A DNA stretch of 64,000 nucleotides. It comes from an uncultured Candidatus Saccharibacteria bacterium (lineage in GTDB: Bacteria; Patescibacteriota; Minisyncoccia; Minisyncoccales; Staskawiczbacteraceae). Location: positions 142-64,141 of the forward strand of contig CAZAAH010000003.1 of the NCBI GenBank assembly GCA_964483475.1, in the 5' to 3' direction. This document shows, piece by piece, positions 1 through 64,000 of the stretch (position 1 is the first letter of the stretch; the number at the start of each line of letters is the position of its first letter). A program made the translations under genes and the position numbers. Below the pieces are notes generated by a model. It was not told the origin of the DNA, made no database searches, and saw only the letters and a list, made by a program, of their open reading frames with translations.

Positions 1-311
1 GTTGATTCATATTTTCGAAAAATATGAATTTCATATCCATGATAAATTTTATGGATATGTACTACATGTAAATAATACTTAGCAAAACATCCAAAATCCT
101 TAAACTTCGGATTTTGGTCTTATATTCGATGTGCTTTCTTCATTACCTTACCCGAAACGTCGATATACAATAATTCTCTAAAAACAATAAACAAATCACC
201 CTTTATTCTTTTTCATAAATTCGCTACGGAATGCCAAAAAATTAACCAAAAGGACGATTCTTCCTCATAAATCGTCTTTTTAGAACACGAGTTAAGCACT
301 TTGTATACTGC

Positions 312-473
312 CTATTTACGTCCTTCTTTATGCAAGGTGTGTTTTTTGCAGGAGTTGCAAAACTTCATTATTTCCAGCTTCTTTTCCGCCATCGCCTTGG
401 TTTTTTTGGTAAAATAATTTACGTGCTTACACACGGAACACTGCATTTTTAAAAACGGTTTTTTTGCTGCCAT
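312..473 (-). CDS. rpmG: 50S ribosomal protein L33
   Basis: Own translation of an ORF under 60 aa not in the track: MAAKKPFLKMQCSVCKHVNYFTKKTKAMAEKKLEIMKFCNSCKKHTLHKEGRK. Has the CxxC...CxxC zinc-ribbon pattern and the length and composition of L33. Confidence 0.7.
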   Translation of the reverse strand: MAAKKPFLKMQCSVCKHVNYFTKKTKAMAEKKLEIMKFCNSCKKHTLHKEGRK

Positions 474-589
474 TCTACGTTAAGAATTTAGCATACAGGA
501 TTTAGTATTTAGGTTTTACGATACGTTCCCTAAATTCTCTATTCTGAATTCTATATCCTAATTAATTGAGCCGATGGAGAGAATTGGCC

Positions 590-619
590 AGCTAAGCTGG
601 CCTACCCCGCTTAGCGGGG
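590..619. repeat. two adjacent GC hairpins centred on GCTNAGC (GCCAGCTAAGCTGGC and CCCCGCTTAGCGGGG)
   Basis: Perfect inverted repeats read directly. Members of a local family also at 803-821, 995-1009, 1055-1069, 1191-1205 and 1211-1225. Confidence 0.6.
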
Positions 620-636
620 TGAACTCCCGTGCTCTG

Positions 637-708
637 AGCCAGTGGGGAGAATCGAACTCCCGATCTACTCCTTACCATGGAGTTGCTTTACCACTAAGCC
701 ACACTGGC
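637..708 (-). tRNA. tRNA-Thr (anticodon GGT)
   Basis: Manual cloverleaf: acceptor GCCAGTG/CACTGGC, D-stem GCTT/AAGC, anticodon stem ACTCC/GGAGT with loop ATGGTAA, T-arm GGGAG-TTCGATT-CTCCC, 72 nt. Confidence 0.8.
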
Positions 709-1069
709 ACAATTATAAATTTTTATATTGTAATTTGCTTAATGTTTCTTTTAATTGTATTTTTATTTCTGCATGACCCTTTCCTCCCTTCAAGAATTTT
801 TCTCGACGCTTAGCGTCGAGACGATCTAAATAGCATTCGTAATATATAAGCAATAAAGGCCTCCGAAATCTTGTTGCCCTAACCAACCCTTTATCGTGGT
901 AACAATTCGATTTTTAAGATTAGGGGTGTATCCAGTGTATAACTGTTTATCCTTCTCGCTGAAAAGAATATAAATGTAAAACATATCAGGTGTGCCCGCT
1001 TAGCGGGCCACTTCACTCATCTGATCTGTGGCGGGAACGCTCGGCGTTCCCTGGCCCAGCTCAGCTGGG

Positions 1070-1152
1070 TGGGCGCGGCAGGACTTGCACCTGCGAAGGT
1101 CAGGGACCGCTAGATTTACAGTCTAGTGCCTTTGCTGCTCAGCCACACGCCC
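1070..1152 (-). tRNA. tRNA-Tyr (anticodon GTA), long variable arm
   Basis: Manual fold: acceptor GGGCGTG/CGCGCCC, anticodon stem CTAGA with loop CTGTAAA, long variable arm as in bacterial tRNA-Tyr, T-stem GCAGG/CCTGC, 83 nt. Confidence 0.7.
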
Positions 1153-1220
1153 ATACGTTATTTTTTATCACAAATTCAGCGGCTATTCAACCCAGCTAAG
1201 CTGGGTTAAGGCTAGCTCAG

Positions 1221-1916
1221 CTAGCCAATGACCTTACCATGCGCTTTTTTCCAAGCCTCTATTTTTTTGTGGTCACCCGAAAGCAATACCTTTGGAACTC
1301 GCCAACTTTTGACTTTTGACTTTTGACTTTTAACTTCAAAGATTTCCGGCCTCGTATACTGCGCGTATTCAATGAATCCCCCGCCCTTGGTTATCCTCTC
1401 TTTTAAAAGTTTTTCTTTGCCCAAGACCCCGGGCACCAACCTTGCAATCGTTTCAATGGCTACCATGGCCGGTAATTCGCCCCCCATTAAGTCATAATCC
1501 CCAATTGATAATTCTAAATCTGCAATATTTTTCGCCACCCTTTCGTCAACTCCCTCATAACGGCCGCAGATGAAAATAACCTGGTCTAACTTTGAAAGTT
1601 GATAGGCTATTTTTTGATTAAACTTCCGACCGCGCGGAGTAAATAATACCACCTTGGATTTAGGATTTAGGATTTTGGATTTAGGATTTTTTTTTAAAAA
1701 ATTGACTGCTTTATAAATTGGTTCAATCTTTAATACCATTCCCAACCCCCCGCCAAACGGCCGATCATCAACCGTTTTATGGCTATCGTTGGTCCAGCGG
1801 CGTAAGTTATGGACATTAATGTTAATCAACTTCTTTTTTTGGGCGCGCGCAATCAGACTCTCGTTGATATAAGAGTCAAAAATATTTGGAAAAATGGTTA
1901 CAATATCAAATCGCAT
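1221..1916 (-). CDS. trmD: tRNA (guanine37-N1)-methyltransferase TrmD
   Basis: N-terminus MRFDIVTIFPNIF... and overall TrmD (SPOUT) layout. Contains in-frame insertions encoded by DNA microsatellites (NPKSKILNPKSKVV and SQKSKVKS). Confidence 0.9.
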   Translation of the reverse strand: MRFDIVTIFPNIFDSYINESLIARAQKKKLININVHNLRRWTNDSHKTVDDRPFGGGLGMVLKIEPIYKAVNFLKKNPKSKILNPKSKVVLFTPRGRKFNQKIAYQLSKLDQVIFICGRYEGVDERVAKNIADLELSIGDYDLMGGELPAMVAIETIARLVPGVLGKEKLLKERITKGGGFIEYAQYTRPEIFEVKSQKSKVKSWRVPKVLLSGDHKKIEAWKKAHGKVIG

Positions 1917-1976
1917 GACCTGGATTGTAACATAAAAAGCAAAAAACCGCCAGCGGCGGTTTTTTGCTTTTTAAAA

Positions 1977-2303
1977 TTACAAAGAAATATTTTCAATATC
2001 CTCTGACATTTCTTTTTTCTCCGGTCTCGGAGCTCTGCCACCCTCGGGCTCTTCAATTTTCAAGTTTACCCTGGCGTGGTTTTTCAATCCGATAATTCGG
2101 ACCAAGTTTCTTATTGCTTTGGCTGTTGATCCTTCCCTTCCAATGATTTGGCCCATATCAGCTGGGTTTACCGTCAATGAAAGCAAGACTCCCATTTCGT
2201 CAACTTTTCTCTCAACTTTGACGTCTTTTGGGTTGTCAACTAACTCCTTAACAACGTATTCAAGAAACTCTTTGTCATTATCTTTTGCCATTGTTCTACT
2301 CAA
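1977..2303 (-). CDS. khpA: KH-domain RNA-binding protein (YlqC/KhpA-like)
   Basis: KH motif IGREGSTAKAIRNLV. Conserved position between rpsP and trmD. Confidence 0.75.
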   Translation of the reverse strand: MSRTMAKDNDKEFLEYVVKELVDNPKDVKVERKVDEMGVLLSLTVNPADMGQIIGREGSTAKAIRNLVRIIGLKNHARVNLKIEEPEGGRAPRPEKKEMSEDIENISL

Positions 2304-2436
2304 GAACTTAAGAACATATGAACTGAAGAACTATCTGGTCCTTTCGTTCTTTCGTTTTTTGGTTCTTTCGTTAAACTAATTCTGCAGCTCGACCGTTCTG
2401 CAACTAAATTATAGTATACTTTTTTAAAACATTTTG

Positions 2437-2661
2437 TCAACTGTCAAAAAAAATTGGGGCGGCCAGATTTGCATCCAGCCACGCCCCTTGCCCCAAATCT
2501 GCTCTCGGTTTCCGTTTTTGGCTACCGGGTACCTCTCGCCCGGTACCGAGCGTACAAGACGGTCTCGAGTACCGCCTTTTCCCTCCCTTGAAGGAATTCG
2601 CCCGTTGGGTCCCTACGCAGACCCTAACCGCCAACACCCTCCGACGGAAACGACGTGCCAT
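2437..2661 (-). CDS. hypothetical very basic 74-aa protein (Arg/Lys-rich) in GC-rich island
   Basis: ATG preceded by a perfect SD (AAAAAGGAGAAAGC-ATG). Arg-richness may be partly a GC artefact, hence low confidence. Confidence 0.3.
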   Translation of the reverse strand: MARRFRRRVLAVRVCVGTQRANSFKGGKRRYSRPSCTLGTGREVPGSQKRKPRADLGQGAWLDANLAAPIFFDS

Positions 2662-2712
2662 GCTTTCTCCTTTTTGTTGCGAGAATTGGTGGTCATGGCG
2701 AACCGCCAATCT

Positions 2713-2835
2713 CTAACCTGAAGGCGCGCTCCGCGCGCACCCTTTATCCCTCAGAAACCACTGGACGAACATCAGCGCTACCGCCGCGGCGACGGTCAAT
2801 AGCGCACAAGCAATGGGTCTCCAAAGCCTTTGCAT
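2713..2835 (-). CDS. hypothetical 40-aa hydrophobic/TM peptide
   Basis: Own translation: MQRLWRPIACALLTVAAAVALMFVQWFLRDKGCARSAPSG. SD AAAGGAG 6 nt upstream. Not in the ORF track because it is under 60 aa. Confidence 0.45.
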   Translation of the reverse strand: MQRLWRPIACALLTVAAAVALMFVQWFLRDKGCARSAPSG

Positions 2836-2881
2836 CTTACTCCTTTCAATCCTGGCTTGGGTCAAGGAATTCACATCGAAT

Positions 2882-2997
2882 CCCTTCTTTCAAATCATTA
2901 TACTATGAATTTATATTTTTCAATATTGAGTTTCAGTAAAATTCTGTGAATTAATTCTGAAATCGGTAAAATCTCACGTAATGATCTGAAAGAAAGG
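2882..2997. repeat. island inverted repeat D (116 bp, ends CCCTTCTTTCA...TGAAAGAAAGG)
   Basis: Read directly. Long imperfect hairpin with the conserved terminal 11-mers shared with the repeats at 3853, 4651 and 5263. Confidence 0.6.
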
Positions 2998-3104
2998 CCT
3001 ATGTTCTTTTGACGAATCCTGATTTCGTCCTTTTGGGCCCATCGGTTCCGACACACATCGGAATATCAGAAGGTGTTTAGGCAAGAACACCGAACCAGAA
3101 AACG

Positions 3105-3365
3105 CTAACGGTTGAAGAGAACACAAAATGCAATCTGGGGAAGATCCCACTCTTCCACCATTGCCCGGACCTTGACGACATCTGGTGCCTTGAGAAAACT
3201 CAAGGCAATTTCGGCTCCCAACTCGCTGGGGACGCGCTCCGCCCCTTCCTCGAGCATGAAGTTCCTCGCGAGAAAGGGATCATCAGAATACTTGTGGAGC
3301 ACTCGACCCAGGTCCAGCAAATACTCCGCCGGAGAAACGCTTTCTACTGTAAAAAGTAAAAGCAT
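3105..3365 (-). CDS. hypothetical protein (86 aa) in island
   Basis: Start MLLLFTVESVSP... preceded by a G-rich SD (TGGGGGGACC-ATG). No recognisable domain. Confidence 0.35.
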   Translation of the reverse strand: MLLLFTVESVSPAEYLLDLGRVLHKYSDDPFLARNFMLEEGAERVPSELGAEIALSFLKAPDVVKVRAMVEEWDLPQIAFCVLFNR

Positions 3366-3535
3366 GGTCCCCCCAGTAAAAAAAGTGCTACCCCTAACTT
3401 CAGCCCACAACCTACAAGGTTATGAACTAGAGAAAAGGGAGGAACTTGAGCGTTGCTCAGGGTATCCTCCGTGTACTCTTTGAGAGAAATTTGAAATAGG
3501 TATTCTCCCTTAACCTATTAATCTCAAAAAAGAGG

Positions 3536-3808
3536 TTATTGACTTTGTTGCCTCTTCTTGATCTCTTCTAACCTTTGTCTTATTTTGATCTCTTCCAAGC
3601 CATTCAGACAATCCTCCTCGATGGTTTTCAGTAATTTTTCTCTTCTTTTATCCATATCGTCCCTACCAACCAATAGTAGCATTTCGAGAAAATTATATTT
3701 TTCGTTGTAACCCCGGTAATAACCAAGGTTCAGGCCGACGATGAATGCCACTAATGCAACCACTACCAGCAACAATCCAGTGTAGAAAGTGCTCACGGAA
3801 ATCTCCAT
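3536..3808 (-). CDS. hypothetical small membrane protein (N-terminal TM helix plus charged coiled-coil tail)
   Basis: Hydrophobic stretch LLLVVVALVAFIVGL followed by an EEIKIRQRLEEIKKRQ coiled coil. Confidence 0.45.
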   Translation of the reverse strand: MEISVSTFYTGLLLVVVALVAFIVGLNLGYYRGYNEKYNFLEMLLLVGRDDMDKRREKLLKTIEEDCLNGLEEIKIRQRLEEIKKRQQSQ

Positions 3809-3822
3809 TTGAGATCGAAAGT

Positions 3823-3899
3823 TCTGCGCCCAACCTGGCGGAAGCCAGATTTAAGACGCATACCCTTCTTTCAAACCATGAATTTAATTCATGAACTGA
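3823..3899. repeat. conserved 30-nt block plus island inverted repeat B (47 bp)
   Basis: TCTGCGCCCAACCTGGCGGAAGCCAGATTTAAGACGCATA abutting CCCTTCTTTCA...TGAAAGTAAGGGG. The 40-mer is near-identical to 5223-5262. Confidence 0.6.
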
Positions 3900-3980
3900 A
3901 AGTAAGGGGTGAAAGATTTCACATCCTGTGAAATCTTTCACCCATGTTTTGCTGCGTCATCGTGACGCAACCTCATTTTA

Positions 3981-4541
3981 TTACGGTAGCTCTGTGAGCC
4001 GAAGCTCTTTCTTGAGCTCCTCAGCAGTAGTATCATACCACTGCTGATTCCGCATAACCGCCCAACTGGTACCGTCCGTGGCACATTCAGTCGGTACGGT
4101 CGCGCAGCCGTATCCTAGTGCCTCATCCCGACTGCACGGAAAGTACAATTTGAACTTCCTTTCCCCATACGACTTTTGGGTCGCCTGGGAATAGGTGGGT
4201 ACCGGACGCCCATACCACCTAATCTCATGGTGGTACTCCACTCGCAGAGCCGTCCGTGGCCGGTTTAGATACTCGGCCAACGACCCACCGAACTTAATCG
4301 GCGGCTGGACTTCCAGAATCAGACGCTGAAGTTTTCTCAACGCCGTCCGGAGACCCTTCGGCCCCCGACAGGTCATGGACCCGCACATTGTGGGAAGACG
4401 GAGCGAAAAAACTTTTTTTCCATTCTCCTCCCCCACGAGGATCTCCGCTGGACGTTGCCAGCCCAGATCCGGCCGCTCCAACTGGGCGACCAGCCGTGCC
4501 TCGATCCGGTTACCACTTTCCGTCGTAAAAAAAGTACTCAT
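3981..4541 (-). CDS. hypothetical protein (186 aa), GC-rich, no recognised family
   Basis: Strong SD (GCAAAGGAGAAAC-ATG). Codon usage and GC differ from the flanking core genes. Confidence 0.55.
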   Translation of the reverse strand: MSTFFTTESGNRIEARLVAQLERPDLGWQRPAEILVGEENGKKVFSLRLPTMCGSMTCRGPKGLRTALRKLQRLILEVQPPIKFGGSLAEYLNRPRTALRVEYHHEIRWYGRPVPTYSQATQKSYGERKFKLYFPCSRDEALGYGCATVPTECATDGTSWAVMRNQQWYDTTAEELKKELRLTELP

Positions 4542-4650
4542 GGTTTCTCCTTTGCGAGAATGCGATCTACACCCTTATGTGCCATGACGCACATAAGCGG
4601 TTTTGGAAATGTTCAACCTCGTGCACAAGTAGATATTACGCTTGAGGCTT

Positions 4651-4742
4651 CCCTTCTTTCAAACCACCATCGTTCAGTTTTAACCTATCCCTTATTCGAG
4701 CGAATTAGAGATGTGTTTTCCTTGATGATTTGAAAGAAAGGG
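4651..4742. repeat. island inverted repeat C (92 bp)
   Basis: CCCTTCTTTCAAACC...TGATTTGAAAGAAAGG. Followed by the conserved junction GAGGAATTGGAACATCGCTGTTCC...TCCTCCGTGACTCTTCGG, which is also seen degenerate at 3425-3480. Confidence 0.6.
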
Positions 4743-4907
4743 AGGAATTGGAACATCGCTGTTCCGGTCTCCTCCGTGACTCTTCGGCTCGCTCAGGGCG
4801 AGCCCTTGACTTGCCGTTCCTGGCAAGCCCTACGAAATCCCGTCCTTTGGTAAGGCAGTCCGGGCATCTGCCCACACCTGTACTGACTGGCCCAGGGCGA
4901 GGCTTTT

Positions 4908-5192
4908 TCAACCGACCACAAACCCTCCTTCGCGAGGGGGGTTCGCGTGTGGCGCCGCCACACGATAAGCGCCTCCGCCCCGCCTTCCGAACGACCCAGA
5001 GTAAATCTCTGGGATAATACCTGCATCGACGAGTGCCTCGTCTGCTGTTTCGAATGTTTTTTCACCTTTGAAGCGAAACCGGAACGGACCGGGCTCTGAT
5101 GGGAAATGCCTCTTCCCGTCAGAATCGAGCCACTGATAACCGGCATGCTTCCCAGCGAGAAAAACGACGGACCCCGTCAGCAATGTAAACAT
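4908..5192 (-). CDS. hypothetical small secreted protein (94 aa, N-terminal signal-like MFTLLTGSVVFLAGKHAG)
   Basis: Start chosen at the internal ATG with SD GAAAGGGGAATAAG-ATG. The track ORF 4908..5234 begins upstream inside the repeat. Confidence 0.5.
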   Translation of the reverse strand: MFTLLTGSVVFLAGKHAGYQWLDSDGKRHFPSEPGPFRFRFKGEKTFETADEALVDAGIIPEIYSGSFGRRGGGAYRVAAPHANPPREGGFVVG

Positions 5193-5222
5193 CTTATTCC
5201 CCTTTCGAGAGAATAGTGAAGT

Positions 5223-5337
5223 CTCTGCGCCCAACCTGGCGAAAGCCAGATTTAAGACGCATACCCTTCTTTCAGCTAGCCAACCGTGGCAAGTAGCCAG
5301 GCTCCCAGATAGGACTTACTGACGAGCTGAAAGAAAG
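5223..5337. repeat. conserved 40-nt block plus island inverted repeat A (75 bp)
   Basis: TCTGCGCCCAACCTGGCGAAAGCCAGATTTAAGACGCATA followed by CCCTTCTTTCAGCTAGCC...GAGCTGAAAGAAAGG. Confidence 0.6.
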
Positions 5338-5456
5338 GTAGGAAACCAAGATTCAATCATCCTTTTGGTCGTGTTTCCTTAGGTTTTTCAATGTTCATTT
5401 TACGCCTTAATTATAGCACTATCAAGCAAGTGTGTCAAGTGTTTAGGTAATCAATC

Positions 5457-5483
5457 AAAAAACGCCGATAATCGGCGTTTTTT
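5457..5483 (-). terminator. rho-independent terminator downstream of rpsP
   Basis: AAAAAACGCCGATAATCGGCGTTTTTT hairpin plus T-tract immediately 3' of the rpsP stop. Confidence 0.65.
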
Positions 5484-5495
5484 GGTACATTGTTT

Positions 5496-5927
5496 CTATT
5501 TTTTGGGTTCCTCTTTTGGCTCTTCTTTGGGCTCTTCGTTTTTTGGAGTTTCTGGCGAAGGCGCTGGAGTTTCCGTTACAGTTTCGGACTTAGTTTCAGG
5601 AACTGGTGGGGCCGAGGTAGGAACCGGAGCGGCCGCAGCCGCGGCTGCGGCCGCTTTTTTACTCTTTTTTGCAACCGGGATTTTCTTGCCCTCAATAATT
5701 TTTTCTGAAATCAACAAATTGTGAACTGTGGCTGACGGTTGGGCTCCTTTAGACATCCAATGCAAAATCCTTTCCTTTTTTAAAGATTTCCTCTTGGTGA
5801 GTGGATCAAGGTATCCCAAAATTTCAACCGCCCTTCCCCCTTTGGAAGACCTCCGCTTATCAATGACCACCACCCTAAAAAATGGCTGGTTCTTTTTCCC
5901 TTGTCTTGTTAAACGAATCGTTAGCAT
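5496..5927 (-). CDS. rpsP: 30S ribosomal protein S16 with Ala/Pro/Glu/Lys-rich C-terminal extension
   Basis: MLTIRLTRQGKKNQPFFRVVVIDKR. The C-terminus has an Ala9 run and PKEE repeats. Confidence 0.9.
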   Translation of the reverse strand: MLTIRLTRQGKKNQPFFRVVVIDKRRSSKGGRAVEILGYLDPLTKRKSLKKERILHWMSKGAQPSATVHNLLISEKIIEGKKIPVAKKSKKAAAAAAAAAPVPTSAPPVPETKSETVTETPAPSPETPKNEEPKEEPKEEPKK

Positions 5928-5946
5928 AGTTTAAAAATTATTCTAA

Positions 5947-6639
5947 TTAATTCCATGATTTCTTAATAAGACCTTCTTTGGCTGCTTCCTCCTCTGCCTC
6001 CTGTTTTGAATAGCCTTCGCCCTCGGCCACCAAGTCCTGCCCTAAAAATACTCCCACTTTGAACTTCTTTTGATGGTCAGGCCCCCACTCTTCAACAACC
6101 TTGTACATGGGAGTCACCCCCACCTTTTCCTGGGCCTGCTCTTGAAAGTAAGACTTTGCGTCTTTGTATAATTTGTTTTCTATGATGTCGGGCAGTTTTT
6201 TCAACAGGTATTTGGCGATGAGGGCGTCAACGGTTTCATACCCTTGGTCGAGGTACAGTGCCCCGATGAAAGCTTCAAAGGTGTTGGCCAAAATGTACTG
6301 GCGCGCCTTGCCCAACTCTTTCATTTCGCCCCGTGATAGGAGCAAAAAATCATTAAAGCCCATTTCCTCGGCCATGGAGGTAAGCATTTTGGCATTGACC
6401 AGGGCTGCCCTCCAGTTGGTCAGCTCTCCCTCGGCTTTGTCTGGATATGTTTTGTAAAGGTATTCGGTGATGGACAATTCCAAAACTGCATCTCCCAAAA
6501 ATTCCAATCGTTCATTATGCTCCATGCCGGATTTTGGGTTTTCATTGAGGTATGATCGATGGACAAATGCCTGAGTTAAAAGCTCTTTACTTTTAAATTT
6601 CAATCCCAACTTTTTTTCTAATAAGGAAAAATCCTTCAT
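5947..6639 (-). CDS. rnc: ribonuclease III
   Basis: RNase III signature ERLEFLGDAVL plus a C-terminal dsRBD. Confidence 0.9.
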   Translation of the reverse strand: MKDFSLLEKKLGLKFKSKELLTQAFVHRSYLNENPKSGMEHNERLEFLGDAVLELSITEYLYKTYPDKAEGELTNWRAALVNAKMLTSMAEEMGFNDFLLLSRGEMKELGKARQYILANTFEAFIGALYLDQGYETVDALIAKYLLKKLPDIIENKLYKDAKSYFQEQAQEKVGVTPMYKVVEEWGPDHQKKFKVGVFLGQDLVAEGEGYSKQEAEEEAAKEGLIKKSWN

Positions 6640-6704
6640 TCTGTTACGAAAGAACAGAAAAACTTAAGAACGAAAGAACCATGTCATGGTAGTTCTTTAG
6701 TCCT

Positions 6705-7142
6705 TTAGTTCTTTGGTTCTTCAGTTTTTGGTTCTAATTGCTTATACACTGTCCCCAAAACGCCATTTACAAATTTACCAGAACTCTGGCCAGAAAATGA
6801 CTTTGCCAGTTCAATGGCCTCGTTGATGGCAACCTTTGGCGGAACTTCTTCTTTATTGCTGTACAAAAGTTCAAAAAGCCCTATTCGTAAAACATTTCTG
6901 TCAACCAGCGGGATTTGGGCAAGCGGCCACTCGGGAGCTGCCTTTTCAATAATGTTGTCAATTTCTTTTTGGTGTTTTGCCACCCCGTCAGCCAGCTCTT
7001 TTACAAATGTTAAATCTTCCAAGCCAGGGCCGAAATCCTTGATATTCCTATCAATAATTTGGTCTAAATTTTTTTGACCATAAAAATCCCATTCATACAA
7101 ACTTTGCATTACTATAGATCGTGATAGGTGCCGACTAGCCAT
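6705..7142 (-). CDS. nusB: transcription antitermination factor NusB
   Basis: NusB-like helical protein; recognised by overall sequence resemblance, no single diagnostic motif. Confidence 0.8.
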
Positions 7143-7178
7143 GTTAATGAATTATGAATTAAGAATTACGAATTATGA

Positions 7179-7463
7179 TTATTTTTTTGAAAGTTCTTCC
7201 ATACTCATTGGCTTTTCTGTTTTTTGCCCTTTTTCTTGCTTTGCCATTTCTTTTTCTCTCAACTTTTTCTCTTTTTTAGTGAGCTTGCCCAAAACATTAA
7301 TAACCTCTCTCCCCTTATAATATCCGCAGTGCTGGCACACGGTATGAGGCCTAACCGGCTTTTTGCATTTTTGGCAGGTCGTCAAAGCAGCGGGCCTGAT
7401 GTAAATATGCATCCTCCGTTGCCCTACGCTTGACCTGGTGTGTTTATGTCTTGGAACAGCCAT
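7179..7463 (-). CDS. rpmF: 50S ribosomal protein L32 with Lys/Glu-rich C-terminal extension
   Basis: MAVPRHKHTRSSVGQRRMH...C..C...HTVCQHCGYYKGREV. Confidence 0.8.
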   Translation of the reverse strand: MAVPRHKHTRSSVGQRRMHIYIRPAALTTCQKCKKPVRPHTVCQHCGYYKGREVINVLGKLTKKEKKLREKEMAKQEKGQKTEKPMSMEELSKK

Positions 7464-7516
7464 GCTTTTGGAATTATGATTTAAGAATTATGAATTAAGA
7501 TTATGAAGATATCCTA

Positions 7517-8173
7517 TCAAATAAATTCAGTTTTGGCAAGAGCTTTGACCGGGAAAAAAGACTTGCGGTGAATCTTGCAGGGGCCAAATGCATTGAGGTT
7601 TTTTAGGTGCAGTTTTGTGCCGTAGCCCTTGTGAAAATTAAAGCCGTACTCTGGATATTTTTTGTGAAGCTTTTGCATTACTCTGTCTCTTGTGACTTTG
7701 GCAATAATTCCGGCGGCTGTGCAAGAAAAAACCTTTTCATCAGCTGCAATAATCGGTTTTTGTGGAATTTTGGCCTTAATTTTAAAATTTCCGTCTAAAA
7801 TTAGAAATTCTGGCACAGAATTTAAATTTTTAACGGCTTTTTTCATCGCCAACTTCGTGGCTTCTAAAATATTTATTGTGTCTATAATTTTTTCTGAAAC
7901 CATTCCAATACCCCAATCAATTTGTGGATGATTTGTTAGTTTATTATAAAAAAAATCCCTTTGCTTTTGAGATAATTTTTTACTGTCTTTTATCCCAAAA
8001 AACATTTTAATATTAGCGCTAATATTAAAATGTTTTTTGGTTTCGGTTTTAATCATAACAGCTGCGGCCACCACTGGGCCGGCCAGTGGCCCCCTTCCAG
8101 CCTCATCTAGCCCAACAACAAAATTAAATCCTTGCTTCCACAATTTTTTTTCTTCATTGAGATTTGGGTACAT
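7517..8173 (-). CDS. rnhB: ribonuclease HII
   Basis: GLDEAGRGPLAGPVVAAAV motif. Confidence 0.9.
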   Translation of the reverse strand: MYPNLNEEKKLWKQGFNFVVGLDEAGRGPLAGPVVAAAVMIKTETKKHFNISANIKMFFGIKDSKKLSQKQRDFFYNKLTNHPQIDWGIGMVSEKIIDTINILEATKLAMKKAVKNLNSVPEFLILDGNFKIKAKIPQKPIIAADEKVFSCTAAGIIAKVTRDRVMQKLHKKYPEYGFNFHKGYGTKLHLKNLNAFGPCKIHRKSFFPVKALAKTEFI

Positions 8174-8224
8174 TAAAGGAATTTTATCATATAAAAAAAG
8201 CTTCGCAAAACTGCAAAGCCTAAC

Positions 8225-8527
8225 TTAAGGTGACCTTTGTGACTCCAGATCATCAACTTCTGACTGAGTTTCCAGTAATTTATACGTTAACAACATACAT
8301 GTAGCAAGCACTCCTGGATCATGGCCCTTATTTTCATAGAAGTCACAAAGATTCTTAATAAAAGCCGCTACACATAGATTTTTTTTAAATAAATGTGTTA
8401 ACATTCTTTGCAAAAAATCACCTTCAGGATTTTCCAATTCATGTTGAATAGAAAAAAGAATCTCTTCGTTGACTATTGGCAAAGGCATTTGAGACTCCTT
8501 GAATGACAAAGTCCTACACATCGCCAT
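8225..8527 (-). CDS. hypothetical protein
   Basis: ORF only, no recognisable motif. Confidence 0.35.
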   Translation of the reverse strand: MAMCRTLSFKESQMPLPIVNEEILFSIQHELENPEGDFLQRMLTHLFKKNLCVAAFIKNLCDFYENKGHDPGVLATCMLLTYKLLETQSEVDDLESQRSP

Positions 8528-8575
8528 TTAATCATATAAATATTTCAATGTAAATACTTTATATATTTTCTAAAA

Positions 8576-8638
8576 CCAGAGCACTAATATATTAGTGCTC
8601 GGCCGAGCACTCAACTTGTTGAGTGCTCTGGTTTTCAT
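8576..8638. terminator. tandem double hairpin (CCAGAGCAC-loop-GTGCTCGG / CCGAGCAC-loop-GTGCTCTGG) flanked by A/T runs
   Basis: Read directly. Likely terminator for the upstream minus-strand gene. Confidence 0.45.
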
Positions 8639-9120
8639 AATTTTTCCAAGATCTTTAGTTCCAATACATCGTGTTCGGTATCATAAATTGCGAATGTTGG
8701 TTTGAATCTTTGGCCGGCAATCTCGCCCGGATTTATCATTCGACAATTTCCTACTTTATCTTCCCATGGCCGATGAGTATGTCCGTAAAAAACCAAGTCG
8801 TATTTGCCGGATTCCGCCATTTCTCTGGCAACATCTGGATAATGGTTAAAAAAAATCTTTCTTGCCCTGAGCCCGGTCGAAGGGTTGCCTCCCAACTCTA
8901 ACTCCATGGTTTCTGGAACGTTTTCCAAATCATAATCCCCATTTCCTCTTACAAATTTAACCTCACCTTTAAAATTTTTTGTGATTTCATCCGTCGTTTC
9001 TTGACTGCAAATATCTCCGCAATGCAAAAGAAACCCAATTTTTTCTTTATTGAGCCAATCTATAGCTTTGTTTGCGTTTTTTATATTGTCGTGAGTGTCA
9101 GAAATAATCGCAAATTTCAT
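8635..9120 (-). CDS. YfcE/MJ0936-family metallophosphoesterase
   Basis: Motifs DTHDN, GDICSQ, GNGDYD, GHTHRP. Confidence 0.75.
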   Translation of the reverse strand: MKFAIISDTHDNIKNANKAIDWLNKEKIGFLLHCGDICSQETTDEITKNFKGEVKFVRGNGDYDLENVPETMELELGGNPSTGLRARKIFFNHYPDVAREMAESGKYDLVFYGHTHRPWEDKVGNCRMINPGEIAGQRFKPTFAIYDTEHDVLELKILEKL

Positions 9121-9125
9121 TTTAA

Positions 9126-9701
9126 CTAATGAGAGTAAGTGCCCATCAACTGGCCACTGCCGATAATATGACCTTCCATTGCGCTATCAACTTCTTTTCT
9201 GTTTGGGGTTTTATCAAATTGCAAGGTATGATCCAGCGCAAAAACTTTAAAATAGTATCGATGGGTTCCCGAGGGAGGACAAGGGCCACTATATTCCAAT
9301 TTTCCAAAGTCGTTTTCTCCCAATAAAGCGCTTCTTTGCTCAAATATTAAGGTTCCTTTTGGAATGTTGTCTTCCCCAATTTCTCTGGTATCTGGAGCAA
9401 TATTAAAAAGGATCCAATGGGTAAAAGTTCCAGAAGGGGCATCTGGGTCGTCAACAATCAAAGCCAAACTTTTAGCCTTTTTAGGAACTCCATCAATCAA
9501 AATGGATGGGTTGATATTTTGGCCGTCGCAAGTATATTTTTCGGGAATGTTTTGGCCTTCTAAAAAATTTAAACTGCTTACTTTTACTTTTATCATATTT
9601 TTATTATTGTAAAGAGGCTGTTTTAAATGTAAAAGGTAAAAAGTTAAAAATACAGCTAAAACTACAAAAATTATTAAAAATATTAACGATTTCTTCATCA
9701 T
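9126..9701 (-). CDS. PEBP/YbhB-YbcL family protein, secreted or membrane-anchored
   Basis: DPDAPSGTFTHW...GPCPPSGTHRYYFKVFALD. N-terminal hydrophobic anchor. Confidence 0.75.
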   Translation of the reverse strand: MMKKSLIFLIIFVVLAVFLTFYLLHLKQPLYNNKNMIKVKVSSLNFLEGQNIPEKYTCDGQNINPSILIDGVPKKAKSLALIVDDPDAPSGTFTHWILFNIAPDTREIGEDNIPKGTLIFEQRSALLGENDFGKLEYSGPCPPSGTHRYYFKVFALDHTLQFDKTPNRKEVDSAMEGHIIGSGQLMGTYSH

Positions 9702-9712
9702 CTATAGACCCA

Positions 9713-10000
9713 TTATGACTCGTCAAGGATTATTTTATCCTTAAATTTCCCTCGCTCTTTGGTTTTTTGATTTTTAATAATCTCTATTTCTTCCCGTTTG
9801 AATTTTTTATAATCAATAACGGCGTCAATTACCTCTAAGATATCTGCCATTTCCCCAATGCTCTCTGATTCCAAAAATTCTTTGATCTCCTCTTGGAGTT
9901 TTTCTTTTAATTTTTCCCAATATTCTTTTTCATCCGCAATATGAAAAACAGGATTCTCTCCTTTAGACTTTATGTATTCAGGAATTTTATCTCTTACCAA
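9713..10000 (-). CDS. MazG-like nucleotide pyrophosphohydrolase (small all-alpha NTP-PPase)
   Basis: MVRDKIPEYI...EEIKEFLES...EMADILEVIDAV pattern. Confidence 0.55.
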   Translation of the reverse strand: MVRDKIPEYIKSKGENPVFHIADEKEYWEKLKEKLQEEIKEFLESESIGEMADILEVIDAVIDYKKFKREEIEIIKNQKTKERGKFKDKIILDES

Positions 10001-10018
10001 TTAGTTATATTTTGTCAT

Positions 10019-10894
10019 TTAGCCCGCGACGCACTGGTTAAAAATATTAACCTGGTTATTATATTGCAAAATAAGATTTTTAGTTTCCTGGTTTAATGAA
10101 TTATATTGAGCAACCAAATTATTATATTCGTCCACAAGCTCGTTGTATTCAGCTGACCTTGGGTTTGTATTATTAATTTCTTGCCTTTTCGCGTCTATTT
10201 GAGCCGATAATTGATCTAGTTGATTTTTATTGGCTTCAATTTGGTTTTTTAAGCTAATACTTGGTTGTCTGCACGAGGAAAGCGGCAAGCCAAATTCTTG
10301 CACTCCAATCCAAACTGTCTCACCCTTGTAAGTTCCCTTTATAATTGCCACCCCAATATCAACAAATCTTTTATTCAAAATATTTGCTCTGTGGCCCGGA
10401 CTATTCATCCAATCTTGAACCACTTCCTTTTCGCTTGAGAAGTTTCCAAGTATCAAATTTTCGCCGCTAACCACATAATCATAGCCATAACTTTTGACCA
10501 ACATTCCAGGATCAATGCCTGATGGCGAAACGTGCTCAAAATATTGTTTATTAAACATATCTTGGGCCTTTGCCTTGGCAGCAGCATCCAATTTTGTATT
10601 TTCAATTAAGGGAGGGAGCTGGCCATTGTCATAGCGCTGAATATTTGTCTCAGCTATTATTTTTGTCTTGGTTAAAACAACATTATTCTCCCTACCACCG
10701 ATATTCAACGGTGTTGGAGCAAAAATTTCTTTTTTAACCTCTTCTATAATGTTTCCCAAATCCGTTTTTTGAAAAGCCACCAAATTTTTCGCAGCATTAT
10801 TAAAAACCTTCAAGATATTATCTTTAAATAAAAAACCTGCGCCACCCAAAATAATAATTATCAATAACCAAACTAAAATTCTATTTTTCGTCAT
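10019..10894 (-). CDS. CAP/SCP-domain (YkwD-like) secreted protein with C-terminal coiled coil
   Basis: N-terminal TM, WMNSPGHRANIL CAP signature, Q/N-rich coiled-coil tail. Confidence 0.7.
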   Translation of the reverse strand: MTKNRILVWLLIIIILGGAGFLFKDNILKVFNNAAKNLVAFQKTDLGNIIEEVKKEIFAPTPLNIGGRENNVVLTKTKIIAETNIQRYDNGQLPPLIENTKLDAAAKAKAQDMFNKQYFEHVSPSGIDPGMLVKSYGYDYVVSGENLILGNFSSEKEVVQDWMNSPGHRANILNKRFVDIGVAIIKGTYKGETVWIGVQEFGLPLSSCRQPSISLKNQIEANKNQLDQLSAQIDAKRQEINNTNPRSAEYNELVDEYNNLVAQYNSLNQETKNLILQYNNQVNIFNQCVAG

Positions 10895-11480
10895 AATTTT
10901 TTATCACTTTAAAATCTTCGAACATTTGTTTTCTCAAGCTGTCTTGGTACAAGGCGACAGCCGGGTGGTATAACGTGATAATTTTTATATCTCCGTACGA
11001 CGCTTTTGCTGGAAAAACTTTTCCGTGAATTTTGCTGATTGTTTGCAATTCGCCCGAAAGACCAAATTTATTCATTATATAAGCCATTGAGTATCTGCCC
11101 AGGGTCGCAATGACTTTTGGTTGGATTATTTCAATTTGCCTGTCCAAAAAAGAAGAGTATAATTTTATTTCTTCTGGCAGGGGATCTCTGTTTTCTGGCG
11201 GCCGGTCTTTGACGATGTTGGTAATATAAACATCTTCCCTTTTCAAACCGATTGACTCTATGAGCTGGGTCAGTATATTGCCGGCCGCGCCACAAAATGG
11301 CCTTCCTGTGGCCGCCTCATTTTTACCAGGCGCCTCGCCAACAAACATAATTTTGGCATCATGATTTCCCTCTCCGACAACCGGAAAAACTTTATTGCCC
11401 ACTCTTATTTTATACAGCGGAGATTCTTTAAAATCTATTAATTCTTCCTTAATCTTTTTTAAAGATTCGTATTTTGTCAT
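10881..11480 (-). CDS. uracil-DNA glycosylase, family 4
   Basis: GEAPGKNEAATGRPFCGAAG motif. Confidence 0.85.
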   Translation of the reverse strand: MTKYESLKKIKEELIDFKESPLYKIRVGNKVFPVVGEGNHDAKIMFVGEAPGKNEAATGRPFCGAAGNILTQLIESIGLKREDVYITNIVKDRPPENRDPLPEEIKLYSSFLDRQIEIIQPKVIATLGRYSMAYIMNKFGLSGELQTISKIHGKVFPAKASYGDIKIITLYHPAVALYQDSLRKQMFEDFKVIKNYDEK

Positions 11481-12757
11481 TCAAAATTCAATTTGATTTT
11501 AATCCTGCTACCGTCGCTTGGGGCTTTTTTAACCCAGAACGGCCAAAAATTTACTTTTACTTTTGAAATTTTTTCTCCGTACATTTGACTGATAATATCT
11601 TCAATATTTCCATCTGATTTTCTTTTTGCCAAATCAATTACATTATCGTTGTCTACTTTGTAGTAGGTATTAACTGAAGACTGTAGATTTATGGTTTCTT
11701 TTCCGCCCTGAACATCAACTAAATCTGGATTATAATTTAATTTCAATGTTTTCTCCAAAAAACTTTGGGAGTCCGATAATTTAGACGAAATGTCATCTTT
11801 GACTAATTCTTCCAAGTCCTGTTTCTTAAAAACTAATGCCGAAAATGTCACTTTCATTGACTCGTTGAATTTATCAGCTATGGAATCTGGTTTTGCATCA
11901 CAATTAAAGTCAGCTACATTATTTGAAATAGCCTCGTCAAATAAAACTTCGTCTGAAGCAATTTTTTTCTTGAGCAAATCCTCGGCTTGCCCGGAAAGTT
12001 TTTTTGTCAAAAGGTCTTTGGCCTCCAAAATGTCGTCTTTAGTCACTTTTTTTAATTTTCCGGTATAGCCTCCAGACATAGAGCCACTAGACTCGCCCCA
12101 AATGCTGTAATAAAAAGCTGTTCCGGATAATTTTGGCACAGACCACTTGGCGGCCCCTATGTTATAATCCATTCCAGCTTCTTGGGCCTGGACTTTCACA
12201 TTAACTGAACCAGCTTTACCTTTTTGGGCCGAGGGAATCACAACTTTTTCAACAGAGACAAAATATTTTCCCGAGTCAGACACAAAGTGAGTTCCAGCCT
12301 TTAATGTAAAGGGCTCTGACGGACTGATTTTATTATAAACTTTTATGACGCCAGAGGCCTTGCTGTCATTTGATGTCAATCCGGTTGAAGGAAACTCCTG
12401 CTGCCCTTCTTGATCTTGTTCTATATACCTAGCCGGAATAACCTTACTAGCTAAATCAATTTCACTAAATGATTTATCGGCTGTTACTTTTTCTTGAATA
12501 TTAAAACTATCAACTTTTGGCCAAATTTGGATCTCGGCCTTGGGCAACTTAGAAATAACATAGATAGCCAGCAAAATAATTATTACCGATCCCCCAACCA
12601 AAATCTCTCTTAATGGAAAGCGCTTTTTTTCTTTTTTGTGACTTCTGGTTTTGTGTTTTTTCTTGGCGCCGCCATCCTCATTAAGAAAAGCCTTAACTTC
12701 TTTTTCAAACTTATGAGCTACTTTTGGGGGCAGAATGTCGTAAATTTTCTTTGGCAT
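11477..12757 (-). CDS. hypothetical membrane-anchored protein (426 aa)
   Basis: Basic N-terminus, one TM (VGGSVIIILLAIYVI), large extracytoplasmic domain. No motif recognised. Confidence 0.5.
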   Translation of the reverse strand: MPKKIYDILPPKVAHKFEKEVKAFLNEDGGAKKKHKTRSHKKEKKRFPLREILVGGSVIIILLAIYVISKLPKAEIQIWPKVDSFNIQEKVTADKSFSEIDLASKVIPARYIEQDQEGQQEFPSTGLTSNDSKASGVIKVYNKISPSEPFTLKAGTHFVSDSGKYFVSVEKVVIPSAQKGKAGSVNVKVQAQEAGMDYNIGAAKWSVPKLSGTAFYYSIWGESSGSMSGGYTGKLKKVTKDDILEAKDLLTKKLSGQAEDLLKKKIASDEVLFDEAISNNVADFNCDAKPDSIADKFNESMKVTFSALVFKKQDLEELVKDDISSKLSDSQSFLEKTLKLNYNPDLVDVQGGKETINLQSSVNTYYKVDNDNVIDLAKRKSDGNIEDIISQMYGEKISKVKVNFWPFWVKKAPSDGSRIKIKLNFE

Positions 12758-12787
12758 TTTCAGATTTTAAGTTTTAGGTTTCACGTT

Positions 12788-14524
12788 TTAGGTTTCAAGT
12801 TTGGCTTTTATTCGACGAACTCCAGAGCCAACAGCTTCTTCTTTGATAATTTTAAACTTTCCTAGCTCGGACGTGTTTTTAACGTGGGGGCCTCCGCAAA
12901 ATTCCTTGCTGAAAATATTGCCCTTTTTATCTTCAATAAAGTAAACAGATACTACATCTCCGTATTTTACACCAAACTCCATTTCTGCGCCAATTTTTTG
13001 AGCTTCTTCTTTTGGCATTTCCTTTTTAACCACGTTCAATCCTTCTTTTATTTTTTGGTTGACCATGGTCTCAATCTTGCTTTTTTCCTCATCGGTAATT
13101 TTCCGGTCAAAAGAAAAATCAATCCTCAATCTTTCTGAATTAATATTACTCCCCCTTTGTTTTATTTGCTTGCCAAACAGTTGCTGCAAAGCCGCCAAGA
13201 GCAAATGATGGGCCGTGTGTAGCTTTATGGTTTCTGGCTTATCATCGGCCAAACCCCCCTTGAACATCCCAGCAGATGCCGATCTACTCAAATCTTTATG
13301 TTCTTTCATCTTCCTCTCAAAATCCTGCATATCTCTTTTTCGATTATTTTCTTTATCTAATTCAAGTGTTAGTTCAATAGGAAAACCATATGTAGTAAAA
13401 AGAATGAATGGATCTTCATTTTCTTCATATTTCTTTTTGCCAGCTTGTAATGTTTTTCCAAAGAACATCACTTCTTTTTCAATAGTCTGTTTTATTTGAT
13501 CTTTTTTATTACCAAAATCATAGACCCCCCTATACTTTTCCATTACCATTTCGGCTAAGTCCGACAGAGTAATATCTTTTAATCCAATAGAATTTGAATA
13601 ATAGATAGCCCTTCGTAAAATGCGTCGTAACACATAACCACGATCAGTATTTGATGGCTCTATACCATCCGTAATTAAAAACACTGAAGCACGAATATGA
13701 TCAGTAATAATTCTTTTCCCTTTGACGTCATCTGAATTGCTATTCCTGCTAATTTCTAACAAAAGAGGTTCTAATACATCAGTTTTATATACGTTTTCAT
13801 ATCCATTTAAGACAGCAAGGGTTCTTTCAAATCCCATACCCGTATCTACATTTTTTTGTTCAGCTAAAATATATTTACCATTACTATCCTTAACATACTC
13901 CATGAAAACATTATTCCAAATTTCAACCCAATTTTTATTCGTAGGTTCAAATTTTTCTGGAGCAGGAATGGTATTGGATTTCCAGTAGAAAATTTCTGTA
14001 TCGGGACCGCACGGGCCAATCTTTCCTACCGGACCCCACCAGTTATCTTCTTTTGGCAAAAAGGCGATTCTTTCTTTTGTAACCCCGTGAGATTTCCATA
14101 TTTCCGCCGATTCTTCATCTTTTGGCGCGTCTTTATCTCCTATAAAACAAGATACTGCTAATCTTTCTATGGGAATCTGCAATTCTTTCGTTAGAAATTC
14201 AAAACTCCACTGGATTGATTCCTTTTTCCAGTAATCGCCCAGCGACCAATTTCCCAACATTTCAAAAAAAGTTAAATGTGTATCATCTCCTACCTCATCA
14301 ATATCAACAGTCCGAAAACATTTTTGAGCATTAACTAATCTTTTACCTTCTGGATGAGATTGACCCAATAAAAAAGGTATTAAGGGTTGCATACCCGCAG
14401 TAATAAATAATGTTTTTTGTTGTGCACCCGTTTCTGCTGGAACTAAAGAAGCGCTAGGAATGATTTTATGCCCGTTTTTCTCAAAAAAATCCAAGAATTT
14501 TTTCCTTAATTCAGATGAATTCAT
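12788..14524 (-). CDS. alaS: alanine--tRNA ligase (short form, 578 aa)
   Basis: AlaRS N-terminal catalytic core (FLDFFEKNGH, TAGMQP...) plus the editing HxxxH (HTAHHLL). Confidence 0.85.
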   Translation of the reverse strand: MNSSELRKKFLDFFEKNGHKIIPSASLVPAETGAQQKTLFITAGMQPLIPFLLGQSHPEGKRLVNAQKCFRTVDIDEVGDDTHLTFFEMLGNWSLGDYWKKESIQWSFEFLTKELQIPIERLAVSCFIGDKDAPKDEESAEIWKSHGVTKERIAFLPKEDNWWGPVGKIGPCGPDTEIFYWKSNTIPAPEKFEPTNKNWVEIWNNVFMEYVKDSNGKYILAEQKNVDTGMGFERTLAVLNGYENVYKTDVLEPLLLEISRNSNSDDVKGKRIITDHIRASVFLITDGIEPSNTDRGYVLRRILRRAIYYSNSIGLKDITLSDLAEMVMEKYRGVYDFGNKKDQIKQTIEKEVMFFGKTLQAGKKKYEENEDPFILFTTYGFPIELTLELDKENNRKRDMQDFERKMKEHKDLSRSASAGMFKGGLADDKPETIKLHTAHHLLLAALQQLFGKQIKQRGSNINSERLRIDFSFDRKITDEEKSKIETMVNQKIKEGLNVVKKEMPKEEAQKIGAEMEFGVKYGDVVSVYFIEDKKGNIFSKEFCGGPHVKNTSELGKFKIIKEEAVGSGVRRIKAKLET

Positions 14525-14554
14525 TACCGTATTATAACAAAAAAGTTTTAGAAC

Positions 14555-14583
14555 GCAAAACGCCCCGTCACGGGGCGTTTTGC
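14555..14583 (-). terminator. rho-independent terminator
   Basis: GCAAAACGCCCCGTCACGGGGCGTTTTGC. Confidence 0.6.
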
Positions 14584-14598
14584 CTATATTTAAAAATG

Positions 14599-14847
14599 TT
14601 ATTTGAACGCCAATAAATCTTTAAGCTCCTTTACTTCCGCTTCCAATCTTTCAATCCTCACCTTGTGGTCAGCTAATATTAATTTTTCTATCTTATCAAA
14701 ACGCTTATCCACCAAATCAAAACGTTTATTCATTTCTGACTTGGTGGCCATTCTTTCGGTCACATCATTAAATCCGTTCTGGACCATAACCGCCAAGTCA
14801 TCAATGGTAACATCTTTTTTGCTCATAGGTTCATTATACTGTTTCAA
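14599..14847 (-). CDS. small coiled-coil protein (paralog of 33461..33700)
   Basis: Shared pattern I(T)IDxLAxMVQxGF...K..R...E.KL..I with the 79-aa ORF at 33461..33700. Confidence 0.5.
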   Translation of the reverse strand: MKQYNEPMSKKDVTIDDLAVMVQNGFNDVTERMATKSEMNKRFDLVDKRFDKIEKLILADHKVRIERLEAEVKELKDLLAFK

Positions 14848-14861
14848 CCAACCGTGTCAAT

Positions 14862-15410
14862 TTAGGTATACCGATCAGCCACCACTGAAGCCGCAAAGGA
14901 CATGGGCTTTATCCTCGGCTCAAAACCATTGGCTCTGATCAACCCCGTCACCTCTTTTATCATTTCCTTGGTTTTGCCCTGCTCCCCGACGTCAGCATGA
15001 ATATACTGAAACTGGTAATTAAAATCCGGCCTTGAGCCCCCAAAATCTTTTTCCAACGTTTCCCTCAAGGACAGTGCCAATTCGCACGACAAATACACTT
15101 CTTGCAAAATTCTCTGCTTCCAATTAATGTGCATAAATTTTTTCAAGTAAGCATCGGGATAGTGCATTTTTTTCAAAAAAAACCGGCCGCCGGCGCCCGA
15201 TCTCAAAACAACAATGGCAATTGGGAAAAAGGGCTTATCTGACGAAGGCGAGTCGCATCCCACCACAATATCATAAAAAAAGGCAGGGGCGGAAGCAATG
15301 TAACGGTAAATTTCTTGGATAACTTCCTTAAACTCCAGCTCTCCGCGGCTTGGATTAAAAAATGATCCGTTTTGTATTTCGTGATTCATATTGCCTGATA
15401 ATACTACCAA
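14862..15410 (-). CDS. hypothetical protein, possibly DUF458/YkuK-like RNase H-fold
   Basis: DIVVGCDSP...PIAIVVL resembles the YkuK core. Weak. Confidence 0.35.
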   Translation of the reverse strand: MVVLSGNMNHEIQNGSFFNPSRGELEFKEVIQEIYRYIASAPAFFYDIVVGCDSPSSDKPFFPIAIVVLRSGAGGRFFLKKMHYPDAYLKKFMHINWKQRILQEVYLSCELALSLRETLEKDFGGSRPDFNYQFQYIHADVGEQGKTKEMIKEVTGLIRANGFEPRIKPMSFAASVVADRYT

Positions 15411-15491
15411 AAAATCTGCTTGTCAAAGTATAATAAAAAAAGCACGGTCGATTATTCAACAGTGCTTCAACAGCTAAACTCACTAAAAGAA

Positions 15492-16213
15492 CTATCTTTG
15501 GCCGGTCAGTTCGGCCCAGTGGTGCTTTGGCTTGAGCCGCTGCGACCCAGCCTTGCAAAGCGGACAATCCTCTGGCTTCCACTTTTGAATATCGCAGTGG
15601 ACCAGGTACACAATCTTCTGGCCTTCAATTTCGTAAACGTCAGAACGGTGGACCAAAACTACTGGCGTCGCAAAGTTAATTGGATAATCAGGATGGGCAT
15701 CCCGAATCCCCTTGCGCACCGCTAAGAGTGTTGACGCGGTTGTCATCAGCTCTTCTGCCTGCAAGACAACTTCGTCTGGCCCAATGGTGAATCTTTTCCA
15801 CAGCTGAGACTTTCGGGGCCCTTTTCCGTGAAGTCATGCTGAGCACCCATGGCAATGGCAACGCTGTGGGAAAAATCGGCTCCGGCGTGATCTGAACCAA
15901 CCACCCAGTCAACTCTTTTGTTTTGTTCACGCCACTCACAAAGCTCTTCGTATTTATAAGAGGCCAACTCTCCAAAAATCTGGCAGAGGTTTGAGTACCG
16001 CAAAGCCCTCAACGTATCGACAAACCCGTTGCTGCAGTCTCCAGCCGTGAGCTCGGCATGGGGATCTTTGGGATCGCCAGAGTGCAGCCACAGGGCGTCG
16101 CATAGTTTAAGGACGTGGGTTATCTCTTTCTCGCCAAATTTAATGAAAGCGGTGTCCCGGGCTTTTAACCTTCTCAACTCATCCACGCTTTTCATTTCCA
16201 GAATTTTGGTCAT
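15492..16213 (-). pseudogene. pyrE: orotate phosphoribosyltransferase (pyrE), interrupted by a frameshift near 15760-15800
   Basis: The 155-aa ORF (GIP-like GSDHAGADFSHSVAIAMG) and the overlapping 90-aa ORF carry the PRTase motif in a different frame (DEVVLQAEELMTTASTLLA, type-I PRPP loop). GC-rich. Confidence 0.5.
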
Positions 16214-16214
16214 G

Positions 16215-16916
16215 TCAGGCTCCCTTCCGGTATTGGTTCATGAGGTTGTGAAGTTGCAACGCTTTCTCCCGCGGGTCATCAGCAAAGATGACGTCCCGGG
16301 AAGAGTTGATGATCAACCCCTTGCCTCGGCTGTCCATTCCAGCTTTCATCGTAGCCTCAAGGTCTCCGCCTTGGGCTCCGATGCCCGGCGCCAAAATCGG
16401 CAAATTGCCAATGATTTGGCGGATCCTGCTCAATTCAGTTGGATGGGTTGCCCCAGCCACAACCGCGCAGTTTCCGTATCGGTTCCATTCCTTGGCGACC
16501 CTTGTGGCAACATATTGGTAGAGACTCAACGAAATGCTTTCGTCAATGACAATGTCCTGAAGCTCGCCGGCTCCCGGGTTGGAGGTTCTAACAAGCACAA
16601 AAATTCCCTTGTCCTTGCGTTCAAGGAACGGCTTGAGCGCCTCGCCACCCAGATAAGGACTTACTGTGATGGCGTCGGCCTTCAGCCAATCAAAGGCCAT
16701 TTCGGCCGTGCCATTGTTGGTGTTCCCGATGTCTCCGGCTTTCCTATCAAGAATCACCGGAACATCTGGCGCAGCTTCGTGAATGTAACGCATAGTGTGT
16801 CGGAGGGCCGCTAATCCTTCGTCTCCATACTCCTCGTAGAAGGCAAAGTTTGGCTTGTAGGCGCAAACTAAATCCTTGGTTGCCTCAACAATCGTACAAT
16901 TAAAATTGTACATCAT
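16215..16916 (-). CDS. pyrF: orotidine-5'-phosphate decarboxylase (type 2), apparently N-terminally short
   Basis: ILDRKAGDIGNT (DxKxGDIG), SPYLGGEALKP, FVLVRTSNPG. The upstream in-frame stop leaves no room for the usual N-terminal 25-30 aa. GC-rich. Confidence 0.7.
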   Translation of the reverse strand: MMYNFNCTIVEATKDLVCAYKPNFAFYEEYGDEGLAALRHTMRYIHEAAPDVPVILDRKAGDIGNTNNGTAEMAFDWLKADAITVSPYLGGEALKPFLERKDKGIFVLVRTSNPGAGELQDIVIDESISLSLYQYVATRVAKEWNRYGNCAVVAGATHPTELSRIRQIIGNLPILAPGIGAQGGDLEATMKAGMDSRGKGLIINSSRDVIFADDPREKALQLHNLMNQYRKGA

Positions 16917-17136
16917 GTACTCTGCGGACGTGCCAGTACCGATGAATCTTTTTGGAATTTTTGCTCAATCGCTATCCAGCCCAACACATAAAAACTTTCC
17001 TTCATCCCACTTTTTCCCAATCATTTCCATGAAATTTCGCTCAGCCATTACACACGCTCCCTTCTGGTAAAACTCTGTTCAATTGACAAGGATCTCTCCA
17101 CAACAACGATTACTCAACTTACCAAAAAAACTCTTA

Positions 17137-17186
17137 GAAATCAACTTTCTTATTGTAAAAAGAAATCAACTTTCTTATTGTAAAAA
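17137..17186. repeat. tandem 25-bp direct repeat x2 (AGAAATCAACTTTCTTATTGTAAAA)
   Basis: Read directly, in the pyrF upstream region. Confidence 0.6.
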
Positions 17187-17230
17187 ATAGTTAATCATAC
17201 TCATCCCACTCTATTGCTACCTTATTACAC

Positions 17231-17262
17231 CCACTGGACAATTCGGACGAATTGTCCAGTGG
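17231..17262. promoter_or_regulatory. palindromic operator-like site CCACTGGACAATTCG-GAC-GAATTGTCCAGTGG
   Basis: Perfect 14-bp inverted repeat. Near-identical second copy at 17600-17627, on the other side of the ArsR-family gene. Confidence 0.55.
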
Positions 17263-17276
17263 TTTCGCAAAAAAAT

Positions 17277-17543
17277 TTAGATGAAAATTTTTAGTACTTT
17301 TTTAAAATCTTCCGGAATATCTTTGCTCAAACTATAATGCACAAAACCGTCTTTCCCTTCAGATTCTAAAATATCCAAGTTTTGCATTATAATTAAATGT
17401 CTTGATGTGGCCTTCAAAGAAATCTTCAGTTCTTCTGAAATTTTAGTAACCGTCATACTTTTACCGTTAAATAATATTCTTATTATTTTAATCCGGTTAA
17501 TATTTCCTAAAGTTTTAAAAATAGTAATCCAACGTTTATCCAT
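17277..17543 (-). CDS. ArsR/SmtB-family HTH transcriptional regulator
   Basis: Winged HTH MTVTKISEELKISLKATSRHLIIMQNLDIL. 88 aa. Confidence 0.7.
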   Translation of the reverse strand: MDKRWITIFKTLGNINRIKIIRILFNGKSMTVTKISEELKISLKATSRHLIIMQNLDILESEGKDGFVHYSLSKDIPEDFKKVLKIFI

Positions 17544-17599
17544 AATTTTATAAAATTTTTAAAAATAATTTACTAAACAATCCCCCCCCTCTCCCCACC

Positions 17600-17627
17600 A
17601 CTGGACAATTCGCGCGAATTGTCCGGT
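17600..17627. promoter_or_regulatory. second palindromic operator-like site ACTGGACAATTCGCGCGAATTGTCCGGT, preceded by a poly-C tract
   Basis: Read directly, upstream of the ArsR-family gene. Confidence 0.55.
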
Positions 17628-17684
17628 AGGTTAAAATGAAAACAAGTAAAATATTTTTGTTTTCTATTTTAACTTTTTACAATT

Positions 17685-18461
17685 TTAAATTAACTTTATT
17701 TCTTCGACTATCTTTATGAATTCGTCGGAGTCTAGAGAGGCTCCGCCCACGAGCAACCCATTGATGCTTTCCTCTCGCAAATACGAGCTGGCATTTTTTG
17801 AGTTAACGCTGCCCCCGTAAAGAATTTTTACCTTTTTGGCCGCGTCTTGGTTGTAGAGCTTGGACACTATGCTCCTAATGAGCACCACCGACCTCAAGGC
17901 CTCGTCTACTGAACAGTTTTTGCCATTTCCAATGGCCCAGACAGGCTCGTAAGCGATGATTAAATTTGAAATTTTTGAAACTCCCTTTAATCCTTCTTCA
18001 ATTTGCTTTGTTAAAATTAAATTTTTATCTTCTCCTTCCTTTTCACCAACACAAAAAATCGGCTTGAAGCCTGCATCCAAAGTAGCTTTGACTTTTTTGT
18101 TTATCATGTCATCGGTCTCGCCAAGCTCGCGCCGTTCAGAATGGCCAACTATTGCATATTTTACATTGAGGTCTTTTAGCATGAGCGGTGAAATTTCCCC
18201 GGTATAAGCTCCTTTCTCTTTATAAAAAACATTTTGTCCTCCTACGCCAAGGCTTCGGACGGACAGGCGCGCCAAGATTGGAATATATACGAATGGAGGG
18301 CAAATTATAACTTCTGCATTTTTTATTTTTGAAACCGATTTTTTAACAGATTCAAAAAGCCTCTTTGCCCCTTCTTGTGTATTTGGATTAAGTTTCCAAT
18401 TAGCTACTATTAATTTTTTCACCCCCACACCAAACGAGTTTATTATTTCAAGATTTTTCAA
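17685..18461 (-). CDS. tpiA: triosephosphate isomerase
   Basis: ANWKLN, GHSERR, GGASL motifs. Confidence 0.9.
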   Translation of the reverse strand: MKNLEIINSFGVGVKKLIVANWKLNPNTQEGAKRLFESVKKSVSKIKNAEVIICPPFVYIPILARLSVRSLGVGGQNVFYKEKGAYTGEISPLMLKDLNVKYAIVGHSERRELGETDDMINKKVKATLDAGFKPIFCVGEKEGEDKNLILTKQIEEGLKGVSKISNLIIAYEPVWAIGNGKNCSVDEALRSVVLIRSIVSKLYNQDAAKKVKILYGGSVNSKNASSYLREESINGLLVGGASLDSDEFIKIVEEIKLI

Positions 18462-18559
18462 TCTTGAATATATTTGGCTCGTTCGTGTTTATGTTATTAC
18501 ATTCTTTCATTACCCTCACACGCCCTATGGGAAAAATTCAAAACTCGTTATGGTGTGGG
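18424..18559. repeat. 21-bp inverted repeat (CCCCCACACCAAACGAGTTT / AAACTCGTTATGGTGTGGGGG) bracketing the tpiA start and 5' region
   Basis: Read directly. 19 of 21 bases complementary. Confidence 0.45.
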
Positions 18560-18654
18560 GGTTCATATTCAATCATTTTACCAAAAATTTGTACAAAAAA
18601 AAGTCCCGAAGCATCTAGTGCTTGGGAACCGAGTTTCGTGACCTATCGATTCTG

Positions 18655-19026
18655 TTAAGAACCGATTTTCCCGATTACGGGTTGTTGAATCTTCTGCTCG
18701 CCTTTTGACTTTAATATGTTGAAATAAACTCTCCATCTTTCTGCGCGGAAAACCATAAAAATATTCCCTGCTTGAATGTCGTGAGGCGAACACGCTGCGT
18801 AGCCCAATTGATTAGGAAGAAGTATTAATATCGGTCGTCCAAAGTGGTATGCCTGGACCATTGCATATCTTTGGTGACCCAAAGAAGTAACACTAAGAAC
18901 ATAATAATCTTCTTTTTTACGAAGTCTCTTCCAAGAAATTGGCCGGCCATTGTTGATCAGACGATCGGTAACTACAACGAGTACCATAAAGCAAAAGGCT
19001 ACTATCAACCAAATGTACCATTCCAT
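18655..19026 (-). CDS. SanA/YdcF (DUF218) family remnant: N-terminal TM plus C-terminal segment, central domain missing
   Basis: DRLINNGRPISW resembles SanA DRWISW. The C-terminus YVLSVTSLGHQRYAMVQAYHFG...NIFMVFRAERWRVYFNILKSKGE aligns with the SanA C-terminus. GC-rich. Confidence 0.4.
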   Translation of the reverse strand: MEWYIWLIVAFCFMVLVVVTDRLINNGRPISWKRLRKKEDYYVLSVTSLGHQRYAMVQAYHFGRPILILLPNQLGYAACSPHDIQAGNIFMVFRAERWRVYFNILKSKGEQKIQQPVIGKIGS

Positions 19027-19110
19027 TGAAAACTCCTTCCTACACTGGGCAGTAGGCGCCATCTCGAGAGAACTGTTGTTAAAGGCCTGTAATGAAACTC
19101 TATACCAAGA

Positions 19111-19857
19111 CTAGGTACTTGTCAACACTTTTGCGCCGTCTTCGGTGATTGCAATTGTGTATTCAAAGTGAGCGGTAAGGCTGCCGTCCTTGGTGGCAAA
19201 GCCGTAACCATCGGCTGCCTTTTTCAAATGGTAGTCCCCCATCGTCACCATCGGCTCAATGCAAATGACCATCCCCTCTTTTAATTCAACCCCTTTGTGG
19301 CGCTGGCCGTAGTTTGGAATTTTGGGATCTTCATGGACTTCTTTGCCAATTCCATGGCCGCACAAATCCCTGACCACCTGGTAGCCCTGGCTTTCCACAT
19401 ATCGTTGGATGGTGTTGCCAATGTCGCCCGTCGTATTCCCCGGCCTGGCTTTTTTTATGCCGATTTTCAAAGATTTTTCGGTAACTTTCAGCAGCCTCTT
19501 TGCCTCAAAAGAAATGTTTCCAACCCCGACGGTCACGGCCATGTCAGTGTTGTAGCCCTGGTAAAAAACTCCCAAGTCCAAGCCCACCACATCCCCCTCT
19601 TTGAGCTTATAATCTGACGGGAAGCCATGGACGATCACCTCATTGACCGAAGCGCACAGGGAGTAAGGAAAATTTTCGTAGCCCTTGAAGGCCGGCTTTG
19701 CCCCATGTTTTAAAATAAGGGCCTCGGCGGCCCTGTCCAATTCCAAAGTGGTGATGCCGGGCTTTACCATTTTTTCTATCTGTCCCAAAACTTTTGCCAG
19801 GATTTTCCCGCCTTCAGCCATTATGCTTATTTCCTCCTTTGTTTTTATGCTTATCAT
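19111..19857 (-). CDS. map: methionine aminopeptidase type I
   Basis: MAP fold with metal ligands in DVVGLDLG, HGIG and EPM context. Confidence 0.9.
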   Translation of the reverse strand: MISIKTKEEISIMAEGGKILAKVLGQIEKMVKPGITTLELDRAAEALILKHGAKPAFKGYENFPYSLCASVNEVIVHGFPSDYKLKEGDVVGLDLGVFYQGYNTDMAVTVGVGNISFEAKRLLKVTEKSLKIGIKKARPGNTTGDIGNTIQRYVESQGYQVVRDLCGHGIGKEVHEDPKIPNYGQRHKGVELKEGMVICIEPMVTMGDYHLKKAADGYGFATKDGSLTAHFEYTIAITEDGAKVLTST

Positions 19858-20546
19858 TAAAGCGAATTCAAAATTTCTTCGTGAACCTCGGCTACCGATT
19901 TTTCCCCATTTATTTTTTTGATATGGAATCCATTGTTTGAAAAATACTCAAAGAGAGGTTGTGTCCTATTTTTATACTCATCAAGCCTAACTTTTATTGT
20001 TTCTGGGTCGTCTAAATTTTTTCTCTTAACCAGTTTTGATCCGTCCAGCGGGCAGAGTTTTAACTTCTCGGTTTCTTTATTAAATAAAATTGAGTGGCGC
20101 ATCAGTTCGCAAATTTTCCGGTGGGTGTTCCTGAAAACGGTAATCTCAGCCGAAATTTCAATCATCCCTATTTTTATATTCTCCTTTCCATAAAGCTTAG
20201 CTAAAACGGGCATTTCTTTTTGTGCTTCGTAAATGGTTCGAGGAGAACCAGATAAAATAAAGCTTTCGCCATCGCTTGATAGAGTTTCAAATTCTTTCAT
20301 CATGAGATGGGTAATAAATGGCGGACTCGTTAATATGCCCGTTTTCCAATGTTCTATTTCTTCTCCCACCCTATACTCTTTCCCCTCAATCGTAAAAATT
20401 TTATTTGGGTCTTCATTTTTAAAGCAACGCTCAAGCACCTTGCTTGACTCAAGGTGATAGTAACCCAATTTTTCAGAAAGAAGTTCTGACTGGGTTCCCT
20501 TGCCGGCCCCCGGCGGTCCAAATAAAATAATGACTTGTTTGTTCAT
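19857..20546 (-). CDS. adk: adenylate kinase
   Basis: P-loop GPPGAGKGTQ plus LID region. Confidence 0.9.
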   Translation of the reverse strand: MNKQVIILFGPPGAGKGTQSELLSEKLGYYHLESSKVLERCFKNEDPNKIFTIEGKEYRVGEEIEHWKTGILTSPPFITHLMMKEFETLSSDGESFILSGSPRTIYEAQKEMPVLAKLYGKENIKIGMIEISAEITVFRNTHRKICELMRHSILFNKETEKLKLCPLDGSKLVKRKNLDDPETIKVRLDEYKNRTQPLFEYFSNNGFHIKKINGEKSVAEVHEEILNSL

Positions 20547-20643
20547 AATAATTATATGATTGTATCAGACTTGACGATTACTTTCAAATAAAAATGTGAT
20601 ATTATCAAGAAGGGTTGTTCATTTTTCAACGGAGATACGGGCT

Positions 20644-20910
20644 ATGGGAAAAGAACCGAGCTACCAAGAGTTGTATGGTTTGTACCTTGCCTGGCGGGAA
20701 GATTTTTTAAAGGCAGACCCAACCATTCCAAGATATTTTCCTCCTTTATTGGAAGGTTTTGAGTTGATCATGAAGCACATGAAGCAATTGGATGAAAATC
20801 CAGAGGAAACGAGAAGGCCGATGGGTCACTTTAAATCGGATTATCCAGCATTGGAAATGATGATGATAGGATTGTTTAGAATTCACCTCCAGGCCCCTAC
20901 TCCACGGTAA
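20644..20910 (+). CDS. hypothetical protein (88 aa), plus strand
   Basis: Start MGKEPSYQELY with GGAG upstream. No motif. Confidence 0.4.
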   Translation: MGKEPSYQELYGLYLAWREDFLKADPTIPRYFPPLLEGFELIMKHMKQLDENPEETRRPMGHFKSDYPALEMMMIGLFRIHLQAPTPR

Positions 20911-20956
20911 AAGCTGCAAGATGGTTTCAGTCGAGCGGCTTTTTTTTACCCAAAAA

Positions 20957-20994
20957 AAACACTTTAACATTTAGCTAAATGTTAAAGTGTTTTT
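20957..20994. terminator. perfect 15-bp palindrome AACACTTTAACATTT-AGC-TAAATGTTAAAGTGTT, bidirectional terminator between convergent genes
   Basis: Read directly. A/T runs on both sides. Confidence 0.6.
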
Positions 20995-21018
20995 GGATGC
21001 GGGTTTCAAGTTTTAAAA

Positions 21019-22296
21019 TTAAAATGTATCGTACTCCCTCATTTCAAGCTGTGAGTTGACTTGGCGCATGGTTTCCAAAACCACGCTGACAATAATCAAA
21101 AGAGAAGTGCCTCCGATTAAAAAGGTAAATCCAGTAACCCCCGTCAGCCCCCCGACAACCGAAGGTAAAACGGCAATCAGTCCCAAAAATATGGCACCCG
21201 TAAACAAGACTCTGTTTAAAATGTGTTTTAAAAATTCGGCGGTTGAGTTTCCGGGCCTGACTCCTGGGATAAATCCCCCCATTTTCTGCAAATTTTCGGC
21301 GATGGTTTTTGGGTCAAAGGTGACCGCGGTATAAAAATAAGTAAAAAGAATTACTAAAATAAAATATAATGCTCCATTAACCCAAACATCGCTAAAAAAA
21401 CCGTTAACATTATTTGCTATGTTTCCAACGATTCCTGCGAATCCCGTAAAAAATCTGGCCACCATGCCCGGCAGTAAAAGTATTGAAAGGGCAAAAATGA
21501 TTGGAATAACTCCGGCTGGATTGATATTGAGCGGCAGGTAGGTTGAAACTCCCCCGTACATTTTGTTCCCCCTGACTCTCTTTGAATAGGAAACCGGAAT
21601 ATTTCTGCGGGCCTCGGTTATTAAAACAACAGCTCCAATGATTGCCACTGAAAGGACGAAGAACACTAGGTATGATGGGATTTTTGAAGGGTCCCAGCTC
21701 ACAAAGGTTTGAAAAATATTGACGGGCAAGCGGGCAACAATTCCGGCAAAAATCAAAAGGGAAATGCCGTTGCCCATCCCCTGCTCGGTAATAATTTCGC
21801 CCAGCCACATCAAAAACATTGCTCCCGTCACGATGGTCACAATGGAGGCCAACATGGTCGTCCACGACAAAGGGCCAATCACTCCCTGCCGCTGAAAGAG
21901 GGTCAGCATCCCATAGCCCTCAAAGGCTGCCAGGGGGATGGTCAAAAGCCGGCCGTACTGGTTGAACTTTTGCCTACCCGCTTCTCCTTCCTCTTTGTAC
22001 ATTTTTTCCAACTGGGGGAAAATCATGGTCAGCAGCTGCAGGATAATGGTGGCGGTAATATAAGGGCCGAGGCCGAGCAAAACAATGGAAAAATTGCTCA
22101 GGGCTCCGCCAGAAAATATGTTTAAAAATCCAAAAACCTGGTTTTGGGCAAAGAATTTCCTTAAATTTTCAGAGCCGATGCCAGGAATAGGAATGTTAGC
22201 GGCCAACCTAAAAACCACAAACAAAATGATAACAAAAATAATTTTGTTTCTTAACTCTTTGTCTTTAAATAAAAATATAATTCTGTCGTACCACAC
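21019..22296 (-). CDS. secY: preprotein translocase SecY
   Basis: 10-TM profile with GIGNGISLLIFAGIV motif. Confidence 0.9.
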   Translation of the reverse strand: MWYDRIIFLFKDKELRNKIIFVIILFVVFRLAANIPIPGIGSENLRKFFAQNQVFGFLNIFSGGALSNFSIVLLGLGPYITATIILQLLTMIFPQLEKMYKEEGEAGRQKFNQYGRLLTIPLAAFEGYGMLTLFQRQGVIGPLSWTTMLASIVTIVTGAMFLMWLGEIITEQGMGNGISLLIFAGIVARLPVNIFQTFVSWDPSKIPSYLVFFVLSVAIIGAVVLITEARRNIPVSYSKRVRGNKMYGGVSTYLPLNINPAGVIPIIFALSILLLPGMVARFFTGFAGIVGNIANNVNGFFSDVWVNGALYFILVILFTYFYTAVTFDPKTIAENLQKMGGFIPGVRPGNSTAEFLKHILNRVLFTGAIFLGLIAVLPSVVGGLTGVTGFTFLIGGTSLLIIVSVVLETMRQVNSQLEMREYDTF

Positions 22297-22363
22297 GTTG
22301 GTTTTGGGTGTTGGGTTTTAGACATTAGCCACTTTGCGACTAGCACCTATTATCTAACACCTA

Positions 22364-22795
22364 TTATTTAACTTCGCCGCCGGCTTTTTCAATTGCTTCT
22401 TTAGCCGTTTTTGAAACTTTGCAATTTTCAACAGTTATTTTTTTGCCAATGGTGCCAGTCCCCAGGATTTTAATTTCAGGAATCTTGCCATTGATCATCC
22501 TCACCACTCCCTTTTTAAGCAGTATTTCTGGATTAACAACCTCGCCGTCTCCCATAACCTTATCTAACCTGTCTATATTAACGACGCTTACCATATCTTG
22601 CAAAACAAAACTCCTGTACCCTTTTAATTTGGGATATCTTTTTATTAACTCCCTGATAATCGGCACCATTTTTCTGCCTGCCCTTGCTGTTTGTCCCTTG
22701 CCACCCTTTCCAGAATAAGTTCCCTTTTTTCCTCCTCTTCCAACCCTTTTTCTATTTTTCGATTTGTGAATTGGTTGTAATTGATGAATTTGCAT
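22364..22795 (-). CDS. rplO: 50S ribosomal protein L15
   Basis: KRVGRGGKKGTYSGKGGKGQ. Confidence 0.9.
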   Translation of the reverse strand: MQIHQLQPIHKSKNRKRVGRGGKKGTYSGKGGKGQTARAGRKMVPIIRELIKRYPKLKGYRSFVLQDMVSVVNIDRLDKVMGDGEVVNPEILLKKGVVRMINGKIPEIKILGTGTIGKKITVENCKVSKTAKEAIEKAGGEVK

Positions 22796-22823
22796 AAATA
22801 TTTATCATAAAAGAAATTAAAAA

Positions 22824-23342
22824 TTAGCGAATTTTTAATTTCTTTAGAGCCTCCATAGTTGCCCTTGCGTTATTTAATTTATTTTTGGATCCTGAAAGAA
22901 TTTTTGAAGAAACGTTTTTAATTCCAGCTAAATCACAAATGGTCCTAACAACTCCACCCGCCACCAAACCCCTGCCTCTTTTTTGAGGCTTCAATAAAAT
23001 CACCGACGGTCCAACCTTTGCTTGGACCTGGTGAGGAATGGTTCCCTCCAAAACCACAACGTTAATCATATTTTTCTTAGCCTTGTTGGTAGCTTTTTCT
23101 ATAGCTTGGGAAACGTCCTTGCCCTTATCAACCCCAATTCCAATTTTAGATTTTTTATCACCGGTGATAACAACGGCCCTAAACCGAAGTCTCTTGCCTC
23201 CGCCGGTTACCCTAGTCACTCTGGCCAAATCCAAAAGCTTTGTTTCGTATTCGTCTTTTGGAGGCCTTGAATCAGAAAACCTCCTAACAGGTCTAAAACC
23301 ATCGTCAGTCTTTGCATTTTGTGTTTTTTTAATTTCTTCCAT
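22824..23342 (-). CDS. rpsE: 30S ribosomal protein S5
   Basis: RVTRVTGGGKRLRFRAVVITGD. No L30 gene between S5 and L15. Confidence 0.9.
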   Translation of the reverse strand: MEEIKKTQNAKTDDGFRPVRRFSDSRPPKDEYETKLLDLARVTRVTGGGKRLRFRAVVITGDKKSKIGIGVDKGKDVSQAIEKATNKAKKNMINVVVLEGTIPHQVQAKVGPSVILLKPQKRGRGLVAGGVVRTICDLAGIKNVSSKILSGSKNKLNNARATMEALKKLKIR

Positions 23343-23366
23343 AATTCATAATTCTTAATTCTTAAT

Positions 23367-23720
23367 TCAAAATTTTAAACCGCCTTCCCTTGCTCCGTCG
23401 GCCACCGATTTTACTCTGCCGTGAAAAACAAACCCAGCTCTGTCAAAAATAACTTTTTCAATCTTTTGTTTTTGGGCTTCTTTGGCAATTATTTTTCCTA
23501 CTTCAACAGCCTTATTTACTTTGCCTTTTGCCGACTTTATTTTCATATCTGAAACAGAAACCAAAACCTTTCCCTTGCTATCATCAACTAATTGGGCATA
23601 AACATGCTTAGACGATCTAAAAACGCAAAGCCTTGGGCGATCTTTTGTCCCAAAAATTTTCATCCTTATTTTCCTGTGGGATTGCTGCCTTTTGGCTTTT
23701 TTACTCAATATATGTTTCAT
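23367..23720 (-). CDS. rplR: 50S ribosomal protein L18
   Basis: RPRLCVFRSSKHVYAQLVDD. Confidence 0.9.
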   Translation of the reverse strand: MKHILSKKAKRQQSHRKIRMKIFGTKDRPRLCVFRSSKHVYAQLVDDSKGKVLVSVSDMKIKSAKGKVNKAVEVGKIIAKEAQKQKIEKVIFDRAGFVFHGRVKSVADGAREGGLKF

Positions 23721-23730
23721 ATTTCAAATT

Positions 23731-24276
23731 TTATTTGGCTGACACCACTTTCTTTCCCTCTTTTCTCCTTATTCTTTCCCCCTGATATTTAATTCCTTTC
23801 CCTTTATATGGCTCGGCTTTTTTAACTTTTCTTATAATAGCAGATATTTGGCCGACTTTTTCCTTATCAATTCCAGAAACAAGAATGACATTTTTTTCAA
23901 CAGCAAAATTAATTCCCTCTGGCTTTTTTATTTTTACAGGATGGACAAACCCGACGTTCAAAACCAATTCATCGCCTTGCACGACCGCCTTGTATCCAAT
24001 TCCCTCAATTTCCAGTTTTTTTTCAAAACCTTTTTCAACCCCATGAACCATATTAAAAATCAATGCCCGATACAATCCCCAAAGCCCTCTTTCTCTTTTT
24101 GACAAGTCTTTTTTAGGAGCAACCAAAACTTTTCCGTCCTTAAATTCGGCTTTAATATCCCCGTGAATGTCCATTTTCAATTCCCCCTTTGGACCGGAAA
24201 CCTTAATGTTTTGACCATCAAATTCAACTTTAACCGTTGAGGGAACTTCAATTGATTTTTTACCAATTCTCGACAT
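23731..24276 (-). CDS. rplF: 50S ribosomal protein L6
   Basis: MSRIGKKSIEVP... tandem L6 domains. Confidence 0.9.
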   Translation of the reverse strand: MSRIGKKSIEVPSTVKVEFDGQNIKVSGPKGELKMDIHGDIKAEFKDGKVLVAPKKDLSKRERGLWGLYRALIFNMVHGVEKGFEKKLEIEGIGYKAVVQGDELVLNVGFVHPVKIKKPEGINFAVEKNVILVSGIDKEKVGQISAIIRKVKKAEPYKGKGIKYQGERIRRKEGKKVVSAK

Positions 24277-24388
24277 GAATTATAATGATGAATTACGAAT
24301 TATGATTTATGGCTTGACTTTTTTAACTTTTTAAATATACTATATTTACTGCTCTTAGTCAATTCACTTCCCCAAGGAAGAGATTACC

Positions 24389-24571
24389 ATGAAAGATGCA
24401 ATCGGTATTTTTTTGGCTTTGACTGGATTACTTTTAGAATTTTGTTTGGTTTTAATTATTGTGTCTTTACCAATAGTTAAAAGAAAATTTTATTTAAGCA
24501 ATTGGCCATTCTGGGCATTATTTTTTATATCTCTTGCTCTTGTATTTACCGGAGCAAAAATTTTATGGTAG
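24389..24571 (+). CDS. hypothetical small membrane protein (60 aa, two TM) encoded opposite to the ribosomal operon
   Basis: SD AAGGAAG 8 nt upstream of the ATG. Sits in the 400-nt gap between rplF and rpsH. Confidence 0.45.
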   Translation: MKDAIGIFLALTGLLLEFCLVLIIVSLPIVKRKFYLSNWPFWALFFISLALVFTGAKILW

Positions 24572-24682
24572 ATCCTCCAAGATTATGGTGCCGAAAATTG
24601 ATTTATCAGTTCAGGCGCTTTTTTTTATTTGAAATTTTTTGAATTGTTTAGAAATTAAAAATTAGAAATTCTGGAAATTTGG

Positions 24683-25072
24683 TTACCAAATTTCCAATAA
24701 AACCTCTCCTCCCAACTTTGCTTTCCTCGCCTCTTTATTCGTCATCAATCCTTTTGGCGTTGAAATTATTGAAATACCAAAACCTCCCTGTACTTTTTTT
24801 ATCTCGTGCACACCCGCGTAAATCCTTTGTCCGGGCTTTGAAACTCTTTTTAATCCCTCAACTGCCGGAACCTGGTTATCGTATTTCAAATTAATCTTAA
24901 GTATTTTGTTCTTTCCTTTTACAACTTTTTTTATTTCTCCTAAAAATCCTTCTCTCGCCAAAATCAGGGCAATTTCATTTTTCAATTTTGAAAAAGGCAA
25001 CAAAACCTCTGTTTTTCCAACAGCTTTTGCGTTTCGTATTTGATTTAACATATCGGTGATTGGATCAGTCAT
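24683..25072 (-). CDS. rpsH: 30S ribosomal protein S8
   Basis: MTDPITDMLNQIRNA. Confidence 0.9.
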   Translation of the reverse strand: MTDPITDMLNQIRNAKAVGKTEVLLPFSKLKNEIALILAREGFLGEIKKVVKGKNKILKINLKYDNQVPAVEGLKRVSKPGQRIYAGVHEIKKVQGGFGISIISTPKGLMTNKEARKAKLGGEVLLEIW

Positions 25073-25161
25073 TGATTTAGAATCTAGAATTTAGAAAATA
25101 GAAAGTAGAATTTTTACGTTTCGTATTCTAGATTCTATTTACTATTTTCTATTTTCTCGCT

Positions 25162-25347
25162 TTACCAACTCGACTTTTTAATTCCTGGTATCTCTCCTTT
25201 GTTTGCCAACTCTCTAAAGCAAATCCTACACAATCCAAAATCTCTCATATACCCCCTTCTTCTGCCGCACTTAAAACACCTTCTCACCGTTCTCGTGGAG
25301 AATTTTGGTTTTCTTTTTGCTTTTGCTATCTGTGATGTCTTAGCCAT
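25162..25347 (-). CDS. rpsN: 30S ribosomal protein S14 type Z (zinc-binding)
   Basis: [23 protein letters not shown]. Confidence 0.9.
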
Positions 25348-25348
25348 G

Positions 25349-25912
25349 TTATTTATTTTCCTTTATTGGGAATCCCATTAATTTAAATAATTCTAATCCT
25401 CTTTCTTGATTTTTAGCATTGGTTGAAACAGTCACTTGTAGTCCAAAGATTGTTTTTTCCTTTTCAGAAAAAATTTCTGGGAAGTTAATGTGTTCTTTAA
25501 AGCCAATATTAAGGTTGCCTCCCTTGTCCACTGATTTTGGTTCCAGACCCTTAAAGTCTCTCGACCTTGGCAATGACAAATAAATTAATCTCTCCAAAAA
25601 ATCCCACATCCTATCTCTCCTCAAAGTTGACATTGCAGCTATCTCAATTCCCTCTCTTAATTTAAAACCGGCAATGGATTTTTTTGATTTTACTAATGTT
25701 GGTTTTTGACCGGCAATCAAAGCCAAATCCTCCACAATGACTTTTTGGATTTTTTCCCTTTCTCCGCCGGTTTTGCTTGCAGCTTCCTTGCCAAAAGAAG
25801 AGTTGACGGTAACCTTGGTAATTTTGGGAACAGCCATTGGATTTTTATAACCAAATTTTCCCATCATTTGAGGCACTACTATTTTATTGTATTTATCTTT
25901 TAACTTTTCCAT
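25349..25912 (-). CDS. rplE: 50S ribosomal protein L5
   Basis: Start set at [17 protein letters not shown]. The track ORF extends upstream into rplX. Confidence 0.85.
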
Positions 25913-25913
25913 A

Positions 25914-26219
25914 TTAAATCTCTGATTTACATTTTTTGCAAACCCTGAATTTTTTATCGTTACGTATGATATAACCAAACCTTGCAGCTTTTCCGCACTT
26001 TGGACAAATAATTTTTGCATTAGAGACTTCCAGTGGAGCCAAAACTTTAACAACTTGCCCCTGCTCGCCCTCTCTTTTAGGCTTCATGCTTTTCTTTTTA
26101 AAATTAACTCCTTCAACTAAAATACTATTGTCTTTTGGAAAAGATTTTAATACCTTGCCTGTCTTGCCCTTGTCCTTTCCCGCAATCACCAATACATTGT
26201 CGCCTTTTTTGATTTTCAT
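25914..26219 (-). CDS. rplX: 50S ribosomal protein L24 with C-terminal zinc-ribbon extension
   Basis: Start set at MKIKKGDNVLVIAGKDKGKTG. C-terminus CPKCG...CKKC. Confidence 0.85.
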   Translation of the reverse strand: MKIKKGDNVLVIAGKDKGKTGKVLKSFPKDNSILVEGVNFKKKSMKPKREGEQGQVVKVLAPLEVSNAKIICPKCGKAARFGYIIRNDKKFRVCKKCKSEI

Positions 26220-26256
26220 TTTATTCTCTATTTCTATATTTCTATTTTCTATTTTT

Positions 26257-26625
26257 CTAAAGAAGTTCGCTTGCCATTTGGGCAATACTGTCAAATCCTT
26301 TATCTTTTATTTCTTTTGCCACTGGACCAAACACCCTTCCTCCCTTCGGTAGTTTTCCTTCACCCAAAATAACTACTGCATTATCATCAAATCGTATATA
26401 AGAACCGTCAGACCTTTTGAATTCCTTTCTTTGCCTTACAATAACGGCTTTGACAACCTCATGCTTTTTAACCAGCTTTCTTGGTTCGGCTTTCTTTACG
26501 GCGCCAACAATAATATCGCCCAGCTGAGCATAACGCTTTCTAGTTCCTCCTGGAACATTAACACACTGGACTATTTTTGCGCCACTATTGTCAGCAACTT
26601 TTAACATTGACCTTGGTTGAATCAT
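26257..26625 (-). CDS. rplN: 50S ribosomal protein L14
   Basis: MIQPRSMLKVADNSGAK. Confidence 0.9.
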   Translation of the reverse strand: MIQPRSMLKVADNSGAKIVQCVNVPGGTRKRYAQLGDIIVGAVKKAEPRKLVKKHEVVKAVIVRQRKEFKRSDGSYIRFDDNAVVILGEGKLPKGGRVFGPVAKEIKDKGFDSIAQMASELL

Positions 26626-26629
26626 ATTT

Positions 26630-26863
26630 TTAAATTTTTTCAATTACTTTAAAATACTTGTCCTTACTCATCGGGCTTGTTTCTTCAATCACAACTTTAT
26701 CACCCACATGAAACTCTTTATTTTCGTCGTGAGCCTTGTACTTTTTGTAGACCTTGTATCTCTTTTTATATTTTGGATGGGATTTTATCCTTTCAACCTC
26801 AACCACAACTGTTTTTTGCATTTTGTCAGATACCACAATCCCCGTTAATTTCTTTTTACTCAT
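26630..26863 (-). CDS. rpsQ: 30S ribosomal protein S17
   Basis: [18 protein letters not shown]. Confidence 0.9.
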
Positions 26864-26933
26864 AATTTTAGAATCTAGAATTTTAAAATATAGAAAATAG
26901 AATTTGGTGTTTTATATTCTATATTTCTATTTT

Positions 26934-27122
26934 CTACTTTCTATTTTCTTGTAGAATCGTTAATATTCTGGCAATTTCTTTTTTAGTATTGCTCACCTCT
27001 TTAACATTCTTCAATCTATTTGAGGCAAACCTAAACCTAAAATCACTCAGTTTTTTCTTTAAATCCTTCACTAAATTTTCCAATTCCTTTTTATCTTTTT
27101 TACGCAATTCTGTTGTTTTCAT
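26934..27122 (-). CDS. rpmC: 50S ribosomal protein L29
   Basis: Size, position and coiled-coil composition. Confidence 0.8.
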   Translation of the reverse strand: MKTTELRKKDKKELENLVKDLKKKLSDFRFRFASNRLKNVKEVSNTKKEIARILTILQENRK

Positions 27123-27131
27123 ATTTTTAAA

Positions 27132-27548
27132 TTACATTTCTCGTTTAACAAATTTTGTCCTAATCGGCAGTTTCCTGGCGGCTCCTTCGAGGGCTTCTTT
27201 GGCAACATCTTCTTTTAAGCCATCAATTTCAAAAATAATCCTGCCAGGCCTTACGGCAAAAACATAATGGTCAACCGATCCCTTGCCTCCCCCCAATGGC
27301 ACTTCCTCTCCCTTTGAGGTTACCGGTTTGTCAGGAAAAATCCGTACCCACACCTTTCCGCCCTTTTTCATATACCTGATTATAAAACGCCTGGCCGCTT
27401 CAATTTGCCGAGCTGTTATCCATTTTGTTCCCATTGATTTTAACCCAAAGCTGCCGAAATTCAATTCCGTTGCCCTTGTTTCAATTCCTTTCGATCGTCC
27501 CTTGAACCACTTCCGGTGCTTTACTTTTTTTGGCATTAATAAACTCAT
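27132..27548 (-). CDS. rplP: 50S ribosomal protein L16
   Basis: LMPKKVKHRKWFKGR. Confidence 0.9.
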   Translation of the reverse strand: MSLLMPKKVKHRKWFKGRSKGIETRATELNFGSFGLKSMGTKWITARQIEAARRFIIRYMKKGGKVWVRIFPDKPVTSKGEEVPLGGGKGSVDHYVFAVRPGRIIFEIDGLKEDVAKEALEGAARKLPIRTKFVKREM

Positions 27549-27553
27549 ATATA

Positions 27554-28210
27554 TTATTCAAATTTTTCTCCTTTATATATCCAAACCTTTACGCCGATAA
27601 CTCCGTAGGTACAGTAGGCCTCTGTTTTGGCGTAGTCAATATCCGACCTCATGGTTTGCAGTGGCATCCTGCCTTGTTTTAACCATTCTTTCCTGGCAAT
27701 TTCAATACCATTCAATCTTCCGGCAACCTCCATTTTAACTCCCTTAATTTCTTTATTTTGCATGACCCTCTCCATTGACCTTTTTAAAATTTGCCTAAAC
27801 GGAACCCTTTTTTCAATCTGTTTTGCGGCCGATTGGGCAACCAGCATAGCCGAAGTCCAGGGATTTTTCACTTCTTTTACATCTATTTTTATTTCTCTTG
27901 CTGAAATAGACTTTTTGGTATTTTTTCTTATATTTTTTTCTATCATTTTTTTCAAAGCTTCTACGCCTTGCCCGCCTCTTCCTATAATTAATCCTGGCCT
28001 GGCCGTTTCAATAATAATATTTAACTTATTATCAGAATGTTCTATTTGAATATTAGCAATTGAAGCTTCAGAAAATTTATCTTCCAAAAAATCTTTAACC
28101 AAAAAATCTTCCTCTAAATATTGGGGCATTTTTTTTCCATAAAAACCACGGATGTTGAAATCCTCCATTCTCCTTATTCTAAATGCTTTTGGGTGAACTT
28201 TGTGGGTCAT
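27554..28210 (-). CDS. rpsC: 30S ribosomal protein S3
   Basis: KH domain plus S3-C. MTHKVHPKAFRIRRMEDF. Confidence 0.9.
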   Translation of the reverse strand: MTHKVHPKAFRIRRMEDFNIRGFYGKKMPQYLEEDFLVKDFLEDKFSEASIANIQIEHSDNKLNIIIETARPGLIIGRGGQGVEALKKMIEKNIRKNTKKSISAREIKIDVKEVKNPWTSAMLVAQSAAKQIEKRVPFRQILKRSMERVMQNKEIKGVKMEVAGRLNGIEIARKEWLKQGRMPLQTMRSDIDYAKTEAYCTYGVIGVKVWIYKGEKFE

Positions 28211-28232
28211 ACGATAATTTAAGTTTTAAGAT

Positions 28233-28676
28233 TTATGATTTAAGATTTTTTTTTGATTTTGGTTTTTTGGGTTTCATCGGTGGCTGTGGTTTTTCCTGAT
28301 CAGCTTCAAGTACGGGTTTTTTGGTTTTTGGTTTTGCGCCTGCTGTCTCATCACTCAATACTAGGGTAATATGCGACGTCCTTTTCATAATCGGATAGGC
28401 CCTACCCCGGGACATCATGTGGATTCTTTTTAACTTAGGGCCTTCGTCAACCGTAATTTTAGAAATATACAAATCAGATTCTTTCAATTTTAAATCATTC
28501 AATGCCGAAGCCACGGCGCTATTTAAAAGTTTTAAAACCGATTCAGAGGCTCTTTTAACCGTAAACTCAAGAGCAGCCCGAGCTTGGGGAATATTCTTCC
28601 CTCTTACCAAATCAACAACTTCTCTTGACTTCCTTGGCGCGATTCTTAAATTGTTTAATTCAACTTTAACTTCCAT
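28233..28676 (-). CDS. rplV: 50S ribosomal protein L22 with Lys/Pro-rich C-terminal extension
   Basis: NLRIAPRKSREVVDLVRGK. Confidence 0.9.
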   Translation of the reverse strand: MEVKVELNNLRIAPRKSREVVDLVRGKNIPQARAALEFTVKRASESVLKLLNSAVASALNDLKLKESDLYISKITVDEGPKLKRIHMMSRGRAYPIMKRTSHITLVLSDETAGAKPKTKKPVLEADQEKPQPPMKPKKPKSKKNLKS

Positions 28677-28692
28677 AATTTAGTAGCCTTAA

Positions 28693-29028
28693 TCATTTTT
28701 TATCTGTTTTTGCCGATTCCTCTATTTTGGTGGTTTCCCTTTGCTGAGCTCCTGCCTCAATCTCCCTTTGCATCTTTCCACCGTGTCTTACAAACTTAGT
28801 TGTAGGAGCGAATTCTCCCAACTTGTGGCCAACCATATCTTCTGCAACGTAAACAGGAATAAAATCCTTTCCATTGTGAACTCCAAAAGTAAATCCTACC
28901 ATTTCTGGCGAAATACTCGAAGCCCTTGCCCATGTTTTAATGACAATTTTTTCTTCCTTTCTTAATTTCAAAATCTTTTCTAGTAACCTTTGGTCCACAT
29001 AAGGGCCCTTTTTTAAACTTCTGCTCAT
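28693..29028 (-). CDS. rpsS: 30S ribosomal protein S19
   Basis: [12 protein letters not shown]...[10 protein letters not shown]. Confidence 0.9.
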
Positions 29029-29056
29029 GTTATTATTCTATTTTCTATTTACTATT

Positions 29057-29887
29057 TTATTTTTTCTTTCTCCTGCTAATAATAAACTTATTTGTCCATT
29101 TTTTTCTGTTTCTTGTTTTGACTCCCAAAGCCGGCCTTCCCCAAGGAGTTTTGGGATGTTTCAAACCAATCGGCTGCCTGCCTTCGCCTCCCCCATGGGG
29201 ATGGTCAACTGGATTCATTGCTGATCCCCTCACGTGCGGCCGCCTGCCTTTGTGCCTGGACTTTCCAGCTTTTCCAACCGTATAAAATCTATTTTCAGGA
29301 TTTGAAACAATTCCAATTGAAGCAAAGCATTCACCATTAACCTTTCTTATTTCGGTTGAGGGCATTTTCAAATTAACAAATCCATTTTCCTGGGCCAAAA
29401 CCTGAGCTGAAGAACCAGCAGACCTGACCAATTTTCCTCCCTTGCCTGGCTGTAATTCAACATTATAAATATTGGTTCCAACTGGAATATTTTTTAGCAT
29501 CATTCTGTTGCCAGTTTGCAAAGGAGCTTTCTCTGAAAAAACAATACTATCACCTACTTTCAAGCCCCCTGGGGCAATAATATATTGCTTTGACTTGTCC
29601 AAATATTCAATCAAAGCAATAAATGCTGTCCTGTTTGGATCGTATTCCAAAGCAATAACTTTTGCTGGCGCTTCAATTCTTGTTTGAGCAAATTCTATAA
29701 TCCTATACAGTTTTCTTGTGCCTCCGCCTTTGTGCCTAACCGTAATTCTGCCAGATTGCGGAGACCTACCAACATTTCTCTTAATGCTTTTCACAAGCCT
29801 TTTTTCTGGCCTTTTTTTGGTAAGTAAAGAAAAATCAATTCCTGTCATTCCTCTTCTGGCTGGCGTTGTTGGTTTGTAAACTTTCAT
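29057..29887 (-). CDS. rplB: 50S ribosomal protein L2
   Basis: HKGGGTRKLYR...GGGEGR. Confidence 0.9.
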   Translation of the reverse strand: MKVYKPTTPARRGMTGIDFSLLTKKRPEKRLVKSIKRNVGRSPQSGRITVRHKGGGTRKLYRIIEFAQTRIEAPAKVIALEYDPNRTAFIALIEYLDKSKQYIIAPGGLKVGDSIVFSEKAPLQTGNRMMLKNIPVGTNIYNVELQPGKGGKLVRSAGSSAQVLAQENGFVNLKMPSTEIRKVNGECFASIGIVSNPENRFYTVGKAGKSRHKGRRPHVRGSAMNPVDHPHGGGEGRQPIGLKHPKTPWGRPALGVKTRNRKKWTNKFIISRRKKK

Positions 29888-29890
29888 AAA

Positions 29891-30304
29891 TTAGTATAAT
29901 TCAATCTTCTGTCCTTCCTTAATGGTTACGATTGCTTTGTTATAACCTTTTTTAAAGCCTTGCGACCTTCCAATGATCCTTTTCTTTTTTGGAATTTTTA
30001 TCACATTTACCGATAAAACATCAACCCCATAAATTCCCTCAACTGATTTTTTAATTTCTGGCTTATTTGAATTACTATAAATTTTAAAAACATATTTGTT
30101 TTGTTGGGATAAATTTGTTGATTTTTCGGAAACATGCGGCTCTTTTATAATTTCATAAGAAAATGAACCTACCTTTTTTTGGCTAACTGGTTTTGGCGCA
30201 GCTAAAGGCTTTTCCGTTTTCTTTTCGGTTTTTTTAACTTCCTGCTTTTTTTCCTTTGCCTTCTCAACTTCTTTTTTTCTTTTTAAAAAATCAAATAAAG
30301 CCAT
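29891..30304 (-). CDS. rplW: 50S ribosomal protein L23 with Lys-rich N-terminal extension
   Basis: C-terminal L23 core (KYVFKIYSN...IKKSVEGIYGVDV). Confidence 0.8.
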   Translation of the reverse strand: MALFDFLKRKKEVEKAKEKKQEVKKTEKKTEKPLAAPKPVSQKKVGSFSYEIIKEPHVSEKSTNLSQQNKYVFKIYSNSNKPEIKKSVEGIYGVDVLSVNVIKIPKKKRIIGRSQGFKKGYNKAIVTIKEGQKIELY

Positions 30305-30315
30305 ATTTTTAGAAT

Positions 30316-30969
30316 TTAGGATTTAGGATTTTGTTTTTCGGACTTTCCGCCAAAGGTGGACTCTATTTCTTTTATGCCGTCCTTTGTCGTTAACAAATAT
30401 TTATAATTTAATAAATCAGTTAAATTTAAATTCCTTGTCTCTGATACTCCTGTCTTAGCAATATTTCTGGCAGCTAAAAAGATATTTTTACCGTTGCTAT
30501 TTAATATCAACCTGCTTCCATCTTTAACTGGAAGTTTTTTAATAATTTCATGCATCGATTTTGTCTTTGGTTTTTCCATTTCTAGCTTATCCAAAACAAC
30601 AATCAAGTTTCCCTTTGCCTTTTGAGAAAGAACCATAAACAAAGCTTTTTTCCTCATTTTTTTGGGAATTTCTTTCTCAAAAATCTTTTCATTTCTCGGC
30701 CCAAAGGTAATTCCTCCGCCCCGCCACAATGGCGACCTTATCGATCCGTGCCTTGCCCTGCCCGTCCCTTTTTGCCTCCATGGCTTCCTACCTCCGCCTC
30801 TCACCTCCCCTCTGTTTTTTGTGTGGGCCGAGGGTTGCCTTTTGTTTGCGGTCTGTGAAATCAAAACTTGATGCACCAAATCAGCGTTTAATGAAACTTC
30901 AAAAATATCTTTGGGAAGCGTTACCGTCCCCGTTTCCTTGCCCTCTTGATTATAGACTGCAACTTTCAT
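30316..30969 (-). CDS. rplD: 50S ribosomal protein L4
   Basis: GGGRKPWRQKGTGRARHGS. Confidence 0.9.
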   Translation of the reverse strand: MKVAVYNQEGKETGTVTLPKDIFEVSLNADLVHQVLISQTANKRQPSAHTKNRGEVRGGGRKPWRQKGTGRARHGSIRSPLWRGGGITFGPRNEKIFEKEIPKKMRKKALFMVLSQKAKGNLIVVLDKLEMEKPKTKSMHEIIKKLPVKDGSRLILNSNGKNIFLAARNIAKTGVSETRNLNLTDLLNYKYLLTTKDGIKEIESTFGGKSEKQNPKS

Positions 30970-30972
30970 AAT

Positions 30973-31563
30973 TTATCCTTTAATTTCAAGAAGTGTTCCT
31001 CTGTGACCAGGGATGGCTCCTTGAACTGCCAAAATATTATTTTCTTTATCAATTTTCACTATTTTCAAATTTTTTACCGTAATCCTATCGTACCCCATTC
31101 GGCCTGGCATTTTTCTTCCTTTTATAACGTGCTGGGGGAATCTTTGGCCAACCGATCCGATTGTCCTTGCCTCGTGTTTCATTCCGTGGCTAGCATTTCT
31201 CCCAGAAAATCCGTGCTTTTTGACTCCACCCTGAAATCCTTTTCCCTTAGAAATTCCAATGACATTTACCTTTTCTCCTTCTTTAAAAATTGAAACATTT
31301 ATTTCCTGGCCAACATCGCCTTCTTTTAAATCACGCGCTTCTTTAATATATTTAAACTCTTTTCCTTTCATGGATTTTTTTATCTTGTTCTTTTTTTCAA
31401 TTTTCAAAAATCCTATTTGAAAAGCATCATATCCTTCTTTTTCTTTGGTTTTTTTCTGCAATACAACGCAAGGGCCTGCTTCAATTAAGGTAACAGGGAC
31501 AACATCTCCTTTTTCATCAAAAACTTGGGACATTTCAATTTTTTTTCCAAGCAAGAATTTCAT
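30973..31563 (-). CDS. rplC: 50S ribosomal protein L3
   Basis: Start set at MKFLLGKKIEMSQVFDEKG. Confidence 0.9.
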   Translation of the reverse strand: MKFLLGKKIEMSQVFDEKGDVVPVTLIEAGPCVVLQKKTKEKEGYDAFQIGFLKIEKKNKIKKSMKGKEFKYIKEARDLKEGDVGQEINVSIFKEGEKVNVIGISKGKGFQGGVKKHGFSGRNASHGMKHEARTIGSVGQRFPQHVIKGRKMPGRMGYDRITVKNLKIVKIDKENNILAVQGAIPGHRGTLLEIKG

Positions 31564-31687
31564 TGTGTATTTTTTAACAAAAAATTGGGCAGTTGCCCAA
31601 TTTTTTGGTGGCAACGTTGTTATCCTACGAAACTTTAATTAATTAATTCCATAGAAAAGTTAACCGTTGTTTATTTTTTATATTCTA

Positions 31688-32086
31688 TTAAATTTTAATG
31701 GATATGTCAACCCCTGATGGCAAATTTAAATCCCTTAAGGCTTCAATAATTTCCTGATTAGGATTTAAAACGTCAATCATTCTTTTATGAACCCTCATCT
31801 CAAACTGTTCCCTTGCATTCTTATGGACAAAACTAGATCTGTTAACCGTATATTTTATGGTTTCTGTTGGCAAGGGCACCGGCCCAATAACTTCTACTCC
31901 GTAACGATTGGCAATATCAATAATCTGCCTAACCGAGTTATCAATTATTTTATGATCGTAGGCTTTCAATTTTATCCTCAGCTTCAACAATCCGCTTGAT
32001 ACAGATTCCTCCTTTGGAGCAACAGTTTTTTTCTTTCTAATTTTTGGTTCTGATTTCTTAATCATTTTTTCAGCAAAAATCATCAA
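31688..32086 (-). CDS. rpsJ: 30S ribosomal protein S10 with N-terminal extension
   Basis: [21 protein letters not shown]. About 30 extra basic residues at the N-terminus. Confidence 0.85.
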
Positions 32087-32090
32087 GATT

Positions 32091-33284
32091 TTACTTGATG
32101 ATTTTTGTTACGACTCCCGCTCCAACCGTTTTTCCTCCTTCTCTAATGGCAAACTTTTGCTTTTCTTCCAAGGCAACCGGAACAATTAATTTAACTTTAA
32201 AATTGACCGTATCTCCGGGCATTACCATTTCAGTTCCTTCCATTAACGTTACTTCTCCCGTAACATCTGAAGTCCTGATGTAAAGCTGGGGTTTGTAGCC
32301 AGTGAAAAATGGGGTGTGCCTTCCGCCTTCCTCCTTGCTCAAAATATAGACTTCGGCTTCAAACTCGGTGTGGGGAGTAATTGATCCTGGCTTTGCCAAC
32401 ACTTGACCCCTCTCCACATCTTCTTTTTTTAATCCCCTCAGCAAAATTCCAACATTGTCTCCGGCCCTTCCTTCGTCCAACGATTTTTGGAACATTTCCA
32501 CCGAGACCGCTACCGTTTTTTGGGTTGGCCTCAATCCAACAATTTCAACTTCGTCGTTTGAGTGGACAATACCCCGTTCAATTCTTCCGGTTGCAACGGT
32601 TCCTCTGCCTTCAATTGAAAAGACGTCTTCGACTGCCATAATAAAAGGTTTGTCCAGCTCTCTGGTTGGCTCTGGAATATAATTGTCGCAGGCGTCCAGC
32701 AATTCTACAATTGGCTTGGCCGCTGGATCATCTATAGAAGCCGCATTTAAAGCCTTTAAGGCCGATCCTCGGATAATGGGAGTTTCGTCTCCAGGAAAAC
32801 CGTATTTTTTCAAAAGTTCCCTTACCTCTGACTCAACCAAATCCAAAATTTCCGGGTCGTCAACCATATCAACTTTATTCATAAAGACCACCAGCGAAGG
32901 CAATCCAACCTGCCTGGCCAAAAGAATGTGCTCTTTGGTTTGAGGCATTGGGCCGTCGGGAGCAGAAACCAATAAAATTCCGCCATCCATTTGGGCGGCT
33001 CCGGTAATCATGTTTTTAATGTAGTCAGCGTGTCCCGGGCAGTCAATCAAAGCATAATGCCTTTTTCCTGTTTCGGTTTCCAAGTGAGTAATAGAAATCG
33101 TTACCCCTCTGGCTTTTTCCTCCGGGCTTGCATCAATTTTATCAACATCGGCTTCGGTATGCTTAAAACCCCGCAGTCCTGAAATTTTCATGATTGCGGC
33201 CGACAAGGTGGTTTTTCCATGGTCAACGTGGCCAATGGTACCAATGTTTACGTGAGGTTTTGACCTCTCAAATTTTTCTGCCAT
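32091..33284 (-). CDS. tuf: elongation factor Tu
   Basis: [22 protein letters not shown]. Confidence 0.95.
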
Positions 33285-33460
33285 TTTTTCTACTTATGAA
33301 CGAAAAAACTTATGAACGAAAAAACATTTTTGTTTTTAGGTTCTTTAGTTTTTTGGTTCTTTGGTTATCTTAAATTAACAACTTTAATGTTATTATATTC
33401 TCTACAAAAAGTCAATGATTTTCAAACAAAAAACGCACTGTACAGCGTTTTGCAAAAAAA

Positions 33461-33700
33461 TTATTCAATCTCCAACGCTTCTTCAAGTTTTTTTACTCGC
33501 GGCCTAAGATCTCCAATATTTTCCAATTTTTCTTCAACATTCTTTAACCTTTCATCAATCGCTTGGACCTGAACTTTAGTTGCTAATTTCTCTATGTCAG
33601 CTTTAGTAGCAGTTTTTTCAAACCCTTTTTGTACCATTGCAGCTAATTGATCAATGGTAATTTTTTTATCTTCCTTATGAGCTTTCATCTTTTTTATCAA
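33461..33700 (-). CDS. small coiled-coil protein (paralog of 14599..14847)
   Basis: Shared ITIDQLAAMVQKGF...KL pattern with 14599..14847. Confidence 0.5.
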   Translation of the reverse strand: MIKKMKAHKEDKKITIDQLAAMVQKGFEKTATKADIEKLATKVQVQAIDERLKNVEEKLENIGDLRPRVKKLEEALEIE

Positions 33701-33820
33701 GCATGTTTTTATTTTATCATCTAGATAATGTGTGTCAAATTTGACAAATATAATTTATAAGAGCAATATTATTTACAAGTCGCTGAAAACTTACCTTACT
33801 TTCGTTGTTAGGAGAAACGC

Positions 33821-34028
33821 CGTGTTGACATCGACACAGAAAAAAGTGATAAGGAAAAACTTATCCAGAATCGAGGGATTGCTAAAGAAACTCAGAAAAG
33901 ATCTTGCGAAAGACATTGTAGATTTGGATTATCTCCTCGATTTATATTGTGCGATGGAACTCCGATCTGTATCCCTGATGGTAATCTACCTTCTCCCGCT
34001 CCAAAAAAGCAAAGGAAAGAAGGTTTAA
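33821..34028 (+). CDS. possible small protein (about 69 aa, GTG start)
   Basis: AGGAGAAACGCC-GTG. No motif. Could be spurious. Confidence 0.25.
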
Positions 34029-34099
34029 GTTCAGCTTCTCTGGCCTTTTTGTGGATTTATTTCTGCATCAGGGCTTTTTTCTTACAGTTTTCCTAAACC

Positions 34100-36175
34100 C
34101 TATTTGCGTTTTCCCTCTACAATTTCCATTTCAACGTTCTTGGGAACTGGTTCGTAGCGGTTAAATTCCATCGTAAACGAGGCCCTACCCTCAGTGAGCG
34201 AGCGCAACCCCGTGGCATAGCCAAACATTTCTGATAATGGAACAGAGGCGTCTATCACTTTCATTCCAACCCTCTCTTTTGTTTCTTCAATTTTGCCACG
34301 ACGAGAGCTCAAATCAGAAATAACCTGGCCAAAAAAGTCCGGTGGAACAATCACCTCCGTTTTCATAATCGGTTCCAAAATCGCCACTTTGGCTCTCTTG
34401 GCGGCATCCTGCAAAGCCATTGATCCGGCAATCTTAAAAGCAAATTCAGAAGAGTCAACTTCGTGGAAACTGCCGTCATACAATGTAACTTCAACGTCAA
34501 CCAGCGGATATCCGGCCAAAATTCCCTTGTCCATGGCTTCGACAATTCCTTTTTCGGTGGGCTTGATGAATTCTTTAGGGATGACTCCGCCCTTGATTTC
34601 GTCAATAAATTCAAAGCCAGATCCCCTTTCCTTGGGTTTCACCCGAATCAAAACGTGCCCATACTGTCCTCGGCCGCCCGACTGCCTGATATACTTTCCT
34701 TCGGCCTCGGCCTCGCCCATAATGGTTTCTTTATAAGCAACCTGAGGCCGGCCGAAATTAGCATCAACCTTAAACTCCCGCTTTAATCGGTCAGCAATAA
34801 TTTCCAAATGCAATTCCCCCATGCCAGAAATAATCGTCTCGCCCGTTTCCAAATCTTCTTTGATTTTAAAAGTTGGGTCTTCCTCGGTCAGCTTCCTGAT
34901 GGACATAATCAGTTTTTCCTGGTCAGCCTTGGTTTTTGGCTCAACCCGCATGGAAATGACCGGTTCAGGGAAAGTAATTTTTTCCAAAATAATGGGCTTG
35001 TCTTTATCACACAGGGTGTGGCCGGTGCTCGTGGCTTTCAATCCAACAGTTCCACCAATTTCGCCAGCGTGCAATACATCCATTTCCTGCCGTGAGTCAG
35101 CATGCATCCTCAAAATCCTGGCAATTCTTTCCTGCTCTCCCGTGTTGGCATTCAAAACATAACTTCCCTTGTTCAAAACGCCAGAGTAAATCCTAAAGTA
35201 GGTCAGGGTGCCCACGTAGGGGTCGGCGGCAATTTTAAACACCAGGGCCGAAAACGGCTCCTCATCCGACGCCTTCCTCTCAACTTCTGATCCCGTTTTT
35301 GGGTCGGTTCCCTTGACTGGCGGCAAATCAACGGGCGAAGGCAGGTAATCAACCACCGCATCCAAAATAATCTGGGTGCCTTTGTTTTTTAGGGCCGATC
35401 CGCAAAAGACCGGCACCAATTTAAAAGCCAAAACGGCCTTTCTTAAAGTCGCCATCAGTTCTTCCTTTGAAATTTCCTTACCTTCCAAATGTTTTTCCAG
35501 CAAGACTTCATCCTCGGCCGCAATTTTATCAACCATGATTTTGTTCCACTCTTCGGCTTTTGCCTTAAACTCATCGGGGATTTCTTTTTCAACAACGGTC
35601 TCCCCTTTGTCTCCCTCAAAGTAAATTGCCTTCATTTTCATCAGGTCAATAATGGCCGAAAGATGCTCTTCTTCTCCAATGGGGATGTTCATTGCCACGG
35701 CGTTTGGGGTTAATTTATCCAAAATTGATTGAAAACTTTTTTCAAAGGAAGCGCCCATTCTGTCTAACTTATTGATAAAGCAAACTCTTGGAGTGCCGTA
35801 TTTATCGGCCTGCCTCCAGACGGTTTCCGATTGGGGCTCAACGCCGGCAACCCCGTCAAAAACCACCACCGCCCCGTCCAAAACCCTCAAGGATCGCTGG
35901 ACTTCGGCCGTAAAATCAATGTGGCCTGGGGTATCAATGAGGTTCATCTGGCAGCCTTTCCAATACATGGTCGTGGCGGCCGCCGTAATGGTAATTCCTC
36001 TTTCTCTTTCCTGCACCATCCAATCCATGACCGTATCCCCCTCGTGCACTTCACCGATTTTATGGGAAACTCCCGTGTAAAATAAAAGCCGCTCGGAGAC
36101 CGTTGTCTTCCCAGCATCAATATGAGCAATAATTCCGATGTTTCTAATTTTATCTAAAGGATATTGTCTTGGCAT
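34100..36175 (-). CDS. fusA: elongation factor G
   Basis: [17 protein letters not shown], five-domain length. Confidence 0.95.
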
Positions 36176-36271
36176 TTTGTATCTGGAAGCTAGTAGCTGG
36201 AAGCTGGAATCGAATTTTTGAATTCAGAATTCTATATTCTATTCAAACTTCAAGATACAGGATACGAGATT

Positions 36272-36742
36272 CTATCTTTGGCGAGCAAAGTGCGCGAATG
36301 CCTTATTTGCCTCTGCCATTCTGTGGGTGTCGTTTTTCTTTTTGATTGCCGATCCCTCGTTATTTGAGGCGACCAATAATTCTTCGCTTAACTTTTCAGC
36401 CATCGCCTTTCCCTTTTTTGATCTAGCCGCAGACAAAATCCATCTGACCGCCAAAGCAAATTTCCTTTCCTGCCTGACTTCTATGGGAACCTGGTAAGTG
36501 GCTCCCCCGATTCTCTTTGGTTTTACTTCCAAAAGTGGAGAAACATTTTCAATGGCCTTTTTAAAAACTTCCAAGGGTTCCTTTTGGGTTTTATTTTTTA
36601 TCAGATCAAAAGACGAATAAACAATTTTTTGGGCGATTGTCTTTTTTCCTCTTTCCATCACTTTGTTTATCAATTGGGCTACTTGCACATCTTGATAAAC
36701 TCCATCTGGTGAAATTTTATGTTTTTTGTATGCTCGCCTCAT
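36272..36742 (-). CDS. rpsG: 30S ribosomal protein S7
   Basis: Position upstream of fusA and S7-like sequence. Confidence 0.9.
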
Positions 36743-36749
36743 GGCTTCG

Positions 36750-36835
36750 CTTAGCTACGAAATACGAATTTTGCACGAATTTACGAAAACGTTTTCGTAT
36801 ATTCGTATATTTTCGTATTTAGTAGCCTAATGAAA
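36750..36835. repeat. about 80-bp palindromic intergenic element (GCTACGAAATACGAATTTT...TTTTCGTATTTAGTAGC)
   Basis: Read directly. Family members at 53458-53503, 56160-56233, 58722-58800 and 59030-59112, with a diverged copy at 57757-57845. Confidence 0.65.
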
Positions 36836-36841
36836 TCTAAA

Positions 36842-37261
36842 TTATGAATTGCTCTTGGGGCGCTTGGTTCCGTATCTCGACCTCCCCTGTTTTCTGTTTT
36901 CAACACCGGTCGTATCCAAAATTCCCCTAACAATGTGATACCTTACTCCTGGCAAATCCTTAACCCTGCCACCCCTGATCAAAACCACCGAGTGCTCCTG
37001 TAAATTATGTCCTTCGCCCGGAATATATGCCGTAACTTCCATGCCATTTGAAAGTTTCACTCTGGCTACTTTTCTCAAAGCCGAATTTGGTTTTCTTGGA
37101 GTTTGGGTAAAAACTTTAATGCAAACCCCTCTTTTAAATGGAGAATGATAATAAGAGGGCCGATTTCTCAAGGCGTTAAAACCAAAAGCCAAGGCAACTG
37201 TTTTCTTGCGCTTTTTCGCCGTTTTCCTGTTTCTTTTAATTAATTGGTGAATGGTAGGCAA
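36842..37261 (-). CDS. rpsL: 30S ribosomal protein S12
   Basis: [13 protein letters not shown]...[11 protein letters not shown]. Confidence 0.9.
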
Positions 37262-37403
37262 CGAAGTTGAAAGTTTATAAAGTTTGTAAAGTTATAAAGT
37301 TCGTCGGCTTGATGAACTTTATGAACTTGATAACTTTTAACTCAATGAAATAAGCGCCTTTGCGCTCACTGATAAATGTAACAAATATTCTAAGGTGTGT
37401 CAA

Positions 37404-38045
37404 CTACAACCCCGTTATCAGATGGTAAAAAATTTCCATAATTGAACTAATTCCCTGCAAAAATCCAAAGAAAATCAAGAAAATCAAAATGAAAATTCCG
37501 TACTGCTGCAAAAATGTTTTAATCTGTAAAAATCCGTCTGGCACGAAATTAAATAATATCCACGAACCATCCAGCGGAGGCACAGGGATTAAGTTAAACA
37601 GAGCAAGCATTATGTTGGTTTTTATTATGATTTCAAAATAAATTTTTGCTATTGGATAGGCGGTAAAAAAATGATAAGGAATAAATCTCGCAATTATCCC
37701 AAAAAATAAAGCAAGGGCAATATTTGAAAGGGGCCCGGCGGCCGCAACCTTCAAAGATCCCCACTTTTGGTCCCTCAAGTTGTAAGAGTTAACGGGGACC
37801 GGCTTTGCCCAACCAACGATAGGACCAGAAATTCCAGATCTTAAGTAAGAAAAAACCAATATCAAGGGCAACAAAATAGAACCAAAAATATCTAAATGCT
37901 TTAATGGGTTCAAAGTTAACCTGCCAGCATATTTTGCCGTGGGGTCTCCCAGTGAATTAGCAACACTTCCATGAGCCAACTCGTGAATAATAACCGAAAA
38001 AAGCAAAACAACTAAATAAAAAATTGTAATAGTTATGTCAACCAT
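37404..38045 (-). CDS. site-2 protease family (M50) zinc metalloprotease
   Basis: HELAHG motif, multiple TM segments. Confidence 0.75.
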   Translation of the reverse strand: MVDITITIFYLVVLLFSVIIHELAHGSVANSLGDPTAKYAGRLTLNPLKHLDIFGSILLPLILVFSYLRSGISGPIVGWAKPVPVNSYNLRDQKWGSLKVAAAGPLSNIALALFFGIIARFIPYHFFTAYPIAKIYFEIIIKTNIMLALFNLIPVPPLDGSWILFNFVPDGFLQIKTFLQQYGIFILIFLIFFGFLQGISSIMEIFYHLITGL

Positions 38046-38166
38046 TAACTATTTATAACAGGTATTGTAAAATAATGGAAGAACTGATATAAGTGTAGTT
38101 ATAAAGTTTAAAGTTATAAAGTTTATAAAGTCTAAAGAAATTTTTAATTTTAAGGTTTCAATTTTT

Positions 38167-38352
38167 ATGGAAAAAGTTTGTTCTATTTGCGGCAAAAAAT
38201 CAGAGATGGGAGGATATTTGGTAAAACTCCGAGGAAAATTCAACCCAACGAAAAAGAAAAGGAGATACCCAAATCTTCAATGGACTAGGCTTGCTTCTGG
38301 CAAGAGGGTTTTAGCTTGTACAAAGTGTATAAAATCTTTTTCTAAAATATAA
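38167..38352 (+). CDS. rpmB: 50S ribosomal protein L28
   Basis: MEKVCSICGKKSEMGGYL...RYPNLQW. Plus strand. Confidence 0.7.
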   Translation: MEKVCSICGKKSEMGGYLVKLRGKFNPTKKKRRYPNLQWTRLASGKRVLACTKCIKSFSKI

Positions 38353-38355
38353 ATT

Positions 38356-38429
38356 CGGGCTGGAGTATGCCGGTAGTACGCGCCCATGGGGTGGGTGTAG
38401 ACTGGGTTCGATTCCCAGCAGCCCGACCA
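38356..38429 (+). tRNA. tRNA-Pro (anticodon GGG) with encoded CCA
   Basis: Manual fold: acceptor CGGGCTG/CAGCCCG, D-stem GTAT/GTAC, anticodon stem CGCCC/GGGTG with loop ATGGGGT, T-arm CTGGG-TTCGATT-CCCAG, ending ACCA. 74 nt. Confidence 0.7.
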
Positions 38430-38434
38430 AAAAC

Positions 38435-38465
38435 AAAAAAGCGCCAATTGGCGCTTTTTTGTTTT
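38435..38465 (+). terminator. rho-independent terminator after tRNA-Pro
   Basis: AAAAAAGCGCCAATTGGCGCTTTTTT. Confidence 0.65.
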
Positions 38466-38478
38466 TGAAAATTTAAAA

Positions 38479-38865
38479 TTACCCCAAAACGTTTTTAATT
38501 TTTTCAATCACTTGGTCTATATCAAACTGGGATTTTATTAAAAAGTCCTTTGCCCCTAGTTTTAAAGCTCTTTCAATGTCTTCCTGCTGACCCAAATTCG
38601 ACAAAATAATAATTGGAATTGAAGAAACTTTGCTGTCAGCCTTTACTTGCGTCAAAACTTCAAATCCGTCAACATTGGGCAATAATAGGTCAAGCAAAAC
38701 CAAATCTGGATTTTTTTCTTTTACTAATTTAATTCCTTTTTCGCCATCAACCGCTTCCAAAACAGTAAAATCTTCAGATGAAATTTTTTTTCGCAGTAAT
38801 TCCCTAAAAAAATCGTCGTCCTCTATTATTAAAATATTTTTCTTTGCCATAGATTGATTATACAA
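38479..38865 (-). CDS. single-domain response regulator (CheY-like receiver)
   Basis: ILIIEDD...LVLLDLLLP...receiver-domain K (K110 of KDFLIK). Confidence 0.8.
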   Translation of the reverse strand: MYNQSMAKKNILIIEDDDFFRELLRKKISSEDFTVLEAVDGEKGIKLVKEKNPDLVLLDLLLPNVDGFEVLTQVKADSKVSSIPIIILSNLGQQEDIERALKLGAKDFLIKSQFDIDQVIEKIKNVLG

Positions 38866-38889
38866 CTTAAAATTAACTTTGCAATACTC

Positions 38890-39594
38890 TTAATGTCTAA
38901 TTGGTATCTTTATAAAAAATTTACTTCCCTGGTTTTCTTTTGATTCAAACCAAATTTTCCCTTTATGATCCTCCACAATACTTTTGGCGATAAAAAGGCC
39001 TAATCCAGAACCTACTGTTTGCGTTTTTACGGCGTTATCTCCCCTAAAGAACTGGCTAAATAAATTTTTCTTTTGATTTTCTGGAATTCCTATGCCCGAA
39101 TCCTCAACCTTAACCTCCAGATTTTTTTTATCAACCCTAAGAGAAACATTTACCCTTCCACCGTCTGGGGTGTATTTAATGGCGTTGTCTATAATATTCT
39201 GAATTGCTAAATAAATTTTTTCCTTATCCAGCATCACTTTTGGTATTTCCTGGTTGGATTTTACAAAATCAATTTGAATTTTTTTATTTATAATGTCTCC
39301 TTTTTCAAAGTTTATAATGGATTCTATTAAACCTTCAACATCAACCAGTGTTAAATTAATATCTTTTTGGTTTTTTTGATTTTGGGCCATGTGAAGCAAA
39401 TCATCAACCAAACAAATTAATGCCTCGTCTCTTTGCAATATTTTTTCAATAATGTCTTTTTGCTCTTTTGAAATTTGGCCAAAATCCCCTTCCAAAAGCA
39501 TTTGCAATGATAACTTCATGGTGGAAAGCGGTTTTTTTAGCTGGTGAGCCGCCAACGAAAAAAAACTGATTTTTTCTTCCTTGTTTAATTTCAT
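38890..39594 (-). CDS. sensor histidine kinase (cytoplasmic HisKA plus HATPase_c)
   Basis: H-box AAHQLKKPLSTM, then N, G1 and G2 boxes (DSGIGI, GSGLGL). Confidence 0.8.
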   Translation of the reverse strand: MKLNKEEKISFFSLAAHQLKKPLSTMKLSLQMLLEGDFGQISKEQKDIIEKILQRDEALICLVDDLLHMAQNQKNQKDINLTLVDVEGLIESIINFEKGDIINKKIQIDFVKSNQEIPKVMLDKEKIYLAIQNIIDNAIKYTPDGGRVNVSLRVDKKNLEVKVEDSGIGIPENQKKNLFSQFFRGDNAVKTQTVGSGLGLFIAKSIVEDHKGKIWFESKENQGSKFFIKIPIRH

Positions 39595-41219
39595 ATTTCA
39601 AATTTTTTCTTAATGATACCGTTTTTCTGGGCATCGATAATTGAAGACGTGTGAATCAACGAATAAGACCCGTCACTGTTTTTCTTTTCTATTTTAACAT
39701 AATACTTTCCTCTTGGGACCAAGCAATAATATCTTCCGTATTTGTCGGCAATCTTATGGCTGATTTCCACATGAGAAGTTGCTCCAACAATTCTTATAAC
39801 AGCGAAGGAAAGCGGAACACCGGTTGCTTTATCAAATACATAACCAGCCGGCCTTGGTTTCAGCCCCAAAGTCCTCAACAATAATAATACTAAGTATACT
39901 ATAACGATAATGGTATTGTAAGGATGGGGAGCCAAAAAGAAAGCTATTAGAGAAACAAGAAAACCAACAATGAAAGAAGCATCGTAAATCTTTCCCAACA
40001 AAAGATCCCAGCGGGAGTAAAACTTCATAAAAGTTTTATTTTTTTTGGCAAATTCATTCCAATCAAAATGAATAGGATCAAGGGGAATATTTTTAGCTAT
40101 AGTCTCTCCCCTTTCTTTAATTTCTATTTGTTCTCCAAAATAAAGGCTACCATAAAAACCGTCTTCTATTTTACCGCTAATTTTTTTTGAAGGGAATTCA
40201 TAATTTGTTTTTTTGGCTGAAATAAGGTAGGACCCGGGCGCCACCAAAAATCCATATCGGCCATCAATGTCCGTGATCGCCGAAGCAACCTCCTTGCCTC
40301 CCAAACTGCTCAACGTGACATACGCCGGATCCAAGGGTTGTTTGGTAACAGAGTCATACACGATTCCCCATGGCAAGTTTCTTTTTCTGATACCAAGAGC
40401 AGTCAATATACTGCCGAGCAATCTCGTTAAGCTTAGGGTTATGTCATAGAAAGAGGGTAGATAAGTAGCAACGCTTGAAGATGTTGCAATTACAGTAACC
40501 GTCGCTCCCACCGTTGATACTGTCTTAGTTGCTATTGCCCCTTGAGGAGTGTTAATTACTTTTTTTGTTTCTTCAATTGCTATACCAGCCAATTGAACCG
40601 AATTCGCCACGACTTCTGAAACACCGTTGCTCAAAATTTCAACAGCCTTGGTAACTATTTGATATGCATTGCCTCCGATTTCCCTAGTAATTCCTAAAAT
40701 ACCTTCATATCCTTGACTTACTATTTGAGAAAAATTACTGAACACCGTGGTTATTGGATTTGATGGTGGAGCTGGGGGCGGTGGTGGTGTCTCGGGTGGC
40801 GGAGGAGGTGGTATTGGCGGAGGAGGCGGTGGAATTTGAATAGCAGAAACTACAAATGGCAAGGAGCTTGATGTCCCCCCTCCAGGAGAAGGATTGGTTA
40901 CGCCAATAGAATATGTCCCTTCATTCTTAAAATCAAAAGAAGTAAGTGAAGCCGAAATCTGGGTTTTTGAAATAAAAGTTGTCCCTCTTGGCGAACCATT
41001 GAAATTTACCACAGAATCTGAAATAAAGTTGTCTCCCTTGACCGTCAACGACAATCCCTGATCTCCAACCGTGCCGCTTGACGGGGTTATCGCCGTGATG
41101 ACCGGCAAGGGATTGTAGACCGTGAAGGTAAAGCTGTTTGAGTCGCTCGACTGGGCCGAGGCTACTGTGGAAAAAAGACAGAAAAATAATGTGAGGAAAA
41201 TAAAAAATATTTTTTTCAT
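39591..41219 (-). CDS. surface protein: signal peptide, IPT/TIG-like domain, poly-Pro linker, C-terminal multi-TM region with carboxypeptidase-regulatory-like repeats
   Basis: Start set at MKKIFFIFLTLFFCLFSTVASA. IPPPPPPIPPPPPPETPPPPPAPP. Repeats GRYGFLVAPGSYLISAKK and GRYYCLVPRGKYYVKIEKK. Confidence 0.55.
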   Translation of the reverse strand: MKKIFFIFLTLFFCLFSTVASAQSSDSNSFTFTVYNPLPVITAITPSSGTVGDQGLSLTVKGDNFISDSVVNFNGSPRGTTFISKTQISASLTSFDFKNEGTYSIGVTNPSPGGGTSSSLPFVVSAIQIPPPPPPIPPPPPPETPPPPPAPPSNPITTVFSNFSQIVSQGYEGILGITREIGGNAYQIVTKAVEILSNGVSEVVANSVQLAGIAIEETKKVINTPQGAIATKTVSTVGATVTVIATSSSVATYLPSFYDITLSLTRLLGSILTALGIRKRNLPWGIVYDSVTKQPLDPAYVTLSSLGGKEVASAITDIDGRYGFLVAPGSYLISAKKTNYEFPSKKISGKIEDGFYGSLYFGEQIEIKERGETIAKNIPLDPIHFDWNEFAKKNKTFMKFYSRWDLLLGKIYDASFIVGFLVSLIAFFLAPHPYNTIIVIVYLVLLLLRTLGLKPRPAGYVFDKATGVPLSFAVIRIVGATSHVEISHKIADKYGRYYCLVPRGKYYVKIEKKNSDGSYSLIHTSSIIDAQKNGIIKKKFEI

Positions 41220-41247
41220 AGTTTCAGGCTTTGCTCTTTTTACCATA

Positions 41248-44200
41248 TCAGTTACCGCTGACTTTGACATCAAACAAGCCAGCCTTTTTCAAGTCGGCGG
41301 CCAAAATCAAAGTCGTTAATTGGGTTGAGGAAACGTAATTTGTTTTGTAGAGCAGATTATTGAAGTAAATGACCGACCGGCTGGTAAAGTTGGAGCCATT
41401 AACCGTCAAAAGCGTATCAGGGCTGCCAATGGGAACTTGTGGTGGAGATATATTTGATATTATAGGCGGAGGCAGCTTAACGTTTTTCATAGCACAATAT
41501 GAAATTCTGTCCGCACTAACAACAATTGAAGAGCATCCGCTGATTGTATTTTGCCAACCCAAAGGGACGATTTCACTCACTGAATAAGTTCCAGGAATGA
41601 CGTTTTGAGTATTGGTACCTGAACCGTTTTGGGTAGTTATAGAAAAATCGTTGTAGCCAGTTCCGGTGGCCTTGAAGTTAAAAGTGTAATCTCCACCAAC
41701 AGCTATTTTATTAACTACAATTGTACCAGTTTTAACGGTCGTCACAGAACAATTTGAAGTTTTGTTTGAAGAAACAGTAACCGATGAGCATGTGTCGCTC
41801 GTCTTTTGCCAGCCAGAAGGGACAATTTCACTTGCCGAATATGTTCCAGGAAGGACACTTTGCGTATTTGAGCCCGATCCATTTTTAGTAGTAATAGAAA
41901 AATCGTTGTAGCCAGTTCCGGTGGCTTTGAAGTTAAAAGTGTAGTCTCCGCCGACGGATATTTGGGTAACAGTGATGTTGCCAGTTTTTTGTGACTGTGG
42001 TGGCGGTGGTGGCGGACTTGATCCTCCTCCCCCTCCGCCCCCTCCTCCTCCACCACCGCCGCAGTTAGACGGCGACCTAAATAACCAACCGCTATTGCCA
42101 GATACATTTGAAGAGTTGCACCCCGCATACCATGCGGCCCCTCCCGAAGCCGCCGAATCTTTCAGGGAAAGAAAATCAGATGAAACGGTTCCCGAAGATT
42201 TTGATAGCGTGGCGGCCGTACTGCTGGAAGAAGAATTAATAGTGATAATATTGCCCGATGTCCCGATGGCCGTGAAAGCCCCGGTAAAGGTTTGGGTGCT
42301 AGAGCTGGTAAAGGTCACGGTTTTGGGATTGTTGATGGTAAAGTTGCTAAAGGTGTTGCTCCCCTGGATGATGATGGCCCCAGACCCCCCGCCAGTAATT
42401 GATAGGTCATTATATGTTTTACCGCCCCCGCTAAATGTTTTGCTCGATGAAGACGTGTCGGTGATTTGAATGGTTGAAGTACCGGCGTTAAAAGTTCCCG
42501 AATTGGAAAAAATGGTGCCGGTACCAGAAAGCGTGAGGGTCCTGGAGTTAGCATCTAGGGTTCCAGCGGTGATGGTTAGATTGCTATTGACGGTGGTGTT
42601 GGCTGATAAGGTATAGGTTTCGCTGGCGTTGTTGAGGGTCAGGTTATTGTAGGTAACATTGGCAATGGTGGTGTTTCCCGATCCGTTGTCGCCCGTGTAA
42701 GAGACAGTACCCGTTGAGGCGGTAAGGGTTCCTTTTGAATTAATAACAAGAGGGGTGCCAGTAGTTCCCGATAAGGTTATTGTATAGCTTGATCCGCTGA
42801 ACGTCTGGGTGTTAACGCCCGATGAGGGTCCTACGGTTAATACATTGGTTACTGTCGTATTACCTCCAAGGGTATAGGTTCTGCCACCGGTTTGAGTGGT
42901 GGCGTTTCCAGCCTGTAAGTTATAATAGGTAGTCCCTAACATAGTAACCGTAGCACCGTCACCCGTGTAATTTACCGTTGAAGTGGATGAAGTAAATGTT
43001 CCATTGTTTATGAAAGGGGTGCCTACACCCGATAACGTGAGTGTTTGTGAACCCGCCGAGAAGTTACCATTGGTAATAGTGAGACTCGTGCCAATGGTAG
43101 TTGCATCCTGCAATGTCCAGCCTCCCCCGACACCATTGAAAGTCAGGTTATTGAATGAGCTACCTCCTGTGGTGATAGTTTTTCCTGTGGTTGTGGCGTT
43201 GAAAGTAACGGTGTTTCCCCCCGCGGTAAAGGTTCCCGAGTTAGACCAGTTTGACGAGGCAGTAATATTATAATTAGAACTGGAAACATCCAGTGTGGTG
43301 CCAGTTCCGATGGTTACGTTTCCCGTTATTGCAATGTTTGTGCCCAGGGTCATAACCGCTGTTCCGCTTAGCGTCAGATTGCCGCCGATGGTTGTCAAAA
43401 CATTTCCCGAAGTTGAAGCAGAGCTGGACATGGTAAAGTCGTTGGTGGTGGTGATACTGGTCATGGTCTTGGCTCCGCTCCCGCTCAAAGTCAAATTAGA
43501 ATAGGTATGAAGAGTGCCGCCGTTTGGATCTTTTACGGTCAGCGCTCCGTTGGCCGTGTAGTTGACGGTGTTGGTGGCCGTGGAAGCTGAAAAAGTTCCG
43601 GCTCCCGAGAAAGGAGTGGTTGAACCAAGGCTCAATGTTGAACCGTTGCCTTGGGCCCAGTTACCAGTAAGAGTCAGAGTGCCGGTCACGGTGACCGTGC
43701 CACCAGTATAGTTGTTGGTGGTGGTTCCGCTGGAAATTGCCAGGGCTCCCCCAAAGGTGATGCCGCCAGTCCCAGCCCCAGCTAAATTTCCAACAAGGGT
43801 GTTTGAGCCGTTGTTTCCGAGGTTGGCAAGATTGGAACTTGATTGGGTAAGACCAGTGCCTATGGAAACCGCGGGATTTTGGCCCGACATATCAAAGGTG
43901 CCGCCGGAGTTTACGGTTACCGCTCCGGTAAATGTTTTGGTTCCTGTTGCCGAAGTAGCCGTGTTAATAGTCCCTGAAATAGAGGTAGTGCCCGTCGTCG
44001 TGAAAGCAAATCCCGCCATGCTTAAGGTGCCGGCCGTAATTACAAGATTATTACTCACCGTTGTGGCGTCTTGAGGGGTATAAGTTCCGCTGCTTCCGTT
44101 AATAGTTAGATTATAAAAAGATGAACCGCCCGAGGTTATTTTAGCGCTAGCAGAAGTTGAGGCAAGGGTGACCGTGGTGGTTGCTGCGGTAAATGTTCCT

Positions 44201-45513
44201 GCGTTTTTGTAGTTTCCGCCAACGCTAATAGCTGAAGATCCTCCGGGAGCATAGGTTTGGCTGGCGGCAATATACAGATTTTTTCCCGATGCCAGCGTTG
44301 TCGTGGTGCTGTTGCTGGCAGAATAAATAGAGGTGATGCCGCTGTCGGCGTTGTTGTCTGACGTATCCATGTTTGCTCCCGTAAATGATCCCCCGTTGTC
44401 GCTCCTGACCACCAAATCATTCTGGTAAATATCAACACTAGTCATATTGGATCCCGTGCCCGTGGTTACCGTAGCCCCAACCTCCGTGTTGCCCTGAAGG
44501 TAAATGGTTAAGACATCTCCGGCGTTAATGGTTAAACCGCTGATGCTGTAGGTTCCACCAGCGCCGGTTGTAGTGCTTCCGACAGCCGCTGCCCCGTTAA
44601 TAGAAACCTTTACGGTTTTTCCAGAACCCATGGTGGTGACGCCCTCGTCAGTGTAAGCAGTTCCAGAAACAGAAACGGTTGTTGATGAAGCTTTAAACGT
44701 TGCTATGGCTCCCTCCCAACTGTTAGTGGGACCACCACTGTCAGTAACGGTAGCGCCCGTTGAATACGTGCCCGTGGCAGAAACGATTCTGTCGAGAAAG
44801 GCCGCAAAAATAGATGTAGAATAACTGTTTTCAATGGTAAAGCTATTAGTGGGAGAGCTAAACGTATCGGTGGTAGTTCCCAATCCTCCAATAAGCAATT
44901 CATTGGCCTGGGTGGTGGCGGCGGTAGTTCCTGTTGAAGGAGAGGTGCTATCACCAGAATTGGTTGCCGTCTTATCAAGGGAAGAAGAGGTAGCAACGCC
45001 GCTGTACTCGGCAACGATGACACTGAGGCCGGCATCGGCATCGGTTGTAAAGTTTCCGGTGCTTGATTGGGAAGCGGCGTTCTCCTTATAAAAAATTGAA
45101 AGTCTCCTGATGCTCATAACTCCGGTGCCGCCACCATTGATAGTAGTGGCTTGAGTCCAACCGGTAGGCGCCGTAATATTGTCGGTGCCAGCTCCCGAAG
45201 CATCGTCCTCGGCACTAGCTACCGCTATAAGAATGTTTCCTGCAGTGGTAGATGACGTCCATGTTACCGAAACAGTCGCATTTGCCACTGATGACTGGTT
45301 CTTTGCTGTTTGAACCAGCGAAATCGCGCCATGGGCAACACGAGGAGGAGGGACAAACAAAAACAAGCTGGCAAAAACAGCTATGATAAGGAAAAAAGAA
45401 AGCAGCGCCCTCAAAGAAGAATACTTTCTGAAGGAACTTTTCCTGTTTTGAACCTTTACCGAGCAACTTTCCGATTCTATAAATCTAATTTTTATGACTT
45501 GTTTTTTTCGCAT
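41248..45513 (-). CDS. giant (1421 aa) Thr/Ser/Gly-rich surface protein, beta-helix-like repeats, Gly13-Pro7 linker, two tandem about-85-aa domains and a C-terminal IPT/TIG-like domain
   Basis: N-terminal anchor, long T/S/G/N-rich repeats (TLSGTGT.. pattern), GGGGGGGGGGGGGSSPPPPPPQ. C-terminal domain similar to the N-terminal domain of the neighbouring 560-aa protein. Confidence 0.65.
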   Translation of the reverse strand: MRKKQVIKIRFIESESCSVKVQNRKSSFRKYSSLRALLSFFLIIAVFASLFLFVPPPRVAHGAISLVQTAKNQSSVANATVSVTWTSSTTAGNILIAVASAEDDASGAGTDNITAPTGWTQATTINGGGTGVMSIRRLSIFYKENAASQSSTGNFTTDADAGLSVIVAEYSGVATSSSLDKTATNSGDSTSPSTGTTAATTQANELLIGGLGTTTDTFSSPTNSFTIENSYSTSIFAAFLDRIVSATGTYSTGATVTDSGGPTNSWEGAIATFKASSTTVSVSGTAYTDEGVTTMGSGKTVKVSINGAAAVGSTTTGAGGTYSISGLTINAGDVLTIYLQGNTEVGATVTTGTGSNMTSVDIYQNDLVVRSDNGGSFTGANMDTSDNNADSGITSIYSASNSTTTTLASGKNLYIAASQTYAPGGSSAISVGGNYKNAGTFTAATTTVTLASTSASAKITSGGSSFYNLTINGSSGTYTPQDATTVSNNLVITAGTLSMAGFAFTTTGTTSISGTINTATSATGTKTFTGAVTVNSGGTFDMSGQNPAVSIGTGLTQSSSNLANLGNNGSNTLVGNLAGAGTGGITFGGALAISSGTTTNNYTGGTVTVTGTLTLTGNWAQGNGSTLSLGSTTPFSGAGTFSASTATNTVNYTANGALTVKDPNGGTLHTYSNLTLSGSGAKTMTSITTTNDFTMSSSASTSGNVLTTIGGNLTLSGTAVMTLGTNIAITGNVTIGTGTTLDVSSSNYNITASSNWSNSGTFTAGGNTVTFNATTTGKTITTGGSSFNNLTFNGVGGGWTLQDATTIGTSLTITNGNFSAGSQTLTLSGVGTPFINNGTFTSSTSTVNYTGDGATVTMLGTTYYNLQAGNATTQTGGRTYTLGGNTTVTNVLTVGPSSGVNTQTFSGSSYTITLSGTTGTPLVINSKGTLTASTGTVSYTGDNGSGNTTIANVTYNNLTLNNASETYTLSANTTVNSNLTITAGTLDANSRTLTLSGTGTIFSNSGTFNAGTSTIQITDTSSSSKTFSGGGKTYNDLSITGGGSGAIIIQGSNTFSNFTINNPKTVTFTSSSTQTFTGAFTAIGTSGNIITINSSSSSTAATLSKSSGTVSSDFLSLKDSAASGGAAWYAGCNSSNVSGNSGWLFRSPSNCGGGGGGGGGGGGGSSPPPPPPQSQKTGNITVTQISVGGDYTFNFKATGTGYNDFSITTKNGSGSNTQSVLPGTYSASEIVPSGWQKTSDTCSSVTVSSNKTSNCSVTTVKTGTIVVNKIAVGGDYTFNFKATGTGYNDFSITTQNGSGTNTQNVIPGTYSVSEIVPLGWQNTISGCSSIVVSADRISYCAMKNVKLPPPIISNISPPQVPIGSPDTLLTVNGSNFTSRSVIYFNNLLYKTNYVSSTQLTTLILAADLKKAGLFDVKVSGN
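41540..42000. repeat. tandem duplication of about 230 bp inside the giant gene (two copies near-identical at the DNA level)
   Basis: GTAGCCAGTTCCGGTGGC[C/T]TTGAAGTTAAAAGTGTA[A/G]TCTCC... appears twice, about 240 bp apart. Confidence 0.6.
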
Positions 45514-45618
45514 TATGCAAAGAAAATGAGAAGTTATATTCCCTTTAAATTTCTTTTATATTTCTTAATTTTAACAACTTAAAAAATTATCAACAAGTGG
45601 ATAACTGAATATTTTTAT

Positions 45619-45656
45619 AGCTCAAAAAAACACCTGTACGGGTGTTTTTTTGAGCT
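45619..45656. terminator. bidirectional terminator palindrome AGCTCAAAAAAACACC-TGTACG-GGTGTTTTTTTGAGCT
   Basis: Read directly. Confidence 0.6.
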
Positions 45657-45816
45657 CTGGTATGCAGATTTCTATTAAAATCTACGTGGGTGTCCTCAAG
45701 TTCCGACCACGGCCGGAATAAATATTGGACTCCCTTAAAAAAAGCTAATATAGAATCTTATTTTCCCAGAGCTGACTTTATTTTAATCCTTTAAAAAATC
45801 TTGTCAAATCGTGGGC

Positions 45817-46890
45817 TTATATCTTCAAAACTTTTACCAACTGCTTTATCAAGGAGACAACGACCGGAGGCGGCATCAAGCTGTTGGAAGTAACTCCCTG
45901 GTCATCCTTAAACTCCCACGGTTTCTCCTGCACCTGAACCTTTTTGCTCTCTTGGTCATATGAGTAAGTATATTCGGGCGTAATTTCATAATCGTCAAAA
46001 TTATCTTTTACCTTTTCAACCGGTATTGAATTTCTTAACAATATTTTAGAAATACCGTGCATTTCGTAAACTTTTTCCATCAAATTTCCTTCTTTTTCTA
46101 ATCGTTCGCGAATCGACTCAATGCCCATTTCGTCTCCTTCCTTCATTACCATTTTGGCTTCTGTACAACTTGGATTATCACAAAGCAAGTAAAATTTATT
46201 TTCAGCTACATTATATTCAACTTTTTGAGTTGCCAAAAGTTTTGTGTTTCTTGAGTTATTACATATAGGACAAATGACTCTATATTTTATTCTTTCATCT
46301 ATGACACTCATAGGGACATCAATGAGAACAAAAATATCAGGGTCATTCCTATAATCAATAAGATTTTTGAAGAATAATGAGTACGAGACTTGATCAAAAT
46401 CTCGTGGGAAGCCATCAATGAATATAGCTTTTTTGCCAAGCTTGGAAATTTCTCTCTCGGTTAGGACTAGTATCAGCTCTGTGGGCAAAAGCACCTTAGT
46501 TGACCTGCCCTCCATTGATTTTATGATATCACCAATTGAAACTGGCCCTCTGTAATTTTTGTGTAAAAAATCTATCAATTCTTTTTTCTTGCTTTCATCT
46601 TTTAATACTTCATCAAAAGACCTTATCATGTCTCCAATGGAAAAGTGTTCTATTCTTTCCGGCGCTATAATTTCTTTGAACATTTTTGAATATACTCCCT
46701 TCCCTGAATTTTTTTTACCCAAAAGATACACTATAAAGGTATTTTTTTTAAAGTACTCCTGTAATTTTTTTATTTCTTCCCCAGCTTTGTATTCAAAATA
46801 CTCCTGCCTTTGCTTGGCATCCGTTAAATCAAATTTTTTATCTTTTCCTTCAATTTTCGTTTTGAAAATTGGAAAATCTATATTTTTCAT
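45817..46890 (-). CDS. adenylate-kinase-family nucleoside monophosphate kinase paralog (357 aa) with Zn-lid and long C-terminal extension
   Basis: P-loop LLGKKNSGKG, IDGFPRDFDQ, lid RVICPICNN...C..C. Distinct from adk at 19857. Confidence 0.55.
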   Translation of the reverse strand: MKNIDFPIFKTKIEGKDKKFDLTDAKQRQEYFEYKAGEEIKKLQEYFKKNTFIVYLLGKKNSGKGVYSKMFKEIIAPERIEHFSIGDMIRSFDEVLKDESKKKELIDFLHKNYRGPVSIGDIIKSMEGRSTKVLLPTELILVLTEREISKLGKKAIFIDGFPRDFDQVSYSLFFKNLIDYRNDPDIFVLIDVPMSVIDERIKYRVICPICNNSRNTKLLATQKVEYNVAENKFYLLCDNPSCTEAKMVMKEGDEMGIESIRERLEKEGNLMEKVYEMHGISKILLRNSIPVEKVKDNFDDYEITPEYTYSYDQESKKVQVQEKPWEFKDDQGVTSNSLMPPPVVVSLIKQLVKVLKI

Positions 46891-46908
46891 GTTTTAAAAA
46901 CTAAGCAA

Positions 46909-46932
46909 AAATGCGATGGTCATCGCATTTTC
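46909..46932 (-). terminator. rho-independent terminator downstream of the SWIB gene
   Basis: AAATGCGATGGTCATCGCATTTT. Confidence 0.55.
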
Positions 46933-46951
46933 GCTCAACCCCAAATGAGTT

Positions 46952-47209
46952 TTACGATAGATGTTTTGAAACTAATTTGGTCATTTCAAACATATTGACC
47001 GTTTTCTTTCCATTAAACACTTCTTTGAGCTTATCATCTGCATTGATGTTCCTTCTGTTTTTGCTATCTTGAAGTCCGTTTTTCTTTATATAAGCCCACA
47101 GTTTTTTTACCACTTGAGACCTTGGCATTGGGCCCTTTCCCACCACAGCTTCCAAATCAGCTGTAAGTTTTAACGGCTTCATGAAAGCTGAATTTGCTTT
47201 TCTTGCCAT
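46952..47209 (-). CDS. SWIB/MDM2-domain protein
   Basis: LEAVVGKGPMPRSQVVKKLWAYIKKNGLQD...NMFEMTKLVSKHL. Confidence 0.8.
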   Translation of the reverse strand: MARKANSAFMKPLKLTADLEAVVGKGPMPRSQVVKKLWAYIKKNGLQDSKNRRNINADDKLKEVFNGKKTVNMFEMTKLVSKHLS

Positions 47210-47290
47210 AATTTGAGAACCTAGAATTTAGAAAATAGAATCTAGAATACGAAATTCTATTTTCTACTTTCTATTTTCTACTTTCTAATT

Positions 47291-47452
47291 TTATTTTTTC
47301 ATTCCCATGATCCTGAACATTTTGGTGCCGCACTTTTGGCACGTGCCGGTCATGGCCATCCTCATTTTGCCGCCCTTGCCCTTCATGCTCACCTCTTTTG
47401 GATCATTCATTTCCCTTTTTGCTTTGCACTTTACGCAATAAGCTTCTGCCAT
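47291..47452 (-). CDS. small zinc-ribbon protein (53 aa)
   Basis: Own translation: MAEAYCVKCKAKREMNDPKEVSMKGKGGKMRMAMTGTCQKCGTKMFRIMGMKK. Two CxxC pairs. Under 60 aa, so not in the track. Confidence 0.4.
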   Translation of the reverse strand: MAEAYCVKCKAKREMNDPKEVSMKGKGGKMRMAMTGTCQKCGTKMFRIMGMKK

Positions 47453-47609
47453 AAATGGATGTTAGAAGTTGGATGTTAGAAGTTAGAAAATTCCAACTTC
47501 CAATTTCTAATATCTAAATTCTAATTTTCGACCTTGTTTTTTATGATTTTTAATCTTTAAGCTATATTATCTTATAAGATAGTCGTAGTCAATCACAATG
47601 TCAATACTA

Positions 47610-47846
47610 TTATTGATTTTTAGGAGTTTTGGGCTTGGCAAAGTGAAAAATGTAAATAATCTCCAATATGCCGAAGGTATTTACGATTAAAAAGAATATA
47701 AACCAATTCTTTTGGCTATTTTGGGCTGATTTCCATAGAGCAACTCCCTTCCAAACCAGCGACCAAGCCAACAAAACCAAAAATAGCAATGAAAAAGAAG
47801 GGTTACTTAATAATTCAAAAAACTTTAAAGTTTGCTGATCTAACAT
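47610..47846 (-). CDS. hypothetical small membrane protein (2 TM)
   Basis: Hydrophobic profile only. Confidence 0.4.
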   Translation of the reverse strand: MLDQQTLKFFELLSNPSFSLLFLVLLAWSLVWKGVALWKSAQNSQKNWFIFFLIVNTFGILEIIYIFHFAKPKTPKNQ

Positions 47847-47849
47847 ATT

Positions 47850-48308
47850 TTACCTAAACTTATTTATTTCATAGCCAGCAACACCGAAGGCTACTGAAAC
47901 ATTCAATGACTCTTTTTTTCCTTTCATTGGCAAATAAATGATTTTATCGGCTCTTTTTAAGATACTCTTTGAAATACCCCTAACTTCGTTTCCGACTATT
48001 AAGGCCAGGGGAAATTTTGGTTTACATTTTGTGTAAGCAATTGCCTTTTTATACTGTTCTAATGCTACAACAAATATTTTATCCTTTTTTAATCTTTCTA
48101 TCAACTTCCAGGTTTGTTTATGGTATTCAAATGGAATTGTTTTTTCAGCGCCAAGAGCGGCCTTCGAGATTTTGTGGTTTGGTGGAGTTCCAGAGATCCC
48201 ACATAAAAATATTTTATTTATCCCTAAAGCATCCGAAGTCCTAAAAATTGAGCCGATATTTTCCAAACTATGAATATTGTCGCAAATCACATAAAAATCA
48301 AAATTCAT
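47850..48308 (-). CDS. SpoU/TrmH-family RNA 2'-O-methyltransferase (TrmL-like)
   Basis: NIGSIFRTSDALGI, LIVGNEVRGIS, SLNVSVA. Confidence 0.8.
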   Translation of the reverse strand: MNFDFYVICDNIHSLENIGSIFRTSDALGINKIFLCGISGTPPNHKISKAALGAEKTIPFEYHKQTWKLIERLKKDKIFVVALEQYKKAIAYTKCKPKFPLALIVGNEVRGISKSILKRADKIIYLPMKGKKESLNVSVAFGVAGYEINKFR

Positions 48309-48355
48309 TTAGACAATTGTAACAAAAAATCCTCCTTTAAACAAGGAGGATGGTG

Positions 48356-48970
48356 CTACTTTTCAAATCTATTTTGGACTTCTTCCCAATTGACAATATT
48401 CCACCAGGCTTTCAAATAATCCGGTCTGGCGTTTTTATATTTTAAATAATAAGCGTGCTCCCAAACGTCGTTTCCCATAATTGGCAAAAGCCCTTCTGAA
48501 ATTGGGTTGTCCTGGTTTGCCGTTGAAATAACATCCAACTTTCCATCTTTATCTTTTACCAGCCAAACCCAGCCCGAGCCAAATCTTTTTACACCAACAT
48601 CATTAAATTTATTTTGAAAATCCTCAAAGCTCCCAAAATGTTTTTTAATTTCCTCGTCTAATTCGCCCGATGGCTTGCCTCCGCCATTGGGCTTCATAAT
48701 CTGCCAAAACATAGAATGGTTCAAATGTCCTCCACCGTTATTTTTTACTGCAGTTCTTATGTCTTCTGGAACTTCATTTATATTTTTAATCAAATCTTCA
48801 AGGCTTTTATCAAAAATTTCCTCATGTTTTGACAAAGCGTCGTTAAGATTTTTTACATAGGCCGCATGATGCTTATCATGATGAAGTTTCATCGTTTCAG
48901 AATCAATGTATAGCTCCAGAGCATCGTATTCATATGGTAAGTCGGGTAATGTGTGAAGTTTTTGGTTCAT
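48356..48970 (-). CDS. sodA: Fe/Mn superoxide dismutase
   Basis: [26 protein letters not shown]. Confidence 0.9.
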
Positions 48971-49002
48971 AAAATTATTATTTTAAATTTTAATTTTATA
49001 AT

Positions 49003-49299
49003 TTATTTTGCTTCCTCTTTTTGGATAAATCTTATTAAATATACGGTAACTACCACCACTAAAACGGTAACCAAAATTGCATAAATAAATTTTATAAAAA
49101 CATCGTTTTCTGGATGAGGAAAAAACTGGTCGATCAGCGATTTTATGGCTTCATTCCAAGCAAGACCCGCAACCAACCCTAAAGCCGCAACGATATATCC
49201 TATTGTCCTTTCTTTAACTTCTCTCCTCAAATTAGCCTGCTCCTCTCTTAATCTTTGAAATCTCTGTTTTATTGTTTCAATCATACATTCATTATACAA
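49003..49299 (-). CDS. hypothetical membrane protein (2 TM)
   Basis: Hydrophobic profile (GLVAGLAWNEAIK and a C-terminal TM). Confidence 0.4.
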   Translation of the reverse strand: MYNECMIETIKQRFQRLREEQANLRREVKERTIGYIVAALGLVAGLAWNEAIKSLIDQFFPHPENDVFIKFIYAILVTVLVVVVTVYLIRFIQKEEAK

Positions 49300-49319
49300 A
49301 AAAAGTTCTAAAAAATAAA

Positions 49320-50450
49320 TTACAAATCCCCTTTTTTAATTTTATCCCGAATTTCCTCAACATACTTGTTAAAATAATAAAGGTTGTGGAAGGTAATCAG
49401 CTCCAAGGCCGTCAATTCCCCCGCTCTCAATAAATGGCAAATATAATTTTTTTTGTAATTCAAGCAAACTTGGCAAACACAATTTTTATCCAAGGGCTCT
49501 TGTTTTTTTAAAAATTTTTGCTGTTTTAAATTTAATTGCCCCTCGCTGGTAAACACGATCCCTCTTCTGGCATAGTGAGTGGGAACCGTGCAATCAAACA
49601 GGTCAACGCCCGACTTTATTATTTTTTCAATGTCCTCCAAATATCCAATCCCTAACAAGTGCCTTGGTTTTTTTTCTGGCAATTCTTTGATAACCCAGCC
49701 TAACATTTTTGGCATTAATTTTTTATTACTTCCAAATTCCCCGCCAATTCCAAACCCGTCAAAGTCCAAAGATCCAATAAATTTGGCGCTTTCCTGCCTT
49801 AAGTCTTTATACCTGCCTCCCTGGACAATTCCAAATAATGCCTGTTTTGCTTGCTTGGTTTTTAAACAAATTTCGGCCCACGCATGGGTTCTTTGTAAAG
49901 ATTTTTTTGTATATTCGTAATCGGCAAACGGCGAAGTGCATTCATCAAAAGCAAAAATAATATCGGCTCCCAACTGTTCCTGAATTTCAATTGATTCTTT
50001 TGGCCCCAAAAATAATTTTGAACCGTCAACGGGTGAGCTGAAATAAACGCCATCCTGCATAATCCTAATTTCTCTGGGTTGGTGAGATTCTTTAATCAAT
50101 ACATCATTTTCTTTGCCAATCTTTCCAGAGTTGAAATCTTTTCCAAAGCCTAGGGAGAAAACCTGAAAACCGCCTGAGTCGGTCATCAATGGTTTTTTCC
50201 AGTTCATAAACTGGTGAAGCCCTCCTGATTTTTCTATAACTTTTTCGCCGGGTTTTAAATGCAGGTGGAAGGTGTTACAAATTAAAATTTGGGATTCAGT
50301 TTTTACAACTTCTTCGCTTTTGAGGGTTTTGACAACAGCCTGGGTAGCAACAGGGACTAAAGACGGGGTTTCAATGACCCCGTTTGCTGTTTCAATAAAT
50401 CCCAATCTTGCCTTGCTCCTATTTGATTTTTTAGAAATGTGGAACCTCAT
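49320..50450 (-). CDS. tgt: queuine tRNA-ribosyltransferase
   Basis: TDSGGFQV, C-terminal zinc site CxCxxC...H. Confidence 0.9.
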   Translation of the reverse strand: MRFHISKKSNRSKARLGFIETANGVIETPSLVPVATQAVVKTLKSEEVVKTESQILICNTFHLHLKPGEKVIEKSGGLHQFMNWKKPLMTDSGGFQVFSLGFGKDFNSGKIGKENDVLIKESHQPREIRIMQDGVYFSSPVDGSKLFLGPKESIEIQEQLGADIIFAFDECTSPFADYEYTKKSLQRTHAWAEICLKTKQAKQALFGIVQGGRYKDLRQESAKFIGSLDFDGFGIGGEFGSNKKLMPKMLGWVIKELPEKKPRHLLGIGYLEDIEKIIKSGVDLFDCTVPTHYARRGIVFTSEGQLNLKQQKFLKKQEPLDKNCVCQVCLNYKKNYICHLLRAGELTALELITFHNLYYFNKYVEEIRDKIKKGDL

Positions 50451-50905
50451 TTAAATTTAACTGGTACTACGAATGTTTTAGCTCTCGTTGGGTCACCACT
50501 TGGATTTTCGTTATGGAAATAGAGATATCCAGAAGTGGCACCTTTAGGATTAAAATTGTCGAGGATAGCTTCAAATGTAGTAGGTAGTTTTGTCCAATCG
50601 GAAGTTGTCCTCAGGACCGTACTTGGACCTGCGGCATTGCCGTTAACGTCGAACACCAATTCAACGGTCCCCACTTGTCCTTCAAATCCAGACCAGCCGT
50701 CGCCGCTGACATACCCGGTTATTTTCAAGGGCGAAGAAATTACTTCATTCTCTTTTGGAGAAATTATCGTAATGCCTTCCTTGTTTTCATTTATAATAAT
50801 GTTATTTTGATTAACTGGCTTGTTTGGCAATATTTTAAAGAATAAAAATACGAGGCAAACTGCAATGAATATTATTATTGACGAAATTAAAAATATATTT
50901 TTCAT
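50447..50905 (-). CDS. secreted Ig-like (Gmad2-like) domain protein
   Basis: Signal/TM anchor, ITGYVSGDGWSGFEGQVGTVELVFD pattern. Confidence 0.45.
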   Translation of the reverse strand: MKNIFLISSIIIFIAVCLVFLFFKILPNKPVNQNNIIINENKEGITIISPKENEVISSPLKITGYVSGDGWSGFEGQVGTVELVFDVNGNAAGPSTVLRTTSDWTKLPTTFEAILDNFNPKGATSGYLYFHNENPSGDPTRAKTFVVPVKFK

Positions 50906-50950
50906 ATATTACATTTTAGACCTCAAAATATAAAAAATCAATATGAAGAG

Positions 50951-50979
50951 TTGACATTGTTTGAATTAGGAGCTATACT
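50951..50979 (+). promoter_or_regulatory. consensus sigma70-like promoter TTGACA-17-TATACT
   Basis: Read directly. About 140 nt upstream of the plus-strand small gene at 51119. Confidence 0.5.
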
Positions 50980-51118
50980 TACCGTAGACGATAAGTCGTA
51001 AGCTAATAAGTAAAGCGACTTGAGTCAAAAGGTCGTTTTACAATTTTCATCGCCAATCTCATAGTAAATCGCAAATAAAAATATTCGCAATAAATTAGTG
51101 GAGGTTGACGATACATAA

Positions 51119-51295
51119 ATGTTTAACCAAAATAGAAACTTTGGTCCAAGGGAAATGGTAAAAGGAAACTGGAAATGCTCTGATTGTGGAGCAGAAATAA
51201 CAGAACTTCCTTTCAGCCCAGCTCCAGACAGACCAATCTATTGCAAAGAGTGCTGGAGGAAAAACAATCCAAAAAGGTTTGACCGAGCAGCCTAA
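51119..51295 (+). CDS. small zinc-ribbon protein (58 aa)
   Basis: Own translation: MFNQNRNFGPREMVKGNWKCSDCGAEITELPFSPAPDRPIYCKECWRKNNPKRFDRAA. CxxC-x18-CxxC. GGAGG upstream, palindromic terminator downstream. Under 60 aa, so not in the track. Confidence 0.55.
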   Translation: MFNQNRNFGPREMVKGNWKCSDCGAEITELPFSPAPDRPIYCKECWRKNNPKRFDRAA

Positions 51296-51337
51296 TTGCA
51301 ACAAAAAATCGCCCTCAAGGGCGATTTTTTGTTGCAA
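51296..51337. terminator. perfect 19-bp palindrome TTGCAACAAAAAATCGCCC-TCAA-GGGCGATTTTTTGTTGCAA (bidirectional; overlaps the last codons of gdh)
   Basis: Read directly. Confidence 0.65.
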
Positions 51338-52481
51338 CTGCAATTCGACGCTTTGCCAACTCCAGAGCGACTTTCCTTGGATTTATTTTTTTCTTTAAAG
51401 ATTCTTTTAAAACAAGGATCGTTGTCTTTACAATTTTATCTTTGACGGTTTTAAACATCCGCTTTGGGTTGTACCCCCGGTATTCAGCATAAGAAGATAT
51501 CACGCCCCCGGCGTTAGCAACAAAATCGGGCAGCAGGACAACCCCTTGTTTGAAAAATTCGTCCTCAATGCTCTCTTGCATGGGAATATTGCCCGCCTCA
51601 ATAATAACCTTTGCCTTAATATCTTTTTTGTTTTTCTCGTTGATGACGTCGGTAACCGATGCCGGTATCAAAATATCAACCGGTTGCTTCCAAAAATCTT
51701 CAGGTTTTATTTTTCGCGATCCATTCTTATATTCAACAATGGATTTTTTTTCCTTGATGATTTTTTTCATGATTTCTGATTCAAAACCATTCTCTGCATA
51801 CACGGCGCCGTCTTTGTCAGCAATTAAAACAACCTTAAATCCCATGTGGGTCAGGTAGGTGAAGGCAAACGTGCCCACATTCCCAAAGCCGTGGATGGCC
51901 ACCGTGGTTTTTTTAATCTCCATTCCTAAAATTTCTGCCGTGGTTTTGGTTGCCTGGGCCACTCCCCAGCCGGTACTGCCAAACTCATGAGGAATGCCGC
52001 ATTTTTCCTTTTTCTTGCCAAAGGCCTGCATGCAAAGGTTGGCTGGTTTTCCCGTGGCCGATCTCCAATTTCCCGTTGCTCCCACAAACCAGGCCATTTC
52101 CCTTTCTCCGGTACCCACGTCCGGGCCGGCAATATACTTTTTGGGAGTTAAAAGTTTTATTTCTTTAGCAAAATGCTGGATAAGTTCTCTTTTTTTATTA
52201 TCATCACCGCCTTTCCAGACAATTCCGGCTTTGGCTCCGCCAAAAGGAATTCCAGCCAAAGCGTTTTTAAAGGTCATCGTTTTGGCCAGCCTGGCAACTT
52301 CCTCTTCGGTAACATTTGGAGTCATTCGTATTCCTCCCTTTCCTGGTCCGAGATTGGTATTATCAATCACCAAAAAACCTTCTAGCCCAATGCTCTTGTT
52401 ATAGACTTTTACCACCAGCTCGGGTCCAAATTCGTCTTTGATCATTTTTTCCATGTTAGGCGATGGTTCTGCCCCCATCAA
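51315..52481 (-). CDS. Glu/Leu/Phe/Val dehydrogenase family (glutamate dehydrogenase-like)
   Basis: GPGKGGIRM catalytic motif, NAD(P) Rossmann GFGNVG. Confidence 0.85.
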   Translation of the reverse strand: MMGAEPSPNMEKMIKDEFGPELVVKVYNKSIGLEGFLVIDNTNLGPGKGGIRMTPNVTEEEVARLAKTMTFKNALAGIPFGGAKAGIVWKGGDDNKKRELIQHFAKEIKLLTPKKYIAGPDVGTGEREMAWFVGATGNWRSATGKPANLCMQAFGKKKEKCGIPHEFGSTGWGVAQATKTTAEILGMEIKKTTVAIHGFGNVGTFAFTYLTHMGFKVVLIADKDGAVYAENGFESEIMKKIIKEKKSIVEYKNGSRKIKPEDFWKQPVDILIPASVTDVINEKNKKDIKAKVIIEAGNIPMQESIEDEFFKQGVVLLPDFVANAGGVISSYAEYRGYNPKRMFKTVKDKIVKTTILVLKESLKKKINPRKVALELAKRRIAVATKNRP

Positions 52482-53166
52482 TGGTTAAGATGTGTCCGGT
52501 TACAAAATCAGCCTCAAGGAGATATTGCACGCCCTTGGAAATTTCTTCTGCCCCGCCCCAACGTTTGAGCAAAGTGCCCGCCATTACTTCTTGATTGTCT
52601 TGGTCGCTCAAATCAGGGGGCCTTAAGATGGGACCCGGGGCTATGGCATTGACTAAAATATCCGGCGCCAGCTCTTTGGCAAATGATTTTGTCAACGCAA
52701 TGACCGCTGACTTTGCCGTGTTATAAATGAGGTAATCTTTGTAAGGGCGCGTGAGCACCGACCAATCAGCAAAGAAAATGATTTTGCCTTTGGGATCGCC
52801 TTCATTCTTCTGCATCTGATCTGCAGCAATCTTGCCAAACCAAAATGAGCTCTTGGCAATAATGTTCATCTGCCGGTCCCAGGATTTTTCATCAAGATGA
52901 GATAACTCGCTCTTTTCATAAATGGCGGCCATGTGGACCACGCCATCCACGCCGCCAAACTGCTGTGTTGCGGCCTCCACTACCCGCTCTACATCCTCTC
53001 GTTTTGACACGTCGGCTTTAACGCCAAATCCCAAATCTCCCGCCTCGCTGGCATCTTGAAAATAGGTGATCACTAAGTTAGCTCCCTTATTCTTTAAATC
53101 AAGGGCAACTACTTGGCCAATCCGAGCAGCCCCGGTGATAATAATCGTTTTTCCTTTAAGCTCCAT
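52456..53166 (-). CDS. SDR-family oxidoreductase
   Basis: TGAARIGQ glycine motif, YxxxK (YNTAKSA). Confidence 0.75.
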   Translation of the reverse strand: MELKGKTIIITGAARIGQVVALDLKNKGANLVITYFQDASEAGDLGFGVKADVSKREDVERVVEAATQQFGGVDGVVHMAAIYEKSELSHLDEKSWDRQMNIIAKSSFWFGKIAADQMQKNEGDPKGKIIFFADWSVLTRPYKDYLIYNTAKSAVIALTKSFAKELAPDILVNAIAPGPILRPPDLSDQDNQEVMAGTLLKRWGGAEEISKGVQYLLEADFVTGHILTIDGGRTIA

Positions 53167-53216
53167 GATACGAAAACGTACAAAAACATTCTAAGGCCTT
53201 GCACCTTAGGATTGTA

Positions 53217-53456
53217 TTAATCAACAATGCATCGTACTTGGTTTCCCTCTTTGACTTCCAAAAACCCGTTCTTTACTTCAAAAAAGTTTTCTTTATTACC
53301 ATCGTCAACCACTTTCATCACCCCAGGAGTCAAAACTCCAATCAGTGGTTCGTGGTTATCCAAAACGGTTATTTCTCCCATTGCCGTTTTGCAATTAAGA
53401 AGCCTTGCCTTTCCCTGAAACAAAATTTTTTTGAGTGAATAAACCGATAGTTTCAT
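53217..53456 (-). CDS. atpC: ATP synthase epsilon subunit, short form (beta-sandwich only, 79 aa)
   Basis: Position after atpD. N-terminal domain similarity. Lacks the C-terminal helical hairpin. Confidence 0.7.
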   Translation of the reverse strand: MKLSVYSLKKILFQGKARLLNCKTAMGEITVLDNHEPLIGVLTPGVMKVVDDGNKENFFEVKNGFLEVKEGNQVRCIVD

Positions 53457-53503
53457 AAAAAATAATTTTCGTATATTCGTAAAATTTCGTATTTCGCAGC
53501 CAA

Positions 53504-54883
<1,380 letters not shown>

Positions 54884-55165
54884 TTACTCTATTCCGAACT
54901 TTTTTCTTGCATTAGCATTTTCTTTTTCTATTTCTTCTTCTGACATTTTTATTCCATGTTCATTCCTAAACCTCTCCCTTCCTTTTTTAAACTTTTCATA
55001 TTGTTGCATCCTAATTTTTTTCATGGTATCTTCATACATTTTCTTTCTTTCTTCTTCCTGATCTTTAATTTTTTGTTCTGGTGTTTTTTGTTCTTTCTCA
55101 ACCTCTTGTTTCTTAATTTCTTGTTCTGGCTCTGGTTCTAATGGGTAAGATTCTTGTTTTGCCAT
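54884..55165 (-). CDS. hypothetical highly charged (K/E-rich) protein inserted between atpG and atpD
   Basis: ORF only. Low complexity. Confidence 0.35.
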   Translation of the reverse strand: MAKQESYPLEPEPEQEIKKQEVEKEQKTPEQKIKDQEEERKKMYEDTMKKIRMQQYEKFKKGRERFRNEHGIKMSEEEIEKENANARKKFGIE

Positions 55166-55198
55166 ATTATTTTTGTTTTAAGTTTTATGTTTCAAGTT

Positions 55199-56152
55199 TT
55201 ATGATAACGCCTCCGCTCCCGCTGAAATTTCAATAATCTGGTTGGTAATGCCGGCCTGGCGTGACTTGTTATACTCTAAATTCAATGTTTCTGAAAGATC
55301 CTCAGCGTTGTCGGATGCCGTTTTCATGGCTATGCGGCGGGCGGAATGCTCTGAAGCGTTGGCCTCCAAAATCAAGTGGTACACCTGCATAAAAAACAGG
55401 TGCTCGGCCAATTTTTCCAAAACTATTTTTGGCGAAGGCTCAATGAGGTAATCCTTGGTATTCTTTTCTGCGGCAAAACTGATACGGTGCTCTTTGATGA
55501 GCTCTGCGAACCGGCCCGTTTGGGGAATCATTTCGTCAACGGTTTCCTTGATGCTGTTGAAGTCAATGGGCAGCGCCTTTCTTATGTGCGGTTCCTGGAT
55601 TAATGCCGAGCGAAAATGCATGGAGACAATGACCACCCGGTCCCAGGTTTTTTCCAAGTATCCTTGAACGATAAAGCGGGTGATGGGCTCAACCTGGCCT
55701 GGGGCGGTATTATCCCCCACTTGCACAAACTTTTTCACCAAGGGCAAGCGCTTTTTTGACAAATACTGAAAGGCTTTTTCTCCGATGGCCAAGTAAAGAT
55801 GCTCTTCGTTTTGGTATTTTTCCCGGTCTCTTTCAAGGTGTTTTTCAAATTTTCTAAAAACCGCGCTGTTAAATGACCCCGCCAGCCCTTTGTCCGAAGC
55901 CACCAAAACAAAAAGCACTTTTTTTATCTTTCTTTGTAAAAGGAGTTCGGGAAGAGGCACATGCTTTGACCGTTCTATGAGCGACAGGTTGGCAAGCAAA
56001 TCTAAGGCAACAAAGGCATAGGGCCTTGAAGCCAGGGCAACCTCCTGGGCCTTTCTCATTTTAGTGGCCGCCACCAGCTCCATGGCTTTGGTAATTTTGC
56101 CAATGTTGGCAACTGATTTTAGTCTTTTCTTTAGGTTTTGCGTAGACTCCAT
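55199..56152 (-). CDS. atpG: ATP synthase gamma subunit
   Basis: C-terminal IAMKTASDNAEDL...ITNQIIEI. Confidence 0.9.
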   Translation of the reverse strand: MESTQNLKKRLKSVANIGKITKAMELVAATKMRKAQEVALASRPYAFVALDLLANLSLIERSKHVPLPELLLQRKIKKVLFVLVASDKGLAGSFNSAVFRKFEKHLERDREKYQNEEHLYLAIGEKAFQYLSKKRLPLVKKFVQVGDNTAPGQVEPITRFIVQGYLEKTWDRVVIVSMHFRSALIQEPHIRKALPIDFNSIKETVDEMIPQTGRFAELIKEHRISFAAEKNTKDYLIEPSPKIVLEKLAEHLFFMQVYHLILEANASEHSARRIAMKTASDNAEDLSETLNLEYNKSRQAGITNQIIEISAGAEALS

Positions 56153-56233
56153 TAATTGTGCTACGAAATACGAATTTTATACGAATATACCAAACCGTTT
56201 TTCGTATATTCGTATGTTTTTCGTATTTCGTAG

Positions 56234-57754
56234 CTAAATCTCAATAAATTTTTGTATTGCTTTTTTCATTTTTCCTTCAATCTCTTCGGCGATGTCTCGT
56301 TTTTCTTTCAAGTCTTCCAATAATTCTCCGTGCAAGTCTTTAACATACTCTAAAAGGTCGGCTTCTACTTTTTGGATTTGTTCCGGTTGGAATTTGTCAA
56401 AGTATCCGTTCAAAGCGGCGTACAAAACCAAAACCTGCTCCTCAAAAGGCATGGGGACCAGGTCGGTTTGCTTTAAGACTTCCGAAATAATCCTGCCCTT
56501 GTGGATTTTTTCCCTGGTTTCCTGGTCAACGTCGGAAGCAAACTGGACAAAGGTTTGCAATTCCCTGAACTGGGCCAGCTGAAGCCTCAACTTGCCGGCC
56601 ACCTTTTTCATGGCTTTGGTTTGGGCCGAAGACCCCACTCGTGAAACTGACAAACCAATGTTCAAAGCCGGCCTCACCCCCTGGTAAAATAAATCAGACT
56701 CAAGGTAAATCTGGCCGTCGGTAATGGAAATGACATTGGTGGGGATGTAGGCCGTCACGTCGCCAAGCTGAGTTTCAATGATGGGGATGGCGGTCAACGA
56801 GCCTCCGCCGTTTTCTTTTGAAAGCTTTGCCGCACGCTCAAGTAGCCTAGAATGCAAATAAAAAACATCGCCCGGATAGGCTTCCCGGCCCGGCGGCCTC
56901 CTCAAAAGCAGTGAAATCTGACGGTAGGCCCAGGCGTGCTTTGATAAGTCGTCATAAATAATCAAGGCGTCTTGCCCTTTGTCCCTAAAATATTCTCCAA
57001 TGGCGCATCCAGCAAACGGGGCCAAGTACCAAAAGGCGGCCGGGCTTGATGCTGAGGCCGAAACCACGATGGTATAGTCAAGCGCGCCGTTATTTTTTAA
57101 CGTTTCAACTATTTTAGCCACCTTTGATTCCTTTTGGCCGATAGCAACATAAATACAAACTGTTTTTTTGCCTGATTCCCTTCCCTGGTTGATAATCATG
57201 TCCAAAACGATGGCTGTTTTTCCCGTCTGGCGATCCCCAATAATCAATTCCCTCTGTCCCCTGCCAATAGGGATCATGGCATCAATGGCTTTGATACCCG
57301 TGTGCAAGGGCTGGTTGACCGATTCCCGAGCCAAAACATCGGGCGCGTTGTTTTCCAAAAAGTTAAATTTCTTTTTATCTTTTTCAGAAAAAATCGGCCC
57401 CTTGCCATCCAGAATATTGCCCAGGGAATCAACCACCCTTCCTAATAACGGCTCTCCCACTCGAATCGAAAGAATTTGTTTGGTCCTTTTTACCGTCTGC
57501 CCAGATTTAATATGCTGGCTATCCCCCAAAACCAAGGCTCCCACCACATCTTCTTCCAAGTTCAACACCACCGCCCGAATTTTTTCTTTGTCAGTCTCAA
57601 CAACCAAAACTTCTTGGCTCTGGCAATGTGAAAGCCCCGATATTTTCAAGATTCCATCTCCCACTTCCAACACCTTCCCAATTTCCTCCCATTCGGGACT
57701 CTCTTTATAGCCTTCAATCTGTTGTTTTAATTTTTCAATTATTTCTTGGCTCAT
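56234..57754 (-). CDS. atpA: ATP synthase alpha subunit
   Basis: GDRQTGKT P-loop. Confidence 0.95.
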
Positions 57755-57847
57755 TTATTCGCGGTATCGATTCTAATATACAAATCCTACTAATGATACG
57801 AATTTCGTTATTGGTATTATTGGTACATTAGTATATTGGCATCGATA

Positions 57848-58219
57848 TTATGAAAATATATTATTCAGTTTTTTCATAAGTGAAAAATCCAATTGCTTTT
57901 CGTTGTTAACTACTATCTTCACCCCCGCAATTAAATCTGGGTTGATTTTTTCTTCAACAACATCATGTTTCTTCAAAAAACCTTTAAAAGATTCTTTTTT
58001 TGTTTCTCTTGCCATTTCAAAAATAATTTTCCTACCACCAGTTTTTTTTAAAAATAACATTTCCGCTAATGAAATAATTTCTTTTGATTTTTTCAGATCT
58101 CCATTTTTTTTCAGAAGTTTTAAAAAATTATCAACAAGTTTTTTTTGTTGACTTTCGGACTTTTTTTCTGAAACTAAATCCACCAGCGCTTTAGCATAAT
58201 CTTTTGGTTTATGTTTCAT
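57848..58219 (-). CDS. atpH: ATP synthase delta (OSCP) subunit, short
   Basis: Position and size. Weak similarity. Confidence 0.65.
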   Translation of the reverse strand: MKHKPKDYAKALVDLVSEKKSESQQKKLVDNFLKLLKKNGDLKKSKEIISLAEMLFLKKTGGRKIIFEMARETKKESFKGFLKKHDVVEEKINPDLIAGVKIVVNNEKQLDFSLMKKLNNIFS

Positions 58220-58712
58220 TTTCTATGGTCTTCACCGCTTTGCTTATAAGCGCTTCATCAATATCTTTTGGCTTTAATTCAACCGTTTTTATGATAAATT
58301 TCTTTACTAACTCAACCGCCTGGCTCGAAACCAGTTTTTTGGCTTCTTCTTTTTGCCTTTCATAACTTAACTGAACTTGCTTCATTAGTTCTACCTGCTT
58401 TTCCTCCGCTTTTTTCTGCAGCGATTGCCCCAATGCTTTTGCTTTTTCTTCGGTCTGCTTAATGAGAATCATTGATTCTTGTTCTGCCTCCCGCAACTTT
58501 CCCCTGGCAATACCATCAACTTCCTTGAGCCGAATATCCGCCTCTTTTGCCTTTTCCAGGCCCTCGGTTATCCTTTTATTGCGCTCTTTGATGATGGCCA
58601 GTAGGGGTTTGTATACAAAAGTCCTCAAGATAAGCAGGAGAATAAAAAAATTCACCGCCTGGCTCAAAAAAAGCTTCCAGTCTATGCCAAGTTGTCCCAG
58701 TAAACCCTCCAT
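58209..58712 (-). CDS. atpF: ATP synthase Fo subunit b
   Basis: N-terminal TM plus long charged helix. Confidence 0.8.
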   Translation of the reverse strand: MEGLLGQLGIDWKLFLSQAVNFFILLLILRTFVYKPLLAIIKERNKRITEGLEKAKEADIRLKEVDGIARGKLREAEQESMILIKQTEEKAKALGQSLQKKAEEKQVELMKQVQLSYERQKEEAKKLVSSQAVELVKKFIIKTVELKPKDIDEALISKAVKTIENET

Positions 58713-58794
58713 TAACTAAATGGCTACGAAATACGAATTTTTTACTAATATACGAATTTTCGTATATTAGTATCCTTTCGTATTTCGTAGCAAA

Positions 58795-59043
<249 letters not shown>

Positions 59044-59125
59044 CTAAATTTTACGAATATACCAAATCTTTTTTTCGTAAATTCGTATGTCTTTCGTATT
59101 TCGTAGCCTAAAATATTAATATTAA

Positions 59126-59857
59126 TTAATGCTCACCAATTGTGGTGTGCAATGAAATGGAAACTAATGTCAGCATAGCAAATAAAAAAGCTTGAATCAA
59201 GCCGACGAAAATTTCCAAAAACAAAAATGGCAATGGAATAAAGTAGGGAGCTAAGAAAAAAATGATAGTCAGCAAAACTTCACCGGCAAAAACATTCCCA
59301 AACAATCTAAATGACAAAGAAATTATTTTCGCAACTTCTGAAACAAGTTCCAGTATTCCTATAAAAAATGCAATGGGATTTTTGAAGTTAAAAAATTTGC
59401 TGGCGTGAGGCAAAATTCCAACGACCGCCATCCCCAAAAGATTAGTTACTATTACAGAAATTAGGGCAAAAGATAAGGTAAAATTTAAATCAGCCGCCGG
59501 AGAACGAAAAACCGGCACTTTATTTGCGCCGTTGTTAATAAAAAAAGATCCAACTCCGGGCAAAATTCCCAATAAGTTTGAAGTTAGTATGAAAATAAAA
59601 ATGGTGGCAATGAGAGGAAAATACTTTTCGGCCCTTTCGGCGGACCCCAAGGTTTCTGACATTAAATTCAAAAACCATTCCATTCCCATTTCAATGGCCC
59701 CTTGCAATTTACCTGGAACAATATTCACCTTTTTGTAAGTCAAAAAAGCTAGTGAAACTAACAAGAGAGAAACGATAAACGTTAAAAATAGGCTGTTGGT
59801 TACAGCAAAGTTTCCCAATTTAAATAATTCTTCAGCCTTTAAAGAAATTTCGAACAA
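59126..59857 (-). CDS. atpB: ATP synthase Fo subunit a (TTG start)
   Basis: Conserved Arg in LSFRLFGNVFAGEV. Confidence 0.9.
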   Translation of the reverse strand: MFEISLKAEELFKLGNFAVTNSLFLTFIVSLLLVSLAFLTYKKVNIVPGKLQGAIEMGMEWFLNLMSETLGSAERAEKYFPLIATIFIFILTSNLLGILPGVGSFFINNGANKVPVFRSPAADLNFTLSFALISVIVTNLLGMAVVGILPHASKFFNFKNPIAFFIGILELVSEVAKIISLSFRLFGNVFAGEVLLTIIFFLAPYFIPLPFLFLEIFVGLIQAFLFAMLTLVSISLHTTIGEH

Positions 59858-59879
59858 TTTTTATGTTGCTGCGGGACTA

Positions 59880-59922
59880 GGACTCTCCGCCAGAGGCGGA
59901 TGCGCCTTTGGCGCAGAACCAG
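59880..59922. repeat. 43-bp direct repeat copy 1 (GGACTCTCCGCCAGAGGCGGATGCGCCTTTGGCGCAGAACCAG); second copy at 60280-60322
   Basis: Read directly. Two internal hairpins (GCGCCTTTGGCGC and CCGCCAGAGGCGG). 38 of 43 identical between copies. Confidence 0.65.
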
Positions 59923-59945
59923 TTAAATATTTTTGATCAATAAGC

Positions 59946-60015
59946 TGCGGGACTTGGATTCGAACCAAGATAAGCAGATCCAGAATCTGCTGTCCTACCA
60001 TTAGACGATCCCGCA
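59946..60015 (-). tRNA. tRNA-Gln (anticodon CTG)
   Basis: Manual fold: acceptor TGCGGGA/TCCCGCA, D-arm GTCT-AATGGTA-GGAC, anticodon stem GCAGA/TCTGC with loop TTCTGGA, T-arm CTTGG-TTCGAAT-CCAAG. Confidence 0.75.
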
Positions 60016-60017
60016 GC

Positions 60018-60263
60018 TTATTGATCAAGTATTCTATCCAAAAGGTGACGACCCTGCCCTGATTTTAAAAATAACTCTCTTTTTCTAGCTTCTCCAAGTG
60101 TTTGATATTCTTCTTTATATACTAACTCCCACGGGGCTCTGCCTTTTGTATAACGACATTTCCCAATATTATGTTCAATTAATCTTTTATTTACATCTTT
60201 GGTAACGCCGACATATCTTGTTTTATAATTCAAACTTTTTAAAACATATACGAAACTATTCAT
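60018..60263 (-). CDS. GIY-YIG nuclease family protein (YhbQ/UPF0213-like, about 81 aa)
   Basis: Start set at MNSFVYVLKSLNYKTRYVGVTKDVNKRLIEHN...GRAPWELVYKEEY. The track ORF N-terminus reads through the direct repeat. Confidence 0.7.
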   Translation of the reverse strand: MNSFVYVLKSLNYKTRYVGVTKDVNKRLIEHNIGKCRYTKGRAPWELVYKEEYQTLGEARKRELFLKSGQGRHLLDRILDQ

Positions 60264-60279
60264 TTTATTTTTAAAAATT

Positions 60280-60322
60280 GGATTCTCCGCCGAAGGACGG
60301 ATGCGCCTTTGGCGCAGAACCA
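60280..60322. repeat. 43-bp direct repeat copy 2 (GGATTCTCCGCCGAAGGACGGATGCGCCTTTGGCGCAGAACCAA)
   Basis: Read directly. Confidence 0.65.
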
Positions 60323-60370
60323 AGATAAATAGATCCAGAATCTATTGTCCTACCATTAGACGACCCGGCA
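60317..60370 (-). pseudogene. truncated tRNA-Gln (CTG) copy: 5' portion through the T-stem, fused to the direct repeat, no acceptor 3' strand
   Basis: TGCCGGG-TC-GTCT-AATGGTA-GGAC-A-ATAGA-TTCTGGA-TCTAT-TTAT-CTTGGTTC then the repeat. Compensatory differences from the intact copy in acceptor and anticodon stems. Confidence 0.5.
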
Positions 60371-60501
60371 GCTTTGGCAACGAACTAAATTTATTTTAAA
60401 TACTAAATTATAACAGGAATTACAATCTAAGTCAAAGAAATTTTATTTAAAAAAAGAACCCATCTTGCTATTGCTTGAAGGGCTTTAATTTGCTGATAAT
60501 T

Positions 60502-60909
60502 TTACTTTAGCAAATTTTTTCGGCATCGAGGACATATATACGCTTCTTCTGGCGACCCAAGAACAATCAAATCACTAAACATTTTACAATCCTCGCAAAA
60601 TAGCCGACTTGCTGGCAATGACTCTCGTCCGCATTCGGGACACTTATTGTCTCCTTCCTCAACTTTCTCAAAGAACTTCTCTCCATGGACCGGACAAATA
60701 ACGCGGCTTACTTTTAAACAACTAATGCTACCATCCTCTTCTTTCTTAATCGAAAAAAAATAATCGACATCTTTTCCTTTTGGAACTAGAACGCCTCCCT
60801 CCATTTGAGTTACCGTTTGCATAACCGGGTTATTTCCCGATTTGCTACAACCCAGTAAAACAAACAAGGCAGTGAGAATTGTGAAATGTCTCACGGGTAC
60901 ATCCTCCAA
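60502..60909 (-). CDS. putative lipoprotein with two CxxC zinc-ribbon pairs
   Basis: Lipobox LLGCSK. CPVHG...CPECG...CEDC...CPRC. Confidence 0.5.
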   Translation of the reverse strand: MEDVPVRHFTILTALFVLLGCSKSGNNPVMQTVTQMEGGVLVPKGKDVDYFFSIKKEEDGSISCLKVSRVICPVHGEKFFEKVEEGDNKCPECGRESLPASRLFCEDCKMFSDLIVLGSPEEAYICPRCRKNLLK

Positions 60910-61034
60910 ATTGTAAAAGAGTCAGCAAAACACCGGTTTTAATTTTACAACCTTTAAAAGGTGTTGTCAATATCTCATGTAAAAATGCCTGGGTGCCCAG
61001 GCATTTTTACGCACGATATCATCAAAAAAATGAA

Positions 61035-62531
61035 CTATTCACTGGACGAAGGCGTGGGTTCAGTGGGGGTGGGCGATACAGGACCTATGTCACACATGTC
61101 TTTCTGTCCCGCCGGTGGGACCATACAATGATTTCCTCCTCCTCCTGGTTGCGGTGAGCATTTTTTATTTTTACAATCTAAGTGTGTCTTGCTATTACAT
61201 TCTAAATTATTATTACATTCAGGTTTTCCTGGCCCTGGCACTGGCTGACATACATATCCTCCTGATATTATAGATACACAATCTGCGTGAGTGGTATTAG
61301 TGCAATTACTATTTTGGCCAACGTTACACTTTGGACTACCGCTACCCGAAACACATTGATTACCATCGCAATGACCCTGTTCAAAACAATTTTTTTGACA
61401 TGCCGCGAGGGTAACGCCACTAGCAGATATAATACATTCAGGTTTTCCATCTTTATTAACACATGAGTAGTATTTTTTGGGTTGTGGAGGTGGTGGAGGT
61501 GGAAGTGGAAGTTTTGATTTTTGAAATAAAGCACCGAAGGGCGTAAACATTGACTTAAAGGGTTCTAAAAATAACTGTTTAAGTGTTGGTGATGACAAAG
61601 GGGGTGACGACGGAGGAGATGCCAACACGAGTGGTTTTAAATTATTTTTTTGTTGCAAAGAAGATGGAGTTGATGGGCGACGAGAGGAAGCCGACACAAT
61701 TGACGCGGTGTTTATAACGCATTCGTTAGTACCTCTCTTAATAGTTAAGTTTGTTAAGGTGCTTCCGTTGTCGCAGGTTGAATATTTTACAACCACGGGC
61801 AAAGAAGTTGTTATGCCGACACTGTAGACGCCAGGATTAATATTGTTAATAGTAGTCGACGATGATCCGGTTACAAGATTTCTCTGAAGAGGAGCTGACT
61901 TTAAGGCATCATTTGAATAATTGTATGTTTCATTATAATAAACCATTCCTCCACTTGTTTGGCCTGATGTTGAAGTGGTAGTAGTGGTGGTAGTGGAAGA
62001 TTGTGTGGTTGATGTTTGTGAAGATTGTAATTGAATCCCTGATGTTTCGCTTAAAGGGGTGGGAGGTGGTGGGGACGGCGGAGGTGATGACAGTACAACA
62101 ATCGTAAGAGAGCCGGTTGAAGTATCACCGCCTCCAGTAGATTCAGCGGGGTTTCCTCCATTACCTGTGAAGTTATAGCAACAAACTGGCGAGCTAGGAT
62201 CTGGGCAAGTTCCACTTCCAACCTTTCCTCCAGATGAAGTGCATGCTTCGTTTGAAGATACGCATGATTGGCCTAAGGAGGAGTTATTACAGTTGTTAGG
62301 AATAATATCAGGGGCGCAACAAATATAGTTCGTAGAAATGCCATCAGGACTGCAATTGCCAACCGAATGATATCCCGAGGAACAAACAAAGCCGCTACAA
62401 ATCTGTCCTGGACCATCGCATGGAATCACTCCATCTTGGGCGGCAACTGGAGTTGCAAAGTGAATTTGCAGCGTTAAAGCAAAAACTAAAATTGCAATGA
62501 GTAAAACAATCTTTGAAAAATATTTTTTCAT
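61035..62531 (-). CDS. secreted cysteine-rich protein with T/S/P-rich linker (498 aa)
   Basis: Signal peptide, many Cys in the N- and C-terminal modules, STTTTTTTSTS and PPPSPPPP linkers. Confidence 0.55.
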   Translation of the reverse strand: MKKYFSKIVLLIAILVFALTLQIHFATPVAAQDGVIPCDGPGQICSGFVCSSGYHSVGNCSPDGISTNYICCAPDIIPNNCNNSSLGQSCVSSNEACTSSGGKVGSGTCPDPSSPVCCYNFTGNGGNPAESTGGGDTSTGSLTIVVLSSPPPSPPPPTPLSETSGIQLQSSQTSTTQSSTTTTTTTSTSGQTSGGMVYYNETYNYSNDALKSAPLQRNLVTGSSSTTINNINPGVYSVGITTSLPVVVKYSTCDNGSTLTNLTIKRGTNECVINTASIVSASSRRPSTPSSLQQKNNLKPLVLASPPSSPPLSSPTLKQLFLEPFKSMFTPFGALFQKSKLPLPPPPPPQPKKYYSCVNKDGKPECIISASGVTLAACQKNCFEQGHCDGNQCVSGSGSPKCNVGQNSNCTNTTHADCVSIISGGYVCQPVPGPGKPECNNNLECNSKTHLDCKNKKCSPQPGGGGNHCMVPPAGQKDMCDIGPVSPTPTEPTPSSSE

Positions 62532-62707
62532 AATTTTGAAATTTAAAATTATTACTTTATTTTATCAAAAAAAACAACCCACAGGTAGTTGAACCTGTGG
62601 ATAACTTCGATAAATTTAAAATTTCCAATTTTTAATTTTTAAAGAATGTTTAAATTTTTAAAAATTAGAAAAATATTTATAAAATTACAAAATTAAAAAT
62701 TATAAAA

Positions 62708-63622
62708 TTACTCATTAAGATATTTTCGCACTGCCAAAAAGCTGGAAATAACTCCAAATCCAACCCCCGAGGCCAGCTGGATTAAAATAATATACCAAAT
62801 ATTGGAAAGAAAACGGTCAAAAATATTAAATCCTGGAATAATAGAAGCCAATCCCGGCGACAAAAAATAAACCAATAGTATGGTTGTCAAAAAACAAATA
62901 ACAAAAGAAATAAAACCAAAAATGGCTCCCTCAAAAAGAAATGGGGCCCTTACAAACCAATTTGGAGCTCCAACCGCCCTCATAATTGCTATTTCTTCTT
63001 TTGATATGTAAATGACCAATCTCATCGTGTTGAATATAACGGTTACTGCAATCAAAAGAAAAATGGCGCCCAAAATAAGCCCAAATGTATTAATGTTTGA
63101 AGTGATAGAATATACTTTTTCGATGGTGTCTTTCTTTTGGGAAAAATCAACTTTTTCAACGATGTTGCTATACCTGTCGCTTTCTAAAATATTGGAAACT
63201 TGCTCGTACAGTGATGGCTTGCCCGTTGTAATAATATTTAAAGAAGGCAAAAATGGGTTGCCACCAACTTCGCCCAAAGCTTTTGAAAAAACATCATTTC
63301 CTTTGTTTTTTTCCGTAAATTCATTAAGTGCTTGTTCTTTTGAAACATAGGTGACTTGTTTTATTTCAGGAGATATTTTTAAAATTTCGTCTTTGACGTT
63401 TAAAATATCTTGCTCTGGAGTATCTTGCTTAAAGTAAGCGGTAATATCAATTTTATTTTGGACGCTCAAAATTAAAAAATGGCTTGCATCTTGAACCAGA
63501 AAAAGGCCGGTAATAATTAATGTTGTGACCGTTAAAACAAAAATTGCCGCCAAAGAAATCCCCTTGTTGCGATAAAAATCAGCTAAAGCGAAACTAAAAA
63601 CCCTTTTTAAATTTGTGAGCAT
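62708..63622 (-). CDS. ftsX: cell division permease FtsX
   Basis: N-terminal TM, periplasmic domain, three C-terminal TM segments. Adjacent to ftsE. Confidence 0.85.
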   Translation of the reverse strand: MLTNLKRVFSFALADFYRNKGISLAAIFVLTVTTLIITGLFLVQDASHFLILSVQNKIDITAYFKQDTPEQDILNVKDEILKISPEIKQVTYVSKEQALNEFTEKNKGNDVFSKALGEVGGNPFLPSLNIITTGKPSLYEQVSNILESDRYSNIVEKVDFSQKKDTIEKVYSITSNINTFGLILGAIFLLIAVTVIFNTMRLVIYISKEEIAIMRAVGAPNWFVRAPFLFEGAIFGFISFVICFLTTILLVYFLSPGLASIIPGFNIFDRFLSNIWYIILIQLASGVGFGVISSFLAVRKYLNE

Positions 63623-63755
63623 GCGACTGAAAGGAGCACCCCGCCCTCTAAGCTAATTTTTAGATGGTTAGGTGCTTTTTAATTTAATTGTTAATATTTA
63701 TAAATAAATTCTTCAATAACTGCATAGAGGGCTGGGTTTTCGTCGCTACGCTCCT

Positions 63756-64000
63756 CAAATTATGAACGCTCCTTTTGCCTCGTCCCTAATTATTTTACCA
63801 TTTTCTATGGTAATTACCCTCCTGCCCAGTTTATTGATAATTTCCCGGTCGTGGGTCAGCAATATTACCGTTGTCCCAACTTTGTTGATTTTTTCTAAAA
63901 TTGAAACAACTTCGTAGGCATTGTAGGGATCAAGATTCCCGGTTGGCTCGTCTGCAATAATAACATCGGGGTGGCTGACCAGGGCCCTGGCAAACGCCAG
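63756..64000 (-). CDS. ftsE: cell division ATP-binding protein FtsE (C-terminal part; runs off the window)
   Basis: FARALVSHPDVIIADEPTGNLDP (Walker B / D-loop), ABC C-terminus. Confidence 0.8.

Follow-up and report, generated by a model that had tools for sequence, protein, structure and literature searches.

A GC-rich accessory operon with recurrent folded elements between rpsP and khpA in an uncultured Parcubacteria bacterium

In the genome of an uncultured Parcubacteria (CPR) bacterium, a self-contained accessory operon lies on the minus strand, bordered by the stop codon of rpsP and the promoter of khpA, at positions 2440-5440 of the window, by which we mean the whole 64,000-nt stretch of DNA that was analysed. 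Its layout appears integron-like without integron parts, and we tentatively regard the island as a recombination-prone accessory operon whose folded elements would act as double-stranded RNA punctuation (probably for RNase III-type processing or insulation) and would also supply homology for cassette exchange, a reading that we consider quite possible.

The transcription unit and its small genes

The island is flanked by two core ribosome-related genes and is, as the initial annotation had it, more GC-rich than the AT-rich core: its GC content is 0.49 as compared to 0.38 in the flanks, with a peak of 0.56-0.60 in a 300-nt profile, while its ORFs, the transmembrane (TM) ORF excepted (0.40), range from 0.52 to 0.59 as compared to 0.36-0.47 in ten core genes. 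On the rpsP side, a terminator scan and reading of the sequence placed the symmetric hairpin terminator of that gene, with an A-run and a T-run at its sides, at 5454..5486 (no strand assigned). The downstream edge of the insertion is marked by khpA's own promoter (2413..2440, minus strand; TTGACA-16-TATACT, 11/12), which in the empty sites of relatives comes directly after the rpsP stop. The small ORFs had been thought promoterless; a promoter scan identified a perfect promoter heading the array, running from 5438 to 5410 (5410..5438, minus strand) and matching the sigma-70 consensus at 12/12 positions (TTGACA, 17 nt, TATAAT, TG extended -10), and similar consensus promoters stand at the array heads in related loci L105, L109, L127, L128, L167 and L048. 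The leader contains the conserved motif ATTGAAAA upstream of a hairpin, H0-1 (5340..5379, minus strand; RNA fold of 5190-5405, z -4.5), that abuts the first element, and it is conserved in L003, L004, L012, L026 and L105. The order of promoter, leader and first element recurs at other loci, the first element lying ~30-75 nt past the -10 box, before any ORF. According to the terminator scan the array ends in a canonical intrinsic terminator, GGGGCG...CGCCCC followed by T8 (2446..2487, minus strand), and the block, with its promoter, leader, cassettes and terminator, after which khpA has its own promoter, appears to be a transcription unit in its own right.

All six of the small co-oriented ORFs originally described on the minus strand (94, 186, 90, 86, 40 and 74 aa) are present in the ORF list. 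The 94-aa ORF (4908..5192) has a hydrophobic N-terminus and an AAGGGG ribosome-binding site and belongs to no Pfam family, while the 186-aa ORF (3981..4541) belongs to a protein family that is genuine yet very rare: among 1.8 billion representatives just two homologues, both distant, turned up, and the ORF has a GC3 of 0.63 as compared to 0.37-0.40 in these. For the 90-aa ORF (3536..3808), with one transmembrane helix and a coiled coil, a weak spanin-like PHROG match was obtained (E 0.002); started at GTG 3796 it comprises 86 aa and has GGAG 7 nt upstream, so that its reported lack of a Shine-Dalgarno sequence does not hold for that start. The remaining cassettes are an 86-aa ORF (3105..3365), a 40-aa membrane peptide with an AAGGAG ribosome-binding site (2713..2835), and an Arg-rich 74-aa ORF with a ribosome-binding site (2437..2661), whose standing as a gene is doubtful because its GC1/2/3 profile is flat, with a GC2 of 0.60. 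The operon is composed of five or six orphan ORFs, each of which is preceded by a ribosome-binding site of its own and followed by a 3' hairpin (H0). No significant match to Pfam or PHROG was found for the six window ORFs, and across loci only ~8 of 114 array ORFs match any Pfam family; the suggestion that the small ORFs encode toxin-, immunity- or bacteriocin-like proteins has no support.

The folded elements

The four hairpins described initially are all present (75, 91, 45 and 116 nt), and the island contains five long hairpins in total, all on the minus strand, with end motifs CCYTTCTTTCA and TGAAAGAAGGG. Element E1 (5264..5338; 75 nt, subtype B; dG -36.4, z -5.3) is 86% identical to L003 4894-4968. 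Beside it lies the first copy of a 5'-UTR hairpin module, H2 (5224..5263, minus strand), recognised from repeat family D2 and its fold; the 51-nt repeat that includes it begins at the R arm and is 98% identical to 3823-3873, and the second D2 copy of H2 is at 3823..3862 on the same strand. E2 (4651..4741; 91 nt, z -7.1) has as its first base the last base of hairpin H0-2 (4741..4775, minus strand), and folded as DNA its sense strand reaches -12.4 as compared to -7.0 kcal/mol for the antisense strand. E3 (3863..3907; 45 nt) is a simple hairpin of subtype D, and the adjoining H0-3 (3907..3943, minus strand), detected in the terminator scan, is terminator-like, with a 17-bp perfect stem and then CTTACTTTCA. 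A fifth, degenerate copy had been reported at 3425-3480; such a copy exists, but as E4 at 3391..3439 (subtype D, CCCTTTTCTCTAG...CTGAAGTTAGGGG; dG -23.9, z -5.3), the reported interval mostly covering the preceding hairpin H0-4 (3440..3471, minus strand). The L arm of E5 (2882..2997; 116 nt, subtype C), which is 75-76% identical to L003 5416-5515 and L009 2014-2130, overlaps hairpin H0-5 (2995..3040, minus strand) by 3 nt. E1, E2, E3 and E5 fold far better than shuffled sequences (z -5.2 to -7.1) and copies were found in relatives, in line with the expectation that the hairpins both fold and recur. Within the 64 kb, exact copies of the end motif occur in the island only, and when one mismatch is allowed the matches number 20 as compared to 10 expected, none of 100 shuffles reaching 20; loose matches at 56600 and 23495 were rejected as elements, being chance matches inside genes.

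A heuristic element finder, applied to loci that mostly derive from metagenome-assembled genomes, established a family of 173 distinct copies on more than 100 contigs of Staskawiczbacteria/Nealsonbacteria-like genomes, with no match in Rfam. The elements are 34-147 nt long and have a 19-bp stem, in which CCYUUCUUUCA plus AAUCAUUA pairs with UAGUGAUU plus UGAAAGAAGGG, around an interior of 5 to ~90 nt. To call the interiors non-homologous, as was done at first, is too simple: they fall into a few subtypes conserved between species, the inner box of the stem differing between them. In subtype C 99.8% of cells pair and 8 pairs carry double changes, values reached in 0 of 500 shuffles, while subtype A consists of ~50-bp rods built from unrelated sequences (z about -9). 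The stem sequence is near-invariant across genera, with UUCA/UGAA invariant, as are the unpaired motifs UCACUGA and UUUCAGAAUGA of subtype C. Elements share the orientation of their ORFs, and the sense strand gives the better fold in all four window elements tested. As the stems covary and G.U outnumbers A.C (G.T/T.G 397, A.C/C.A 83), the covariation has sense polarity and the sense strand appears to be the folding strand.

The H0 hairpin ends -3 to +1 nt from the L arm in 137 of the 173 elements and a U-rich tract follows it directly in 79% of units, an arrangement that looks like an intrinsic terminator and, if efficient as such, would end transcription before the stem forms; one of the five window units passes a simple terminator scan. 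These features would suit regulatory modules in which H0 and the U-rich L arm form a terminator or attenuator and the stem or subtype-C loops co-regulate all cassettes, either by binding a dedicated protein (an antiterminator, a translational repressor or an L7Ae-like protein) or by serving as promoters, as would the invariant unpaired motifs of subtype C, the TTGAAA within the R arm, and the 3' half of that arm, which we take to resemble phage-type promoter initiation regions. We nevertheless consider such a role quite unlikely: a stem downstream of H0 is unable to stop termination there, no conserved -10 box follows TTGAAA at the right spacing, the differences in the inner box between subtypes leave no common 17-23-nt promoter, and the window yielded neither a candidate binding protein nor a single-subunit RNA polymerase.

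Array variation and comparison with mobile systems

The block was proposed to be accessory and variable, and the distance from rpsP start to khpA start indeed ranges from 398 to 5829 nt across 50 related loci; between L048 and L049, whose flanks are 91-95% identical, a 1.9-kb array is present in the former and absent from the latter. The end motifs are found in the rpsP-khpA gap of relatives also, element density is ~10-fold higher in gaps than in flanks, and a metagenome scan yielded 85 contigs with subtype C, about half of them without rpsP, khpA or trmD in the fetched stretch; the elements occur in variable arrays only, here and at a few further hotspots. Between species, the DNA is similar hardly anywhere but in the elements (up to 92-93% over ~100 nt) and in a few short shared blocks beside rpsP and khpA, the ORFs between elements being nearly all unrelated orphans. 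Homology between L095 and L120 begins exactly at the L arm, H0 and the L arm are duplicated in L043 and L026, and an 84-aa cassette that adjoins clpB in L105 lies in another island in L095/L158. At the level of sequence, homology blocks are thus shown to be cassette-sized and to end in element arms, as anticipated if the hairpins delimit exchangeable cassettes.

Integron arrays, including chromosomal ones and CALINs (integrase-less attC clusters), likewise occupy a fixed chromosomal site, where a single upstream promoter precedes small co-oriented ORFs, most of them orphans, and likewise vary in content between close relatives, with cassettes common to different arrays. Each ORF has an imperfect hairpin, the attC site (57-141 nt), defined by core motifs, an unpaired central spacer, extrahelical bases and the dimensions of its conserved ~19-bp stem (PMC5027507), and with a variable terminal part. 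The elements could on this likeness be folded single-stranded DNA recombination sites, analogues of attC of a new type, at which a putative recombinase encoded elsewhere captures and excises cassettes. The stem and the variable terminal structure of 5-90 nt have attC dimensions (PMC5027507), the order of subtypes, with A the first site in 14 of 15 and C the last in 32 of 43, recalls attI versus attC, cassette homology stops within the arms, stem sequence is conserved beyond pairing, and GC skew indicates that the better-folding sense sequence is the lagging-strand template. However, none of the 173 elements has the RYYYAAC/GTTRRRY core, the stem runs unbroken over 19 bp with neither unpaired central spacer nor extrahelical bases, and the favoured fold is that of the sense, not the bottom, strand, and the initial assignment to attC sites was rejected. 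Breakpoints occur in both L and R arms with no single crossover point, and the L048 array as a whole has at its borders a 12-bp direct repeat (promoter -35 region), not elements. IntI and attI were not seen, no integrase being found among the genes examined near arrays, and a recombinase of the tyrosine or serine type was seen neither among the large genes inspected there nor, as already noted at first, in the window. An rve-type transposase in L105/L114, whose ends are unrelated, is the only recombinase-like gene found near arrays. In contrast to integrons, every cassette here comes with a 3' hairpin of its own and a 5' UTR of 25-110 nt, a lineage has its arrays at several loci, a separate consensus promoter heading each, and the interiors have conserved covarying substructures more typical of functional RNA. 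We regard recombination at folded single-stranded sites as unlikely.

The Correia elements of Neisseria and the REP/BIME, REPIN, ERIC and BOX repeats are also 40-150-nt units with terminal inverted repeats, occur as long and short variants, and are transcribed along with the genes beside them. The hairpins of Correia elements are bound by RNase III, which either cuts or protects them (PMC2649163). That the elements represent selfish miniature inverted repeats of this kind, inserted in the spacers of islands already variable and with RNA effects as by-products, would agree with their terminal inverted repeats of 11-19 nt, with length classes that differ by internal segments like full-length and deleted Correia elements (PMC2649163), with near-identical copies across species (92-93%) and across loci (96-97%), and with their transcribed intergenic positions. 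We hold this to be very unlikely, as copies are grouped in arrays, and neither the ~60 other intergenic regions of the window nor its remaining ~60 kb contain any, which also fits poorly with the dispersed MITE/REP picture first offered. They strictly share the orientation of the genes, keep register with both H0 and the 5' UTR and follow a non-random order of subtypes, the wobble bias indicates selection on the fold of one strand, and neither a target-site duplication in the flanks inspected nor a transposase with matching ends was found.

Possible function in the sense transcript

The early operon of phage T7 has a strong host promoter, a leader processing site, small accessory genes and a terminator. 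The island shares this architecture, including a strong host-type promoter, and the intercistronic RNase III sites of T7 (R0.3-R1.3) are similarly hairpins that lie in the leader, separate each small accessory gene from the next and precede the terminator, with sense-RNA stems of at least about two helical turns and related sequences throughout. Unlike those sites, the elements are chromosomal and lineage-wide rather than phage-borne, their stem sequence is conserved across genera, their interiors form several subtypes, each with its own conserved helices, and their cleavage is putative. The likeness could mean that the block is a prophage in decay, or some other mobile element integrated here with its early operon, the repeats being its own RNA-processing signals; L131, an element-headed GC-rich island, adjoins a weak terminase-like gene and helicases, and the cargo of arrays includes Csx3, HTH and DksA/TraR-type proteins. 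We find this origin highly improbable, since three patterns gave chance matches only in 2.9 million IMG/VR contigs, GenBank phages gave no match, the window array has no structural, replication or integrase genes, and the hotspot carries different cargo in dozens of species.

The genome has an RNase III of its own, encoded at 5947-6639 of the window. This enzyme normally requires shape, not sequence, and the near-invariant stem and conserved unpaired motifs of subtype C point to a candidate sequence-specific partner, which counts against the RNase III reading. G.T wobbles stabilise single-stranded DNA too, and with the sense sequence as lagging-strand template a role for the elements at the DNA level is possible.

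In the accessory-operon reading that we favour, the consensus sigma-70 promoter would drive a structured leader and then small GC-rich orphan ORFs, each parted by one element that, folded as double-stranded RNA, would punctuate the sense transcript, most likely as an RNase III-type processing or insulation site comparable to those of T7. Cleavage at the elements would split the polycistronic RNA into separate messages, each protected by the H0 hairpin of its cassette and, in at least some cassettes, additionally by H2. As these 40-130-nt sequences are repeated from gene to gene and shared with related genomes, they would also provide the homology for duplication, loss and exchange of cassettes by ordinary recombination, and the outcome would be integron-like turnover of accessory genes without an integrase. 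For the raised GC content, either a foreign gene pool or GC-biased conversion at a hotspot of recombination may be responsible.

A transcription unit between rpsP and khpA

The GC-rich island described in the initial annotation lies on the minus strand in the gene order rnc (RNase III; 5947-6639), rpsP (5496-5927), island, khpA (1977-2291) and trmD (1221-1916), as established from the ORF list, all of these genes being on the minus strand. Its composition was borne out, with a GC content of 0.49 for the whole rpsP-khpA gap as compared to 0.38 for the flanks and a peak of 0.56-0.60 in a 300-nt profile, and all six of its ORFs were found again, with a GC content of 0.52-0.59 (0.40 for the membrane ORF) against 0.36-0.47 for ten core genes; a search of the six in Pfam and PHROGs gave no significant match. 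What the first reading missed is the anatomy of the island, namely its promoter, leader and terminator. The rpsP terminator (5454-5486) is directly upstream of a perfect sigma-70 promoter (TTGACA-17 nt-TATAAT with an extended -10 TG; 5438->5410, minus strand), a canonical terminator closes the array at about 2446-2487 (minus strand), and khpA has its own promoter downstream of that terminator (2440->2413, minus strand), from which it follows that the island is an independent transcription unit. The first of the long hairpin repeats between its small ORFs (here termed elements, the ORF units being cassettes) is located in the leader, upstream of every ORF, and the leader folds up to the first ORF as three adjacent hairpins (z -4.5), these being H0, which abuts the L arm of the element, the 19-bp outer stem P1 of the element itself, and H2, an extra hairpin of the 5′ UTR.

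Among 185,579 species representatives none has a TrmD more than 80% identical to that of this genome; the top matches are metagenome-assembled Candidatus Staskawiczbacteria and Nealsonbacteria genomes, which makes the organism a CPR bacterium of Parcubacteria type. Exact protein look-ups yielded no record of the source contig or of strain variants. At its C-terminus RpsP is extended by ~60 aa of low-complexity sequence rich in Ala, Pro, Glu and Lys (5496-5700, minus strand); the length of this extension differs among relatives and makes up part of the variation in rpsP-khpA distance. In the khpA 5′ UTR (2300-2412, and the spacers of related loci L002-L078) a hairpin TAGTAGC...AAAGGTCG(A/G)GCTACT, which in the window takes the form TAGTTGCAGAACGGTCGAGCTGCAGAA, is kept in nearly all relatives and may be cis-regulatory for the khpA-trmD operon; four tandem 8-nt units similar to TTTCGTTC come after it at 2334-2372. 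Between tRNA-Thr (636-708) and tRNA-Tyr (1066-1153) there are two short overlapping ORFs (713-984, minus strand), the start of which, MFYIYILFSEKDKQLYTGYT..., presumably recalls the GIY-YIG nuclease motif, and which look like one small nuclease gene that has been frameshifted or split. A 1421-aa ORF without a Pfam family, in a GC-rich stretch (0.50-0.51) at 41248-45513 (minus strand), may be a large CPR surface protein or an unknown protein.

Sequence, folding and strand preference of the elements

Four hairpin elements with arms CCYTTCTTTCA / TGAAAGAAGGG were confirmed at 5264-5338, 4651-4741, 3863-3907 and 2882-2997; a fifth, degenerate copy exists as proposed but was placed at 3391-3439 rather than 3425-3480, and in a fold check all five elements had z values of -5.2 to -7.1. 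Exact copies of the end motifs are restricted to the island within the 64 kb, while two loose matches elsewhere fall inside genes and are ascribed to chance. The units are all built alike in the sense direction: H0, of variable sequence, abuts the element, the L arm (C)CYTTCTTTCA and an inner box lead into a variable interior, and a further inner box and the R arm TGAAAGAAGGG lead out of it into a 5′ UTR of 25-110 nt (with H2 in some units), a ribosome-binding site and the ORF. In 137 of 173 distinct elements the end of H0 falls between -3 and +1 nt relative to the L arm, and across the same 173 the stem positions 1-19 each show ungapped pairing of 0.75-1.00. An intrinsic terminator has a GC-rich hairpin with a U-run directly behind it; for H0 plus the L arm the tract is CUUUCUUUCA, in which C breaks the run, and a terminator scan picked up a single unit, that at 3943-3907.

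The interiors had been regarded as non-homologous, which is too simple a description, as they represent subtypes common to several species: A (about 108 nt, with a ~50-bp rod), B (about 75 nt), C (about 85-130 nt) and D (about 43 nt, a plain hairpin). Within arrays subtype A comes first in 14 of 15 cases and subtype C last in 32 of 43, and loci with a single element mostly have subtype C. The latter shows covariation in the P1 stem (19 bp) and in an inner hairpin P2, with 99.8% of cells paired without bulge and double substitutions in eight pairs, a level of pairing reached by none of 500 shuffles and by no slid register; two motifs, UCACUGA and UUUCAGAAUGA, are invariant and unpaired. Subtype A rods are formed by unrelated sequences (z about -9 in single-sequence folds), and RNAalifold recovered just the outer stem of this subtype owing to the failure of MAFFT to align the interiors. 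At the gathering threshold Rfam 15 returned three tRNAs only and no match to the elements, and at E<=10 the best match in 2200-5600 scored far below threshold.

Wobble pairs in the elements are strongly biased, with 397 G.T/T.G versus 83 A.C/C.A on the sense strand, and the sense strand folded better than the antisense strand as DNA in all four window elements tested; by GC skew the sense sequence is the lagging-strand template. The wobble bias and the better sense fold thus indicate that the sense strand is under selection, be it as RNA or as lagging-strand template DNA. This preference bears on the proposal that the repeats are attC sites of integrons. In attC a core triplet AAC/GTT lies within R′ RYYYAAC and R″ GTTRRRY at the site ends, an unpaired central spacer of 5-6 nt separates the R and L boxes, 2-3 extrahelical bases are present on one arm, and it is the bottom strand, antisense to the cassette ORFs, that is structured and recombinogenic (PMC5027507). 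By comparison, attC core motifs were present in the terminal 16 nt of none of the 173 distinct elements, even with 8-nt flanks added, pairing runs through positions 1-19 with neither a central spacer nor extrahelical bases, and the favoured strand, by wobble counts and all four folds, is the sense strand.

The R arm as a sigma-70 promoter was rejected, as TTGAAA is present with no conserved -10 box. The R arm presumably resembles the initiation regions of SP6 and T3, and a promoter for a phage-type RNA polymerase at this position is a weak lead, against which stand the inner box, which differs between subtypes, and the large ORFs of the window, among which no such polymerase was found. The elements matched nothing among GenBank phages, viral collections contained no match to a 48-nt UTR repeat or to the subtype C pattern, and ten matches of an R-arm 18-mer in those collections were attributed to chance because they have no partner arm.

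Arrays in related genomes and the exchange of cassettes

The original observation holds and turns out to apply across a lineage rather than to one genome. Comparison of the rpsP-khpA spacing established that it is variable, with 398 to 5829 nt from the start of rpsP to the start of khpA in 50 related loci with both genes (3636 nt in the window); at empty sites the khpA promoter directly follows the rpsP stop codon, and in most related loci the gap is GC-richer than its flanks. The arm motifs recur in these gaps, lineage variants having compensatory changes (CCCTTGTTTCA / TGAAACAAGGG, CCCTTTTTTCA / TGAAAAAAGGG and CCATCTTCCAG / CTGAAAGATGG), and a pairing-based finder gave 0.34 elements per kb in gaps as compared to 0.036 per kb in flanks. 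When metagenomes were scanned for subtype C, 85 contigs were obtained, about half with rpsP or khpA nearby and the rest with neither gene in the stretch retrieved; on the longer of the latter the elements are beside clpB, after rplJ-rplL or in other GC-rich islands, and several arrays begin with a consensus promoter. Many arrays are present on contigs ERZ12926xx from groundwater (Hainich wells), and arrays or variants of them occur in complete genomes (CP179888.1, OY969803.1 and contigs of 738, 694 and 662 kb). Between species, nucleotide similarity in the arrays is almost limited to the elements (93% over 98 nt for loci L001 and L044; 92% over 100 nt for L007 and L043), plus a few short blocks beside rpsP and khpA.

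In the close relatives L048 and L049, the flanks of which are 91-95% identical, a 1.9-kb array is present in the former and absent from the latter. A 12-bp direct repeat, CTTGACAAATTT, borders this array on both sides; it forms the -35 region of both promoters and may be either an insertion signature or a microhomology deletion scar. The regions concerned are 7659-7680 and 9359-9380 in L048 versus 9405-9440 in L049; the array promoter takes its -35 from the upstream copy and the khpA promoter from the downstream copy, such that the repeat splits or duplicates the khpA promoter. In arrays of the Nealsonbacteria type the 5′ UTRs of consecutive cassettes contain a second non-coding repeat module, ATAGCAAGCGCAGAATTGTTC...GTGAATAATTCTG, with up to 93-95% identity between species (L048 7776-7860 and 8676-8745; L036 5101-5177, 6622-6759 and 8206-8262; L050 3085-3204; L057 8583-8683). 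Homologues of an 82-aa coiled-coil protein of the window (..DKRFDKIE.LILADHK.RIERLE..; 14599-14847, minus strand) are encoded directly after rpsP, at the start of the array, in L028 (2639-2884) and L037 (6081-6293). Contig L131 has a 7-kb island (2096-9300; GC 0.50-0.61, flanks about 0.42) with one element at its head and genes for a P-loop protein, a zinc-ribbon protein and a DEAD/DEAH-box helicase; it adjoins a weak terminase-like gene and an opposite-strand HTH gene and may be a prophage or other integrated element.

Cassettes are found in more than one context. An 84-aa ORF (MRKWFES...) lies behind an element X beside clpB in contig L105, and between elements Y and X′ in a different island of contigs L095 and L158, X′ being 96% identical to X. 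L095 and L120 have in common element X and a 380/403-aa ORF at 90% identity, with the homology starting exactly at the L arm and the upstream cassettes differing. In L043 and L026 consecutive pairs of units are the same through H0 and the L arm and then diverge, as a result of which one L043 element has a hybrid make-up and a mismatched stem. The window itself has a 51-nt repeat (3823-3873 and 5224-5274, 98% identical) that starts at the R arm and extends into the 5′ UTR of two unrelated ORFs. As these cases include both L-arm and R-arm examples the joints lie in either arm and not at one nucleotide, a pattern that fits recombination between repeats better than a single-crossover site-specific mechanism.

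Co-oriented cassettes with one site each and a content that varies between strains are shared with integrons. Integrons also have an adjacent intI tyrosine recombinase with attI and the Pc promoter; a promoter heads the window array, and a recombinase was absent from ten large window ORFs and from seven large genes adjacent to arrays, with the exception of one rve-type transposase. The layout put forward in the cassette and integron reading holds, though the attC features tested are lacking and the system is not an integron. It is improbable, in our estimation, that the elements have a DNA-level role with a recombinase, and we likewise doubt that the arrays represent a new CPR gene-capture system, an independent invention of the integron principle, in which cassettes bounded by a new class of folded recombination site would be inserted, shuffled and expressed from a dedicated consensus promoter. 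The sites would then be unrelated to attC in sequence and detailed structure, rpsP-khpA would be one of the chromosomal hotspots, and the recombinase would be encoded elsewhere or be a housekeeping enzyme. Literature searches turned up nothing relevant on integrons or cassettes in Patescibacteria/CPR, nor on structured RNA motifs in Parcubacteria.

The alternative of dispersed MITE/REP-type repeats was likewise a poor fit. The elements have terminal inverted repeats like MITEs and Correia elements, and share the inverted-repeat plan of the latter, which interact with RNase III (PMC2649163). No copies were found outside the island in the 64-kb window, however, and the elements are confined to arrays, strictly co-oriented and ordered by subtype, with no target-site duplication visible in their flanks. 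Cassettes as TG...CA-ended transposons moved by the rve transposase beside the L105/L114 array were also rejected, since that insertion sequence has different inverted repeats and the cassettes are not flanked by direct-repeat duplications; the ends of the L114 transposase are unrelated to the elements.

Cassette proteins and the meaning of the arrays

The ORFs between elements are nearly all unrelated: in a set of 339 (35 aa or longer, both strands) just eight small homology groups link loci, and about 8 of 114 non-redundant array ORFs have any Pfam match (Csx3, HTH_3, DksA/TraR zinc finger, M50 and reprolysin-like peptidases, HD). Homologous cassettes are fast-evolving and coding-like, with conserved Cys motifs and a certain excess of third-position changes. 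The 186-aa ORF (3981-4541; pLDDT 40 in its AlphaFold model) matched only itself in a word-indexed search of 5.8 billion proteins, and an exhaustive HMMER search revealed two distant homologues, L176 119-754 and L177 952-1533, on short AT-rich contigs without elements. Its GC3 is 0.63 in the array versus 0.37-0.40 in these two, and GC enrichment seems tied to residence in arrays, a link that either GC-biased gene conversion in a recombination hotspot or a GC-rich donor pool could explain. Many cassette 5′ UTRs have a hairpin with a CCAUGG-containing loop (ttcttgNNNccatggcaagaa) directly upstream of the ribosome-binding site (L009 ~2130-2180; L012 ~2340-2400; L028 ~4090 and ~7290; L044 ~8740; L109 ~7290; L127 ~830; L128; L131; L162), and the ORF that follows begins MA(T/A)(T/A)..RS.WTGT(R/K)G in L109, L127 and L128 and MATSAT in L009, suggesting a cassette that recurs and brings an RNA motif of its own.

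The mechanism we prefer is that the elements act as double-stranded punctuation of the sense RNA, which would be of an RNase III processing or insulation type, and, being repeats, would also be the places where cassettes recombine. This would account for the sense-strand polarity, the element in the leader, the H0 (and, where present, H2) flanking each ORF, the long rod-like stems and the scattered joints. The early operon of phage T7, in which RNase III sites follow a strong host promoter, one in the leader and others separating small accessory genes, ahead of a terminator, would be the best functional parallel: as in T7-type sites the stems reach ~20 bp or more in the sense transcript (19 bp conserved; ~50 bp in subtype A) and the elements occupy the leader and the intercistronic positions of one transcription unit, while unlike T7 no viral contig or GenBank phage with elements was found in the collections searched. 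The strict conservation of the stem sequence and of the subtype C loops is left unexplained by punctuation of this kind and implies a sequence-specific partner.

Genomes of CPR/Patescibacteria are roughly 0.5-1 Mb and are thought to leave little room for accessory DNA. Here, among core ribosomal genes, a clade of these bacteria maintains a dedicated slot under a strong promoter, in which small orphan genes are turned over at a high rate with a conserved structured repeat as punctuation. If the elements are RNA-processing or insulation signals, they would represent a new structured RNA family and a natural plug-and-play standard by which foreign genes are expressed; should they be recombination sites instead, they would represent an integron-like system that does not belong to the integron family. 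In both cases the elements offer a simple sequence handle for array discovery in metagenomes, and unexplored small proteins are concentrated in the arrays, more than 90% of them without a Pfam domain; the rare annotated examples (Csx3, HD, DksA/TraR and HTH domains, metallopeptidases) in some cases hint at phage-host or symbiont-host conflict.

Follow-up and report, generated by a model that had tools for sequence, protein, structure and literature searches.

Two unrelated small genes in the window (the whole 64-kb stretch of DNA analysed here) are each preceded by a near-identical block of 40 nt that adjoins a hairpin. What does this block represent: a promoter, a leader of the transcript or a trace of recombination? 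A preliminary description of the sequence had proposed either a shared promoter/5'-UTR module or a recombination footprint. We find that the block occupies one position in a tripartite hairpin junction, and that such junctions recur in previously undescribed, hairpin-punctuated arrays of orphan genes at the rpsP-khpA site of a group of Patescibacteria (CPR); in the literature that we searched, such arrays are nowhere described. The reading that we favour, and to which we give an even chance, is that the 40-mer serves in RNA as a punctuation and leader module and was duplicated inside the array by recombination, with a processing mechanism that we infer.

Occurrence and extent of the repeat

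A pattern search recovers two copies of the 40-mer in the 64 kb, at positions 3823-3862 and 5224-5263 (+ strand coordinates), which differ by a single mismatch (G/A). The same pattern has no match in 100 dinucleotide shuffles, and none is expected by chance. The search bears out the two near-identical copies reported earlier, with adjusted coordinates: the end of the first copy, given as 3852, should be 3862, and the second, given as 5223-5262, was off by one. The full repeat is 51 nt long rather than 40 (3823-3873 and 5224-5274, 98% identity), because the similarity reaches into the hairpin next to it, whose left arm on the + strand is CCCTTCTTTCA; each copy is indeed fused to a hairpin arm, as had been noted. 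On the sense (minus) strand the 40-mer reads UAUGCGUCUUAAAUCUGGCUUYCGCCAGGUUGGGCGCAGA. Its placement was also described correctly: on the minus strand, each copy has a hairpin on one side and on the other the start of its own small ORF, 4908-5192 (94 aa) in one case and 3536-3808 (90 aa) in the other.

An exact search for the 40-mer core, GCGTCTTAAATCTGGCNNNNGCCAGGTTGG, in genome and metagenome contig collections returned no matches, and neither a degenerate 40-mer pattern nor the pattern of the long junction hairpin (P2, see below) matched in viral contigs. Using nhmmer with a three-sequence profile, we detected only three copies of the 40-mer type, two in the window and one in locus L005, in a search set that excluded loci L036-L039. 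The preliminary description had held that absence of the 40-mer from other carriers of the island would count against its proposal, and this is largely what we observe: eight other syntenic islands lack the 40-mer according to nhmmer, so the island is not defined by it. In L036, outside the nhmmer search set, inspection revealed no 40-mer-like block among the sequences downstream of the hairpins. The 40-mer is one lineage-specific variant of a module slot.

Organization of the island

Both copies belong to a 3-kb island located between rpsP (S16) and khpA-trmD, with its small genes on the minus strand. From head to tail, the island and its borders comprise the following features; J2 to J5 are junctions, and P1, P2 and P3 are their parts.

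5455-5481: terminator of rpsP
5410..5438, minus strand: array promoter, TTGACA-N17-TATAAT with a TG extension, 12/12, just downstream of the rpsP terminator
5339..5383, minus strand: J5 P1 hairpin, AGGAAAC...GUUUCCU, abutting P2
5264..5338, minus strand: J5 P2 hairpin, class A, 75 nt, with a 19-bp basal helix and a conserved asymmetric internal loop GUAAG..CC.UCUGGG
5224..5263, minus strand: 40-mer copy 2, putative P3 leader hairpin, loop UUUC, -21 kcal/mol, z -5.2
4908..5192, minus strand: cassette ORF of 94 aa, hydrophobic N-terminus, 57% GC, Shine-Dalgarno sequence AAGGGG
4742..4775, minus strand: J4 P1 hairpin, GGAGGAG...UUCCUCC
4651..4741, minus strand: J4 P2 hairpin, 91 nt, not followed by a 40-mer, 84% identical to L012 8599-8693
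3981..4541, minus strand: cassette ORF of 186 aa (ORF186), 56% GC, Shine-Dalgarno sequence AAAGGAG
3907..3943, minus strand: J3 P1 hairpin, perfect 17-bp stem, terminator-like together with the U-rich P2 arm (3943-3907)
3863..3907, minus strand: J3 P2 hairpin, short class E, 45 nt, about 19 bp, similar to L021 1347-1397
3823..3862, minus strand: 40-mer copy 1, putative P3 leader hairpin, loop UUCC, -21 kcal/mol, z -4.9
3536..3808, minus strand: cassette ORF of 90 aa (ORF90), TM segment and coiled-coil tail, 40% GC
3391..3470, minus strand: degenerate junction J2, P1 (GGAGGAUACC...UUCCUCC) and eroded P2 (CUUUUCUCUAG...CUGAAGUUAGGGG)
3105..3365, minus strand: cassette ORF of 86 aa, 52% GC
2882..2997, minus strand: class D P2 hairpin of 116 nt, final hairpin of the array
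2437..2835, minus strand: island tail with two ORFs and a terminator-like hairpin at 2459-2482
2713-2835, minus strand: tail ORF of 40 aa, TM
2437-2661, minus strand: tail ORF of 74 aa, Arg-rich, in 56% GC DNA
2413..2440, minus strand: khpA-trmD promoter at the downstream end of the island, 11/12, conserved in L002, L003 and L013

The class A P2 at 5264..5338 contains 25 pairs, four of them with compensatory changes across seven homologs, and the P1 of the same junction is homologous to the first P1 of L002 (window 5324-5391 versus L002 4595-4662, 78%). The class D P2 is 75-81% identical to hairpins in L022, L031, L018, L030 and L002. An alternative start of the 90-aa ORF is a GTG at 3796 with GGAG upstream. 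No homolog of the 94-aa ORF was found among 5.8 billion proteins, and ORF186 has, besides its source record, two remote homologs, both outside arrays. Scans of the cassette proteins with PHROGs and PADLOC yielded nothing but a weak spanin-like match for ORF90, which is probably compositional.

A scan for the sigma-70 consensus (-35/-10 hexamers with a 16-18-nt spacer) places promoters at the ends of the island only, and no site overlaps 3823-3873 or 5224-5274. The 12/12 and 11/12 matches at the island ends indicate that the sigma-70 consensus applies in this organism; a promoter block similar to 5410..5438 also precedes the arrays in L002, L003, L005 and L006. The idea that the 40-mer is or contains a promoter, from which the two small genes would be transcribed separately, draws on its location upstream of two start codons and on a weak TTAAAT hexamer within it. 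We rejected it on the basis of the scan, which finds nothing in or around the 40-mer, unlike at the island ends, and we regard it as extremely improbable: the hexamer most like a -35 box, TTGAAA in the P2 arm, lies a mere 14 nt away from TTAAAT, and the block is a G+C-rich hairpin whose sense-strand G.U pairs speak for RNA rather than for a signal in duplex DNA. The promoter part of the initial proposal is therefore unsupported.

Secondary structure of the repeat

The sense strand of the 40-mer forms a 15-bp stem-loop consisting of 7 bp, a 2-nt bulge and 8 bp. Its predicted folding energy is -21 kcal/mol (z = -4.9 for copy 1 and -5.2 for copy 2), compared with -12.2 for the antisense strand. 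The stem includes three G.U pairs, and the sole difference between the copies falls in the loop. The small hairpin CTGGC-NNNN-GCCAG pointed out previously is real, but it is the tip of this longer stem-loop and not a separate structure. The fold does not sequester the ribosome-binding site. The bases that follow the 40-mer are GAGACUUC and GAACUUUC, and the terminator scan lists no intrinsic terminator there. In Rfam, only tRNAs pass the gathering thresholds, and the matches at E <= 10 are at chance level, with none on the 40-mer.

The single homolog of the 40-mer outside the window is a diverged sequence in L005, which occupies the same position after a class A P2. It retains 15/15 pairs despite seven substitutions at paired positions, one of them a C-G to U-A double change and the rest proceeding via G.U; as MAFFT aligns the L005 bulge wrongly, this comparison of pairs uses a fold computed for each sequence on its own. 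Support for the proposed 5'-UTR module comes from the strong sense-strand fold, located in front of two unrelated ORFs between the intercistronic hairpin and the ribosome-binding site, and from the diverged homolog in the same position.

Hairpin junctions

A junction stands before each small gene of the island and comprises, in order, a P1 hairpin of variable sequence, directly followed by the long P2 hairpin (CCUUUCUUUCA...UGAAAGAAGGG), and then P3, which in the two junctions discussed above is the 40-mer. P1 abuts P2 in 44 of 53 junctions. P2 is a hairpin of 42-134 nt whose 11-bp base (CCUUUCUUUCA / UGAAAGAAGGG) hardly varies and forms part of a helix of about 20 bp; as the loci were found by searching for the P2 arms, the near-invariance of this base is partly a matter of ascertainment. 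P3 begins 0-6 nt past P2, and after it come the Shine-Dalgarno sequence and the start codon. From junction to junction, P3 sequences are very diverse. Over the 55 nt downstream of 50 junctions, the sense strand folds only slightly better (p = 0.06, mean z = -1.2), and we therefore do not claim that a P3 hairpin is universal.

The strand preference of P2 is pronounced. Among 26 P2 hairpins from nine loci, oriented independently by the housekeeping genes, the sense strand folds better in 25 (mean -34.1 versus -25.3 kcal/mol, Wilcoxon p = 9e-8). G.U pairs account for 110 of 898 pairs on the sense strand and for 47 of 799 on the antisense strand. Across 39 distinct P2 hairpins, the basal 19 bp comprise 614 Watson-Crick, 90 G.U and 13 C.A pairs, with covariation at positions 12-19, and the P2 alignments A1 and A3 display 19-20-bp basal helices with compensatory pairs. 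G.U pairs are thus frequent on the sense strand only, where their counterparts on the other strand are C.A mismatches, and selection acts on the structure in the transcript. The base of P2 and the internal loop of class A, GUAAG..UCUGGG, are conserved in sequence beyond what pairing demands.

Within the 64-kb window, the P2 arms have seven matches within the 3 kb of the island; two further one-mismatch matches outside it lack a partner arm, with 3.1 expected by chance. We discarded six of eleven genome matches to the P2 pattern (L001, L004, L007, L008, L009 and L011) as chance matches in coding DNA of other phyla, and likewise several metagenome matches.

Related arrays in Patescibacteria

The same junctions occur at the same insertion site in at least nine related Patescibacteria contigs, with different genes in each. 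The gene order L32-nusB-rnc-rpsP-[array]-khpA-trmD is shared by the window, L002, L003, L016, L022, L031, L033 and L036. The cassette genes are small, co-oriented and mostly without known relatives, and in eight of nine loci they are GC-richer than their flanks. P2 classes recur at 75-90% identity beside unrelated genes in many contigs. Some hairpins also turn up away from this site, as in L012, where one follows rplL.

Several comparisons reveal exchange of parts at the junctions. A cassette encoding an HD-domain protein keeps its own P3 in L016, L022 and L036, its P2 and P1 neighbours differ in each, and the homology begins inside the P2 3' arm. A segment between two P2 5' arms present in L002 was apparently lost from the window. 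Near-identical duplicates of modules are found inside the L013 and L036 arrays.

Discussion

According to the reading of the 40-mer as an RNA punctuation and leader module, the array is putatively transcribed as one polycistronic RNA from the single strong promoter at its head, and P2 is a predicted double-stranded-RNA signal for processing or stability. The most likely enzyme would be RNase III, whose gene, rnc, lies two genes upstream of the array (5947-6639, Ribonuclease_3 and dsrm domains). The continuous helix of about 20 bp or more that RNase III calls for is present in P2: classes A and B have 19-20 bp, and the hairpins of 42-45 nt have about 19 bp. Cleavage would place P3 close to the 5' end newly formed on the downstream message, which P3 would protect while leaving the ribosome-binding site open. 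The two copies of the 40-mer may result from a recent duplication or gene conversion within the array that had the conserved P2 3' arm as its anchor, and this would account for a 51-base identity flanked by unrelated DNA. The recombination footprint of the preliminary description is in this sense plausible but unproven: the identity starts exactly at the conserved hairpin arm, and similar duplications are seen in L013 and L036. RNase III, an enzyme of little sequence specificity, does not explain the near-invariant 11-bp base of P2, nor does a function at the RNA level alone explain the entry of foreign GC-rich genes into the array. The position of the array near rnc may be a coincidence.

An alternative is that P2 acts in DNA as an integron-like joint, folding as sense-strand single-stranded DNA so that a recombinase encoded elsewhere captures and shuffles cassettes at rpsP|khpA; the 51-nt identity would then be a crossover footprint at the P2 3' arm, with the same leader carried before two cassettes. 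The anatomy is cassette-like, with small co-oriented genes, mostly without relatives, behind one strong promoter, and the compositional contrast of these genes with their flanks, the variable content at a site shared by related genomes, the conserved base and variable length of the hairpins, the strand-specific fold and the homology breakpoints at conserved arms (the HD cassette; the window versus L002) all agree with it. The attC version of this alternative was rejected on consensus, strand and the absence of an integrase. The P2 arms, CCTTTCTTTCA / TGAAAGAAGGG followed by nnTCATTA / GTGATnn, lack the R-box consensus of attC, and a search for the cores RYYYAAC / GTTRRRY at the hairpin base recovered no conserved AAC...GTT on either strand. 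The strand that folds is the sense strand, as the 25 of 26 hairpins and the ratio of basal G.U to C.A pairs (90:13) indicate, whereas attC uses the bottom strand; about 12% of G.T pairs would weaken hairpins of DNA and are normal in RNA. Pfam detects no integrase, transposase or other recombinase among the window ORFs of at least 150 aa, and in the flanks of the L036 array only L32, NusB, RNase III and S16 upstream and KhpA and TrmD downstream; by inspection, the other syntenic loci show housekeeping genes only. The inner parts of P2 and the P1 hairpins shuffle independently of both neighbouring ORFs, while attC travels with its cassette. Overall, we consider an integron-like joint rather unlikely.

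That the hairpins are selfish palindromic repeats of the MITE, REP or BOX-like kind, multiplied in a dispensable and highly transcribed stretch, with the 40-mer as part of one duplicated composite copy without cellular function, is in our estimate distinctly unlikely. P2 does resemble a small element with terminal inverted repeats and interchangeable inner modules, and its recurrence beside unrelated genes, its near-identical copies within single arrays and its occurrence at sites such as that after rplL conform to such an origin. Many dispersed copies would be expected, yet in the 64-kb window the P2 arms are confined to the island. All copies share the orientation of the genes and a strong sense-strand G.U bias, neither of which is expected of DNA parasites; inspection of the flanks of the inverted arms revealed no target-site duplications, the window ORFs of at least 150 aa include no transposase, and viral contigs gave no matches. 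We assign a very low probability to the view that P2 and P3 form a cis-regulatory operator co-regulating all cassettes by binding KhpA, S16, another RNA-binding factor or a ligand. The sequence conservation of the P2 base and the class A loop suggests sequence-specific recognition, and the array always adjoins khpA, the gene of an RNA-binding KH protein. Against an operator stand the lack of any Rfam family or riboswitch match even at E <= 10, the accessibility of the ribosome-binding site beside the 40-mer, the diversity of P3 between junctions and the mere three copies of the 40-mer type in the sequence searched.

A comparable system is that of the early genes of phage T7, where RNase III hairpins of about two helical turns punctuate a polycistronic RNA made from strong promoters and cleavage leaves stem-loops at the message ends, stabilising them. 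The hairpins of the array would punctuate it in a similar manner. The T7 sites differ in being few, in serving a fixed gene set and in having characteristic internal loops. Alternative cassettes between the same conserved pair of housekeeping genes are known from the minimal mobile elements of Neisseria, which are probably exchanged by homologous recombination after DNA uptake; those elements have no internal hairpin punctuation and do not form multi-cassette arrays. The arrays are also comparable to Correia, ERIC/BIME and pneumococcal BOX elements, which are short, bounded by inverted repeats, sometimes modular (BOX A-B(n)-C), sit in co-transcribed intergenic regions and fold in mRNA (PMC3049150). 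They offer a precedent for processing, since RNase III cleaves the hairpins of transcribed Correia elements, while ERIC and BIME repeats alter operon mRNA by changing transcript stability or attenuation (PMC3049150). Those elements are scattered over hundreds of loci, often in both orientations, whereas the hairpins described here cluster in one array at a fixed site, keep to the sense orientation throughout and are each paired with a cassette ORF.

Integron arrays and CALINs (attC clusters without an integrase) share with our arrays one-directional, small, mostly orphan and compositionally foreign ORFs behind a strong promoter, imperfect hairpin separators with conserved bases and variable length, and content that differs among relatives at the same site. 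Here, by contrast, the RYYYAAC/GTTRRRY core and IntI are both missing, the sense strand folds and is rich in G.U pairs, and the hairpins precede the ORFs, shuffle independently and form tripartite joints (P1-P2-P3). It is conceivable, albeit unlikely, that the rpsP|khpA arrays constitute an integrase-independent cassette platform in which P1-P2-P3 is both a signal for RNA processing and expression and a joint in DNA. If so, P1-P2-P3 would be the place of capture and reshuffling for orphan genes as well as for hairpin cores and for leaders like the 40-mer, and the arrays would be a functional analogue of integrons with different sites and another enzyme or mechanism.

The 40-mer itself is a small piece, yet it offers a clean case of module-level duplication inside such an array. 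The genomes of CPR/Patescibacteria are tiny, and this clade nevertheless keeps a hypervariable array of orphan genes in a core ribosomal-gene neighbourhood. If the hairpins are processing signals, they would represent a new family of RNA motifs and a way of expressing genes acquired recently. Should they serve as recombination joints too, cassette capture would have evolved outside integrons, and the arrays would provide a handle on how episymbiotic bacteria renew their small secreted and membrane proteins.

A duplicated block in an island of small ORFs

The preliminary description reported a 40-nt block repeated ahead of two different small genes. A pattern search with TCTGCGCCCAACCTGGCGRAAGCCAGATTTAAGACGCATA confirmed the duplication, with exactly two matches in the window and none in 100 dinucleotide shuffles; the sites are 3823-3862 and 5224-5263, slightly displaced from the coordinates first assigned. 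No third window site appears even when 3 mismatches are allowed. According to the repeat finder, the identity spans 51 nt with one mismatch (3823-3873 and 5224-5274), because the block continues into CCCTTCTTTCA, the plus-strand left arm of the adjoining hairpin. The 40-mer core was not found in the one-genome-per-species GTDB contigs, JGI metagenomes or viral contigs.

All genes around the island are on the minus strand, and the ∼3 kb following S16 have no Pfam family match.

Genes flanking the island, from Pfam matches
7179-7463, minus strand, L32
6705-7142, minus strand, NusB
5947-6639, minus strand, RNase III with dsRBD
5496-5927, minus strand, S16
1977-2303, minus strand, KhpA-type KH protein
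1221-1916, minus strand, TrmD

The GC content is 49.5% in the island vs 39.5% in the window. On the sense strand, the island begins with the rpsP terminator and a perfect TTGACA-17-TATAAT promoter (5438-5410). Five hairpin junctions follow, interleaved with small ORFs (94, 186, 90, 86 and 40 aa); then come a GC-rich tail with an Arg-rich ORF of 74 aa and the khpA promoter (2440-2413). A scan of all window ORFs of at least 150 aa revealed housekeeping genes alone; integrases, transposases and other recombinases were absent.

The tail (2437-2712, minus strand) has 56% GC, a good Shine-Dalgarno (SD) sequence for the 74-aa ORF and a terminator-like hairpin at 2459-2482; no P2 hairpin (described below) separates this ORF from the preceding 40-aa TM ORF. 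The tail, which has no Rfam match, may be what remains of a cassette, or else a structured RNA. The S16 protein (5496-5927, minus strand) is extended at its C-terminus by ∼60 aa in which Ala, Pro, Glu and Lys are abundant, and its Pfam domain covers only residues 8-65; similar tails occur in the related contigs L002 and L003. Short tandem repeats take up the leader regions of khpA, rnc and rpmF.

Tandem repeats of 7-8 nt in gene leaders
Window: 2302-2372, 6646-6734, 7149-7182 / 7471-7504
L002: 5640-5690, 6060-6130
L003: 1470-1560

In the window the repeated unit is AAGAACnn / GTTCTTTC; relatives have CTAAACC or CCAACAC instead. Position is kept and unit sequence varies between genomes; blocks 2336-2371 and 6646-6681 are 86% reverse-complementary. 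Elsewhere in the window, a second GC-rich stretch (39591-45513, minus strand, ∼50% GC) encodes two probable surface proteins: one of 1421 aa, which weakly matches the SpaA-type prealbumin fold, and one of 560 aa, which has a CarboxypepD_reg domain. One intergenic region contains a perfect 25-nt tandem duplication (17136-17185) and two palindromic blocks of 35 nt, ACCACTGGACAATTCG.CGAATTGTCCAGTGGT, 333 nt apart (17229-17263 / 17597-17631).

Anatomy of the hairpin junctions

Each junction is built from up to three hairpins. P1 is variable in sequence, and its 3' end abuts the next element in 44 of 53 junctions, counted over all loci. P2 measures 42-134 nt and has the base CCUUUCUUUCA / UGAAAGAAGGG, its first 19-20 bp forming a continuous helix. 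Many junctions have a further hairpin, P3, which begins 0-6 nt past P2 and precedes the SD sequence and start codon.

In all junctions, the P1 3' arm and P2 5' arm form a single ∼18-nt polypyrimidine tract, UCUCCCUCCUUUCUUUCA (for example, window 4731-4750, minus strand, and L015 1135-1160), which contains or nearly contains the anti-SD sequence CCUCCUUUCU; the P2 3' arm GAAAGAAGG is one base away from the extended SD GAAAGGAGG. P1 and P2 would be coaxially stacked, with upstream and downstream RNA leaving at one point. P2 hairpins can be grouped into classes by inner sequence. Class A (window 5264-5338, minus strand; L002, L005, L006, L017, L021) shares an asymmetric internal loop of ∼18 nt, with GUAAG..CC.UCUGGG conserved on the 5' side only; such conservation of unpaired sequence may reflect a specific binding site or a tertiary contact. 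The inner part of class D consists of tandem ∼8-nt units, AATTCAnA / TTAGAAAT, whose number differs among genomes (L022 3331-3450, L030 1360-1475, L031 2274-2385, window 2882-2997). In a class B hairpin of L010 (45-132; labelled Methanosarcinales, CPR-like), oriented by its inner sequence and P1, the third stem base pair is a C.A mismatch where other copies have the usual U.G, so this pair is not strictly maintained.

The 40-mer is the P3 of two junctions, J5 (5224-5263) and J3 (3823-3862). The sense RNA forms a stem of 7 bp followed by 8 bp, with a 2-nt bulge between them and a UUYC loop at the end (-21 kcal/mol; z = -4.9 and -5.2 for the two copies). The plus strand reaches -12.2 kcal/mol at best, because three G.U pairs turn into C.A mismatches. 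The copies differ by a single base, in the loop. The copies follow different P2 hairpins (class A of 75 nt vs a short 45-nt class) and precede unrelated ORFs; therefore, the shared stretch is a module and not a piece of a larger duplication. Its only sequence homolog, L005 3871-3910, also follows a class A P2, as in J5 (165 nt aligned, 74.5%), and keeps 15 of 15 pairs despite seven substitutions at paired positions: one C-G to U-A double change and the others via G.U. These results establish the structure and strand of the 40-mer, its 5'-leader position and its membership in a modular junction.

Strand-specific folding

We compared the strands of 26 distinct P2 hairpins from nine loci, oriented by the housekeeping genes. 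The sense fold is the more stable in 25 of them (mean -34.1 vs -25.3 kcal/mol antisense; Wilcoxon p = 9e-8), and G.U pairs make up 110 of 898 pairs in sense vs 47 of 799 in antisense. The basal 19 bp of 39 distinct P2 hairpins comprise 614 Watson-Crick pairs, 90 G.U and just 13 C.A. Positions 12-19 of this helix show several pair types, and the class A and class B alignments contain compensatory changes. This pattern is the signature of selection for pairing in the transcript; selection for pairing within a single DNA strand is the less likely explanation.

Related arrays and movement of modules

In contrast to the 40-mer core, the P2 pattern recovers a family. The genome collection yielded five true loci, labelled Patescibacteria or Saccharibacteria apart from one contig that is probably mis-binned, and metagenomes added ∼20 loci with 2-5 hairpins per few kb. 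Arrays occupy the same site between rpsP and khpA-trmD, with L32-nusB-rnc upstream and no recombinase nearby, in the window, L002, L003, L016, L022, L031, L033 and L036; the khpA side is visible in L013, L030 and L035. GC content is higher in the array than in its flanks at 8 of 9 loci. Recurrent P2 classes are common to different contigs at 75-90% identity, and no window ORF has a match in any of the other loci. ORF94 has no homologs among 5.8 billion proteins; ORF186 retrieves its own record and two remote relatives, both outside arrays. Nine of ten other cassette proteins lack a Pfam family. The array thus combines a conserved site with variable content. The remote ORF186 homologs sit in AT-rich contigs without P2 hairpins (L038, L039), one of them near a HicB-like antitoxin; relatives of array cassettes are also found as ordinary genes outside arrays.

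An HD-domain cassette occurs at different positions in three arrays (L016, L022, L036). Between L016 and L022, nucleotide homology starts within the P2 3' arm and spans P3 and the ORF. The upstream P2 has an inner part of another class in each array, the downstream P1/P2 likewise differs, and one P1 lies downstream of the cassette in L016 and upstream in L022. A 50%-identical homolog is an ordinary gene beside ftsH (L037 4236-4859). Some modules are found twice in one array, nearly identical but with unrelated flanks: L013 has a pair of 84-nt P2 hairpins, L036 has one pair of 59-nt P2 hairpins and another of 16-nt P3 stubs, and the window has the 51-nt block. The window also lacks a stretch that L002 has, from the 5' arm of the first hairpin to that of the second. 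The homology limits, the module copies and the L002 difference indicate that the conserved arms behave as breakpoints. On the sequence evidence, the most probable origin of the 40-mer pair is a recent duplication or gene conversion, with the P2 3' arm as its anchor.

Discussion

The single strong promoter and the absence of internal promoter-like sites suggest that the array is read as a polycistronic RNA. RNase III, which needs a helix of ∼20 bp and is encoded two genes upstream, would cut the intercistronic P2; P3 would then lie close to the 5' end that processing gives the downstream message, and would stabilise this message without blocking the ribosome-binding site. RNase III is known to act on transcribed Correia repeats, and effects on operon mRNA are known for ERIC and BIME repeats (PMC3049150). 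We regard RNA processing with P3 as a 5' stabiliser as roughly evenly balanced between right and wrong. It does not account for foreign-gene entry or for the near-invariant 11-bp base of P2, a near-invariance to which ascertainment contributes.

The chief alternative is an integron-like joint acting at the DNA level for a putative recombinase. The cassette anatomy and the breakpoints speak for it, but the attC consensus is missing, the fold is on the wrong strand and rich in G.U, the P2 cores shuffle independently, and no recombinase is nearby. The layout does resemble integron and CALIN arrays, yet without an attC core or IntI the system lacks what defines them. Like Correia, ERIC and BOX repeats, the hairpins are transcribed palindromes; unlike these, they are not dispersed across the window. 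Less likely than either RNA processing or a recombination joint is that the hairpins are selfish palindromic repeats, a protein-binding operator or a promoter.

We found no Rfam family match and, in a literature search, no description of such arrays. We rate the system as belonging with hairpin-punctuated cassette arrays or transcribed palindromic repeats, and consider a distinct cassette-capture platform unlikely. Taken alone, the 40-mer is a leader hairpin of modest note, duplicated and specific to one lineage; what makes it interesting is what it brings to light.

Follow-up and report, generated by a model that had tools for sequence, protein, structure and literature searches.

Type-2 orotidine-5'-phosphate (OMP) decarboxylases, represented by TIGR02127 and PF00215, and the Thermus/Helicobacter-type orotate phosphoribosyltransferases (OPRTases), represented by TIGR01367 and PDB 4PAW (HP1257), are the described proteins closest to the products of two adjacent genes, pyrF and a pyrE-like gene, found in the 64,000-nt stretch of DNA analyzed here (the window; Table 1). 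Like the type-2 enzymes, the window PyrF gives a full-length match and keeps D25, K65 and the D101-x-K103-x-x-D106 motif, but its gene has a TGA at codon 28. The PyrE-like protein shares with the Thermus/Helicobacter type a PRPP loop, VLQ(A/V)EELMTT, a C-terminal CPLC motif, coupling to pyrF and the type I PRTase fold (Foldseek E=9e-13; TM of 0.78 relative to the target). It departs from this type by an N-terminal extension of ~50 residues, by a frameshift, by a score of 32.2 bits against TIGR01367 (pyrE_Therm), below the cut-off of 150.25, and by its placement in a Patescibacteria-wide subfamily whose members are mostly annotated as 'hypothetical'. With regard to gene decay, a parallel can be found in the nascent pseudogenes of reduced or symbiotic bacteria, where single inactivating lesions likewise strike adjacent genes of one pathway in otherwise intact coding sequence; here, however, the host genome is a densely coding one of the Patescibacteria type, and the genes that are hit belong to a lineage-specific insertion, not to the ancestral core.

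The reading favored here is that a two-gene orotate-to-UMP module common in Patescibacteria, composed of a type-2 pyrF and, 1 nt on, a Thermus/Helicobacter-type pyrE-like OPRTase gene, was acquired laterally, inserted in this lineage between tpiA and an RNaseH-like gene, beside an ArsR-family regulator gene, and then recently inactivated by two single-nucleotide lesions that arose independently; this is considered probable, if far from assured. The locus resembles ordinary gene loss at an early stage rather than a new kind of system. Its main value lies in the correction of the annotation: the deposited 233-aa 'pyrF' and 155-aa fragment (P0001 and P0133) correspond to two genes of full length, each bearing a single lesion, and metabolic reconstructions should therefore not credit the genome with the conversion of orotate to UMP, unless reads overturn the lesions.

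Table 1. Features of the region between tpiA and the RNaseH-like gene (positions in the window).
Feature	Position	Strand	Remarks
RNaseH-like gene (PF04308, DUF458-type)	14862-15389	-	Intact; native downstream flank; Pfam E=1.4e-35; syntenic in 4/4 relatives
Lineage-specific insertion	15390-17684	-	~2.3 kb; arsR, two palindromes, tandem repeat, pyrF and pyrE
pyrE-like OPRTase gene	15492-16213	-	240 codons once repaired; split by 1-nt deletion
Premature TGA	15746-15748	-	Ends 155-aa N-terminal pyrE fragment, upstream of PRPP loop
Frameshift site	15811-15813	-	A-run short of one A (GAAAAG -> GAAAG); codons 134/135
Antisense ORF	16029-16814	+	261 aa; overlaps well-supported pyrF/pyrE coding sequence
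pyrF (type-2 OMP decarboxylase)	16215-17048	-	277 codons, one in-frame stop
In-frame TGA, pyrF codon 28	16965-16967	-	From translation and sequence
Shine-Dalgarno-like site	17057-17064	-	GAAGGGAG; read from sequence; 8 nt upstream of pyrF ATG
Perfect tandem duplication	17136-17185		25-nt unit; pyrF upstream region
Palindrome copy 2	17229-17263		Perfect 15-2-15; between arsR stop and pyrF
ArsR-family winged-helix regulator gene	17277-17543	-	88 aa, 27% GC; inside insertion
Palindrome copy 1	17597-17631		12-2-12 core CTGGACAATTCG-NN-CGAATTGTCC; upstream of arsR
tpiA	17685-18461	-	Native upstream flank; PF00121 precomputed for its own NCBI gene product and homologues

The pyrF Gene

Translated through its stop, pyrF scores 237.8 bits against TIGR02127 (pyrF_sub2; cut-off 110.6) over residues 9-263, and this 277-aa translation can be aligned with 27 homologues over its entire length; its 233-aa part matches PF00215 (E=3e-30). 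D25, K65, D101, K103 and D106 do not vary among the 28 aligned sequences, that of the window included, and D25, K65 and the D-x-K-x-x-D motif correspond to the catalytic Asp/Lys set established for OMP decarboxylases (Asp on strand 1, Lys on strand 2). The type-2 identity proposed in the initial annotation is confirmed by these matches and invariant residues, the identity to Patescibacteria PyrF being 55-63%. By contrast, the N-terminal truncation that had also been proposed does not hold, as the N-terminus is encoded from the ATG at 17046-17048, which opens MAERNFMEMIGKKWDEGKFLCVGLDSD and begins the 27 codons preceding the actual defect, a nonsense TGA at codon 28. The Shine-Dalgarno-like site before this ATG supports 17048 as the original start, and beyond the TGA the same frame runs on into the 233-aa ORF. 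Homologues display F, Y, L, I, M, H or W at the codon-28 column, and TGA is one step away from TGG (Trp) or TTA (Leu).

Since the TGA falls just past Asp25, which is conserved as part of the GLD motif, a product restarted at Met45/46 would lack this residue. The annotated 233-aa product (P0001) starts at Met45 and is without the first strand carrying Asp25; as encoded, the TGA leaves pyrF no uninterrupted frame for a complete (beta/alpha)8 barrel. Judged from its sequence, pyrF is a member of the type-2 OMP decarboxylases by descent and, as encoded, a pseudogene.

The pyrE-Like Gene

The pyrE-like gene begins 1 nt past the pyrF stop and is recovered, as had been described, in two ORFs of 155 aa (15746-16213) and 90 aa (15492-15764). 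When aligned with 20 intact homologues, the gene changes frame directly after codon 134 (GAA, 15812-15814). Frame 0 matches as far as ...HDFTEKGPE, and KSQLWKRF... follows in the other frame, the family consensus being TEKGP(D/E)K(T/S)QxWKRF; as the match to this consensus switches frame between GPE and KSQLWKRF, the lesion is the loss of one A from GAAAAG. The frameshift noticed earlier is real, but it lies at 15811-15813, ~11 nt outside the bracket of 15760-15800 first assigned to it. Restoring the A at this site yields a single ORF whose 240-aa protein fits the family, intact homologues having ~240 aa and up to 63% identity. Its loss at codons 134/135 would leave a 155-aa product without the C-terminal CPLC region and without the PRPP-binding loop, which is present in the gene as VVLQAEELMTT. 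The truncated PyrF and PyrE products are presumably both inactive.

Regarding the function of the intact protein, PF00156 gives no match at E<=1. The family profile matches PDB 4PAW, an OPRTase (E=4e-11), and with the AlphaFold model of the repaired PyrE (pLDDT 93.7) the top 23 PDB matches are all OPRTases. This likeness of fold, together with the conserved pyrF coupling of the pyrE-like gene (loci L082-L088 and L101), suggests that the protein may be specific for orotate.

Genomic Context and Base Composition

Useful relatives were reached via tpiA homologues, the nearest of which are 62-64% identical; synteny via AlaRS in GTDB genomes was uninformative, with best matches that were <=55% identical and taxonomically mixed. 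In the four related loci (L105, L106, L108, and L109), the gene order is adk-map-(slot)-TIM-RNaseH_like-(slot)-AlaRS-426 aa, and in all four of them the RNaseH-like gene comes immediately after tpiA, with a spacing of 4 to about 300 nt. The flanking genes of the window match those of these loci, and arsR, pyrF and pyrE intervene in the window only. With the junction bare in 4/4 relatives, the pair is a lineage-specific insertion, and the comparison supports the view that it is foreign to its present position. The region initially ascribed to pyrE and pyrF, which started at 14862, has to be shortened, since 14862-15389 is a separate, intact RNaseH-like gene (PF04308) and not pyrE. In the relative L105, a GC-rich nucleoside deoxyribosyltransferase gene is inserted one slot away. 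In this lineage the neighborhood of tpiA is a variable slot where nucleotide-salvage genes are gained and lost, which is unsurprising to specialists.

The segment is indeed GC-richer than its surroundings, with 51-54% over 15550-16900 against 30-36% in the immediate flanks (300-nt windows); the pyrF-pyrE pair has 51% GC and a GC3 of 0.58-0.59, and the intergenic DNA and arsR are AT-rich. The patch is not unique within the window, whose mean GC is 40%: 16% of the 300-nt windows reach at least 48% and about ten other patches are equally rich. In terms of GC3, pyrF (0.58) ranks alongside map (0.60), secY (0.50), the ATP synthase genes (0.51-0.55), and EF-G (0.52). Because the native map, secY and ATP synthase genes are GC-rich too, the GC richness that had been read as a sign of foreign origin lends weak support to it, and GC content as proof of horizontal transfer was downgraded, the native syntenic genes map and secY being just as rich at third positions. 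The long antisense ORF at 16029-16814 is without a Pfam match and, in agreement with its first description as an artifact, can be seen as a by-product of the GC-rich coding sequence on the opposite strand.

Origin of the Pair

The nearest relatives of pyrF and of the pyrE-like gene (55-63% identity) belong, where named, to Patescibacteria (Vogel-, Moran-, Zambryski-, Jorgensen-, Uhr- and Gribaldobacteria) and occur as adjacent pyrF-pyrE pairs. Such pairs are common in Patescibacteria, against the earlier premise that these genes are exotic for CPR bacteria, a distribution that is again unsurprising to specialists. Literature searches on pyrE, pyrF and orotate in CPR bacteria and on the sequencing run SRR8931233 gave no relevant match, and a metagenome scan with PyrF returned no relative above 64% identity and neither a donor nor a sister allele. 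The genomic context of the intact homologous pairs varies from locus to locus, and in L086-L088 the pair stands about 15 GC points above its flanks, which suggests mobility. The operon might instead be native and vertically inherited, lost in the four relatives and decaying here without any lateral transfer. This would agree with the nearest pyrF/pyrE homologues (63%) being no closer than those of the native tpiA (62-64%), with other native window genes being equally GC-rich and with the wide occurrence of the pair in Patescibacteria; the uninterrupted TIM-RNaseH_like junction common to all four relatives, the differing context of intact pairs and the GC contrast in L086-L088 speak against it and make it quite improbable. 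What stands of the horizontal acquisition proposed at the outset is the foreign position, the pair being missing at this junction in 4/4 relatives, and not the argument from GC.

Nature of the Lesions

The two lesions and the insertion are directly visible in the data. Nonetheless, one or both lesions could be a consensus or sequencing error, or a minority defective allele taken up by the assembler, in an organism possessing a working pyrF-pyrE operon, which is judged unlikely but deserving of serious consideration. Each gene carries exactly one single-nucleotide lesion, the deletion lies inside a short homopolymer, conservation of both proteins is normal outside the lesions (the repaired PyrE folding well in the model), and the source is a metagenome-assembled contig. 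Yet exactly this deletion is also present in a Logan assembly made independently from run SRR8931233, with contig L001 being 100% identical to 14805-16550. As this run is probably also that of the MAG, the match excludes an assembler artifact, but not a read-level or minority-allele effect, and it does not extend to the TGA: the two Logan contigs recovered cover 14805-16550 and 17239-18362 only, and the TGA falls in the stretch between them, 16551-17238. Moreover, an A4 run is short for an Illumina-type indel, a stop-creating substitution is an atypical consensus error, and two random errors would fall in one 1.56-kb operon of a 64-kb window with a chance of ~2.4%, none of the ~45 other ORFs inspected for Pfam coverage or synteny being broken. 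PyrE deviates at 3/87 conserved columns, the family median, and PyrF at 10/129, at the top of the range and tied with an intact homologue. The degeneration claimed for the pair comes down to one single-nucleotide lesion in each gene, conserved positions being otherwise kept at normal rates. The near-absence of further decay fits an error as well as a very recent inactivation.

Bypass of the lesions by recoding, with Trp inserted at UGA and ribosomes slipping by -1 on the A-run to give a low full-length output, appears extremely improbable. UGA is known to be the leakiest stop codon, a homologue has Trp at the codon-28 column of PyrF, and an X XXY YYZ-like A AAG GGC is found 9 nt upstream of the pyrE junction; however, all 27 PyrF and 40 PyrE homologues compared are uninterrupted (0/67), TGA acts as a normal stop in the rest of the window, and no structured element was detected at the junction by Rfam. 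In addition, slippage on A AAG GGC would turn the conserved GP(D/E)K into GPRK, whereas one restored A fits perfectly. On this evidence programmed recoding is unsupported. A change of genetic code with TGA as a sense codon was likewise rejected, as TGA ends 12 of the 65 long minus-strand ORFs and splits no other gene. Under the favored reading of lateral acquisition followed by two lesions, the inactivation would be recent, because both frames are otherwise normally conserved.

The ArsR-Family Gene and Upstream Elements

ArsR/SmtB repressors have been described with 12-2-12 inverted-repeat operators (PMC8790569). The window resembles this arrangement in that an HTH_5 gene (PF01022, 35.5 bits against a cut-off of 22) is accompanied by two 12-2-12 palindromes, upstream of itself and of the neighboring operon, which from their architecture are putative operators; it differs in that the protein has 88 aa only and that the second palindrome is ~180 nt from the pyrF start. 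The hairpins have predicted energies of -21.5 kcal/mol (copy 1) and -26.3 kcal/mol (copy 2, z = -6.5), with no T-tail following copy 2 on the coding strand, and the two sites are the only ones in 64 kb, where 0 are expected by chance. To our knowledge, the ArsR/SmtB family has no link with pyrimidines. The gene is missing from all 109 fetched loci, bar a copy of the window region itself, and no ArsR homologue is found near pyrF in the other loci.

It can be speculated that the GC-rich pyrF-pyrE pair is a mobile orotate-salvage cassette among Patescibacteria devoid of the rest of the pyrimidine pathway, caught soon after its capture beside a dedicated repressor of the ArsR type and its two 12-2-12 operators, and already being lost. 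The gene inserted in L105 offers a parallel, and such a cassette would provide a snapshot of the turnover by which ultra-small bacteria gain and lose nucleotide-salvage genes; we nevertheless regard this reading as doubtful.

At gathering as well as permissive thresholds, Rfam gave no match to a leader, a riboswitch or any other RNA within the locus or close to it. A 17-nt likeness between the pyrF and pyrE upstream sequences was discarded, as ~0.45 such pairs would arise by chance and the Shine-Dalgarno sequence accounts for 8 of the 17 nt. A promoter-like TTGACA-17-TATTAT is located at 15398-15426, by the RNaseH-like gene.

Lesions in pyrF and pyrE

The genes around pyrF-pyrE all lie on the minus strand, in the 5' to 3' order tpiA, arsR, pyrF, pyrE-like, RNaseH-like gene, 82-aa ORF and alaS. 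While the initial annotation described pyrF as truncated at its N-terminus, with an ORF of 233 aa, the first codons are encoded upstream in the same frame and the lesion is a nonsense codon. The upstream translation reads MAERNFMEMIGKKWDEGKFLCVGLDSD-TGA-AKIPKRF and runs on into the 233-aa ORF, the start ATG having GAAGGGAG 8 nt upstream. The read-through translation (277 residues) aligns end to end with 27 homologues (58-63% identity), in which the column of the TGA, a codon a single step from TGG or TTA, is occupied by F, Y, L, I, M, H or W. It reaches 237.8 bits against TIGR02127 pyrF_sub2 (cut-off 110.6), keeps all of the invariant residues D25, K65, D101, K103 and D106, and departs from the family at 10 of 129 conserved columns, a high value but one equalled by an intact homologue. 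Since D25 is encoded upstream of the stop, a protein restarted at Met45 would lack this residue together with the first barrel strand and, from the established structure of OMP decarboxylases, would be inactive.

The split of pyrE into ORFs of 155 and 90 aa was correctly recognized as two frames of one gene. Alignment with 20 intact homologues (about 240 aa each) shows that frame 0 tracks the family as far as AQHDFTEKGPE and the other frame from KSQLWKRFTIGPDEVVLQAEELMTT on. The DNA at the junction is GGC CCC GAA AGT CTC, and with one A added (GAA AAG TCT) it encodes GPEKSQLW, which agrees fully with the consensus GP(D/E)K(T/S)Q-W, so the lesion reads as an A4 run shortened by one A. The repaired 240-aa protein deviates at 3 of 87 columns (at least 90% conserved), which is the family median, and is modeled by AlphaFold2 with a pLDDT of 93.7 and a pTM of 0.90. 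Its top structural match in the PDB is 4PAW (HP1257), also found by sequence with the PyrE family profile (E=4e-11), and ranks 1-23 are all orotate phosphoribosyltransferases (OPRTases). Because it falls below the curated TIGR01367 cut-off (32 vs 150 bits) and its sequence has no Pfam phosphoribosyltransferase (PRTase) match, it is classed here as a pyrE-like OPRTase belonging to a divergent subfamily in Patescibacteria; given the predicted fold and the constant coupling to pyrF, it would probably be specific for orotate.

Positions of features in the window (strand and Pfam match where assigned)
Feature	Position	Strand	Pfam
tpiA	17685-18461	-	
ArsR-family gene, 88 aa	17277-17543	-	HTH_5
pyrF start ATG	17046-17048	-	
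pyrF nonsense TGA	16965-16967	-	
pyrF ORF of the initial annotation	16215-16916	-	
pyrE A4 run with lost A	15811-15813	-	
RNaseH-like gene	14862-15389	-	PF04308
ORF, 82 aa	between RNaseH-like gene and alaS	-	
alaS, short form, 578 aa	12788-14524	-	
Palindromes	17229-17263; 17597-17631		
25-nt tandem duplication	17136-17185		
17 nt before pyrF ATG	17053-17069		
17 nt before pyrE ATG	16216-16232		
map (GC3-high)	19111-19857		
secY (GC3-high)	21019-22296		
EF-G gene (GC3-high)	34100-36175		
ATP synthase genes (GC3-high)	53504-57754		
GC-rich stretch	2304-5495		
186-aa ORF in GC-rich stretch	3981-4541		
560-aa ORF	39591-41273		
1421-aa ORF	41248-45513		

Origin of the pair

The pair is foreign to its position, as had been proposed. 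Four loci (L105, L106, L108 and L109) chosen via the nearest tpiA relatives (62-64% identity) are all arranged as adk-map-(variable small gene)-TIM-RNaseH_like-(variable small gene)-AlaRS, with an AlaRS of about 577-593 aa (incomplete in L105 and L109, where the contig stops) followed, in the two loci reaching that far (L106 and L108), by a 426-aa GlxA/Baseplate_J-like gene. The window keeps this gene set and order around tpiA and the RNaseH-like gene, but these are separated by 2.3 kb holding arsR, pyrF and pyrE, as against 4 to about 300 nt and none of the three genes in all four relatives. Parsimoniously, arsR-pyrF-pyrE was inserted in the lineage of the window. No donor can be identified. 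The closest pyrF and pyrE identities (63%) equal those of the native tpiA.

The GC-rich segment itself is clear (51-54% GC across 15550-16900 vs 30-36% on both sides, in 300-nt windows), with a GC3 of 0.58-0.59 for pyrF and pyrE. Composition nevertheless adds less to the case for a foreign origin than was thought, because map (0.60), secY (0.50), EF-G (0.52) and the ATP synthase genes (0.51-0.55) reach similar GC3 values and about 16% of the 300-nt windows in the 64 kb have at least 48% GC. Contrary to the initial premise, the pair need not come from outside the group either. Since the named sources of the nearest PyrF and PyrE-like proteins are Patescibacteria (Vogel-, Moran-, Zambryski-, Jorgensen-, Uhr- and Gribaldobacteria, 'Parcubacteria/Paceibacterota') and the adjacency recurs, pyrF-pyrE is a recurrent Patescibacteria module, not exotic in such genomes. 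A PRTase gene (about 250 aa) directly follows pyrF in the seven loci fetched for intact type-2 PyrF homologues (L082-L084, L086-L088, L101), and one follows a shorter 241-aa OMPdecase gene in L085, fetched via the PyrE-like homologue P0123.

The closest pyrF relative (L086-L088) is also richer in GC than its flanks, by about 15 points. In L105, the variable slot between map and TIM holds a GC-rich nucleoside 2-deoxyribosyltransferase gene (7491-7937; GC3 0.61 vs about 0.25 in its neighbours), a parallel case of GC-rich nucleotide-salvage insertion in the same neighbourhood. Taken together, these two cases suggest that the tpiA neighbourhood exchanges nucleotide-salvage genes.

Real lesions, errors or recoding

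The likeliest account, and one held with some confidence, is that an orotate-to-UMP module was inserted laterally and then recently inactivated by two independent point lesions. Real lesions are favoured because the Logan assembly of run SRR8931233, made independently, has the identical pyrE deletion (contig L001, 100% identical to 14805-16550), TGA is an ordinary stop in the window (ending 12 of 65 long ORFs) and splits no other gene, the roughly 45 other ORFs checked through domain coverage or synteny are all unbroken, and the chance of two random errors falling in the same 1.56-kb operon is about 2.4%. These observations weigh against an artefact (consensus or sequencing) or a minority allele, which is the less probable explanation but a serious one: each gene carries a single lesion with essentially no further decay, the pyrE deletion falls in a homopolymer, and the pyrF TGA lies within 16551-17238, outside the recovered Logan contigs L001 and L104. 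The Logan assembly breaks at 16550, within pyrF, and at 17239, within a palindrome, where L104 (17239-18362) begins; strain variation or low coverage in the TGA-bearing stretch could account for the break within pyrF.

That a native operon is decaying without any transfer would fit the identity level shared with tpiA, but is improbable considering the uninterrupted TIM-RNaseH_like arrangement of the four relatives. Programmed recoding of both lesions is hardly credible and finds no support, as all 67 homologues have an unbroken frame, the product of a -1 slip at the one heptamer-like string present would read GPRK rather than the conserved GP(D/E)K, and no RNA element was detected. Gene gain followed by inactivation is a well-known kind of event; the practical gain here is the corrected anatomy of the locus, and the genome should not be scored as capable of converting orotate to UMP unless reads confirm it.

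Putative regulatory elements

Two palindromes of about 35 nt bracket arsR, one upstream of arsR and the other upstream of pyrF, with a 12-2-12 core (CTGGACAATTCG-NN-CGAATTGTCC). No further site occurs in the 64 kb, and chance predicts none; both are without a T-tail, and the palindrome is absent from all fetched loci. Their sequence architecture matches the 12-2-12 one described for ArsR/SmtB operators (PMC8790569), and ArsR might regulate pyrF-pyrE. In the pyrF upstream region, a 25-nt unit (AGAAATCAACTTTCTTATTGTAAAA, + strand) also occurs twice in perfect tandem, 88-137 nt ahead of the start codon. The 17 nt preceding the pyrF and pyrE ATGs are 88% identical (TACC[A/G]GAAGGGAGC[G/C]TG); chance would give about 0.45 such pairs, and the Shine-Dalgarno sequence makes up 8 of the 17 nt. 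In frame, the copy upstream of pyrF translates as YQKGA, similar to the YRKGA at the PyrF C-terminus.

Other observations in the window

GC3 is strongly mosaic across the window, some core genes reaching 0.50-0.60 and ribosomal-protein genes 0.26-0.39; their syntenic counterparts in L105 and L106 are uniformly at 0.17-0.33. Allelic replacement from GC-richer relatives is one possible cause. Between a KH-domain gene and rpsP, at the expected place of rimM, a 3.2-kb GC-rich stretch (45-55%) without any Pfam or Rfam match includes a 186-aa ORF (GC3 0.63) along with several ORFs that overlap in different frames, and may represent a further insertion or decayed genes. The closest GTDB relatives of the short AlaRS share at most 55% identity with it and are variously labelled as Patescibacteria, DPANN archaea or other taxa; this mixture suggests a short AlaRS type that moves laterally. 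Finally, an ORF of 1421 aa, overlapping the start of a 560-aa CarboxypepD_reg-domain ORF, shows a positive GC skew and an unusual excess of GC2 (0.58) over GC1 (0.39); its sole match is a weak SpaA_4, and its product is probably a large surface protein.
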